A stretch of 32,676 bases of DNA, taken from NCBI GenBank assembly GCA_023249165.1, contig JAHFDE010000001.1:5243-37918 (forward strand). Reading direction: 5' to 3'. A program made the position numbers and the translations under genes. The stretch comes from Candidatus Methylomirabilota bacterium. GTDB taxonomy: Bacteria; Methylomirabilota; Methylomirabilia; Methylomirabilales; CSP1-5. The notes below the pieces were generated by a model. That model did not search any database. It was not told where the DNA came from and saw only the letters and a list, made by a program, of their open reading frames with translations. The stretch's first letter is position 1. Each line of letters opens with the position of its first letter. Positions 1 through 32,676 of the stretch are shown piece by piece.

Positions 1-241
1 CCTTCCGGAAGTCGGACCGAATGGCCTCAAGTTTTTGGACCTGCTCAGCAGTCAGATTGAGCGCCTCTTTGTTTTCCAGCATAAAGCTGATCGGGCCCCG
101 CTCGGCCACATCACCATGGCCCATCATGGATTGGTGGCCACCACCGCCCATCATCATGCCGGCGAAGGCGGAGCTACCTGCGCCGCCCACGAAAAGCCAC
201 AGGGCCATCACCGTGACTGCCAACCATCGGTATCCAGACAT
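1..241 (-). CDS. Spy/CpxP-family (LTxxQ) periplasmic protein with Met/His-rich N-terminal region; 3' end runs off the window
   Basis: Hand translation of the minus strand from ATG at 241 gives MSGYRWLAVTVMALWLFVGGAGSSAFAGMMMGGGGHQSMMGHGD...LNLTAEQVQKLEAIRSDFRK. It has a signal-peptide-like start and an LTxxQ motif, with AGGAG about 12 nt upstream. It is absent from the ORF track because no stop lies in the window. Confidence 0.6.
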   Translation of the reverse strand, partial: MSGYRWLAVTVMALWLFVGGAGSSAFAGMMMGGGGHQSMMGHGDVAERGPISFMLENKEALNLTAEQVQKLEAIRSDFRK

Positions 242-261
242 TATGAACCCCCTTCTCCTTT

Positions 262-276
262 GCTACAGCATGTAGC
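262..276. promoter_or_regulatory. Perfect palindrome GCTACA-N3-TGTAGC, a candidate BlaI/CopY-family operator (copy 2)
   Basis: gctacagcatgtagc lies between the peptidase stop (309) and the Spy-like start (241). Its half-sites are the same as at 1750-1764. The TACA/TGTA dyad resembles known BlaI/MecI/CopY boxes. Confidence 0.6.
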
Positions 277-308
277 GGTCAAAGGTTTTTTAAAAAAGGT
301 CCTGGGCC

Positions 309-1274
309 CTACCGCTGCGAGACATGGCAGTTCATCAGAGGCATCGTCGCCATCGCCTGCTCCACTCGCCTCTGCGTAGCGGAACGAGCATGGGGGAGGA
401 CAAGAAACGCCATGAGAAGGGCGGTTATGAAGCCGGTGGCCACCCACCTTCGCCTGGTCGTTTCAGGACGCTTCCGGTTCGCCACCCCCAACAGGCGCTC
501 CACGCGATCCTCCACCGTCAGATGCCCCGCCAATGGTGTCGCTAACGGGATCGCTTGCTGGACACCCGCCCTGGCTGTCTTGACCAGGGCCGAGGCGAGA
601 TCCACCGGCTGGCGGGTGTTCGCCACTGCCCAGTCATCGGCCGCCGCCTCTACGGCATCGGCGAAACCGGCAGCTAATGATCGGGCCACGGGAAGAAACC
701 ACAGGGCGCCCGCCAGGAATCGGACGACCGCCAAGCGCAAAGGATCCCGGCTCTGAACATGGCCGAGTTCGTGGAACAGCACAGCTGCCAGCTCCTCGGG
801 AGACAGCGTGGAAATCATCCCTTCGGACAGCACAACCTGAGGATGCCAGAGGCCTACCGTGAAGGCGAGAGGTCTTGGTGAGTCGAGGAGCCGGAGACGG
901 AGGTGACGGAATTGGGGCCGCGTCAGGACTGCATCCAGTTTTTCAAAACGCCCCCTTATATACCTTCGCGAACGGTGGAGGAGCCGGCGCGTGTTCACGA
1001 GGGACGCACCCGTGCTGAGAACTGCCCAAAGAAACGACCCGGCCACGAACAGGACCGCTACAGCGGTGAGTGGAGCAACCAGGAACTGTTGCTCTGTCAG
1101 GTCCCATGCCGCGCCCATCATCGCCAGGCAGGCGTTCAGCACCCTTCCAGGGAGATGGCTCTTCTGAGCGGCCTCGAGGGCAATGGCCAGACCTGCTGCC
1201 GGGAGCAAGGCGAGCAGCGCAAGGATCCCCAAAAGTCGCCAAGAGCGTCCGGTCGTCGCCTTGTGAGAAATCAC
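309..1274 (-). CDS. BlaR1/MecR1-like M56 (M48 superfamily) membrane zinc metallopeptidase without an obvious extracellular sensor domain
   Basis: The C-terminal 321 codons of ORF 309..1766 carry the HELGH (HExxH) motif, several hydrophobic segments and a C-terminal TM. The GTG at 1274 overlaps the blaI-like stop (GTGA). The upstream part of the tracked ORF overlaps the BlaI-like gene in another frame. Confidence 0.75.
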   Translation of the reverse strand: MISHKATTGRSWRLLGILALLALLPAAGLAIALEAAQKSHLPGRVLNACLAMMGAAWDLTEQQFLVAPLTAVAVLFVAGSFLWAVLSTGASLVNTRRLLHRSRRYIRGRFEKLDAVLTRPQFRHLRLRLLDSPRPLAFTVGLWHPQVVLSEGMISTLSPEELAAVLFHELGHVQSRDPLRLAVVRFLAGALWFLPVARSLAAGFADAVEAAADDWAVANTRQPVDLASALVKTARAGVQQAIPLATPLAGHLTVEDRVERLLGVANRKRPETTRRRWVATGFITALLMAFLVLPHARSATQRRVEQAMATMPLMNCHVSQR

Positions 1275-1720
1275 GATCCCTCTCCCTGTTGCCCCTCCCG
1301 GGCGCGCCGCTCTTCGATAAGGGCCTGCAATCGATCCAGGGAGGAAGGGTCCAACCGAGTCACCGTCTCGAGAAGATGGGCCGCGATAGGTTCGCCAAAA
1401 TCGACAAAGAGTCCGGTAAGGATTTCGTCGCTCACCTCTCGGAGGAATTGTTCTCTCCGCTTTGTCGGGGTATAGACGTGCGCCCGCTCGGCGCTGGTTC
1501 GACGGAGATAACCCTTCTCCGCCAGGCGGCCCATCACCGTCTTCACCGTGGTGTAGGCAATCTCGCGCTGGCCCTCTAGGACCTTGTGGACATCGGCCAC
1601 CGTCGCCCGGCCCAGACCCCAGATGACGTCCATGATCTCGGCTTCGAGGTCGCCAAAAATCTTGCGCAGCCCCTTCTCTTTGGGGCGGAAGACGCTCCGG
1701 CGTCGTTTCTCCGCTTTCAT
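1271..1720 (-). CDS. BlaI/MecI/CopY-family winged-helix transcriptional repressor
   Basis: ORF 1271..1726 has a family-typical sequence (EAEIMDVIWGLGRATVADVHKVL...YTTVKTVMGRLAEKGYL). The ATG at 1720 has better spacing to GGAGAG than the ATG at 1726. The gene is translationally coupled to the M56 peptidase. Confidence 0.85.
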   Translation of the reverse strand: MKAEKRRRSVFRPKEKGLRKIFGDLEAEIMDVIWGLGRATVADVHKVLEGQREIAYTTVKTVMGRLAEKGYLRRTSAERAHVYTPTKRREQFLREVSDEILTGLFVDFGEPIAAHLLETVTRLDPSSLDRLQALIEERRAREGQQGEGS

Positions 1721-1742
1721 CCCCATGTCTCTCCGCCGGGAA

Positions 1743-1771
1743 AGTATATGCTACACGCTGTAGCAAGTCAA
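1743..1771 (-). promoter_or_regulatory. Sigma70-type promoter TTGACT-17-TATACT with operator palindrome GCTACA-N3-TGTAGC (1750-1764) filling the spacer
   Basis: The minus strand reads cTTGACTtgctacagcgtgtagcaTATACTttcccggcggagagacATG. The -35 is at 1766-1771, the -10 at 1743-1748, and the spacer is 17 nt. Confidence 0.7.
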
Positions 1772-1855
1772 GCGGATCTTGCCGGTCGCCAAGAGGCGAA
1801 CGGGTGCTGACGGATACTTGAATCCGGAGATTACGGCGAACGGAACCCCGTGTCC

Positions 1856-2452
1856 CTAGGGCTGACGGGAGGGGACGGCCGCGATGTCGTTCAGGGTAAA
1901 GACTGCCTCGTAGGGTATGCCGAGGCTGGATAGCTTCTCGGTGCCTCCCTCGAGCCGGTCGACGAGGACGATGATCTTCACGATCTGAAAGCCCTGCTCC
2001 CGGGAAGCCTCGATCGCCCTGAGCGTCGAACCCCCGGTCGTCACCACATCATCGACGATCACGACCCTGGATCCCGACGTGCTGTGTCCTTCGACCCATC
2101 TCTTGAGGCCGTGTCCCTTAGGCTCCTTACGGACAAAAAAGGTCTCGATCGGCTCCGCCACCTGATAGCTGTGGTACGCCACGGCCGCCGCGATCGGAAT
2201 CGCCCCATCGGCCGGACCGCCGACAGCGTCCACCTTCGTCTTCGTCTCGCGCTCGAATTGTTTGATCCGCTGAAAGAGAACGGTCCCCGTCGCCACCAGT
2301 GCCTCCGGCGCGCACAACAGAGCCCTGAGATCGACGTAATGCGGACTCAGCCGCCCCGATGAGAGCTGAAACGGAGCCTCCGGGCTGTAGCGATAGGCAC
2401 GCTCGCGTATCAGCTCGAGCAAGCGCTTTTCCGCTTTGTTCACGATCCTCAC
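1856..2452 (-). CDS. pyrE: Orotate phosphoribosyltransferase
   Basis: This 198-aa ORF has the PRPP-binding motif VVIVDDVVTTGGS and the typical OPRTase length and layout. It starts with GTG. Confidence 0.85.
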   Translation of the reverse strand: MRIVNKAEKRLLELIRERAYRYSPEAPFQLSSGRLSPHYVDLRALLCAPEALVATGTVLFQRIKQFERETKTKVDAVGGPADGAIPIAAAVAYHSYQVAEPIETFFVRKEPKGHGLKRWVEGHSTSGSRVVIVDDVVTTGGSTLRAIEASREQGFQIVKIIVLVDRLEGGTEKLSSLGIPYEAVFTLNDIAAVPSRQP

Positions 2453-2570
2453 CTCGTGCGTTTCGGGACCATTGGGCGGTCACCTATTCCCATGGTACCC
2501 GAGGGATGGAAGGGGCGTCAATGCGCATCTCCGCGCAAGGGCGTCCCCTCTCGATGGAAGAGGAGAAGGG

Positions 2571-3461
2571 CTAGGTACTACTCCGAGAAAGCAGCGCGCT
2601 ATACCCCTCGCGAAACGTCGGGTACCGAAAGATATACCCCGAAGCCACAAGTTTGGCGTTGCGACAGCGTTTGTTGCCCGCCCGCCGTCGCGGGCGAGGC
2701 GGGCCCCGCTGACGCCGCGGGCCGAGATCGATGGACCGTTCCACCCGCGGCACGGGCACGCCGAGCTGTGCCGCCAGCCATCGCAAGACCGCGCATTCCT
2801 CCGCCGGCTCACGGTCCACCCCTATATAGAGGTCGTCCGGTTGAGGTAGCGCCATGAGGTGCTTCAGCACGCTGGCGCAGTCGTCGCGGTGGATCCGGTT
2901 CGTGAAGAGCGGCGGACCGTCAGCGCACACGGCCTCGCCACGGCGGACGCGTTCGATCAGGCCTGCTCGACCTGGACCGTAAATGCCACCCAGCCGGAGG
3001 ATGGTAGCGGGAAAGGGACTGCCAAGGAGCAGGCGCTCCGCCTCGAGCATGCGAGTGCCGGAGAAGTGAACTGGTTCGGTTGACGACGTCTCATCCACCC
3101 ATTCCCCGTTCGCTTGAGCGTAGACGACGGTGCTCGACGTGAAGAAGATGCGCCGAGGCTCCTGCCCCTGGTGCTGGAAGGCGTCGAGGACATGGGAGAG
3201 CCCTTCCACGTAAATGCTCCGGTAGGCCTCGTCGTCCAGGCGGTCGGGCGCCGCCGTGTAGACGACACACTCCAAGCCGCTCGGGAGGTTTCGAAGCGTC
3301 CCGGGATCCGTGAGGTCGGCCGCCAGGGGGCGCACGCCGGGCGGCAGGCCCGCAGGATCACGACGCAAACCCCAAACGACGTGCCCCTCCGCCACCAGCC
3401 GTTCCGCGAGGGCTGTGCCGACGTAGCCGCAGCCTGCGATGAGGATCCGAGCCATGATCAA
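2571..3461 (-). CDS. NAD(P)-dependent epimerase/dehydratase (extended SDR family)
   Basis: This 296-aa ORF has the N-terminal Rossmann motif ILIAGCGYVGTAL. The specific substrate cannot be assigned. Confidence 0.7.
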   Translation of the reverse strand: MIMARILIAGCGYVGTALAERLVAEGHVVWGLRRDPAGLPPGVRPLAADLTDPGTLRNLPSGLECVVYTAAPDRLDDEAYRSIYVEGLSHVLDAFQHQGQEPRRIFFTSSTVVYAQANGEWVDETSSTEPVHFSGTRMLEAERLLLGSPFPATILRLGGIYGPGRAGLIERVRRGEAVCADGPPLFTNRIHRDDCASVLKHLMALPQPDDLYIGVDREPAEECAVLRWLAAQLGVPVPRVERSIDLGPRRQRGPPRPRRRAGNKRCRNAKLVASGYIFRYPTFREGYSALLSRSST

Positions 3462-3611
3462 GACCTCTCTGCCGCAACTGGGCGGCGCCGCGCTACACGT
3501 GATTGCGCAGCATCAGCTCCTTCGGGTACGGATTCAGATAGACCTGTAGGAGTAATGGTTCTTGGGAGGGGACCCTCAGCCTCCGGCCGAGCGACGCACG
3601 CTCTGTGCGGA

Positions 3612-3992
3612 TTACTCCGCAAGGGGATGACGAGATTGCTTCCTCTGGGCAAGCTGCCTCAGAATCTGCACATTGCCCGAAACGAGAGCTTTCTTCTTGG
3701 CATGCGTCCAGCCCTTGAGCTGGCGTTCACGCTTTAGAGCAGAGGCTTTGTCGGGATGTGGCTCAGAGTAGATGATCCGTCGGAAGCCAAATACTCGCGA
3801 AGTCCGGGTGCTGGGTTTTCCGCCAGCATGCTCGGTGGAGCGTCGCTTGAGATTATCCGTGACCCCGACGTACAACTGCCCATTCTTCAATTGAGCAATG
3901 TAGGTATAATAGCCCTTCGATCCAGAGTCTGTCAGGGTCAACGGAAGCCCTTCGACTCGCCTTGCTCGCTCAGGGCATTCGCCTCGCGCCAC
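3612..3992 (-). CDS. Small GIY-YIG (URI-domain) nuclease-family protein; start codon uncertain
   Basis: The sequence KGYYTYIAQLKNGQLYVGVTDNLKRRSTEH...RERQLKGW matches the GIY-YIG core. The N-terminal extension (ARGECPERARRVEG) is encoded by a locally repeated sequence. An internal TTG start is possible. Confidence 0.75.
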   Translation of the reverse strand: MARGECPERARRVEGLPLTLTDSGSKGYYTYIAQLKNGQLYVGVTDNLKRRSTEHAGGKPSTRTSRVFGFRRIIYSEPHPDKASALKRERQLKGWTHAKKKALVSGNVQILRQLAQRKQSRHPLAE

Positions 3993-4048
3993 GACGACCT
4001 GTCGAATGGCTTGCCATGAGCGAGAGCCACGGAGTGGCGCGAGTCGAA

Positions 4049-4124
4049 TGGCTCCCCGGGCAGGGCTCGAACCTGCAGCCTAGCGGTTAACAGCCGCTCG
4101 CTCCACCATTGAGCTACCGGGGAA
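4049..4124 (-). tRNA. tRNA-Asn (anticodon GTT), CCA encoded
   Basis: Hand-folded cloverleaf: acceptor TCCCCGG/CCGGGGA, anticodon arm AGCGG-CTGTTAA-CCGCT, T-arm GCAGGTTCGAGCCCTGC, 3' GCCA. Confidence 0.9.
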
Positions 4125-4138
4125 TCCTGGCAGTAATG

Positions 4139-4285
4139 CTAGCGCAAATCGGGACGAGCGTCAAAGCGCTTCCTCGTCCCGAACAGGCCGAAAGGGGAGG
4201 CGCTGTCCAGCTCAGCAATATGGACATAGTAGCCCTTCGACTCGGTCGCGCGCAAGACGACGCTCCCTCGCTCAGGGCATTCGCC
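4139..4285 (-). pseudogene. Truncated second copy of the GIY-YIG gene (N-terminal part only)
   Basis: The minus-strand frame reads ECPERGSVVLRATESKGYYVHIAELDSAS..., then diverges and stops at TAG (4139-4141). It shares 12-21-nt identical blocks with the 5' region of the intact copy. Confidence 0.5.
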
Positions 4286-4326
4286 TCACCCTAGCTCGCC
4301 ATGAGCGAGCGGAGCGAGTCGAATGG

Positions 4327-4914
4327 CTACGTCTTCTTCTGGAGTTCCTGCATGACGAGCTTGGCGATGGCCTTCAGCGTTTCGAAGACGCCGATTCCTT
4401 GGGGGGCGACCGCCTCGAACCAGGGGAGGTTGCGGGAATTGAGGGCCTTCTGCAGCTCATCGATGGGGACCGCGTTCTTGAGGTCTCGCTTGTTATATTG
4501 GATCACCAGCGAGATCTTGTCCGGGTCGATCCCCTGGTCCACCAGGTGCTGCTGCATATCGGCCAGGCTCTGGATGTTGGCCTCCATGCGTTCGAGCTGC
4601 GAGTCGGCAACAAAAACCACCCCGTCGGCCCCCTTCAGGATCAGCCTGCGACTGGCCTCATAGAAGATCTGGCCAGGAACCGTGTAGAGGTGGAAACGCG
4701 TCTTGAACCCTCGGATCGCCCCCAGTTCCAGCGGCAGGAAATCAAAGAAGAGCGTCCGCTCCGATTCCGTGGCCAGCGAGATGAGCTTGCCCTTCATCCC
4801 GGGGTCCACCTTCTTGTAAATGTGCTGCAGATTCGTGGTCTTGCCGCAGAGACCTGGGCCGTAGTAGACCAGTTTGCAGTTGATCTCCCGAGCCGCGTAG
4901 TTGATGAAGGACAT
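4327..4914 (-). CDS. mglA: Ras-like small GTPase MglA (mutual gliding-motility/polarity GTPase)
   Basis: This 195-aa ORF is nearly collinear with Myxococcus MglA as I recall it (MSFINY..REINCK.VYYGPGLCGKTTNLQ, TRFHLYTVPGQ, QYNKRDL). Confidence 0.9.
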   Translation of the reverse strand: MSFINYAAREINCKLVYYGPGLCGKTTNLQHIYKKVDPGMKGKLISLATESERTLFFDFLPLELGAIRGFKTRFHLYTVPGQIFYEASRRLILKGADGVVFVADSQLERMEANIQSLADMQQHLVDQGIDPDKISLVIQYNKRDLKNAVPIDELQKALNSRNLPWFEAVAPQGIGVFETLKAIAKLVMQELQKKT

Positions 4915-4917
4915 GCC

Positions 4918-5424
4918 TTAACCCTTGCCGAAGAGGTTTTCGACGTCGTCGTCGGTGATCTCGCCTATGTTGGGCTTCGCAAGAGGGTTCCCCTCCTCCG
5001 CGACCGGGTCCGGCCGCTTGGAGAGTTCAGTGAAAACCTCTTCGATCTCCCTGGAGAACTTCTTGACCTGGAGGCGGACCAGCGCCACGGCCGAGTTCTG
5101 ATCCAATAGCACCAGCAGGATGGCGCGGCCCCCGATGAGGGAGAGGTGGAGACGCTTCCGCTCCCCGTCGTAGAAGACAAAAGAAAATTCCTTCTCGCCC
5201 AGGAGCTGGGCTAACGCCCCCGCGGCGGCGACACTGCCCGCGGCGAGACTCGCGAGCGGCGTCGTATCAAGCGCGTCCGTCTCTCCGGCGCTGGCGATAA
5301 GCTGCCCGCTCGTGTCGATGAGGAGGACCGCCGCGCTCCGCGCCTTCCGCTGCAGGGAAGACAGGCAGGTGTTGATCCGGCTGAGGTCCTCTTCGTAGAT
5401 AACCAGATTGGTTATGGGGCGCAC
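4918..5424 (-). CDS. mglB: Roadblock/LC7-domain protein MglB (MglA GAP)
   Basis: This 168-aa ORF lies directly upstream of mglA with a 3-nt gap and has roadblock-like sequence (VIYEEDLSRINTCL...LLIDTSGQLIASAG). It starts with GTG. Confidence 0.8.
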   Translation of the reverse strand: MRPITNLVIYEEDLSRINTCLSSLQRKARSAAVLLIDTSGQLIASAGETDALDTTPLASLAAGSVAAAGALAQLLGEKEFSFVFYDGERKRLHLSLIGGRAILLVLLDQNSAVALVRLQVKKFSREIEEVFTELSKRPDPVAEEGNPLAKPNIGEITDDDVENLFGKG

Positions 5425-5479
5425 AGACCCTCCGTGGGGCTCCAGGGGAACCTGCTTTCAACTTTCGTGCCATTTTGCC

Positions 5480-6085
5480 CTACCCCAGCTCCCGCCGTCC
5501 CTCGAGAGCCCGGCCCAACGTGAGCTCGTCGGCGTACTCCAGATCCCCCCCCACGGGGAGGCCATGAGCAATCCGGGTGACCCGCACCCCGAGCGGGGCA
5601 ATCAGGCGGGCGAGGTACAGGGCCGTGGCCTCCCCCTCCACATTCGGGTTGCTGGCCAGGATGACCTCCTTCACCTCCCCGGACCGCAAACGATGTATCA
5701 ACTGTTTCGCGGTGATCTGGTCCGGGCCCCGCCCCTCAATCGGCGAGAGGGACCCCTGGAGGACATGATACAGCCCCTTGAACGTCCCGGTCCGCTCGAT
5801 GGCCAAGAGGTCGTTTGCCTCTTCCACCACGCAGAGGATGCTGCCGTCGCGGGTCGGGTCCTGGCAGATCAGGCACTGCTCCGCCTCAGCGATATTCCCG
5901 CAGCGCTCGCAGATGCGGATCTTCTCCTTCAGCTCCACGATGGCTTCGGCTAACGTCATGGCCTCCTCCCGAGAGGCCTTCAGAAGGTAAAAGGCAAGGC
6001 GCTGGGCAGTCTTCGCACCCACACCCGGAAGGCGCATCAGGACATCGACGAGGCGGTTGAGGGGGGAGGCGTACCGGATCACCAT
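5480..6085 (-). CDS. recR: Recombination protein RecR
   Basis: This 201-aa ORF has an HhH N-terminus (LPGVGAKTAQRLAFYL), the C4 zinc finger CERCGNIAEAEQCLIC and a Toprim region. Confidence 0.95.
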   Translation of the reverse strand: MVIRYASPLNRLVDVLMRLPGVGAKTAQRLAFYLLKASREEAMTLAEAIVELKEKIRICERCGNIAEAEQCLICQDPTRDGSILCVVEEANDLLAIERTGTFKGLYHVLQGSLSPIEGRGPDQITAKQLIHRLRSGEVKEVILASNPNVEGEATALYLARLIAPLGVRVTRIAHGLPVGGDLEYADELTLGRALEGRRELG

Positions 6086-6090
6086 GGTCT

Positions 6091-6402
6091 CTAGAAGAGT
6101 CCCGGCAGGTTGAGGCCGCCGGTCAGCCGTCCCATCTCGCTCGTGAGCAGGTCCCGGGACCGGCGCAAGGCCTCGTTGGTGGCAGCCACGATGAGATCCT
6201 GCAGCATCTCCAGGTCCCCGCCCTGAATCACCTCGGGGTCGATCCGGACCGCCACGATTTCCCCCCGACCGTCAGCCGTCACCGTCACCATCCCCCCGCC
6301 GGCCGAGCCCTCCACCCGCTGTGTGGCGGCCGCCTCCTGAATCCGCTCGAGCTCCGCCTTCATCCGCTGGGCCTGCTTCATGAGATCGCCAAATCCCTTC
6401 AT
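6091..6402 (-). CDS. ybaB: YbaB/EbfC-family nucleoid-associated protein
   Basis: This 103-aa ORF has the typical sequence (MKQAQRMKAELERIQEE...GGMVTVTADGRGEIVAVRIDPEV). Its ATG overlaps the dnaX stop (ATGA). Confidence 0.9.
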   Translation of the reverse strand: MKGFGDLMKQAQRMKAELERIQEAAATQRVEGSAGGGMVTVTADGRGEIVAVRIDPEVIQGGDLEMLQDLIVAATNEALRRSRDLLTSEMGRLTGGLNLPGLF

Positions 6403-8015
6403 GGCTCACCTTGGTGAGAGATGATCTCTCCTCCCTCCTCAACCTCGACGACCCGACCCCCAAACACCTCGAGCGCCTCTCGAACCAGGGGGTGGCTCCG
6501 AGCAGGCATCCGGGCCGGTTCCTCCCGTTTTCCCGCCGCCAAAGGGAGAAAGCGGTAGGCGACCTGGAGGCGTCTGCCGTAGACGGCAGAGATGGTCGAG
6601 GCAAGGAGGCTGCGGACCTCGGGGTCCTCCAGGGTGGAGCGAGCGAAATGATTTCCGTTGGCGAAGGTCAACGTCAAGGTCTCCCCCTCCAGCGTGACCT
6701 CGGCCTCGGCTAAGAGAACACCCAAGGAGCGCCGCTCCGAACCGATCCGCCGCCGCACCTCATGCCATCGGTCCTCAGGCCCGATGGCGGCCGGCGGCGG
6801 GCTAGGGGGGTCGGCTTTCTCCCGAGGCGTGAAAAGTTCAGCCTGTGGGGCAGGAGGCTCGGGGACGACCCCCAGGCGCCCCTCCAGGGACTCCAGGCGC
6901 TTGATCAGGCTTCCCAGGGACTCCAGCCCCCGAGCCTCGGCCATCCGGACCAGCGCCATCTCGAGGACATAGCGTGGTTGGGACGCCCGCCGCATCTCCC
7001 CCTCGGCATCCAAGAGAAATCGCAGCGCCAATTCCAGGTGGGGAATCTCCACGTGCGCCGCCCGCTGCTCGAGATCCCGCATGACCTCCGGAGCAAGCCC
7101 CAGGATCTCTCCTGCCTTGGGGCTGAGCTTCACAAGCAAGAGCGACCGGAGCTGCTCCAACAAGTCGAGGACAAAGGTGCGGAGATCTCCCCCTGTGGCG
7201 GCGAGCTCGCCGACAAGCTCCACGACCTTCCCCGGGTCCCCCGCCAAGCAGGCCCCCATCACCGCCCGGACCACCTCGGGCGCCGTCCATCCCAGGACGG
7301 CCCCCACCACATCGGCAGTCACCCGCTCGCCTCCATACGCGATCACCTGATCGAGGATGCTCTGGGCATCGCGCAGGCTCCCGTCGGCCGCCCGGGCGAG
7401 AGCGGCCAGGGCTTCCGGAGCCACGTCTACCCTTTCAGCCTCCGCAATCGCCCGAAGACGCTCCGTAAGCAGGCCCTGGCCAATGCGACGAAAGTCGTAG
7501 CGCTGGCAGCGGGAGTGGATCGTGGGGGGGACCTTGTGCGGTTCGGTCGTGGCGAGGATAAAAACCACCTTGGGCGGCGGCTCCTCCAGGGTCTTCAGGA
7601 GGGCATTGAAGGCCGAAAGAGAAAGCATATGGACTTCATCGATGATGTAGACCTTGGTGCGGCCTCTGACCGGCTGGTAGATCAACTGTTCCTGCAGATC
7701 CCGCACATGCTCGACACCGGTGTGCGAGGCGCCATCGATCTCTACGCAGTCCACGGCAGCGCCTGCCGTGATCTCGCGGCAGTTGAGGCACTGGTTACAC
7801 GGCTCAGGCGTTGGGCCACTGTCGCAGTTCAAGGCCTTGGCGAGGATCCGCGCAGTGGTGGTCTTACCGACCCCCCGAGGACCCGCGAAGAGAATGGCGT
7901 GAGCCACCCGGCCCTGCTGGAGCGCATTCTTGAGGGTCCGGGTGACCGCCTCCTGCCCCACGACTTCGTCGAAGGTCTGGGGGCGCCACCGCCTAGCTAG
8001 TACCTGATACGACAT
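6399..8015 (-). CDS. dnaX: DNA polymerase III subunit gamma/tau
   Basis: The ORF carries MSYQVLARRWRPQTFDEVVGQE, Walker A GPRGVGKTT and a zinc module CNQCLNC. I prefer the start at ATG 8015, because the upstream 12 codons of the tracked ORF are encoded by a heptamer repeat array. Confidence 0.95.
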   Translation of the reverse strand: MSYQVLARRWRPQTFDEVVGQEAVTRTLKNALQQGRVAHAILFAGPRGVGKTTTARILAKALNCDSGPTPEPCNQCLNCREITAGAAVDCVEIDGASHTGVEHVRDLQEQLIYQPVRGRTKVYIIDEVHMLSLSAFNALLKTLEEPPPKVVFILATTEPHKVPPTIHSRCQRYDFRRIGQGLLTERLRAIAEAERVDVAPEALAALARAADGSLRDAQSILDQVIAYGGERVTADVVGAVLGWTAPEVVRAVMGACLAGDPGKVVELVGELAATGGDLRTFVLDLLEQLRSLLLVKLSPKAGEILGLAPEVMRDLEQRAAHVEIPHLELALRFLLDAEGEMRRASQPRYVLEMALVRMAEARGLESLGSLIKRLESLEGRLGVVPEPPAPQAELFTPREKADPPSPPPAAIGPEDRWHEVRRRIGSERRSLGVLLAEAEVTLEGETLTLTFANGNHFARSTLEDPEVRSLLASTISAVYGRRLQVAYRFLPLAAGKREEPARMPARSHPLVREALEVFGGRVVEVEEGGEIISHQGEP

Positions 8016-8024
8016 AGATCTCTC

Positions 8025-8131
8025 GTTCGTGGTTGATGGTTCAGAGTTCATAGAGGAGCCGGAGCACGGTCACCTGCTCTGAACCATGAACGGCTCGGCT
8101 GAGCTCGCCGTAGCCTATGAACCCTGAACCG
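8025..8131. repeat. Tandem-oligomer inverted repeat, 7-nt unit GGTTCAN (left arm 4 copies; right arm 2+2 copies split by 21 nt)
   Basis: The left arm 8025-8053 reads GTTCGTG GTTGATG GTTCAGA GTTCATA. The right-arm pieces are 8077-8093 (ctctgaaccatgaacgg) and 8115-8131 (ctatgaaccctgaaccg). Confidence 0.8.
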
Positions 8132-8137
8132 AAAAAA

Positions 8138-8421
8138 GTCCTTGGCCGTGCACCCACCGTCGATCCCAACCGCCGGCTCTTACCCAGGACCGAAGGCTCC
8201 AGCCGGGCACCCCTGCGGCACAGGAGGCGGACCGCTTACCGCTGCTTCCTTCCGGACCTGACGGGGTTCACGGATCCCCCTTGCGCAGGACCCGACCCTC
8301 GACGCCCCAACCCCGGGCAGATCGCCCGGAGATCTAGGACCTCGGGCAGGAGTTCAATCCCGCTATAGCGGATTGCGGGTTCAGGGCACCGCTAGCTCCC
8401 CATCTAGCACGGCCAAGGACC
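8138..8421 (-). ncRNA. ffs: Signal recognition particle RNA, long (Bacillus-type, Alu-domain-containing) form
   Basis: The minus strand contains the domain IV motif GTCAGGTCCGGAAGGAAGCAGC. It also has a 5' region (GCCGTGCTAGATGGGGAGCTAGCGGTGCCCTGAACCCGCAATCCGC) close to B. subtilis scRNA as I recall it. A 14-bp terminal helix GTCCTTGGCCGTGC/GCACGGCCAAGGAC is followed by T6. The position upstream of dnaX-ybaB-recR is conserved. Confidence 0.85.
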
Positions 8422-8424
8422 CTT

Positions 8425-8522
8425 CAGAACAGGTATGAGCAATGAGCTATGAGGTTACAGCTTTGGCCTCTGGCTGGTCCCGCTCCGAACTCAGTCCTCA
8501 TCGCTCAGTACTCGATGCTGAC
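8425..8522. repeat. Tandem-oligomer inverted repeat, 7-nt unit (A/T)ATGAGC
   Basis: The left arm reads TATGAGC AATGAGC TATGAGG TTACAGC (about 8433-8461). The right arm reads GAACTCA GTCCTCA TCGCTCA GTACTCG (about 8487-8514). TGAG/CTCA recurs every 7 nt. Confidence 0.65.
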
Positions 8523-8524
8523 TA

Positions 8525-8614
8525 TGGCGGAGAGGCCGGGATTCGAACCCGGGGTGGGTGTCACCCCACACACGCTCTCCAGGCGTGCACCTTAAACCGC
8601 TCGGCCACCTCTCC
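8525..8614 (-). tRNA. tRNA-Ser (anticodon GGA), long variable arm, CCA encoded
   Basis: Hand fold: acceptor GGAGAGG/CCTCTCC, anticodon arm CACGC-CTGGAGA-GCGTG, T-arm CCGGGTTCGAATCCCGG. Confidence 0.9.
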
Positions 8615-8624
8615 GCGTGCACCC

Positions 8625-8717
8625 GTTCATGGTTCATAGATCATGGTTCATGGTATGGACCAGTGAGAATATGAGGCCCGCGTTCCGTCCATGAACCCTG
8701 AACCGTGAACTCTGAGC
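8625..8717. repeat. Tandem-oligomer inverted repeat, 7-nt unit GGTTCAT (4 + 4 copies)
   Basis: The left arm 8625-8653 reads GTTCATG GTTCATA GATCATG GTTCATG G. The right arm 8689-8717 reads CCATGAAC CCTGAAC CGTGAAC TCTGAGC. About 21 of 29 positions are complementary by hand alignment. Confidence 0.85.
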
Positions 8718-8724
8718 GATGTTG

Positions 8725-8820
8725 TGGCGGAGGGGGTGGGATTCGAACCCACGTGCCCCGCTCATCGCGGGACAACCCGATTTCGAGTCGGGCCCGTTAC
8801 ATCCACTTCGGTACCCCTCC
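8725..8820 (-). tRNA. tRNA-Ser (anticodon CGA), 96 nt with long variable arm, CCA encoded
   Basis: Hand fold: acceptor GGAGGGG/CCCCTCC, anticodon arm CCCGA-CTCGAAA-TCGGG, T-arm GTGGGTTCGAATCCCAC. Confidence 0.85.
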
Positions 8821-9328
8821 CGCTCGCCCATCCCAAGCCGCAGGAGTCGGGTGCCTGCCGCCGGGCCAGAAAGAATTCCTGCAGGAGGGCCTGAGACTCC
8901 TCCGCCCGCACACCACTCACCACCTTGACCCGATGATTGAGCCGCGGATCATCGAGGAGACGGTAGACGCTCTCGACGCCGCCTCCCCAGCGATCGGGGG
9001 CGCCGTACACGAGCCCTGCCACCCGCGCATGGAGCAAAGCCCCGGCGCACATCACACACGGTTCCAGGGTGACATATAGCGTGGCCTCGGGAAACCGATA
9101 GTTGCCGACCTGCCGCCCCGCTGCCCGGAGCACCAGGATCTCGGCATGCGCCGTCGGATCCTGGAGCGCGATGGGCTGATTATGCGCGGTAGCCAAGACG
9201 ACCCCATCCTGGATCAGGACAGCCCCCACCGGCACCTCTCCCGTCTCGCCCCCCCGGTGGGCCTCCTGAAGCGCCACATCCATCCACAAGAGATGCCCCT
9301 CGTGGGTTGTCTCTTTCGGCAACCCCAC
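8762..9328 (-). CDS. tadA: tRNA-specific adenosine deaminase TadA (A34 of tRNA-Arg(ACG)); the ORF's 3' 59 nt lie inside tRNA-Ser(CGA)
   Basis: The ORF has the CDA motifs HAEILVLR and LEPCVMCAGAL. The GTG at 9328 is preceded by AGGAGG at 6 nt. There is no in-frame stop before TGA at 8762-8764. Confidence 0.9.
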   Translation of the reverse strand: MGLPKETTHEGHLLWMDVALQEAHRGGETGEVPVGAVLIQDGVVLATAHNQPIALQDPTAHAEILVLRAAGRQVGNYRFPEATLYVTLEPCVMCAGALLHARVAGLVYGAPDRWGGGVESVYRLLDDPRLNHRVKVVSGVRAEESQALLQEFFLARRQAPDSCGLGWASGRGTEVDVTGPTRNRVVPR

Positions 9329-9396
9329 AGATTCCCTCCTGTCAGAATGGGCAGAGTATAACAGACTGATACGGCGAGGGCAACCGGGTCGGGTTG

Positions 9397-10374
9397 TTAC
9401 GCCTGCCCCTGGGAAAGCTGAGCCACCTTGGCCTTGAGTTCGTGGAGCAGGGTCCGGGCCTGGAGTTCGAGCCGCCGCTTCTCCAGCGCCCGTTTCACGG
9501 CATGGAGCATGACCTCGCTCTTGAACCCCTTGACGATAAAGTCAAAGGCCCCAAGCCTCAGGGCAGTGACGGCGTTGTGGGATGAGGGATGGCCGGTGAC
9601 CACGATCACCGGCGTGTCCGGCGTGAGGGTCTTCAATCGTTCGATGAGCTCGGGGCCCGACATGCCCGGGAGGACCAGATCCACCAAAATGACGTCGACC
9701 TCCTGGAACCGTAAGAGTTCGAGGGCCTGATGGGCCGTTGGCACCGTCAGGACCGTGTAGCCGTGGTCTCGGAGCAGGTCAGCGTAGATCGCCCGTTCGA
9801 GCAGCTCGTCCTCAACGATGAGGATCGTCGCCAAGGGGGGGCGCGACGGTGGGCCCTTGAGGAGATCGTGAGCGGCCCCCTCGGCATACCGGGCCGCCTC
9901 CAGCTCATGCAGGGAGCCGAGCGTCCGCTCGAGATCCCGGTGCAAGTGCCTGACCCTGAGGAGCGTCCGTACCCGCATGAGGAGCTCGCGCCGCTCGATG
10001 GGTTTGGTCAGAAAGTCATCGGCGCCCTCGTGAATCGCTTTTTCCCTCTCGGCCATCTGGTCCAGGCTCGTGACGATCACGACGGGAATGTCGCTGGTCT
10101 CCTTTCGCGCCTTGAGCTCCCGCAGCACCTCGCGGCCGCTCATGCCGGGCATGCCGAGGTCGAGGAGGACGATGTCGGGGCTCGCTCTCCTGACGGCACT
10201 GAGCGCCTGCTCTCCGCTCATGGCGGTCAGGACGTCGAGCCCCGCCCCCTTCAAGTAGGTCTCAAGGGTCCCGAGGGCTTTCGGGTCGTCATCCACCGCC
10301 AGGATCCTCCCCGGCGGCAGCCCCGCGGTTCCATCGCACATCAACGGCCTTTGGTCCTGCCTGCGAGCCTTCAT
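9397..10374 (-). CDS. Response regulator with two receiver (REC) domains and no recognisable output domain
   Basis: Two CheY-like units are present (ILAVDDDP...VLLDLGMPGMSG...TKP and ILIVEDE...ILVDLVLPGMSG), joined by a coiled linker. I chose the start at ATG 10374 (MKARRQ). The upstream part of the tracked ORF is not protein-like. Confidence 0.8.
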   Translation of the reverse strand: MKARRQDQRPLMCDGTAGLPPGRILAVDDDPKALGTLETYLKGAGLDVLTAMSGEQALSAVRRASPDIVLLDLGMPGMSGREVLRELKARKETSDIPVVIVTSLDQMAEREKAIHEGADDFLTKPIERRELLMRVRTLLRVRHLHRDLERTLGSLHELEAARYAEGAAHDLLKGPPSRPPLATILIVEDELLERAIYADLLRDHGYTVLTVPTAHQALELLRFQEVDVILVDLVLPGMSGPELIERLKTLTPDTPVIVVTGHPSSHNAVTALRLGAFDFIVKGFKSEVMLHAVKRALEKRRLELQARTLLHELKAKVAQLSQGQA

Positions 10375-10477
10375 CGAGACACCATCCCCGCCCCGTTTTT
10401 TGCACTTTCTATGCCAACGCTGTACCCCCTTCTCATGACGATTCAGCCCTGCCCAAGGACCCGTCGAGTTATTTTTC

Positions 10478-10506
10478 TTGACACCGCGTGGGATCGCTTG
10501 TACGGT
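10478..10506 (+). promoter_or_regulatory. Sigma70-type promoter TTGACA-17-TACGGT with A/T-rich UP-like tract upstream
   Basis: The sequence gttatttttcTTGACAccgcgtgggatcgcttgTACGGTcat lies about 280 nt upstream of rpsU. Confidence 0.5.
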
Positions 10507-10552
10507 CATTAAGCACCCGACCGAAGGCTCCTCGCAACTCTTGTTGCTTTCA

Positions 10553-10594
10553 CAGCCCCCAAAGGCTTCGCGAGCTTTTGAGGGCTCTTTTTTT
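10553..10594 (+). terminator. Intrinsic-terminator-like hairpin followed by T7, inside the rpsU leader
   Basis: The outer pairing AGCCC/GGGCT encloses the stem AAAGGCUU-CGC-GAGCUUUU and is followed by tttttttt-like run 10588-10594. Confidence 0.5.
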
Positions 10595-10783
10595 ACGACC
10601 CCACGGCGAGGAGGAACCTCGGTCGGGCACACGGTACGTGGAAACGATCCCCTTGGAGCCGCTGAGGGGATGGGAGGAAGGGAGAAGAAAGGGTGCGCGT
10701 TTCAGAACCCTCCGGTTCGAGGTCAGGGTCCTGGACATCCAAAAGGCGCCGAGTACGTAGTGCCGGAGGAAATGGGAGGGAAG

Positions 10784-11062
10784 ATGTCAGAGTATCGGCG
10801 GCGCGATGATCAGGGGCGAGAGGCGGGTGGGAACCCGCCGCAACGCCGTCCCTTGGAGGTCATTGTAGACGACCGCGGGGTCGAATCCGCACTCCGCACC
10901 TTGAAGCGCCTCGTGCTTCGTGACGGGATCCTTCGGGAGCTGAAGCGGAAGCAGAACTATGAGAAACCGGGGGAGCGGAAGCGCCGCAAGATTCGCGAGG
11001 CTACCCGTCGACGCCGCCGACAACTCAGCCGAGCCCTGAGGCGCAAGGATGAGCGGTGGTAG
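10784..11062 (+). CDS. rpsU: 30S ribosomal protein S21 with a roughly 23-aa N-terminal extension (alternative TTG start at 10853)
   Basis: The S21 core is LEVIVDDRGVESALRTLKRLVLRDGILRELKRKQNYEKPGERKRRK. The ATG at 10784 follows GGGAGGG. The rest of tracked ORF 10478..11062 is leader sequence. Confidence 0.8.
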   Translation: MSEYRRRDDQGREAGGNPPQRRPLEVIVDDRGVESALRTLKRLVLRDGILRELKRKQNYEKPGERKRRKIREATRRRRRQLSRALRRKDERW

Positions 11063-11171
11063 TAGCGCGGTTCGGGCCAGAGCGGCACGCGACCATGAGG
11101 GGATCCCGCCAGTTTTGTAGCTCACATCGTGCAAACGTTCTCGTGTGTGAAATCGAGAGGAGATCAGCACA

Positions 11172-11360
11172 ATGCAGCGGAAGTGGTGTCCAAACCTGAA
11201 TCACAGGCGCTCCAACGCCCCAGTCCGGTACTGCCCGAACTGTGGCGAGGTGGTGAGCGCAAACATTATCATCAAGAAATGCAGCGAAGAAGAACATGCC
11301 GAGAGCCGCCGGCGCAGGAACGCTTATTGCACGGATTGCGGTGCGCAGCTCATCAAGTAG
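11172..11360 (+). CDS. Small Cys-rich protein with two CxxCG knuckles (zinc-ribbon or rubredoxin-like metal site)
   Basis: This 62-aa ORF has CPNCG (residues 21-25) and CTDCG (53-57), plus extra Cys6 and Cys37. GAGGAG lies 9 nt upstream. The ORF ends 48 nt before the desaturase start. Confidence 0.5.
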   Translation: MQRKWCPNLNHRRSNAPVRYCPNCGEVVSANIIIKKCSEEEHAESRRRRNAYCTDCGAQLIK

Positions 11361-11408
11361 GGCGACATATTGTGGGACCACACACCACCACTTTCATGGA
11401 GAAAGCAT

Positions 11409-12455
11409 ATGAGTTCGGTTCCGACAGGAGATAAGCTCGCATCGAACAAGGTGCCTTGGCGGCAGACTGTGGCCAAGTATGAGAATCCAGATCTGCAGCG
11501 CAGTGTGTGGCAGGTCGTCAACACACTTATCCCCTATGTCATTCTGTGGTACCTGATGTATCGCAGCCTGGAAATCTCTTATTGGATTACGCTGGCACTG
11601 TCGGCTCTCACGGCAGGCTTTTTGGTGCGCATCTTTATCATTTTTCACGACTGCGGACACGCTTCCTTTTTCAAATCCCAGAAAGCCAATGACGTTTGGG
11701 GATTTATTGCCGGTGTTTTGACGATGTCGCCCTATTTGGGCTGGCGACGCGAACATGCGATGCACCATGCCACCGCTGGCGATTTGGACCGACGGGGGGT
11801 GGGGGATATCTGGACATTAACGGTGAAGGAATACCTGGAGTTGTCCCCGAGCGGGCGGCTTGGGTATCGGCTGTACCGCAATCCACTGGTGATGTTTGTT
11901 CTTGGGCCCCTTTTCGTTTTCCTGATTAGGCATCGTTTTGCGGGGCCAACCGCAAGCAAGCGAGAACGCCACAGCGTGTATTGGACAAATCTGGCGCTAT
12001 TGGGCATTGTGGCCCTGATGGGTGTCACTATTGGTATCAAGGCATTCGTATCGGTGCACTTGCCGATTGTAATGATTGCAAGCGCGGCTGGGGTGTGGTT
12101 GTTTTACGTGCAGCATCAGTATGAAGGGGTCTACTGGGAGCGTCACGAACATTGGGATTACGTGACCCTGGCCCTACAGGGCAGTTCATTTTATAAACTG
12201 CCCAAGATTTTGCAGTGGTTCACCGGCAACATAGGGTTCCACCACATTCATCACCTGAGCCCCCGCATTCCCAATTACTACCTGGAAAGGTGCCATGAAG
12301 AGAACCCTATGTTCCGGGAAGTGAAACCCATTACATTATTCGCTAGTTTAAAATCGCTCACGTTTCGCCTGTGGGATGAAGAGGGACGCAAGCTGGTGGG
12401 CTTTGGCTACCTCAAAGACCTTCGGAATCAGCAGGCAATGGCTTCTCGACAGTGA
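11409..12455 (+). CDS. Membrane fatty-acid desaturase (histidine-box di-iron family)
   Basis: Three His boxes are present (HDCGH, HAMHH, HHIHH), with hydrophobic segments between them. The ATG at 11409 follows GGAGA at 6 nt. By eye the G+C content is lower than in neighbouring genes. Confidence 0.85.
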   Translation: MSSVPTGDKLASNKVPWRQTVAKYENPDLQRSVWQVVNTLIPYVILWYLMYRSLEISYWITLALSALTAGFLVRIFIIFHDCGHASFFKSQKANDVWGFIAGVLTMSPYLGWRREHAMHHATAGDLDRRGVGDIWTLTVKEYLELSPSGRLGYRLYRNPLVMFVLGPLFVFLIRHRFAGPTASKRERHSVYWTNLALLGIVALMGVTIGIKAFVSVHLPIVMIASAAGVWLFYVQHQYEGVYWERHEHWDYVTLALQGSSFYKLPKILQWFTGNIGFHHIHHLSPRIPNYYLERCHEENPMFREVKPITLFASLKSLTFRLWDEEGRKLVGFGYLKDLRNQQAMASRQ

Positions 12456-12546
12456 AAGGATGCGCACGGGTTCAAGACGAGTCGGACGACCGGCACGGGT
12501 ATCTGTAACCACTCTACGCTGACTGCCATCTCGCGGCAGTCTTCCC

Positions 12547-13821
12547 GTGGTCCGTGTGTGGCCGCGATACGAAGGCCTACTCCGTGGCGTTTGCGGATGG
12601 TCGCGTCGGTCCTGCCCTCTTGACAGCGCCCGTGGCCCTGGCGATACCCAATCAATCCCAACGCTCAGACATACCGTAAACCGCGCAATCGGCAGGTTCT
12701 ACCAGGTGAGAGATCCCGCTTCCTTCGCTGGCCTGATCATTCGCGAAAAGGATCCGGAAAATCTGGAATTTCCCTTCTCCTCGCTCAACAGCTTCGTCAC
12801 ACCTAACGAGCAGTTCTTTATCCGCTCCCATTTCGCCGTACCGAAACTGAATCCCCGCAGCTGGCGGCTTAAGATCGAAGGTCTCGTCGATCGCCCTTGC
12901 CAAATCGATTACAACGACTTGCTGAGGTTGCCGTCCCGCTCGGTGACGACGACGCTCGAATGTGCGGGTAACAGCCGTATTTTTTTGACGCCCAAAGTGG
13001 GCGGTTTGCAGTGGGGCTTGGGCGCGGTGGGCAACGCGGAATGGACGGGTGTCCCCCTCGCAGCCGTGCTGGAGCGCGCCGGGGTGCACGCCGGAACAGT
13101 CGAGGTGGTGCTGCAAGGAGGGGATGCGGGCGAGATCAAGAAGGAACCGCAATCGCCCGGAAAGATTCATTATGCCCGAAGCCTCCCGCTGGAGAAGGCC
13201 TTGCGATCAGAGGTGATCTTGGCCTACCAGATGAACGGCGCACAGCTTCCCATGTCTCATGGCTTCCCTGTGCGGGCTGTCGTGCCCGGCTGGTATGGAA
13301 TGGCGTCGGTCAAATGGCTCACCCGTATCGTCGTCACTGATCGTGTTTTTCGCGGTTACTTCCAGACATCGGACTATGCATACTGGGACCAGCCCGAGGG
13401 GTTGCCAATCCAATTGTTGCCCGTGGCCGAAGTAGAGGTCAAAGCCCAGATTGCACGTCCCGCCCTGCACGAAGTCGTGCGCGCAAATTCGGTTTATCGG
13501 ATGCATGGCGCCGCGTGGGCCGGAGAATCGGAAGTGACCAAGGTGGAGGTGAGCACGAATGGAGGCCGCATGTGGAAGCCGGCAGAGTTCCTCGGTGCTG
13601 CTTCCAGGTATGCCTGGCGCTTGTGGGAATACACCTGGCACACACCGTCGCGCGTAGGACGCTATACGGTGATGGCGCGGGCGAGCGACGCTCGTGGGCG
13701 CGTGCAACCAATGCACCGCGACCCGCATCGTGGAACGTACATGATCAGTCACGTTCAACCCATCGAGGTCGAAGTCCAAGAATCGGCTCCGCCGCCGCCC
13801 ACGGACCGCTACACCATCTGA
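12547..13821 (+). CDS. Sulfite-oxidase-family molybdopterin oxidoreductase with C-terminal Moco-dimerisation-type domain; start uncertain (GTG 12547 or GTG 12706)
   Basis: The molybdenum-ligand cysteine context TLECAGNSR is conserved, along with FFIRSHF and the GFPVRAVVPGWYG.ASVKW motif. There is no in-frame ATG near the 5' end, and I see no obvious Tat or Sec signal. Confidence 0.8.
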   Translation: MVRVWPRYEGLLRGVCGWSRRSCPLDSARGPGDTQSIPTLRHTVNRAIGRFYQVRDPASFAGLIIREKDPENLEFPFSSLNSFVTPNEQFFIRSHFAVPKLNPRSWRLKIEGLVDRPCQIDYNDLLRLPSRSVTTTLECAGNSRIFLTPKVGGLQWGLGAVGNAEWTGVPLAAVLERAGVHAGTVEVVLQGGDAGEIKKEPQSPGKIHYARSLPLEKALRSEVILAYQMNGAQLPMSHGFPVRAVVPGWYGMASVKWLTRIVVTDRVFRGYFQTSDYAYWDQPEGLPIQLLPVAEVEVKAQIARPALHEVVRANSVYRMHGAAWAGESEVTKVEVSTNGGRMWKPAEFLGAASRYAWRLWEYTWHTPSRVGRYTVMARASDARGRVQPMHRDPHRGTYMISHVQPIEVEVQESAPPPPTDRYTI

Positions 13822-13881
13822 ACCTCTCAGCAACGGGGGAGGTGCCGGACGAGGTCAAGGAGTAGACCAGCTAGGTGATTG

Positions 13882-13958
13882 TGGCGCGCCCAAGAGGATT
13901 CGAACCTCTGACCTACGGATTCGTAGTCCGTCGCTCTATCCAGCTGAGCTATGGGCGC
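13882..13958 (-). tRNA. tRNA-Arg (anticodon ACG), CCA encoded
   Basis: Hand fold: acceptor GCGCCCA/TGGGCGC, anticodon arm ACGGA-CTACGAA-TCCGT, T-arm AGAGGTTCGAATCCTCT. Confidence 0.9.
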
Positions 13959-13965
13959 GTCTCAA

Positions 13966-14060
13966 TGCTGGAATGCTAGAACGCTAGGAGGCTAGAAAGC
14001 TTAAACCCAATGCTTCTCTCCCCGGGCATTCCAGCGTCCCAGCCTTCCAGCTTTCTAGCA
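13966..14060. repeat. Tandem-oligomer inverted repeat, 8-nt unit (T/C/G)GCTAGAA (4 + 4 copies)
   Basis: The left arm 13966-14000 reads TGCTGGAA TGCTAGAA CGCTAGGA GGCTAGAA AGC. The right arm 14026-14060 reads GC ATTCCAGC GTCCCAGC CTTCCAGC TTTCTAGC A. Confidence 0.8.
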
Positions 14061-14068
14061 ATAAGACA

Positions 14069-14163
14069 TGGCGGAGAGGCCGGGATTCGAACCCGGGGTA
14101 GGGCTCAACACCCTACAACCGCTTAGCAGGCGGCTGCCTTCAGCCTGGCTCGGCCACCTCTCC
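14069..14163 (-). tRNA. tRNA-Ser (anticodon GCT), long variable arm, CCA encoded
   Basis: Hand fold: acceptor GGAGAGG/CCTCTCC, anticodon arm GCCGC-CTGCTAA-GCGGT. The T-arm and acceptor are identical to those of tRNA-Ser(GGA). Confidence 0.9.
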
Positions 14164-14172
14164 ACACGATGG

Positions 14173-14273
14173 GGTTCATGGTTCATGGATCGTGGTTCAT
14201 GGCTTACGGTCCAAGACCAGAATGTAAGGTCCCGCTCCCGACTATGAACCGTGAACCATGAACTCTGAACTCC
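14173..14273. repeat. Tandem-oligomer inverted repeat, 7-nt unit GGTTCAT (4 + 4 copies); close paralogue of 8625-8717
   Basis: The left arm 14173-14202 reads GGTTCAT GGTTCAT GGATCGT GGTTCAT GG. The right arm 14242-14273 reads CTATGAAC CGTGAAC CATGAAC TCTGAAC TCC. Confidence 0.85.
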
Positions 14274-14295
14274 GATTCCGGCAAGCGGAGTCGGA

Positions 14296-14382
14296 TGGCG
14301 GAGGGGGTAGGATTCGAACCCACGAGGCTCTTCGCCTAACGGTTTTCAAGACCGCCGCCTTCAGCCACTCGGCCACCCCTCC
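14296..14382 (-). tRNA. tRNA-Ser (anticodon TGA), CCA encoded
   Basis: Hand fold: acceptor GGAGGGG/CCCCTCC, anticodon arm GCGGT-CTTGAAA-ACCGT, T-arm GTGGGTTCGAATCCTAC. Confidence 0.9.
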
Positions 14383-14386
14383 GTTT

Positions 14387-14486
14387 GGTTCATGGTTCAG
14401 AGTTGAGGGTTCGGGGTCTAAACCGCATACGGCCTAAGTATACGACGTCCCTGCCCAAATTACCATGAACTATGAATCGCGAACGG
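14387..14486. repeat. Tandem-oligomer inverted repeat, 7-nt unit GGTTCAN (4 + 3 copies, more degenerate)
   Basis: The left arm 14387-14416 reads GGTTCAT GGTTCAG AGTTGAG GGTTCGG GG. The right arm 14463-14486 reads CCATGAAC TATGAAT CGCGAAC GG. Confidence 0.7.
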
Positions 14487-14513
14487 CGATCCCGTTGTGC
14501 GGGATCGTGGCAG

Positions 14514-15803
14514 TCACGCTGGAGGCTCGATTTTCGTGAGGCCGCCCATGTACGGCCGGAGAACTTCGGGGATGGTGACGGTACCGTCGGCCTCCTGGTA
14601 GTTCTCGAGGATGGCGGCCCAGGTCCGACCGATGGCGATGCCGGAGCCATTCAGGGTGTGCACGAATTCTGCCTTCGCCCCCGGGTGAGCGCGGTAGCGA
14701 ATGGCGGCCCGCCGTGCCTGAAAGTCCTCGAAGTTACTGCAGGAAGAGACCTCCCGGTAGACCTGCTGGCTCGCAAACCACACCTCGAGATCGTAGGTCT
14801 TGGCGGCGGCAAAGCCCAGGTCGCCCGTGCAAAGCACCACCACTCGGTAGGGGAGATGAAGCCGCTTCAAGACCTCTTCGGCTTCAGTAGTGAGCTGCTC
14901 TAGCGCCTGATAGGACGTCGCCGACTCGGTGAACTTCACCAGCTCGACTTTGTTGAACTGGTGCTGGCGGATGATCCCCCGCGTATCCTTCCCGTACGAG
15001 CCCGCCTCCCGCCGGAAGCAGGGCGTGTACGCCACGTAACTCAGCGGTAATGTCCCGGGCTCCAGTATCTCCTCCCGGTGGATATTGGTGACCGGGACCT
15101 CCGCCGTGGGAATGAGAAAATACGGATCGTCTGCCGTCTTGAAGAGCTCGTGGGCGAACTTGGGGAGCTGCCCGGTGCCCGTCATACTGTCTTCGCTGAC
15201 CAAGAGAGGTGGGAACACCTCGGTGTAGCCGTGCTCCCGCACGTGCAGGTCGAGCATGAAATTGATCAGGGCCCGCTCGAGGAGCGCCCCTTTCCCTTTC
15301 AGAAGCGGAAAGCGGGCGCCGGCCAGTCGCGCGGCCCGGGCGAGATCCAGGATCCCCAGGTCCTCCCCGATCTCCCAGTGGGGTCGTGGCTCACCATCGA
15401 AGGACCGCGGTGCGCCCCAGCGGCGGACCTCGACATTCTCTTCCGGGCTGCGTCCAACGGGGACGGAAGGGTGAGGGAGGTTCGGGATCAGGAGCAGAAG
15501 GCTACCCAGTTCCTGTTCGACGGCCTGAAGTCGGTCTTCGCTCTCCTTCAGCGCACTGGAAATTTCCCGGCTTCTCGTCACCAGGGCTGTCGCCACATCC
15601 GCGGGCTTCTCGCCCACCCTGGTCTCCTGCACCTGTCGAGAGAGCGCCTTCTTTTCTCGCCGCCATTGCTCAACGTCAACCACCAGCCGCCGCCGTTCGG
15701 CGTCGAGTTTCAGCAGCTTCTCTAAGTCAAATTCTGCTCCCCGCTGCCCAAGCTTCTCCCGGATGAGACCGGCATTTTCCCGAATGAACTTGAGGTCCAG
15801 CAT
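14514..15803 (-). CDS. serS: Seryl-tRNA synthetase
   Basis: The ORF has the N-terminal coiled-coil arm [18 protein letters not shown] and class II motifs ([16 protein letters not shown]). The ATG at 15803 lies 10 nt after the gyrA stop. The upstream 23 codons of the tracked ORF overlap the gyrA tail region. Confidence 0.95.
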
Positions 15804-15813
15804 CGCCCGGCCC

Positions 15814-18357
15814 TTACTCCTCTTCGGGCTCGTCCCCTTCGACAAGCTCAGGGGGGCCTTCGGCCGGCTCAAGGGTGCCCTCGACAGGTTCAGGCCCGGC
15901 CTCCGCGACCTCGTCCTCCTCCATCACGACAGCGGTCACCGCGGCCACGCGGTCCCCCTCCTCCAGGCCCTGGAGCCGCACCCCCTGTGCATCCCGGCCC
16001 GTATCGCGGATCTCCCGGACCCGAAGGCGGGTCACCTTCCCCTCCTGGGAGATCATCATCACCCCGTCCTCCTCCCGGACCTGTTTGATCCCCACGACCG
16101 GGCCGTTCTTGTCGGTCACCCGAATATTGATGATCCCCTTGCCACCGCGCCCCTGGACCCGGTACTCGGAGACATCGGTCCGCTTCCCGAACCCTCGCTC
16201 GCAGACCGTCAGCATCTGGGCGCCCTCAGAGACGATCTCCATCCCGACCACCTGATCTTGCGACTCCAGGCGAATCCCCGTGACCCCTCGCGCTGACCGT
16301 CCCGTGGGCCGGACATCGTCTTCCTTGAACCGGATCGCCATCCCATTTCGGGTCCCCAGGAAGACGTCCTCGGTGCCGCGTGTCATGGCGACCCCGATCA
16401 ACTCATCCCCCTCATCGAGCGAGAGTGCAATGATCCCCCCCGCCCGCGGATTGGCATAGGCGCTGAGCTCCGTCTTCTTCACCACCCCCCGCCTGGTCGC
16501 CATCACCAGATACCGGTCGACCTCAAATTGGCGGATGGGGATCATCGTGGTCACGTGCTCCCCGGACTGCAGCTCGAGGAAGTTGGCATTGGACTTCCCC
16601 CGCGCCGCCCGGCCGAGCTGGGGAATCTCATGAACCTTCAGCCAGTGCACCCGCCCCAGATTAGTAAACAAGAGGATGTAGCTATGGGTCGTAGCCACAA
16701 AGAGGTGCTCGACGTAGTCCTCCTCCTTGGGGGCCATGCCCGTCGTCCCCTTGCCGCCCCGCCGCTGTGCGCGGTAGACGCTGAGCGGACTGCGCTTGAT
16801 ATATCCGCCGTGAGTGACGGTGATCACCATCTCTTCGTCAGCCACCATGTCTTCAAGGCTGATCTCGGTCGTCTCCTCTTCGATCTGGGTCCGGCGCGGA
16901 TCACCGTAGGCCTCCTTGAGCCCCAGCAGCTCCTCCTTGATGATCTGGCGCACCAGCCCCTCACTCTGCAAGATGGCCTGCAGCCGCGCGATGGTCTGCA
17001 GTGTCTCCTGATATTCGTCCTGAATCTTCTGCCGCTCGAGCGCCGTCAGTCGCTGGAGTCGGAGGTCCAGGATGGCCTGGGCCTGGATCGGCGTCATGGT
17101 GAAACGCTGCACCAAACCCGTCCTGGCGTCCTCCACCGCTCGCGAGCGGCGGATGAGGGCGATGACCTCGTCAAGATGGTCCAGGGCGATCCGGTAGCCC
17201 TCCAGGATATGAGCCCGCTCCTCTGCCTTTCGCAGGTCGAAGCGGGTCCGGCGCACCACCACCATGCGCCGATGATCGATGAAGTATTGCAGCTGCTGCT
17301 TCAGCGTGCAGACCTTCGGCTGGTTTTCGACCAGACCCAGCATGATGACGCCGAAGGTGGACTGCATGGGGGTGTGTTTGTAGAGCTGATTCAGGATCGG
17401 CCGGGGCGTCTCGTCCCTCTTCAGCTCCAGGACGATCCGCATCCCTTCCCGATCCGACTCGTCGCGGAGATCGGCGATGCCCTGCACCCTCCCGTCCCGG
17501 ATCAGCTCGGCGATCCGCTCGATGAGCTTCGCCTTGTTGACCTGGTAGGGGAGCTCTGCAATGATGATGCTCTCGCGACCTCCTCGCCCCTTCTCCACGA
17601 AGGCCTTGGCCCGCAACTGGATCAGGCCCCGTCCGGTCCGGTAAGCCTCCTCAATCCCACCACGCCCGTGGATGAAGGCGGCCGTGGGGAAGTCGGGACC
17701 GGGGAGGACCGCCATCAGCTCTTTGAGGGAGACGTCCGGGTTCTCCAGCTGCAGGATCACCGCATTCACCACCTCTCCCAGGTTATGGGGCGGGATGTTG
17801 GTGGCCATGCCGACGGCGATCCCCGACGAGCCGTTCACGAGAAGGTTGGGGAGGGCGGCCGGCAAGAGCGCCGGCTCCTGAAGGGTGTCATCGAAATTGG
17901 GGACGAAGTCGACCGTCTCCTTGTCGATGTCTCGAAGCAGCTCCTGGGCGATCCGGGCTAACCTGACCTCGGTGTAGCGCATCGCGGCGGGCGCATCGCC
18001 ATCGACAGACCCGAAGTTCCCCTGCCCGTCGATCAGGGGGTAGCGCATCGAGAAATCCTGGACGAGACGGACAATGGTGTCGTAGACGGCCGCATCGCCG
18101 TGCGGATGATACTTCCCCAGGACCTCTCCCACCACCCGGGCCGCCTTCTTGTAGGGGCGATTGAAGGCGAGTCCCAGCTCTTGCATGGCATAGAGCACCC
18201 GGCGGTGCACCGGTTTCAGCCCGTCCCGGACATCGGGCAGGGCCCGCCCGATGATGACGCTCATGGCGTAGTCCAGGTACGACCGCCGCATCTCCTCGTG
18301 GATGTCGGTGGGTCTTACCTCGCCGATCCGCGGCTCTTCGGTCCGATCCTCTGGCAC
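15814..18357 (-). CDS. gyrA: DNA gyrase subunit A
   Basis: This 847-aa ORF carries [31 protein letters not shown], the active-site region AAMRYTE, C-terminal beta-pinwheel repeats and an acidic tail. It starts with GTG. Confidence 0.97.
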
Positions 18358-18446
18358 GCCTTCGCCTTCCTAGTACCGACCTAACCCTTCGAACTTCCCA
18401 GGGCTGGTACTGAGTGGGCAAAATGCAAACGCATTTCACCATGTGA

Positions 18447-18523
18447 CAATTGAACAATAGAACAGTAGACCGCAATGGAGCCTTTTTTCAGGATCAGTCT
18501 ATTGTTCCAATGCTCCATTGCTC
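18447..18523. repeat. Tandem-oligomer inverted repeat, 8-nt unit GA(A/G)CAAT(N), in the A/T-rich gyrB-gyrA spacer
   Basis: The left arm reads TGAACAAT AGAACAGT AGACCGCA ATGGAGC. The reverse complement of the right arm reads GAGCAATG GAGCATTG GAACAATA GACTG. Two blocks are complementary: gaacaataga/tctattgttc and gcaatggagc/gctccattgc. Confidence 0.6.
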
Positions 18524-18524
18524 T

Positions 18525-18551
18525 AAAGTAAACGCGCTTCGTGCGTTTACT

Positions 18552-18553
<2 letters not shown>
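18525..18553 (-). other. Perfect 11-12-bp hairpin (AAAGTAAACGC / GCGTTTACTTT) overlapping the gyrB stop codon
   Basis: The sequence is taaagtaaacgcgcttcgtgcgtttacttta. The gyrB TAA lies at 18552-18554. No U-run follows on the minus strand. Confidence 0.6.
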
Positions 18554-22197
<3,644 letters not shown>

Positions 22198-22247
22198 CAC
22201 CTTCCTCCCCGCTTCACTCCCATTATGAGTTCATGGTTCTCTTAATC

Positions 22248-22253
22248 ATTATA
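22248..22253 (-). promoter_or_regulatory. Perfect TATAAT -10 hexamer (minus strand) upstream of dnaN; -35 weak
   Basis: The minus strand reads ctcttgTATAATgattaag, about 50 nt upstream of the dnaN start. Confidence 0.4.
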
Positions 22254-22829
22254 CAAGAGCGATCTCTCTATAACCTATAGAGATAATATCTTAAGTCGTA
22301 GAGGATAGGAGGCCTTGTGGAAATACGGAAAGCATCGAAAGTGAATAGGTCTGCCTTGGGACAGAGAATGGAATGCCATGGGGATTAAACGGGAAAACAC
22401 GTCGAATTCCTCCCCTCTCCCCACCTCCCCACATCTTTTCCATTGAGGTTCCCTGACTTATCAACTCCTCGCGGCGGGCGCCCGATCTTCCTCACTTCAC
22501 GAGGGCAACATCTCGTGAAGCCGCTCCACTTCTGGCCTGATTCGTTTCCACACGGGCCAAGCCGCAGCAGGCGTGCGTTTATTCTCTCGACCCCCCTTCA
22601 GAGCTCTTAGGACAAGGCTTTGAGTTACTCACAAGATTGTCCACATGTGTGGAAAACCCATAAAGTCCTTTAAATTCAAATAGTTGGGTTCCATATCAAG
22701 AACGGATGTACGATCGGACCCCGGGATTTTTGGCAAGGCCGGGGGTGCAACTTCGCACAGTTCTTATAGCACGCGGGCCCCACAATTACAACTACTTTTT
22801 GCCCTCCACCGGGCCGGTGTGGATTGAAA

Positions 22830-22858
22830 TTGACAAGTGAATCGCAGAGGACTACGAT
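22830..22858 (+). promoter_or_regulatory. Sigma70-type promoter TTGACA-17-TACGAT for the rpmH-rnpA-yidD-yidC operon
   Basis: The sequence attgaaaTTGACAagtgaatcgcagaggacTACGATtagg lies about 45 nt upstream of the rpmH GTG. Confidence 0.55.
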
Positions 22859-22902
22859 TAGGCGCTTTAGCGGAGTGGCGTTACTCGGAGAGGGCGTGAG
22901 GA

Positions 22903-23040
22903 GTGAAGCGCACCTATCAACCGAGCCGCATTAAGCGAAAACGCACCCACGGATTTCGCCAGCGGATGAGGAGCAAGGGGGGCCAGCGAGTCTTGGCCCG
23001 CCGGCGGGCCAAGGGGAGAAAGCGGCTGGCAGTGACGTAG
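22903..23040 (+). CDS. rpmH: 50S ribosomal protein L34
   Basis: Hand translation from GTG 22903 gives (M)[44 protein letters not shown]. At 45 aa it is below the ORF-track size cutoff. GGAGAGGG lies upstream. Confidence 0.95.
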
Positions 23041-23439
23041 GTGGGGCATCGGTTTTCGAGGGCGGACCGTATTCGCGCCACGAAGGAGTTTCGGGAAGTC
23101 ATCCGCGGCGGCGAAAAGGTCTCTGGCCGAGGCGTCAGCGTCTTTGTGTACCGTCGTGACCGCCCTGGACAGAGGTTGGGGCTCGCCGTCGCTTCGCGCC
23201 TCAGTGGCGCGGTCGCTCGGAATCGCATCAAACGGCGGCTGCGGGAGTACGTTCGCCTGAACCGGGCCAAGATGGCGGACGGACTCGACCTGGTCGTGGT
23301 GGTGCATCGAGATCTCTCTGGCGGCGACGCCGAGACCTTCCGGGAGATTGTTGCGGACCTGTTCAGACGGGCCGGGCTCCTTCGTGACCTCCCTCCTCAC
23401 TATGCGGAAGAATCGGCACGCCCATCCAGGTCTCGCTAG
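23041..23439 (+). CDS. rnpA: Ribonuclease P protein component
   Basis: This 132-aa ORF has the RNR-motif region [13 protein letters not shown] and follows rpmH directly (TAG then GTG). Confidence 0.9.
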
Positions 23440-23641
23440 CCTTGGCCTAAAGGCGATCGCGCTGTATCGGCGGTTTCTCTCCCCACTCTTCCCCCCCGCC
23501 TGCCGGTTTGTCCCCACGTGCTCGGCCTACGCCGAGGAAGCAATTCGCAGGTACGGGCTGGTTCAAGGAATCATCCTATCCGTTCGGCGGTTGCTCAGAT
23601 GTCATCCCCTTCACCCCGGGGGAATTGATCCGGTGCGCTGA
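23402..23641 (+). CDS. yidD: Membrane protein insertion efficiency factor YidD
   Basis: The conserved YidD core is [33 protein letters not shown]. The ATG at 23402 overlaps the rnpA 3' end. Confidence 0.9.
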
Positions 23642-23668
23642 GGGAAGGCGGGTACGCGGGAGGCAGCC

Positions 23669-25354
23669 GTGACTCAATTGCCAGACCCCGATCGAGGAGA
23701 CATGGAGCGGAGGGCCATTGCGGCCGCCGCCCTGGCCGTCATCGTTCTCCTGGCGTACCAGGCCTTTTTCACGCCGGCCCCTCCGCCGACCGAGCCAAAG
23801 AAGGAGGCGGCCGAGGAGAAACCTGCGGCACAGGTGGTAGCACCTCAGCCCCAAGCCAGGAGCCCACGGCTCGTCGGGGCGCCCAGGCGAGGCGAACGGG
23901 AAGAGGCGATCACGCTTGAAACCGACCTGGTCAAGGTGGTCCTGACCAATCGGGGAGGCGGGATTCGGAGCTGGCAGCTCAAACAGTACCAGGAGGACAG
24001 CGGGTTCGTCGATCTCGTGGGGCTGCTCCCCGACCGCAGCACGCCCACTCCTCTTGCCGTCTGGGTCGAAGGGGGAGAGGGAAGGCAGGGGCTCTATCGG
24101 GTCGTGGAACGACCCGCGCTCGACCCCACCACACCCCAGCGGGTCGTGATGGAGTTTCAGGAAGCTTCAGGGATCGTGCTGGAGAAGACGCTGCTGCTCT
24201 ATCCGGGGCGGTACCTGGCCGATGTCGAGATACGGGTCCAGAATGTGGGGAGCGTGCCCCACCAGGGCACTCTTCGCCTCGAGTGGGGACCCAGCCTACG
24301 CCTTGGAGCCCCGGATCAGCAAGTCGGCTCGGTCTCTATCGTCGCCCGAATTGACGGGAAGATCATCACTCCACCCCTGGAAAAGAGTGACCAGGAGACC
24401 GCCAAATCCGGGGCCGTCTCGTGGACGGCCATTCAGGACCGCTATTTCACCGCAGCCTTCATCCCCGCAGAGCCGGCTCCGTCAAGTGTCGCCGGAAAGG
24501 ACGCCGAAGGGAGGCCGGTTGTAGGTCTTCTGTACCCGACGATGAAGATCCCCCCCGGTGGAGAGACAAGGGTGACACTCGAGCTCTTTGCCGGGCCGAA
24601 GGAGATCGCGAGGCTCCGGGAGGCGGGGCACGATCTGCAGAAGCTCGTGGATCTGGGCTGGTTCGATTTTCTGGCCCGACCGGCCCTCTATTTCCTCCGG
24701 TTTCTCCACAGCTTCACCGGCAACTACGGCGTCGCCATCATCATTATCACCATCCTGCAAAAGGTCGGCTTCTACCCCCTCGCGCAGAAGAGCCACAAGT
24801 CGATGCATGCGATGCAGGCGTTACAGCCGAAGATCCAGGCGATCAAGGAGCGGTACAAGAACAATCCGCAAAAGGTGAATCAGGAGACGATGGAGCTATA
24901 CAAGCGCCACGGCGTCAATCCCCTGGGCGGCTGCCTCCCCATGGTGATCCAAATCCCGATCTTCATCGCCCTCTACAACGCGCTGGCCAGCTCGGTCGAG
25001 TTGTGGCGTGCCCCGTTTGCACTCTGGATTGACAACCTCTCGGTCGCGGATACCCTCTTTGTCGTGCCCTTCCCCATCCCATACATTGGGGAGGCGTTCG
25101 CGGTTCGCGGCCTCCCCGTGATCATGGGAATCAGCATGTTCATCCAGCAGAAGATGAGCCCTACGGGCGGGGACCCCCGCCAGGCCCAGATGATGCTCTA
25201 TCTCATGCCGGTCATGTTCACCTTCATCTTTTGGGGGATGCCGTCGGGACTCGTCCTGTACTGGCTGGTGAACAATGTCCTCCAGATCGGACACCAATAC
25301 CAGATGAACCGAGGACGCGGTCTCTCGGTGGGTGCGGGACAGGAGGCGCGGTGA
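23669..25354 (+). CDS. yidC: Membrane protein insertase YidC (long form with large periplasmic domain)
   Basis: This 561-aa ORF has an N-terminal TM, a periplasmic P1-like domain and the conserved C-terminal core (GVAIIIITILQK...PLGGCLPMVIQIPIFIALY). The GTG at 23669 follows GGGAGG. An alternative ATG lies at 23702. Confidence 0.95.
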   Translation: MTQLPDPDRGDMERRAIAAAALAVIVLLAYQAFFTPAPPPTEPKKEAAEEKPAAQVVAPQPQARSPRLVGAPRRGEREEAITLETDLVKVVLTNRGGGIRSWQLKQYQEDSGFVDLVGLLPDRSTPTPLAVWVEGGEGRQGLYRVVERPALDPTTPQRVVMEFQEASGIVLEKTLLLYPGRYLADVEIRVQNVGSVPHQGTLRLEWGPSLRLGAPDQQVGSVSIVARIDGKIITPPLEKSDQETAKSGAVSWTAIQDRYFTAAFIPAEPAPSSVAGKDAEGRPVVGLLYPTMKIPPGGETRVTLELFAGPKEIARLREAGHDLQKLVDLGWFDFLARPALYFLRFLHSFTGNYGVAIIIITILQKVGFYPLAQKSHKSMHAMQALQPKIQAIKERYKNNPQKVNQETMELYKRHGVNPLGGCLPMVIQIPIFIALYNALASSVELWRAPFALWIDNLSVADTLFVVPFPIPYIGEAFAVRGLPVIMGISMFIQQKMSPTGGDPRQAQMMLYLMPVMFTFIFWGMPSGLVLYWLVNNVLQIGHQYQMNRGRGLSVGAGQEAR

Positions 25355-26748
25355 GCGCACTCGAACCGGGCGATCCCTTCCAGGACACCATTGCCGCGAT
25401 TGCCACCCCTCCGGGGGAGGGGAGTATCGGGGTTGTCCGCCTGAGTGGACCCCACGCCCTGGAGGTGGCTTCCCACGTTTTCGTGTCCTCGTTCGGTAGA
25501 GACCCCCGCCGATTTGCAAGCCATACGATCCACCATGGCCATGTGGTCGACTCGGGCACCGGGGCGGTGATTGACGAGGTTGTCCTTGTGTTCATGAAGG
25601 GACCGAGATCTTACACCGGAGAGGATGTGGTGGAACTGCAAGGCCATGGCGGAAGGGTCTCCCTCGAAGCGATCCTCAATCTCACCCTCCGCCACGGGGC
25701 ACGGCCTGCCCTGGCTGGAGAGTTTACCCGGCGCGCCTTCTTGAACGGCCGACTCGACCTGGCTCAGGCCGAGGCGGTCCTAGAGGTCGTTCGGGCGAGG
25801 ACCGAGGCCGGCCTTGCCGCGGCCGTGCGACAACTTCGAGGGGGGCTCTCGGGGCGCGTCGAGGGGCTTCGGGCAGAGCTCCTCTCGGTGGTGGCGAGCC
25901 TTGAGGCCTCGGTCGATTTTCCCGAGGAGGGGTTCGATTTTCCGGCGGTCGGTGAGCTCGAAAAGCAGATCTATCGCATCGAGGAGGGCGTAGGGGTCCT
26001 TATTCAGCAAGCGAGGGATGGACGGCTTCTCCGGGAGGGGGCGACCGTCGTGATCGCCGGCCGGCCCAATGTGGGCAAATCGAGCCTCTTGAATGCCCTG
26101 CTCGGGAGGGAGCGGGCGATTGTCTCAGTGGTTCCGGGGACGACTCGGGACACCGTGGAAGAGGAGCTCGAGATCCGTGGGTTCCCTATCCGCCTGATCG
26201 ATACCGCGGGGCTGCGAGAGGAGCCCCAGGACCCGATCGAGATGGAGGGCCTACGCCGGACCCGGGAGGCCGTAGGGCGGGCCGATGTCACCATCGTCGT
26301 CGTGGATGGCAGCGAGCCGATTGCGCCCCTCGATCTCAACGCCTGGTCAGAGTCGCCGGAACCGCGAATCCTTGTGGCTAACAAGAGCGATCTTGAGCCC
26401 GCCGCCCAGTCGGCCGCCTACCAGGACCGGTTCGGGGTGGAGCCCCTCTTCACTTCGGCGCGCACCCGACAAGGGGTGGAGGGCCTCCGGAGTGAGATAG
26501 GCCGGCTCCTCGGCGGGGACGCGGCGGGCGAGGCGATCATGATGGTGGGCCCGAGACATCGGGAGGCTTTGGAGCGGGCCGAGAGGCAGCTTGAGCGGGC
26601 GCGCCGTGGCCTGGGGGAGGGCATCTCGGTTGAGCTTACCGTCCTGGATGTTCGTGGGGCACTCCACGCGCTGGGCGAGATCGTGGGGGAGACCGTGACA
26701 GAGGAGATTCTCGACCAAATCTTTCGGGACTTTTGTATCGGGAAGTAG
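25351..26748 (+). CDS. mnmE: tRNA modification GTPase MnmE (TrmE)
   Basis: The ORF has the N-terminal DTIAAIATPPGEGSIGVVRLSG, the G domain GRPNVGKSSLLNAL and DTAGLRE, and the C-terminal FCIGK. The GTG at 25351 overlaps the yidC stop (GTGA) and follows AGGAGG. Confidence 0.95.
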   Translation: MSALEPGDPFQDTIAAIATPPGEGSIGVVRLSGPHALEVASHVFVSSFGRDPRRFASHTIHHGHVVDSGTGAVIDEVVLVFMKGPRSYTGEDVVELQGHGGRVSLEAILNLTLRHGARPALAGEFTRRAFLNGRLDLAQAEAVLEVVRARTEAGLAAAVRQLRGGLSGRVEGLRAELLSVVASLEASVDFPEEGFDFPAVGELEKQIYRIEEGVGVLIQQARDGRLLREGATVVIAGRPNVGKSSLLNALLGRERAIVSVVPGTTRDTVEEELEIRGFPIRLIDTAGLREEPQDPIEMEGLRRTREAVGRADVTIVVVDGSEPIAPLDLNAWSESPEPRILVANKSDLEPAAQSAAYQDRFGVEPLFTSARTRQGVEGLRSEIGRLLGGDAAGEAIMMVGPRHREALERAERQLERARRGLGEGISVELTVLDVRGALHALGEIVGETVTEEILDQIFRDFCIGK

Positions 26749-26779
26749 GTATGGACGGGCTGAGCAGGGGACGTGCTCT

Positions 26780-27469
26780 ATGGACGAGGCGGTAAGAAAG
26801 CTCCTGACTCGCGGCGGAGCAAAGCTGGGCCTTACCCTCACTGAGGCGCAGATCGAGCACTTTATCACGTACCTGAGCGAGCTCAAGCGGTGGAACCGAA
26901 AGGCGAACCTGGTTGGGTTCCGGACCGACGAGGCGGTGGTTCGGCATGGGATCCTGGAATCTTTGACCCTCCTCAAGGCGTTCGAGGTCAAGCCTAACCT
27001 GCGACTGATTGACGTCGGCACCGGCGCAGGTCTCCCTGGCATTCCACTCAAGATTGCCGCCCCCGATCTCGAGGTCACCCTTGTCGAGGCGATGAGAAAG
27101 AAGGTCTCCTTCTTGAGACAGGTGTGTCGCCTCCTCCAGTTGCGCGGGATTTCAGTCATGCAGGCCAGGGCGGAGTCCCTGCATCGTGATCCGGCGCACC
27201 GGGAGGCCTACGATCTCGTCACCGCAAGGGCGGTGACGAGGCTTCCAGAGACCGTCGCCCTCTGCACGCCCTTTATGAACAGGGAGGGGCGTCTCGTCCT
27301 GCCTGTAGGGCTGAGATGGCTGAGGGAGGCCGAGACCATTCGGCGCCCCGACATCAAGATTGAACGGGTCCTCCACCTGAGCCCGGACCGGGACATCATT
27401 ATCATGGTCAGGGCCGGCACTGTTTCACGTGGAACAGGCCTCGAGGCTCGCCCGGAGCGTGTCACGTGA
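26780..27469 (+). CDS. rsmG: 16S rRNA (guanine527-N7)-methyltransferase RsmG (GidB)
   Basis: This 229-aa ORF has the SAM motif DVGTGAGLPGIPLKI, a typical GidB N-terminus and a conserved position before parAB. Confidence 0.9.
   Translation: MDEAVRKLLTRGGAKLGLTLTEAQIEHFITYLSELKRWNRKANLVGFRTDEAVVRHGILESLTLLKAFEVKPNLRLIDVGTGAGLPGIPLKIAAPDLEVTLVEAMRKKVSFLRQVCRLLQLRGISVMQARAESLHRDPAHREAYDLVTARAVTRLPETVALCTPFMNREGRLVLPVGLRWLREAETIRRPDIKIERVLHLSPDRDIIIMVRAGTVSRGTGLEARPERVT
27421..27436. promoter_or_regulatory. parS centromere-like site TGTTTCACGTGGAACA
   Basis: 15 of 16 positions match the canonical TGTTTCACGTGAAACA. The site lies within the rsmG 3' end. Confidence 0.8.
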
Positions 27470-27473
27470 AACA
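27458..27473. promoter_or_regulatory. parS-like site CGTGTCACGTGAAACA (overlaps the rsmG stop codon)
   Basis: 14 of 16 positions match the canonical parS. The rsmG TGA (27467-27469) lies inside the site. Confidence 0.65.
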
Positions 27474-27519
27474 TTCTCCTTTTCCTTGGCGAGGCAGCGT
27501 GCTATCTTCGAGTCGATGC

Positions 27520-27626
27520 TAATGCCGTTCCAACAATGTGTGCCATCCTCTTTGCTGCACATGCCGGCCACCGTTGGAACAAGACGGGCTGATCAAATTC
27601 GGCTCAGTAGGTTGAAACGGCACTAA
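27520..27626. repeat. About 107-nt element bounded by imperfect inverted copies of CTA(A/G)TGCCGTT(C/T)CAAC, upstream of parA
   Basis: taatgccgttccaac (27520-27534) faces gttgaaacggcactaa (27611-27626). The internal partner ccgttggaac (27571-27580) and a short inner hairpin are also present. Confidence 0.6.
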
Positions 27627-27639
27627 TTGGGGGATCCGG

Positions 27640-28422
27640 GTGGCGCGGGTGATCGCGGTCACCAACCAAAAGGGAGGGGTGGGCAAGACCACCACCGCAA
27701 TAAATCTCGCTGCTTGTCTCGCCGCGGCCGACAAACGCACACTCCTGGTGGACATCGACCCGCAGGGAAACGCAACGTCAGGGCTCGGCCTCTCCCGGAC
27801 GGGGCCCGGTCCGTACATCTATGAGGTTCTCCTGGGCGAGGCGAAAATCTCCGAGGCGCTTTGCCCCGGACCGATCCCCGCGCTCTACATCCTCCCTTCG
27901 AGTTCAGCCCTGCTCGGTGCGGAGATCGAGTTGGTCCCGGTGGAGGGGCGGGAGCAGAGACTAAAGAGCGTCTTGAACGAGATTTCGGGTGATTTCGCCT
28001 ATATTCTTATCGATTGTCCCCCTTCTTTGGGTCTCTTAACGCTGAATGCCCTCGTAGCCGCTCATTCCGTCCTCATTCCGCTTCAGTGTGAATATTACGC
28101 CCTGGAGGGACTCACCCATCTCCTGACCACGCTACGCCTGATTCGACGCTCGTTCAACCCGGGCCTCGAGATCGAGCGGGTCGTCTTTACTATGTATGAC
28201 AGCCGCCTGAACCTCAACCGGCAGGTCGTAGAGGACGTGCGCCGGAACTTTTCCGGGCGAGTCTTTGAAACGGTGATTCCTCGGAGCACCCGCCTGAGTG
28301 AGGCCCCGAGTTTTGGGAAGCCGATCATCCTATACGATATCCGTTCGGCAGGGGCGGAGGCGTACTTACATCTTGCCAAGGAGGTGATCGATGGGACGGC
28401 AGGCGCTCGGTCGGGGCCTTGA
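27640..28422 (+). CDS. parA: Chromosome partitioning ATPase ParA (Soj)
   Basis: The ORF has the deviant Walker A in VIAVTNQKGGVGKTTTAINLA. It is 260 aa and starts with GTG. Confidence 0.95.
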   Translation: MARVIAVTNQKGGVGKTTTAINLAACLAAADKRTLLVDIDPQGNATSGLGLSRTGPGPYIYEVLLGEAKISEALCPGPIPALYILPSSSALLGAEIELVPVEGREQRLKSVLNEISGDFAYILIDCPPSLGLLTLNALVAAHSVLIPLQCEYYALEGLTHLLTTLRLIRRSFNPGLEIERVVFTMYDSRLNLNRQVVEDVRRNFSGRVFETVIPRSTRLSEAPSFGKPIILYDIRSAGAEAYLHLAKEVIDGTAGARSGP

Positions 28423-29230
28423 GGCCCTCATTCCCCTTGCCAAGGGGGAGCCGGGGACCGTGGAAATTCCTCTGGCGGAGATCCGCCCAAGCCCTTTCCA
28501 ACCGAGAAAGCGCTTCGATGATAAGAAACTGGACGAACTGGCCGCCTCAATCCGCGCCCAGGGGATCCTTTCCCCTGTCATAGTTCGGCAGATCCCGGGG
28601 GGCTACGAGCTTGTGGCGGGAGAGCGCCGACTCCGTGCGGCGGAGCGTGCGAGCCTCGAGCGCATTCCAGCCGTGGTGCGGGAGATGTCGAACGCGGAGA
28701 TGCTCGAGGTGGCCCTGATCGAAAATGTCCAGCGGGAGGATCTCAATCCTATCGAGGAAGCGGAGGTCTACCGCCGCCTGATCGAGGAGTTTGGACTGAC
28801 CCAGGAGGAGATGGCCGCACGGGTTGGAAAGGATCGGGCCTCTGTCGCCAACACACTCCGTCTGCTCAAGCTTCCCCACCCGATTCGAGAGGATCTGATC
28901 GAGGGGGCCATGTCTCCAGGGCACGGCCGGGCGCTGCTCGGTCTCGAGGGTCGGGATCTTCAGCTCAAAGCGCGAGAGGCGGTGATCCGGCGCGGCCTCT
29001 CGGTCCGGGCGACGGAGCTGTTGGTCAAGCGGCTCAAGAGCGGACCGGCGGCTCAGGGTCGGACCATCCGGCGGAAGGCCCCGGGACTGGCCCAGGCGGA
29101 AGAGCAGTTGCGCCGGACGCTGGCCACAAAGGTCCGGATCATCCGGCGCGGTCAGCGCGGGCGGATCGAGGTGGAGTTTTACTCGGAAGACGATCTCGAC
29201 CGGCTCATCAGAAAAATCTGTTCGGGTTAA
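28391..29230 (+). CDS. parB: Chromosome partitioning protein ParB (Spo0J)
   Basis: The ORF has the N-terminal ALGRGLEALIP, the ParB box GERRLRAA and an HTH region. It overlaps the parA end by 32 nt. Confidence 0.95.
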   Translation: MGRQALGRGLEALIPLAKGEPGTVEIPLAEIRPSPFQPRKRFDDKKLDELAASIRAQGILSPVIVRQIPGGYELVAGERRLRAAERASLERIPAVVREMSNAEMLEVALIENVQREDLNPIEEAEVYRRLIEEFGLTQEEMAARVGKDRASVANTLRLLKLPHPIREDLIEGAMSPGHGRALLGLEGRDLQLKAREAVIRRGLSVRATELLVKRLKSGPAAQGRTIRRKAPGLAQAEEQLRRTLATKVRIIRRGQRGRIEVEFYSEDDLDRLIRKICSG

Positions 29231-29325
29231 CGGGCCACTCGGTCTCAGACGCTTCGGCGTCTCGTCTCGGCACCCGCTCCAGGGCCTTCTCCTCCAGGAT
29301 CCAGGCGGACGATGAAGGGATCCAC

Positions 29326-29817
29326 ATGCGCCGCACCCTCCTGATCTTGCTGGCTTCAGGAGTAGGGACCTGGCTTGGGGTGATGGTCTTTCTCAGCTTC
29401 GTGGTAGCCCCATCCGCCTTTGCCATCCTCGAAAGTCGCCATCAGGCAGGCGATCTGGTTGCGGCCACCCTGAACGTTTTGTACCTCTCTACCTATATCC
29501 TCGGGCCTCTCCTTGCGCTGGTGAGCATCGCGGTTCGGCCGCTCGGGCGGCGGCTCCTGTGGGGGCTGAGGACGATCCTCCTTATCCTGATGACCGCTTC
29601 CACCCTCATCTCTCGGGAGATCGTTGGGACAAGGCTATTCAGTCTGCGCCGCGCCATGGGGGCCGCGATCCAGAGCATCCCGCCTGGGGATCCGCTGCGG
29701 CTGCAGTTTCAGCAGTGGCACCAATTCTCCGTCCTCCTGATGTTTTTCAATATCGCCGCCGCCGCCGTGGTCCTCTGCACCCTGTCGGTTGAGGCGTTCA
29801 GAGAAGGTCGGGGCTAG
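29326..29817 (+). CDS. Integral membrane protein of unknown function (about 4 TM segments; possibly DUF4149-like)
   Basis: This 163-aa ORF has four clear hydrophobic stretches. The family assignment rests on recollection only. Confidence 0.5.
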   Translation: MRRTLLILLASGVGTWLGVMVFLSFVVAPSAFAILESRHQAGDLVAATLNVLYLSTYILGPLLALVSIAVRPLGRRLLWGLRTILLILMTASTLISREIVGTRLFSLRRAMGAAIQSIPPGDPLRLQFQQWHQFSVLLMFFNIAAAAVVLCTLSVEAFREGRG

Positions 29818-29829
29818 TGCCGTTCCAAC
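29815..29829 (+). repeat. Motif copy TAGTGCCGTTCCAAC; its first 3 nt are the stop codon of the preceding gene
   Basis: It is identical to the motif at 32664-32676 and has one mismatch to 27520-27534. Confidence 0.7.
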
Positions 29830-29968
29830 TATTCGCGCCGACAGGGAGAAGCCGGTGCGCTACACCACCGTGCTGCTCCTTCTTCGAGCCGGTTAGGCAC
29901 AAACTTTGCTCTTAACGAGAGCTGGACGCACCACCCCGTGATCTTTGGGGTCGGGAGGGGGGAGAGCC

Positions 29969-31459
29969 GTGAAGGGGAAGAATTACATCGCCGGGAAATG
30001 GGTCGGTGCCAGGGGTGGAAGCGAGTACGAGAGTCGAAATCCAGCGCAAACCGGGGAGATCTTAGGTCGAGTCCCTCTGTCCCATCGAGAAGATGTGGAA
30101 CAGGCGGTCGTCTCGGCCAAGGAGGCCTTCCCCGCCTGGCGCGCCCTCTCCCGCATAAAGCGTGGGGAGGCGATCGAGCGGTTCGTCGATATCGTGAAGG
30201 CCGGGGCGGACGAGATGGCCCGGCTAGTGGCGCGAGAGGCGGGCAAGGCCATCAACGAGGCGCGGGCCGATGTCATCGAAGGGATCCACATGGCCCAGTA
30301 CATGTTCGGACATGCGCGGATGCCGTATGGGCAGGCCCTCCCCTCGGAGATTGCGGAGAAGGATGCCTACATGCTTCGCAAACCGAAGGGCGTGGTGTCG
30401 GTCATCACCCCCTGGAACTTCCCCTTTGCCATTCCCATCTGGCTCATCAGCCCCTCCCTCCTCGAAGGCAATACGGTGGTCTTCAAGCCCTCCGAAGAGA
30501 CCCCCCTTGTAGGGGAGAAGATTGTCGAATGCTTCGAGCGTGCCGGGCTTCCCCCCGGGGTGTTGAACCTGGTCCAGGGGATGGGAGAGGAGGTCGGATG
30601 GCCCCTGGTGGTGCATCCAGACGTCGAGGTGGTGCTGTTTACAGGCTCCTACGAGGTGGGGGCGAGGATCAAGCAAGCCTGCGCCAAAGATTACCGCAAG
30701 ATGTGCGCCTGCGAGATGGGGGGGAAGAACGCCATGATCATCTGCCTGGACGCCGATCTCGAGCTGGCGGTCCGGGCGGCGATCCTGAGCGCCTTCAAGA
30801 CGGCCGGCCAGCGGTGCACCTCGGCCTCGCGCCTCATCATCCATGAGAGCCGGATGAAAGAGTTTGCGCAGGCCTTCGTGGCCATGGCGAAACGGATCGT
30901 TATTGGCGATCCGATGGATCAGCAGGTCTTCATGGGGCCCGTGATCAATGAGGCGGCGGTGAAGAAGGTCGGTTTCTACAACCAGCTCGCCAAGAACGAG
31001 GGGGCGGAGATCCTGCTCGATGGGGGGCGCCTGGAGGAGGGGGAGTATCGGAACGGATACTTCTGCAGCCCCTTCATCTATCGGATGGCCCATCGCCGCG
31101 ACGCCCGCGTCCTCCATGAAGAGGTCTTTGGCCCGCACGTGGCCCTGATCCCCTTCCGGAGCCTGGAAGAGGCCGTGGCGATTCATAACGACGTGGAGTA
31201 CGGGTTGGCTTTTTCGGCCATCACCGAGGATTACCGGACCGCACGCCTCCTCCAGGAGGCCTGCGAGTTCGGGGTCGGCTACTGGAACCTGCCCACCATC
31301 GGGGCCGAGGTGCATCTCCCCTTCGGCGGGGTGAAGAAGAGCGGGACCGGGATGCCCGCCTCTTGGCCTCTGCTGGATGTGGTGACGCACAAGGTGGCCT
31401 GGACCGTCAATCACGGCCGAGAGATCAAGATGGCGCAGGGGATGAGCGCCGAGGTGTAA
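29969..31459 (+). CDS. NAD(P)+-dependent aldehyde dehydrogenase family protein
   Basis: The ORF has ALDH motifs: VITPWNFP, FKPSEETP, FTGSYEVG, catalytic Glu in EMGGKNA and catalytic Cys in GQRCTSASR. The GTG at 29969 (VKGKNYIAGKW) follows a G-rich SD. The substrate is not assignable. Confidence 0.85.
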   Translation: MKGKNYIAGKWVGARGGSEYESRNPAQTGEILGRVPLSHREDVEQAVVSAKEAFPAWRALSRIKRGEAIERFVDIVKAGADEMARLVAREAGKAINEARADVIEGIHMAQYMFGHARMPYGQALPSEIAEKDAYMLRKPKGVVSVITPWNFPFAIPIWLISPSLLEGNTVVFKPSEETPLVGEKIVECFERAGLPPGVLNLVQGMGEEVGWPLVVHPDVEVVLFTGSYEVGARIKQACAKDYRKMCACEMGGKNAMIICLDADLELAVRAAILSAFKTAGQRCTSASRLIIHESRMKEFAQAFVAMAKRIVIGDPMDQQVFMGPVINEAAVKKVGFYNQLAKNEGAEILLDGGRLEEGEYRNGYFCSPFIYRMAHRRDARVLHEEVFGPHVALIPFRSLEEAVAIHNDVEYGLAFSAITEDYRTARLLQEACEFGVGYWNLPTIGAEVHLPFGGVKKSGTGMPASWPLLDVVTHKVAWTVNHGREIKMAQGMSAEV

Positions 31460-31463
31460 TCAC

Positions 31464-32666
31464 ATGAAGATGAGGGACTGGGTTAAGCTCGAACAACAGT
31501 ATTTCATGGACACCGGCCATCGGCGTCTGGGGGTCACCGTGGTGCGGGGGGCGGGCGCGAAGGTCTGGGACGAGATGGGGAGGGAGTATCTCGACTTCAT
31601 CGCCGGTTGGGCTGCGTGTAGCCTCGGCCACAGCCACCCGGTTATCCTCAAGGCGCTCACGGAACAGGGAGAACACCTGATCCTGGCGAGCAACGATGTC
31701 TACACCATCCCCCAGATTGAGTTGGCAGAGCTCCTCACCTCGGTGAGCGGTCTCGACAAGGTCTTCTTGTGTAACAGCGGGGCCGAGGCGAACGAGGGCG
31801 CAGTGAAGCTGGCCCGGAAGTACGGCAAGCGACATCTCGATGGGGCGTATGGGGTGATCTCGACGCTGCGCGCCTTCCACGGTCGGACGTTGGCCATGGT
31901 TGCGGCAACGGGAAAGCCGGAGTACCAAGCCTCCTTCACCCCTCTCCCCGAAGGATTCAGCCACGTGCCGTACGACGATGCCGAGGCGCTTCGAGCCGCC
32001 GTGAGCGACAAGACTTGCGCCGTCCTGCTCGAGCCGATTCAGGGGGAAGGCGGGGTCCATGTCCCGGGAGACCGCTATCTGAAGGATGTCCGACAGCTCT
32101 GCGACGAGCGGGGACTCCTCCTGATTCTTGACGAGGTCCAGACCGGGTGCGGCCGGACAGGGACCCTGTGGGGTCATGAACAGTCTGGGATCAAGCCGGA
32201 CATCATGACGGTCGGCAAAGGCTTGGGGGGCGGCGTCCCCATCGCCGCGATCCTGGTCAGGGACCGGGCGGCCTGCTTCGGACCGGGAGATCACGGGTCC
32301 ACCTTCGGGGGCAATGCCCTCTGCTGCGCTGTGGCTACCGCGGTCCTGCGACACATCCTCGAGGAGGATCTGTCCGGCAACGCCGCGGCCGTGGGGAGCT
32401 ACTTCAGCGAGCGACTCCTTGCCCTGCAAGAGAAGTGGACGATCGCGAAGGCGGTTCGCGGCCGGGGCCTGCTCCTGGCAATGGAGTTCAGCGAACCGAT
32501 AGCGCTGCAGGTGGTCAAGGCCTGCCGCGCACTGGGCCTCTTGATGAACCCCCTTCCACCCCACACGATCCGGTTCATGCCGCCCCTGATCATCGGACGC
32601 GAGGAAGTGGACCAGGCCGTTGCAATTCTGGACGCCGCCCTCGAACAGGTCGTGGGCCTCCCCTAG
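31464..32666 (+). CDS. Class-III PLP-dependent aminotransferase (acetylornithine/succinylornithine/GABA transaminase-like)
   Basis: This 400-aa ORF carries NSGAEANEGAVKLARKYG, LDEVQTGCGRTG and the PLP-lysine context DIMTVGKGLGGG. It starts 5 nt after the ALDH stop. Confidence 0.85.
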   Translation: MKMRDWVKLEQQYFMDTGHRRLGVTVVRGAGAKVWDEMGREYLDFIAGWAACSLGHSHPVILKALTEQGEHLILASNDVYTIPQIELAELLTSVSGLDKVFLCNSGAEANEGAVKLARKYGKRHLDGAYGVISTLRAFHGRTLAMVAATGKPEYQASFTPLPEGFSHVPYDDAEALRAAVSDKTCAVLLEPIQGEGGVHVPGDRYLKDVRQLCDERGLLLILDEVQTGCGRTGTLWGHEQSGIKPDIMTVGKGLGGGVPIAAILVRDRAACFGPGDHGSTFGGNALCCAVATAVLRHILEEDLSGNAAAVGSYFSERLLALQEKWTIAKAVRGRGLLLAMEFSEPIALQVVKACRALGLLMNPLPPHTIRFMPPLIIGREEVDQAVAILDAALEQVVGLP

Positions 32667-32676
32667 TGCCGTTCCA
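32664..32676 (+). repeat. Motif copy TAGTGCCGTTCCA (truncated by the window end); its first 3 nt are the stop codon of the aminotransferase
   Basis: It matches 29815-29827 exactly. Confidence 0.7.

Follow-up and report, generated by a model that had tools for sequence, protein, structure and literature searches.

The arms of REP elements are single palindromes of 20-40 nt whose head, of the GTAG type, is conserved, and the elements are associated with a RAYT transposase. The Correia elements of Neisseria are bounded by terminal inverted repeats of a fixed 26 bp, enclose a conserved core that includes an IHF site, and are accompanied by target-site duplications. The palindromic elements of Rickettsia, dispersed in copies of 100-150 bp with conserved sequence, may be situated in frame within protein-coding genes. 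Upstream mRNA can be stabilised by REP elements (PMC3116915). Correia elements are co-transcribed with neighbouring genes, fold into hairpins, can create promoters, and bind RNase III, by which they are cleaved or protected (PMC2649163). Heptamer arrays are described in Xanthomonas, where Rehm et al. (2015) reported 70-75 convergent pairs of GGGAATC arrays that are capable of forming stem-loops (PMC4692102). The 5'-UTR hairpin of hmw in H. influenzae, which is armed with heptamer repeats, is cut by RNase III and serves as a precedent (PMC12721329).

The window analysed here is a stretch of 32,676 nt from an uncultured bacterium of the order Methylomirabilales, phylum NC10. It contains seven hairpins, H1 to H7, each with arms made up of tandem copies of a 7- or 8-nt unit on one side and of its reverse complement on the other. 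An earlier note had singled out three spacers of this kind, dnaX/SRP RNA, SRP RNA/tRNA-Ser(GGA) and tRNA-Ser/tRNA-Ser. These three belong to a lineage-specific family of hairpins with tandem-repeat arms, which is poorly described and is also found in other phyla and in phages. In each member, about 3-5 copies of a unit of 7 or 8 nt make up the 5' arm, the loop measures 18-70 nt, and the 3' arm is composed of the unit's reverse complement. We tentatively favour the reading that the transcribed hairpins keep adjacent RNAs apart, acting as sites of RNase III-type processing or as barriers to exonucleases, and that their arms are maintained by slippage.

Seven hairpins and their folding

The genes, hairpins and stem-loops whose coordinates are given below all lie on the minus strand. 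Six of the seven hairpins fill spacers of two stable-RNA clusters, the seventh is situated between gyrB and gyrA, and all are flanked by same-strand genes. The first cluster contains tRNA-Ser(CGA) (8725..8821), tRNA-Ser(GGA) (8525..8614) and an SRP RNA of the bacterial large type (8146..8412; Rfam RF01854, 199 bits); the first protein gene downstream is dnaX (6399..8015, ATG at 8015), which encodes the DNA polymerase III gamma/tau subunit. An exact-sequence look-up of the window DnaX with both start codons matched no record. The second cluster (13882..14382) contains three tRNA genes, tRNA-Ser(TGA) (14296-14382), tRNA-Ser(GCT) (14069-14163) and tRNA-Arg(ACG) (13882-13958). The co-directional strings read tadA, tRNA-Ser, tRNA-Ser, SRP RNA, dnaX; serS, tRNA-Ser, tRNA-Ser, tRNA-Arg; and gyrB, gyrA. 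The likely replication origin is at 22.2-23.6 kb.

H1 (8031..8130), a GTTCA-type hairpin in the SRP RNA/dnaX spacer, folds on the sense strand at -49.9 kcal/mol (z -3.6). The two arrays previously ascribed to this spacer are in fact three: the 5' arrays of the transcript, 8115-8130 and 8077-8091, both compete for the 3' array at 8031-8053. The arms 8038-8053 and 8115-8130 are 94% complementary over 16 nt, and the alternative partner 8077-8091 reaches 93% over 15 nt. H1 is located in the dnaX leader, and its end is separated by 9 nt from the GAGAG-ATG start of dnaX. In the tRNA-Ser(GGA)/SRP RNA spacer, H2 (8430..8520) is built on the unit ATGAGC/ACTGAGG, and the window copy is degenerate. Its arms, 8437-8454 and 8496-8513, are 83% complementary over 18 nt, and its sense-strand fold of -34.4 kcal/mol is no better than those of shuffles (z -0.35). 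We take the window H2 to be a decayed copy, because in two relatives, L001 and L003, the orthologues reach -49.5 and -45.0 kcal/mol, respectively (RNA fold). H3 (8624..8718), which lies in the tRNA-Ser(CGA)/tRNA-Ser(GGA) spacer and folds at -35.5 kcal/mol (z -2.3), has GGTTCAN units; its 30-nt arms, 8624-8653 and 8689-8718, are 77% complementary and 35 nt apart. The apical loop, GGGCC...CATATTC...GGTCC, is similar to the loops of other GTTCA-type copies.

In the second cluster, H4 (13964..14060) occupies the entire tRNA-Ser(GCT)/tRNA-Arg(ACG) spacer and is composed of the 8-nt unit GCTGGAAN, which gives 7-bp helices with single mismatches between them (-53.9 kcal/mol, z -5.7). H5 (14171..14273), in the tRNA-Ser(TGA)/tRNA-Ser(GCT) spacer, again has GGTTCAN units and a loop similar to that of H3, and the entire spacer folds at -55.8 kcal/mol (z -4.9); upstream of it, right after the 3' end of tRNA-Ser(TGA), is a small stem-loop (14271..14295). 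The serS/tRNA-Ser(TGA) spacer holds H6 (14387..14485), which is of the GTTCA type but degenerate (z -2.1), and a small perfect GC-rich stem-loop (14488..14506) is found upstream of H6, right after the serS stop codon. H7 (18444..18526), between the cistrons of gyrB and gyrA, has the 8-nt unit ACAATAGA. A perfect 14-bp stem-loop (18527..18559) lies upstream of H7 beside the gyrB stop codon, and the z of -6.6 obtained for the region 18430-18560 refers to a span that takes in this small hairpin too.

Hairpins with tandem-repeat arms are thus really present in these spacers and are more numerous than first noted. The earlier note had described one layout for its three spacers, two unit types among them, and flanking genes that are all co-oriented; the inverted arms are found where it had placed them, both unit types are borne out, and the flanking genes are all on the minus strand. 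The loops of about 23-35 nt that it gave need correction, as the inter-arm gaps are 30-61 nt. Tandem Repeats Finder detects period-7 arrays within the arms, and reports arrays with an inverted partner 27-38 nt off at 8625/8692, 13964/14029, 14173/14241 and 18446/18501. The double unit GTTCANRGTTCA has 11 copies in the window, all within stable-RNA spacers, against 0.01 expected. With a detector defined by a paired tandem 5-mer and its inverted copy, the window yields 3 clusters, compared with 0.06 for each shuffled sequence. In sense-strand RNA folds, z ranges from -2.1 to -6.6 in six of the seven spacers. The predicted sense-strand stems have 25-35 pairs with periodic mismatches of 1-2 nt, more than the minimum of ~20 bp of largely double-stranded RNA expected of an RNase III processing stem. 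An assembly artefact was rejected because ENA and JGI assemblies, which are independent, contain near-identical copies; where assemblies are near-identical, no difference in copy number was seen.

The earlier proposal that the stems can pair in several registers holds: in-phase alternative registers are on average 73% complementary, about as much as the best register, and out-of-phase registers 19%. No position-specific signal of arm-to-arm covariation was found in orthologous spacers. None is extractable because the orthologues are either near-identical or replaced and the in-phase registers pair about equally. Comparison of sense with antisense folding, as a test of selection at the RNA level, gives an inconsistent sign. 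GTTCA-type stems are mostly stabler as antisense RNA (by +1 to +10 kcal/mol), whereas those with other units are stabler in sense, and the wobble pairs show no strand bias (90 G-U pairs in sense and 74 in antisense). We also note that all 7 unit types of the clade contain a stop triplet, for which the chance per unit is 0.33 at genome GC and ~0.6 at 40% GC; this post hoc observation may be due to AT-richness, since the GC of the units themselves is close to 40%.

Turnover among relatives and occurrence in other phyla and phages

The proposed link with stable-RNA genes is upheld in the clade, where the hairpins occupy 15 of the 32 gaps beside a tRNA or SRP RNA gene and 1 of the 46 other gaps (automatic detector; Fisher p = 1.5e-6, for loci that are partly orthologous and hence not fully independent). 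Such genes are nevertheless not the exclusive site, as hairpins are also found between gyrB and gyrA, in frame in copA, between atpA and atpG, and in phage gene arrays.

The architecture persists across related genomes while the sequence turns over. The units of the SRP RNA/dnaX spacer are GGTTCAG in the window, GATGACC in L001, the DnaX of which is 97% identical, and GGTTCAT in L002; the Ser(GGA)/SRP RNA spacer has ACTGAGG or GTTCA units, depending on the relative. Compared with L001, whose background identity to the window is 97%, two hairpin spacers score 56-78% identity; compared with L003, where the background is 80%, the identity of H3 is 98%. The element is dispensable, because the SRP RNA/dnaX spacer of L003 is without a hairpin and the Methylomirabilis-like loci L207 and L209 are without any. 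No target-site duplication is visible when the filled SRP RNA/dnaX sites (window, L001, L002) are compared with the empty site of L003. In L206, one GTTCA hairpin is present in frame inside copA, with the in-frame TGA reading TCA, and adds ~25 residues that are missing from solved CopA homologues; this copy indicates insertion. The GTTCA core is found in four of the seven window hairpins, in all those detected in L206, and in all three of L002. It is conserved, and the two remaining positions of the unit vary and often mispair. The loops are alike in H3, H5, L206 and L208 and unrelated in other copies.

A DnaX scan of the genome collection, in which other phyla appear at 35-51% identity among the matches listed, provided loci that were reused as unselected controls. 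The same architecture is observed in control loci on Nitrospira, Deltaproteobacteria, Verrucomicrobia, Anaerolineae and Acidobacteria contigs. The same spacers, next to the SRP RNA, hold hairpins with unrelated units in Nitrospira (L020 and L019), Deltaproteobacteria (L008) and Verrucomicrobia (L067). The distribution over phyla is patchy, and a few genomes are hairpin-rich. In compact phage contigs, GTTCA hairpins fill many gaps between co-directional genes, and in 13 of 14 phage copies it is the sense strand that carries the purine-rich side of the loop, which suggests that orientation relative to transcription matters. A BLAST comparison of a hairpin-rich phage locus with cultured phage records gave no match. 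Copies from other phyla and phages have z of -3.7 to -6.1. At least 120 metagenome stretches and at least 120 viral ones contain the GTTCA core, in scans that used the GTTCA pattern and are uninformative on its abundance relative to other units. Many GTTCA hairpins of other organisms have loops of 0-20 nt. ORF-based orientation calls for the genes flanking the metagenome matches were discarded as too noisy.

Proposed role and competing readings

Since the hairpins lie inside co-directional strings of genes, they are probably transcribed within long precursors. The precursor transcript envisaged in the earlier note is plausible: in L003, the SRP RNA ends ~20 nt before the dnaX start codon, a gap with no room for a separate promoter. 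Each spacer would fold alone into an imperfect duplex of 25-35 bp that parts the neighbouring RNAs and stops spacer bases from pairing wrongly with the tRNA or SRP RNA next to them. The duplex could then act as a double-stranded site for an RNase III-type cut or as a barrier to exonucleases, and the outcome would be independent maturation and decay of each neighbouring RNA. Such a role is suggested by analogy with the hmw hairpin of H. influenzae, the Correia elements and the RNase III sites of phage T7, and further by analogy with the stem-loops of selective RNA processing and stabilisation operons. As the complementarity of the arms is at the level of the unit and not of the position, slippage or fold-back conversion, and not point compensation, is probably what keeps the arms similar; this would explain why they pair in several registers, why the mismatches are periodic and why turnover is fast. 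The absence of a consistent sense-strand advantage, the lack of position-specific covariation, and the fast turnover, with the window H2 folding like shuffles, all stand against RNA separation, which for the copy in frame inside copA would moreover be senseless. The alternative role of decoupling terminator, in its canonical form, was not borne out: a scan of 7950-8900 and 13800-14560 gave 0 terminator-like sites with a T-run. The only T-run there is a U6 run (8132..8137, minus strand) directly 3' of the SRP RNA closing helix, which by eye looks terminator-like in sequence. No sigma-70-type promoter was found in either cluster by consensus scan.

The main rival, possible though somewhat unlikely in our view, is a non-adaptive or selfish palindromic repeat at the DNA level. 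Its arrays would arise and grow by slipped-strand mispairing, fold-back template switching or an unknown mobilisation process, spread via recombination between similar tRNA-Ser genes, and persist where they do little harm, perhaps aided by the heavy transcription of stable-RNA operons. The divergence of two spacers from L001 against a near-identical background, the varying presence of hairpins among relatives, and the in-frame insertion in copA agree with such a repeat, as do the unit-level complementarity with no privileged register, the unbiased wobble pairs and the patchy occurrence over phyla. Furthermore, heptamer copy-number change in H. influenzae requires transcription and an RNA hairpin (PMC12721329), a possible reason for enrichment at highly transcribed loci. 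Ordinary intergenic gaps of the clade are equally non-coding, however, and only the single one noted above contains a hairpin; phage loops are consistently oriented, and phage genomes are compact, yet many of their intergenic gaps are filled with hairpins. The near-identity of H3 in the window and L003 also argues against a selfish repeat, although recombination anchored in the identical flanking tRNA genes could explain it as well. Filled and empty SRP RNA/dnaX sites reveal no target-site duplication, and the loops are not conserved over all copies, unlike those of a miniature transposable element that has spread recently. Low-complexity sequence arising by chance, or an assembly artefact, to which the shuffle-like fold of the window H2 could lend itself, is refuted by the excess of GTTCANRGTTCA and of detector clusters over expectation, by z values down to -6.6, and by the same elements in independent ENA, JGI and NCBI assemblies.

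An improbable alternative makes each hairpin a combined terminator and promoter module, which ends or protects the upstream RNA in a read-through transcript and supplies each downstream stable-RNA gene with its own promoter. The last GTTCAnn unit of the 5' arm (TTCACA, TTGACA or TTCATG) would be the -35 box, and an AT-rich hexamer in the loop the -10 box. GTTCA-type copies do possess a hexamer (CATATT, TACATT, CATACT, TACATC, TTTAAT or TTCATT) 15-17 nt past the last 5' unit, on the transcribed strand in the copies examined; some units are exactly TTGACA, the hairpin-free Ser(TGA)/Ser(GCT) spacer of L207 has TTGACA and TATAT, and Correia elements are a precedent for a promoter-creating hairpin repeat (PMC2649163). 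This has to be set against the negative consensus scans for promoters and T-run terminators in both clusters, the missing hexamer in H2, H4 and H7, which have other units, and the short loops of many GTTCA hairpins elsewhere, which could not accommodate a promoter; L003 has no room for a dnaX promoter, and the conserved spacing may merely reflect common descent of the copies. It is quite improbable that the arrays are binding sites at which the GTTCA core, spaced at 7-nt intervals in DNA or RNA, is recognised by a sequence-specific factor, with the capacity to form a hairpin being secondary. The factor might be a regulatory or nucleoid protein, an enzyme resembling a transposase, or a binder of single strands that covers 7 nt. 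Such a factor would account for the dominance of the core, its conservation beside two variable, often mispairing positions, and its recurrence in metagenome and viral stretches, where the GTTCA-based scans are silent on the relative abundance of units. The unrelated units GCTGGAAN, ACAATAGA, ACTGAGG and GATGACC nonetheless occur in the same genomes and spacers, the inverted two-array layout is constant, which a simple binding array would not require, and a 7-bp period is out of step with the helical repeat of DNA.

A bolder conclusion, which we consider unlikely, is that the hairpins constitute a distinct, self-renewing class of intergenic elements in several phyla and phages. Their arms would be grown and homogenised by fold-back synthesis or shifted-register slippage, so that structure is kept without point covariation; the GTTCA-heptamer type would be read by a dedicated factor or double as a promoter/terminator module, and the elements would be able to colonise new sites, including ORFs in frame. 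If, as we favour, the hairpins separate RNAs, they would reveal a way in which long precursors of stable RNAs and mRNAs are divided in an uncultured phylum and in some phages, with a spacer structure conserved via repeat dynamics at the unit level and not base-by-base covariation; RNA discovery based on covariation would miss such elements by design. If they are non-adaptive, they would illustrate how slippage and fold-back copying together build long quasi-palindromes at highly transcribed loci, even inside genes. Either way, they form hot spots of divergence and possible misassembly beside the tRNA, SRP RNA and dnaX marker loci, and tandem-armed hairpins can be mistaken for ORFs, microRNA-like hairpins or CRISPR-like repeats.

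Comparison with described repeat classes

The claim that no described repeat class has this construction stands for REP, CRISPR and iterons, which differ as stated, and has to be qualified for Xanthomonas and H. influenzae, which provide partial precedents. No Rfam family reaches its gathering score on the hairpins, and the permissive hits are sub-threshold and nearly all overlap tRNA genes. A CRISPR array was rejected, as the units are of 7-8 nt, abutting, and arranged in two inverted arrays, in contrast to direct repeats of 23-47 nt with unique spacers. Iterons were likewise rejected, being direct repeats of ~17-22 bp at an origin, whereas the present arrays have a period of 7-8 nt, are inverted, and lie inside stable-RNA and gyrBA transcription units. 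For MITEs, which are defined by terminal inverted repeats, a target-site duplication and copies similar from end to end, the picture is mixed: no duplication is visible and only some loops are alike, yet the copA copy points to insertion.

Like the hairpins, REP, BIME and REPIN elements are imperfect intergenic palindromes, abundant and often located between genes that are transcribed together. The arms of the present hairpins, however, are tandem 7-8-nt arrays of several unrelated units, there are no REP doublets, and no transposase family was found among the ten window ORFs scanned. Correia elements are also short intergenic inverted repeats that are present or absent among strains (PMC2649163), and they differ from the present hairpins, which have arms of tandem short units, variable loops and no target duplication that could be seen. 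The palindromic elements of Rickettsia are similar to the copA copy of L206 in their in-frame position, but their arms are not tandem short units. The cyanobacterial STRR heptamers and the TAACTGA repeat of Beggiatoaceae are, like the present units, intergenic tandem heptamers that carry stop triplets, are lineage-enriched and are patchy over phyla. They form direct arrays without the two-arm hairpin layout, with 1 inverted set per 170 in the Beggiatoaceae genome (PMC4679880).

In hmw, a heptamer repeat, (ATCTTTC)n, likewise forms an arm of a long hairpin in a transcribed leader, which is processed by RNase III and in which both transcription and the hairpin are needed for the repeat number to change. 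The repeat is confined to the left arm, the right arm being a G-rich stretch, and hmw is a single phase-variable locus (PMC12721329); in the present hairpins both arms are arrays, and their copy number was the same in near-identical assemblies. The Xanthomonas GGGAATC arrays share with the present ones intergenic tandem heptamers in two nearby opposite-strand arrays of one unit, the capacity to form a stem-loop, a position mostly between co-oriented genes, transcription, which is probable for the present arrays, and a length that varies among related species while the repeat type is kept (PMC4692102). The window hairpins are convergent pairs of tandem arrays in the Xanthomonas sense. The Xanthomonas unit is single and G-rich, was studied as a G-quadruplex former, and is reported with no link to tRNA or SRP RNA (PMC4692102). 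None of GGTTCAT, ATGAGC, GCTGGAAN and ACAATAGA has a run of three or more G, so that no unit is of the G-quadruplex type, and the present hairpins are distinguished by many unrelated, non-G-rich units with periods of 7 and 8 that are concentrated in stable-RNA spacers.

Tandem-armed hairpins of the window

The three spacers around the SRP RNA and two tRNA-Ser genes, which an earlier note had described as hairpins with inverted arms of tandem 7-nt units, carry such arms without exception (3/3). Every gene around them lies on the minus strand, and the transcript order is tadA-like deaminase, tRNA-Ser(CGA) (8725-8821), tRNA-Ser(GGA) (8525-8614), large-type SRP RNA (8146-8412, 199 bits), dnaX (start at 8015), ybaB and recR. 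The pairing of the arms in several registers, also proposed in that note, holds quantitatively: in a set of 19 elements, shifted registers that stay in phase average 73% complementarity, about as much as the best register, versus 19% for out-of-phase ones. This equal in-phase pairing indicates that the arms match per unit and not per position, and the variable positions of the units often mispair, which produces periodic internal loops. Folding of the sense strand, compared with shuffled sequence, gave significant stems in the SRP RNA/dnaX gap (z -3.6) and in the spacer between tRNA-Ser(CGA) and tRNA-Ser(GGA) (Ser/Ser; z -2.3), but not for the window copy of the Ser(GGA)/SRP RNA spacer (z -0.35). 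The orthologues of the latter in the related loci L001 and L003 form far stronger hairpins, which marks the window's hairpin as a decayed copy.

The hairpin family exceeds these three spacers. Hairpins of like construction occupy all three spacers of a second stable-RNA cluster, serS / tRNA-Ser(TGA) / tRNA-Ser(GCT) / tRNA-Arg(ACG), with GGTTCAN units in two of them; the remaining spacer uses the 8-nt unit GCTGGAAN, and in its fold (-53.9 kcal/mol, z -5.7) single mismatches interrupt helices of 7 bp. The gyrB/gyrA gap holds a seventh element, whose 8-nt unit is ACAATAGA. With 0.01 copies expected, the double unit GTTCANRGTTCA was counted 11 times in the window, each time inside a stable-RNA spacer. 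Each tRNA-Ser pair looks like a duplicate of the other. Several of the large hairpins are preceded, just on their 5' side and directly 3' of the upstream gene, by a small, perfect, GC-rich stem-loop without a T-run. Such stem-loops follow the serS stop codon (14488-14506), a tRNA 3' end (14271-14295) and the gyrB stop codon (18527-18559), and they recur in the relatives L002 (9210-9232 and 9470-9489) and L003 (5275-5291 and 5489-5511); the small stem-loop and the large hairpin form a recurrent two-hairpin module.

We also note, post hoc, that on one of its strands each of the seven unit types of the window, L001-L003, L206 and L208 contains a stop triplet. With a period of 7 or 8, three units bring a stop into all reading frames, as do those of the inverted arm on the opposite strand; the triplets may simply follow from the AT-richness of the units.

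The host is uncultured and belongs to the order Methylomirabilales (phylum NC10). The best relatives of its DnaX are metagenome proteins of 92-97% identity, and named relatives come from Methylomirabilales or NC10 metagenome-assembled genomes. A Roadblock/LC7 gene and a small Arf/Ras-like GTPase gene, resembling MglB and MglA, are found at 4327-5424; the pair also lies directly 3' of dnaX-ybaB-recR in L002, L003, L206, L207 and L208, and in L209 the GTPase gene alone was seen. Where the gyrA 3' end meets the serS start, the 21-nt unit CCTTCGACAGGCTCAGGGGGG is repeated 2.8 times (15836-15894); since its period is a multiple of three, it is probably translated as a repeat within the C-terminal tail of GyrA. 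The gap between the divergent genes dnaN (minus) and yidC (plus), 22200-23669, has reduced GC (0.53), contains the cumulative GC-skew minimum and two adjoining DnaA-box-like 9-mers (22637-22656), and is the probable origin of chromosomal replication. dnaN has no dnaA gene beside it, and an ORF in the gap (22867-23517) has no Pfam match.

Distribution beside stable-RNA genes, in other phyla and in phages

An enrichment beside stable-RNA genes, raised in the earlier note, was confirmed. The gaps between called genes of five clade loci were surveyed with two conservative automatic detectors, and hairpins were found in 15 of 32 gaps adjoining a tRNA or SRP RNA gene versus 1 of 46 among the remaining gaps of 60 nt or more (Fisher p = 1.5e-6, which overstates independence, the loci being partly orthologous). 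About 30 of the other gaps come from non-overlapping flanks independent of the window, and all lack a hairpin. Around tRNA-Asn, the tandem-arm hairpin gives way to a palindromic repeat of another kind. This element of ~110 nt, REP-like or like a miniature transposable element, is present in two copies (3894-4056 and 4214-4330) with termini AGCCCTTCGACTCG ... CGAGTCGAATGGCT; one copy overlaps the tRNA 3' end. A similar element follows tRNA-Ser in the Nitrospiraceae locus L019 (9490-9570; termini CATTCGACTCGC ... GCGAGTCGAATGGCG), so this repeat is also common to more than one phylum.

An unselected control set, 1.14 Mb of dnaX loci from other phyla, contains the same architecture with unrelated units, concentrated in few genomes and again beside SRP RNA, tRNA-Ser and dnaX: Nitrospira L020 (CTGAGTT, TGAATGA), Nitrospiraceae L019 (AAGCTGAC), the groundwater deltaproteobacterium L008 (AATTAAA, AGTTAGG) and Verrucomicrobia L067. 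Such hairpin-rich genomes also have them in other intergenic gaps, and the detectors picked up none in the set's Firmicutes loci. A pattern scan for three consecutive GTTCA units matched at least 120 metagenome and at least 120 viral stretches; among the matches listed, contigs of 40-66% GC hold clear hairpins, including one in the atpA/atpG gap and one that separates two tRNA genes. Many of the gaps between co-directional genes in the viral contigs L251, L269 and L241 are occupied by GTTCA hairpins with the common loop consensus GTTGGGGAAAGAGGAGGTTTTTAAC. In 13 of 14 copies the purine-rich side of the loop lies on the sense strand, which argues for a role tied to transcription or the transcript. 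At several sites in these phage contigs, GTTCA hairpins are enclosed or flanked by further inverted arms, made of (GCATAGA)n or (GCAGAGA)n arrays with their complements, giving nested repeat-built palindromes (L251 2760-3040 and 6040-6170; L269 3200-3480; L241 2290-2360).

Turnover among relatives and possible roles

Orthologous loci were retrieved through DnaX homologues. In L001 (DnaX 97% identical), with background DNA at 97%, the Ser(GGA)/SRP RNA spacer is 78% identical to the window and the SRP RNA/dnaX spacer 56-72%, the latter built from another unit, GATGACC. L002 (81%) has GTTCA units in all three spacers, one arm reaching eight units; L003 (77%) has no hairpin in the SRP RNA/dnaX gap; L208 (77%) has a GTTCA hairpin in the Ser/Ser spacer and different arrays in the others; L206 (59%) has five GTTCA hairpins; and L207 and L209, the latter labelled Candidatus Methylomirabilis sp. 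(50-52%), lack hairpins in the orthologous spacers. The Ser/Ser spacer runs counter to this turnover: window and L003 share 98% identity there, against a background of ~80% and 84-91% for the SRP RNA, and diverged versions of it occur in L002, L208 and L206; this identity may reflect purifying selection or recombination anchored in the identical flanking tRNA genes. One GTTCA-heptamer hairpin of L206 (10429-10502) lies in frame within copA, the gene of a copper-transporting P-type ATPase. It corresponds to ~25 residues absent from CopA proteins of solved structure, and where a unit would give an in-frame TGA, it has TCA instead.

The observation of the earlier note is thus real, significant and more general than noted. 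The most likely explanation, which we hold tentatively, is a transcribed hairpin that separates neighbouring RNAs, its arms kept by slippage or fold-back conversion. The hairpin would insulate the spacer and offer a double-stranded processing site or an exonuclease barrier, and its arms would be upheld by such conversion or slippage, not by point compensation. In L003, ~20 nt separate the SRP RNA end from the dnaX start codon (9960-10003), leaving no room for a promoter, and dnaX must therefore come from a transcript reading through the SRP RNA gene. In the window, a U6 run (8132-8137) follows the SRP RNA closing helix. Folds of the sense and antisense strands pointed in no single direction: for GTTCA-type hairpins antisense RNA mostly gives the more stable stem, owing to the C·A mismatches of the sense strand, and for the other units sense RNA does; G-U pairs number 90 in sense versus 74 in antisense. 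Rfam has no family matching the hairpins.

The main rival, somewhat unlikely in our judgement, is that the hairpins are palindromic repeats, non-adaptive or selfish, which are favoured where transcription is high and which recombination spreads; the rapid turnover of the hairpins, their dispensability and the in-frame copA copy speak for it. A combined terminator/promoter module appears improbable. Some GTTCA copies do have similar loops, in which a purine tract is followed by a hexamer (such as CATATT, TACATT or CATACT) 15-17 nt after the last 5' unit; this geometry weakly resembles -35/-10 promoter boxes but may reflect common descent only, and a scan of the two stable-RNA clusters found neither a consensus sigma-70 promoter nor a T-run terminator. 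That the arms serve as a protein-binding array seems quite improbable.

Comparison with known repeats

Heptamer repeats are over-represented in some bacteria. In Xanthomonas, GGGAATC arrays form 70-75 convergent pairs capable of stem-loops (PMC4692102), and in H. influenzae (ATCTTTC)n makes one arm of a long 5'-UTR hairpin that RNase III cuts and that is required for repeat-number change (PMC12721329). Correia elements are bound by RNase III and can give rise to promoters (PMC2649163), the TAACTGA repeats of Beggiatoaceae are direct arrays, not inverted (PMC4679880), and in operons with selective RNA processing and stabilisation, intergenic stem-loops determine the stoichiometry of the transcripts (PMC4423207). 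We found no literature account of tandem-arm hairpins in NC10 or Nitrospira genomes, or of any linked to tRNA-Ser, SRP RNA or dnaX spacers. The claim that no described repeat class has such a construction therefore stands in part: inverted short-tandem-repeat arrays and repeat-armed hairpins are already known, but not the multi-unit hairpin family tied to stable-RNA genes and common to several phyla and phages.

Follow-up and report, generated by a model that had tools for sequence, protein, structure and literature searches.

The spacers around the serS-side tRNA cluster of the window, i.e. the entire 32,676-nt stretch of Candidatus Methylomirabilota DNA analysed here, hold three elements (A, B and C; Table 1) in which short tandem units face inverted copies of themselves, and we suggest with moderate confidence that the three are copies of a dispersed, REP/MITE-like DNA cassette that is tolerated, and perhaps used, in those parts of stable-RNA precursors that are discarded. 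We refer to this cassette as the tandem-array inverted repeat (TAIR). In its plan, 3–5 tandem units of 7 or 8 bp are followed by a family-specific centre of ~25–50 bp and then by the inverted units; each unit combines a conserved 5–6-bp core with 1–2 free positions, and a small G+C-rich palindrome often lies ahead of the array. As judged from the comparison of related sequences, (i) cassettes are gained, lost and replaced whole in the spacers of strings of co-directional housekeeping and stable-RNA genes, and (ii) the array of each arm changes by single-unit slippage that is independent of the other arm.

Inverted arrays of tandem units in the window

A first-pass annotation had placed three elements downstream of serS, and all three are present. 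All tRNAs predicted by ARAGORN in the window (6/6) lie on the minus strand, so that "before" a tRNA means upstream in the direction of transcription. Homologues of the SerS protein of the window are 92–94% identical to it and are named as Ca. Methylomirabilis/NC10 proteins; the true start of serS is probably near residue 24 of the open reading frame.

In A, B and C alike, 3–5 tandem 7- or 8-nt units per arm have inverted copies opposite to them across a centre of 24–45 nt. The left arm of element A reads AATGCTGG AATGCTAG AACGCTAG GAGGCTAG AAAGCT and the right arm GCATTCCA GCGTCCCA GCCTTCCA GCTTTCTA GC, and TRF reports a period of 8 with 4.8 and 3.9 copies. Element B has four GGTTCAT-type units in the left arm and four nnTGAAC units in the right arm, a TRF period of 7 and the structure of an inverted repeat with 30-nt arms that are 80% complementary. 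Element C is more degenerate; its centre is ~90% conserved in the relative L183 (locus labels are ours), and L184 and L161 have the same arms with another centre. Our detector, which combines an inverted repeat with an autocorrelation of at least 0.6 at a period of 6–9 in both arms, scores A at 19 (period 8), B at 16.2 (period 7) and C at 9.2. Stable pairing of the arms on the transcribed strand, as anticipated by the first-pass annotation, is indeed predicted: compared with dinucleotide shuffles the hairpins have z-scores of -5.7 (A, dG -53.9), -4.9 (B) and -2.1 (C). Read in the direction of transcription, a small G+C-rich palindrome that was absent from the earlier annotation lies ahead of B, and another ahead of C; similar palindromes lie ahead of arrays in L163, L166, L168, L169, L183, L184 and L084, and these small GATCCCGC...GCGGGATC palindromes are possibly REP-like.

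In total, the detector finds six elements in the window, whereas 30 dinucleotide shuffles yield 0.03 on average and never more than 1; with a seventh, weaker one there are seven elements of four unit classes in 32.7 kb, and at least four unrelated unit cores lie within 11 kb of this one genome. The elements are ~90–105 bp long and non-coding, with inverted repeats at both ends and arms that are 71–80% complementary. The proximal arm of the element next to dnaX overlaps the first ATG of the dnaX open reading frame, and the corresponding SRP RNA–dnaX spacer of L170 also holds a GTTCA-type element. The window, which is origin-proximal, includes the genes yidC, mnmE, rsmG, parA, dnaN and gyrBA. 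The adjacency to RNA genes that had been proposed survives as an enrichment beside tRNAs and not as a specificity, since the gyrB–gyrA and SRP RNA–dnaX spacers are occupied too.

Table 1. Coordinates of the repeat elements and of the genes and palindromes next to them (positions in the window)
Feature	Position	Strand	Description
Weaker GTTCAnn element	8038-8130	minus	between SRP RNA and dnaX
(A/C)TGAGnn-family element	8433-8524 (detector 8437-8513)	minus	between tRNA-Ser(gga) and SRP RNA
GTTCAnn element	8624-8718	minus	paralogous to B; between tRNA-Ser(cga) and tRNA-Ser(gga)
tRNA-Arg(acg)	13882-13958	minus	ARAGORN, Rfam
Element A	13964-14060	minus	8-nt unit family GCTRGAAn; fills the spacer from tRNA-Ser(gct) to tRNA-Arg(acg)
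Element A arms	13964-14001 and 14026-14059		centre 14002-14025
tRNA-Ser(gct)	14069-14163	minus	ARAGORN, Rfam
Element B	14173-14270 (or to 14273)	minus	7-nt unit family GTTCAnn; spacer from tRNA-Ser(tga) to tRNA-Ser(gct)
Element B arms	14173-14202 and 14243-14270		centre 14203-14242
Small G+C-rich palindrome TCCGAYTCCG...CGGAATCGGA	14271-14295	minus	directly after tRNA-Ser(tga), ahead of element B; fold prediction
tRNA-Ser(tga)	14296-14382	minus	ARAGORN, Rfam
Element C	14387-14486	minus	GTTCAnn family, degenerate; spacer from serS to tRNA-Ser(tga)
Element C arms	14387-14416 and 14462-14486		centre 14417-14461
Small palindrome CGATCCCG-N5-CGGGATCG	14487-14507	minus	just past the serS stop codon, ahead of element C; fold prediction
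serS	14514-15872	minus	upstream of the tRNA string; stop at 14514
8-nt unit element, ACAATAGA family	18447-18520	.	gyrB-gyrA spacer; small palindrome adjoining at 18522-18556

Exchange of cassettes and slippage of units among relatives

For comparison we used 14 NC10-like loci. The close relatives were found by exact-protein look-ups; scans of GTDB genomes and JGI metagenomes that were anchored on serS gave, alongside matches in distant phyla, at least three NC10-like relatives (L001, L081 and L084). The tRNA–tRNA spacers of the 14 loci are bimodal in length, with either 1–4 nt or 68–183 nt, and 21 of the 28 long ones were detected as elements of this kind compared with 0/560 shuffled spacers; some relatives have the same tRNAs packed 1–4 nt apart and no element. 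The idea that the layout is kept while the unit changes is borne out by the elements of the window as well as by the orthologous spacers in all NC10-like relatives examined, the shared layout consisting of 3–5 units per arm, arms of roughly 25–40 nt and a site just upstream of the RNA gene. Elements end 4–12 nt before the mature 5' end of the tRNA; 35/36 tRNA-adjacent elements are co-directional with their neighbours and none is at a convergent end; and gaps that touch a tRNA, which make up 24% of all gaps, hold 69% of all elements. Filled and empty sites both occur among the relatives, at tRNA junctions as well as between gyrB and gyrA, where the spacer measures 9–19 nt in L161, L163 and L169 and, with an element, 181–288 nt in the window, L084 and L166. 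An apparent difference between L166 and L167 was discarded as an assembly problem, the L167 spacer being garbled and carrying N-runs.

The elements group into sequence families with family-specific centres. Fourteen GTTCA-type copies from eight genomes align, parts of the centre included, and the window copies at 8624-8718 and 14173-14270 have the centre motif GGRRCGCGGGMCYTMAYATTCT in common, the centre of element B being homologous to that of the former copy and to those of copies in relatives. Individual families are found at non-orthologous spacers: GTCCAAn units lie between serS and tRNA-Ser(tga) in L163, between tRNA-Ser(gct) and tRNA-Arg in L169 and between tRNA-Ser(cga) and tRNA-Ser(gga) in L170, and CTGAGnn units lie between tRNA-Ser(gga) and SRP RNA in the window and between tRNA-Ser(gct) and tRNA-Arg in L168. 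At the single spacer between tRNA-Ser(gct) and tRNA-Arg, loci at 92–94% SerS identity carry GCTAGAAn (window and L183), ACCGAYG (L184) or GTCCGAn (L161), and the family of element A is also found at the orthologous spacer of L163. Families also occur between protein genes, in one case opposite to transcription. Moreover, the window region 18425-18560 aligns with the element in the serS–tRNA spacer of L004, a Nitrospirae MAG whose SerS is 59% identical to that of the window, at a mean column identity of 77% over 142 columns.

Ten contigs with identical SerS carry two unrelated cassettes in one spacer, i.e. a 104-nt GTCCAAn cassette in six contigs and a 100-nt GTTCAT cassette in four. Across the 2,487 nt upstream, no more than 11 substitutions separate these contigs, and the substitutions do not sort by allele; downstream, the contigs are identical for ~490 nt or more. 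Each allele is found in several independent assemblies (4 and 6; ENA, JGI, NCBI). On a finer scale, L183, the closest relative, lacks exactly one 8-nt unit of the window in one arm, and the variable dinucleotides have been homogenised differently within each arm. The origin by slippage plus inverted duplication proposed in the first-pass annotation is therefore upheld in one part only: slippage acts, as the single-unit change in one arm between the window and L183 indicates, and generation in situ is not supported, given that families with specific centres turn up at non-orthologous spacers as well as in another phylum and that whole cassettes are exchanged between near-identical strains.

No target-site duplication is visible at the swap alleles, the window elements or any junction, and the scanned open reading frames of the window and the called genes adjoining elements (~2 Mb around serS) yielded neither a transposase nor a recombinase, so that any mechanism of mobility is putative. 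A distant blastn search with element B for plasmid relatives returned no match.

Two side observations concern gene content and sequence likeness. The sole recombinase-family gene seen in the loci compared is a PF07508 fragment ~6 kb from the elements of L172. The units GTTCA, GTCCGAA and TTCGGAT resemble the T-loop of tRNAs (GTTCRAAT), a likeness that is not scoreable as a coincidence, given the probable common descent of the families.

RNA structure, promoters and protein binding as alternative explanations

The first-pass annotation had interpreted the elements as RNA processing hairpins selected in place, the unit being replaceable provided that the two arms still pair; with ~30 bp per arm such a hairpin would, e.g., let RNase III enter and separate polycistronic tRNAs or would block exonucleases. 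The predicted stability far above that of shuffles (z of -5.7, -4.9 and -2.1), the location only between co-directional genes with an end just before the mature tRNA and the near-universal occupancy of long spacers in the clade despite sequence turnover are in agreement with this interpretation, which we nevertheless regard as unlikely. Arm complementarity is 0.80 in register, 0.75 after sliding by one unit and 0.76 after sliding by two units, and from these nearly equal values we conclude that the variable positions do not co-vary between the arms, with no sign of compensation at individual base pairs. On the transcribed strand, G·U mismatches are not in excess over A·C mismatches (42 vs 44 overall; 21 vs 38 in the NC10-like loci), and the transcribed strand has no dG advantage in predicted stability over its complement. 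Selection at the RNA level is not supported by the G·U, dG or register tests, nor is the argument from the conserved architecture to selection on structure. Furthermore, the arms vary their copy number independently, the same tRNAs are packed 1–4 nt apart in some relatives that have no element, and the same families lie between protein genes, once in the orientation opposite to transcription.

Alternatively, the elements may be promoter cassettes, with a -10 box in the centre and a -35 box in the last upstream unit, that would give each tRNA its own promoter, at least in the GTTCAnn family, and whose arrays would bind a multimeric regulator of stable-RNA genes. We consider this improbable. The unit GTTCACA/GTTGACA resembles the -35 hexamer TTGACA, and under a sigma-70 rule (hexamers 16–18 nt apart, at least 9/12 matches, A2 and T6) three relatives reach 11/12 matches, with TTCACA-N18-TATAAT in L168 and L081 and TTGACA-N16-TATACT in L170, the -10 box in each case lying 46–47 nt upstream of the tRNA. 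Within the GTTCA family, -10 matches of at least 5/6 occur in 7/16 copies in the forward and 3/16 in the reverse direction, at least 9/14 copies have a centre that points the same way with respect to the gene downstream, and the A+T-rich motif of the centre, TTATAnT, keeps a single orientation. Over all relatives, however, only 3/32 spacers pass the rule vs ~1 in shuffles; in the window, 0 sites pass at 13800-14600 and 7950-8950 and the copies reach only 8/12; and a -10-like box is lacking in the GTCCAA, GCTAGAA, CTGAG and ACCGA families. The small G+C palindromes ahead of many cassettes resemble terminator stems, but neither tRNA cluster contains an intrinsic terminator in the sense of a G+C-rich stem followed by a T-tract (0 sites). 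A general promoter-in-loop model was therefore rejected, and the promoter reading was kept as a partial one for the GTTCA family only.

Tandem 7- and 8-bp operators are known from ribbon-helix-helix proteins: in the omega heptads of pSM19035 (7 bp) and the MetJ metboxes (8 bp), contiguous direct or inverted units are each bound by one dimer, and ParG boxes belong to the same class. By analogy, the arrays may be double-stranded DNA sites at which one small, ribbon-helix-helix-like protein would bind per unit, with a nucleoid-organising or centromere-like role near the origin. This is a very improbable reading in our judgement. It would accommodate 5–6-bp cores with 1–2 free positions that are repeated 3–5 times in direct and inverted orientation, pairing without register specificity and the origin-proximal location of the window, and IHF/HU or a global regulator has been proposed for the same architecture by Aklujkar et al. 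(PMC2700814). On the other hand, at least four unrelated cores within 11 kb would call for as many proteins, near-identical strains exchange cores at a housekeeping locus and no candidate gene for a binding protein is linked to the elements. The likeness to omega and MetJ operators is confined to the unit period and the direct/inverted layout; those operators are contiguous, lie at the promoters that they control and have one unit sequence per protein, whereas the arrays described here are separated by a centre of 25–50 bp.

Low-complexity slippage products without a common nature, produced by chance or by assembly errors of the type seen in L167 with its N-runs and garbled spacer, have next to no chance of being the explanation and are already refuted by the shuffles (6 elements observed vs 0.03 expected; 0/560 shuffled spacers), by the recurrence of the swap alleles in 4 and 6 independent assemblies and by the conservation of families across genomes. 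In Rfam, only tRNA and SRP RNA reach the gathering threshold, and the spacers searched at E<=1 give chance matches far below it. Integron attC sites, parS and CIRCE were compared by eye and rejected, given that their core sequences do not fit and that the other unit families are unlike them.

Proposed spread of the cassettes and their meaning

Returning to dispersed cassettes in discarded precursor regions, we propose that TAIRs would spread by recombination through the near-identical tRNA genes that flank them, and probably also by a putative enzyme or process for which the repeated core or the hairpin would be the recognition signal. Their persistence may be explained by the fate of these spacers, which would be transcribed and then thrown away: RNase P would cut at the 5' end of the tRNA, a few nucleotides past the proximal arm, and the long, register-tolerant hairpin would probably be a substrate of RNase III or of a similar enzyme, the cleavage by which would render the cassette harmless or even mildly useful as a processing or insulating spacer. 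Cassette exchange at orthologous spacers need not be transposition, since ordinary homologous recombination by way of the conserved tRNA genes could account for it. That the elements are so strongly confined to sites upstream of stable-RNA genes and to co-directional spacers speaks for a function or for strict targeting, as does the near-universal occupancy of long spacers, and neither the prevailing orientation of the GTTCA centre nor the three 11/12 sigma-70-like promoters are predicted for a purely selfish element.

A bolder version, which we put forward tentatively and regard as doubtful, is that TAIRs form a distinct class of mobile spacer cassettes that would home to the 5' flanks of stable-RNA genes and to intra-operon spacers by means of a core-reading putative enzyme or an RNA- or hairpin-templated process, with exchange between Methylomirabilota and Nitrospirota and with several families competing for each spacer.

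Among known systems, the layout is shared with paired sites of tandem 7–9-mers on opposite strands in Geobacter metallireducens, of which 24, 21 and 8 were listed (Gmet_I1xx-I3xx) with the units GTTGCTYN, TCTCCGTS[Y] and MTYCTGA (Aklujkar et al. 2009, PMC2700814). As in the elements described here, 3–5 tandem units of 7–9 nt face copies on the opposite strand at a variable distance, and the sites are multicopy, with several unit classes per genome, and mostly intergenic; the likeness concerns the layout. Unlike the elements of the window, the Geobacter sites were described genome-wide by protein genes and read as sites for IHF/HU or a global regulator, and neither cassette swapping nor sharing across phyla was described in that report (PMC2700814). 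An insertion sequence, the IS110-family ISGme8, inserts beside the class 1 sites (PMC2700814), whereas none was seen at the elements here. Xanthomonas genomes each contain 70–75 pairs of convergent arrays of the heptamer GGGAATC; the pairs lie between genes, are for the most part transcribed and are of a type that is conserved from species to species (Rehm et al. 2015, PMC4692102). These too are two convergent tandem-heptamer arrays on opposite strands, but they consist of a single G-rich unit that was studied as a G-quadruplex former and were reported without a tRNA association (PMC4692102), and the units described here are not G-tracts. With periods of 7 and 8, 3–5 units per arm, centres of 24–45 nt and arms facing each other within ~100 bp, our elements fit the Geobacter/Xanthomonas layout.

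The proteobacterial REP, BIME and REPIN sequences are short dispersed intergenic palindromes within operons or at 3' ends that form inverted pairs and are targets of IS110-family elements, and the roles proposed for them are mRNA stability, termination and binding of gyrase or IHF. A REP is a single imperfect palindrome of 20–40 bp with a GTAG/CGTC tag and a cognate RAYT transposase, whereas the arms in the window are tandem arrays of 7–8-mers, and neither a REP tag nor a RAYT was identified at the loci examined. Like TAIRs, MITEs such as Correia/NEMIS, ERIC, RUP and BOX are small, non-coding and multicopy, end in inverted repeats, and show presence/absence polymorphism; they are also co-transcribed with neighbouring genes, as TAIRs would be, and some contain RNase III cleavage sites or promoters. 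MITEs differ in having unique terminal inverted repeats and target-site duplications, compared with tandem units inside the repeats and no visible duplication here. The cyanobacterial STRRs are tandem heptamers between the genes of operons, with a position that is constant among related strains and units that are not; they come from a different phylum and are mostly single direct arrays that are often much longer, inverted pairing being uncommon in Nostoc. Our literature search found no description of these elements in NC10 bacteria or as tRNA-spacer cassettes.

REPs, MITEs and other short dispersed palindromes influence how operons are expressed and how plastic genomes are, and the subtype built from tandem 7–8-mers had previously been mentioned only in passing, for Geobacter and Xanthomonas, and without explanation. 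The cassettes described here constitute a clean system in which several families compete for defined spacers between invariant tRNA genes and in which near-clonal strains that differ only in the cassette carried make the question of movement directly testable. The same system would allow tests of the form in which the elements act (DNA, RNA or arrays for protein binding) and of whether tRNA operons give them shelter or make active use of them. For annotators, the cassettes are a warning that a conserved hairpin layout in tRNA spacers need not imply a selected RNA structure.

Tandem arrays in the tRNA spacers of the window

All six tRNA genes of the window lie on the minus strand. Downstream of serS, tRNA-Ser(tga), tRNA-Ser(gct) and tRNA-Arg(acg) follow in the direction of transcription, and the three spacers in this string (131, 132 and 110 nt) hold one element each. 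Each is a tandem-array inverted repeat, i.e. tandem 7- or 8-nt units that face inverted copies across a center specific to the family: element A has 8-nt units, with AATGCTGG/AATGCTAG/AACGCTAG/GAGGCTAG in one arm and GCATTCCA/GCGTCCCA/GCCTTCCA/GCTTTCTA in the facing arm, and elements B and C have GGTTCAT-type 7-nt units opposite nnTGAAC. The arms are 28-31 nt long and 71-80% complementary (repeat finder) and have periods of 8 and 7 (Tandem Repeats Finder), confirming the three periodic, inverted elements described in the first-pass annotation. These are part of something larger: a detector requiring an inverted repeat with a period 6-9 autocorrelation of at least 0.6 in both arms found six elements in the window compared to a mean of 0.03 across 30 dinucleotide shuffles, and a weaker element was present in addition (Table).

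Small G+C-rich palindromes precede elements B and C. Such a palindrome, often GATCCCGC-N3-5-GCGGGATC, recurs between the upstream gene or tRNA, which it follows directly, and the tandem-array element in the window and in seven loci from other genomes (L163, L166, L168, L169, L183, L184, L084); the gyrB-gyrA spacer of L168 contains the palindrome alone, without an array. Possibly the cassettes are composite, with this palindrome as a separate REP-like module.

Other sites were seen nearby. The first ATG of the dnaX ORF lies inside the proximal array of the weaker element, so that translation initiation could be occluded by a hairpin at that site; the array of L170 stops at the called dnaX start. 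Repeats of ~30 nt (CATGAGCGAG...GAGTCGAATGGCT) surround tRNA-Asn and ~180 nt and adjoin a GIY-YIG-domain ORF; an att-like remnant is one possible source of this arrangement, a homing-type insertion another. The gyrA 3' end, just upstream of the likely serS start, contains 2.8 tandem copies of a 21-nt unit (CCTTCGACAGGCTCAGGGGGG).

Table. Coordinates of elements and neighboring features in the window and in serS-region loci of other genomes
Feature	Sequence	Coordinates	Remark
Element A	window	13964-14060	tRNA-Ser(gct)>tRNA-Arg(acg)
Element B	window	14173-14270	tRNA-Ser(tga)>tRNA-Ser(gct)
Element C	window	14387-14486	serS>tRNA-Ser(tga)
serS	window	14514-15872	minus strand
Further element	window	8437-8513	between tRNA-Ser(gga) and SRP RNA; detector
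Further element	window	8624-8718	between tRNA-Ser(cga) and tRNA-Ser(gga); detector
Further element	window	18447-18520	between gyrB and gyrA; detector
Weaker element	window	8038-8130	between SRP RNA and dnaX
dnaX first ATG	window	8049-8051	minus strand; in proximal array (site 8038-8053)
Small palindromes	window	14271-14295, 14487-14507, 18522-18556	
~30-nt repeats	window	3976-4050, 4229-4330	
tRNA-Asn	window	4049-4123	
GIY-YIG-domain ORF	window	3612-3992	
21-nt tandem repeat	window	15836-15894	
T-loop-like unit cores	window	14173-14270	also in relatives
T-loop-like unit cores	L001	7423-7505	
T-loop-like unit cores	L161	6530-6619	
Spacer with ORF	L001	7794-8372	tRNA-Ser(cga)/tRNA-Ser(gga)
Near-identical copies	L172	12430-12500, 12640-12710, 12870-12950	
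Degenerate copy	L172	~11530-11595	~1 kb upstream
Region before first tRNA	L169	11297-11434	
Region before first tRNA	L170	~5600-5741	
Garbled spacer	L167	11380-11720	serS-tRNA

Distribution in relatives and sequence families

The window is origin-proximal (yidC, mnmE, rsmG and parA on one strand, dnaN-gyrB-gyrA-serS on the other), and its SerS shares 92-94% identity with proteins assigned by name to Ca. Methylomirabilis or candidate division NC10. serS-anchored scans of GTDB and metagenomes returned mostly distant phyla, and close relatives were fetched by exact-protein look-up (SerS identity: L183, 94%; L184 and L161, 92%; L163-165 and L166, 85%; L168, 83%; L169, 81%; L081, 79%; L170, 73%; L001, 67%; L171, 66%; L172, 64%; L084, 62%). 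Over these 14 non-redundant loci the tRNA-tRNA spacers are bimodal, measuring either 1-4 nt (n=5) or 68-183 nt (n=28, mode ~103-125). Automatic detection scored 21 of the 28 long spacers as tandem-array inverted repeats versus 0 of 560 shuffled spacers, and several of those not detected contain degenerate versions visible by eye. In other phyla (157 loci among the matches listed) spacers vary continuously in length, and the detector scores 7 of the 44 long ones; clear examples come from MAGs labelled Nitrospirae, Nitrospinae and Deltaproteobacteria, and Bacillus-type genomes gave no more than a weak period-6 match. Placement is constrained: 35 of 36 tRNA-adjacent elements have co-directional features on both sides, none of the 36 is at a convergent end, and among gaps of at least 80 nt the 24% that touch a tRNA hold 69% of all elements. 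None of the clusters examined in the relatives showed an element after its last tRNA.

In L169 and L170 the string starts with a tRNA that no tandem-array element precedes; a conserved ~90-nt block (CTTGACAGA...TCTCGACG...TCTATGCTATAG), shared by the two genomes, ends at this tRNA and looks like the cluster's own promoter region. In L167, from a MAG (GCA_012974965.1), the serS-tRNA spacer is garbled and contains N-runs; tandem-array spacers seem to break short-read assemblies.

Judged by their sequences, the elements form families and are not free-form hairpins. The units are of a 7-nt type (GTTCAnn, GTTGAGA, GTCCAAn, GTCCGAn, ACCGAYG/ACCGTTG, ATCAGCY, (A/C)TGAGnn, TTCGGAT) or 8 nt long (GCTAGAAn; ACAATAGA). 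The 14 GTTCA-type copies, from eight genomes, can be aligned including part of the center, and at least nine carry a GGGAC-C-TTATAnT-like motif, similarly oriented with respect to the downstream gene. Single families occupy non-orthologous spacers: GTCCAAn is found in serS>Ser(tga) of L163, Ser(gct)>Arg of L169 and Ser(cga)>Ser(gga) of L170, and (A/C)TGAGnn in Ser(gga)>SRP of the window and Ser(gct)>Arg of L168. L004, a Nitrospirae MAG with a SerS only 59% identical, has in its serS-tRNA spacer an element that aligns with the window's gyrB-gyrA element (142 columns, mean column identity 77%) and lies opposite to the direction of transcription. The orthologous Ser(gct)>Arg spacer, in turn, differs in family even between very close relatives (GCTAGAAn in the window, L183 and L163; ACCGAYG in L184, L081 and L170; GTCCGAn in L161), bearing out the proposal that the architecture is kept while the unit changes.

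In L172, the surroundings of tRNA-Ser(cga) and tRNA-Ser(gga) show that a family has multiplied locally: one element (AACCGACAACGGACAACCGG...GATCGGTTGTCCGTTGTCGGTT) occurs there three times in near-identical form, all within 600 nt, and a related degenerate copy lies further upstream. A 579-nt spacer in L001 contains an ORF of ~118 aa with a DTGA motif (retropepsin-like), flanked by TTCAGCC/ATCAGCG heptamer arrays and G/C-rich palindromes. The unit cores GTTCA, GTCCGAA and TTCGGAT resemble the tRNA T-loop GTTCRAAT, and pairing is conceivable between UGAACC in the proximal arm and GGUUCG in the T-arm of the tRNA that follows; the likeness may reflect coincidence or shared descent of the families.

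Cassette exchange and slippage

Independent assemblies from ENA, JGI and NCBI provide ten contigs with an identical SerS protein. In the 2,487 nt upstream, no more than 11 substitutions separate them, with no sorting by allele, and tRNA-Ser(tga) and the following two spacers and two tRNAs are identical. Their serS>tRNA-Ser(tga) spacer, from just past the serS stop codon to the last base before the tRNA, exists in two unrelated forms, i.e. a 104-nt GTCCAAn cassette (6 of 10) and a 100-nt GTTCAT cassette (4 of 10), with no target-site duplication visible at the swapped stretch. The gyrB-gyrA spacer varies by presence or absence, with 9-19 nt in L161, L163 and L169, 40 nt in L168, and 181-288 nt including an element in the window, L084 and L166.

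Closer comparisons reveal smaller changes. Relative to the window copy, element A of L183 has a few substitutions, a 1-nt indel in the center and exactly one 8-nt unit fewer in one of its arms; the core of element B is the same in both, and the variable dinucleotides of its proximal arm are homogenized differently (CA-TGAAC in three of four window units versus (C/G)C-TGAAC in L183). Element C keeps arms and center in L183, and L184 and L161 have a different center between the same arms. These differences show that arms change independently by slippage of single units and that centers are replaceable. Thus, of the origin by slippage plus inverted duplication proposed earlier, slippage is borne out by the single-unit difference in element A, and formation in situ is contradicted by the families at non-orthologous spacers and by the cassette swap.

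Interpretation and relation to known systems

With even confidence, we suggest that the elements are dispersed, exchangeable DNA cassettes of tandem 7-8-mers that would persist in the discarded portions of stable-RNA precursors, and whose RNA hairpin would be secondary at most, although the cell may exploit it. Alternatively, the elements could be RNA processing stems selected in place, as the predicted transcribed-strand hairpins (z = -5.7, -4.9 and -2.1 for A, B and C) would favor. A selected hairpin should enrich G·U at non-Watson-Crick positions of the transcribed strand; in 37 tRNA-adjacent elements we counted 42 G·U, 44 A·C and 100 other mismatches, i.e. no G·U excess, and in NC10-like loci 21 G·U versus 38 A·C. 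The transcribed strand is predicted to be more stable in only 12 of 32 spacers, and pairing is not register-specific: the best register gives a complementarity of 0.80, sliding one arm by one or two units 0.75 and 0.76, and off-period alignment 0.20, implying that both arms are arrays of one core, inverted in one relative to the other. No co-variation exists at the 1-2 variable positions of each unit, and "compensation" at the family level would result from any inverted duplication or family replacement. Together, the wobble, strand-stability and register tests remove the positive evidence for selection on pairing, the structural reading of the first-pass annotation, and we consider this alternative unlikely; a register-tolerant hairpin, with which the tests are compatible, may form and be used.

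Somewhat less likely still is that the GTTCA family represents promoters with operator arrays. Matches to the -10 box of at least 5/6 occur in 7 of 16 GTTCA copies in the forward and 3 of 16 in the reverse orientation, and 3 of 32 spacers pass a promoter scan (TTCACA-N18-TATAAT twice, TTGACA-N16-TATACT once, each 46-47 nt upstream of a tRNA), compared to ~1 expected in shuffles. However, the sigma-70-type scan gave no site in either tRNA cluster of the window, where terminator-like sites were also absent, and the other families have no -10 match. Some GTTCA cassettes may therefore carry promoters, which is not a general explanation. That the elements are protein-binding arrays is improbable.

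Similar arrangements have been described. The Geobacter metallireducens genome (2009) contains 24, 21 and 8 "paired sites" of 3-5 tandem octa-, nona- or heptanucleotides on opposite strands at variable distance, suggested to be bound by unidentified global regulators, possibly IHF/HU combinations, and accompanied at a fixed distance by an inserted IS110-family IS (PMC2700814). Xanthomonas genomes (2015) each contain 70-75 convergent pairs of GGGAATC heptamer arrays, mostly transcribed (PMC4692102). Neither paper explains the architecture (PMC2700814, PMC4692102), and literature searches gave no account of such elements from NC10 or as cassettes of tRNA spacers; no Rfam family covers them, and PLSDB plasmids contain no sequence similar to element B. 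In their behavior, the window elements and their relatives appear to resemble REP/BIME or MITE-type dispersed palindromes; unlike MITEs, the window elements and the swap alleles show no target-site duplications, and no cognate transposase was seen among the window ORFs scanned or the genes beside elements in the fetched loci. We regard the elements as a variant within a known but unexplained kind, made noteworthy by a clean swap polymorphism and by families that span phyla.
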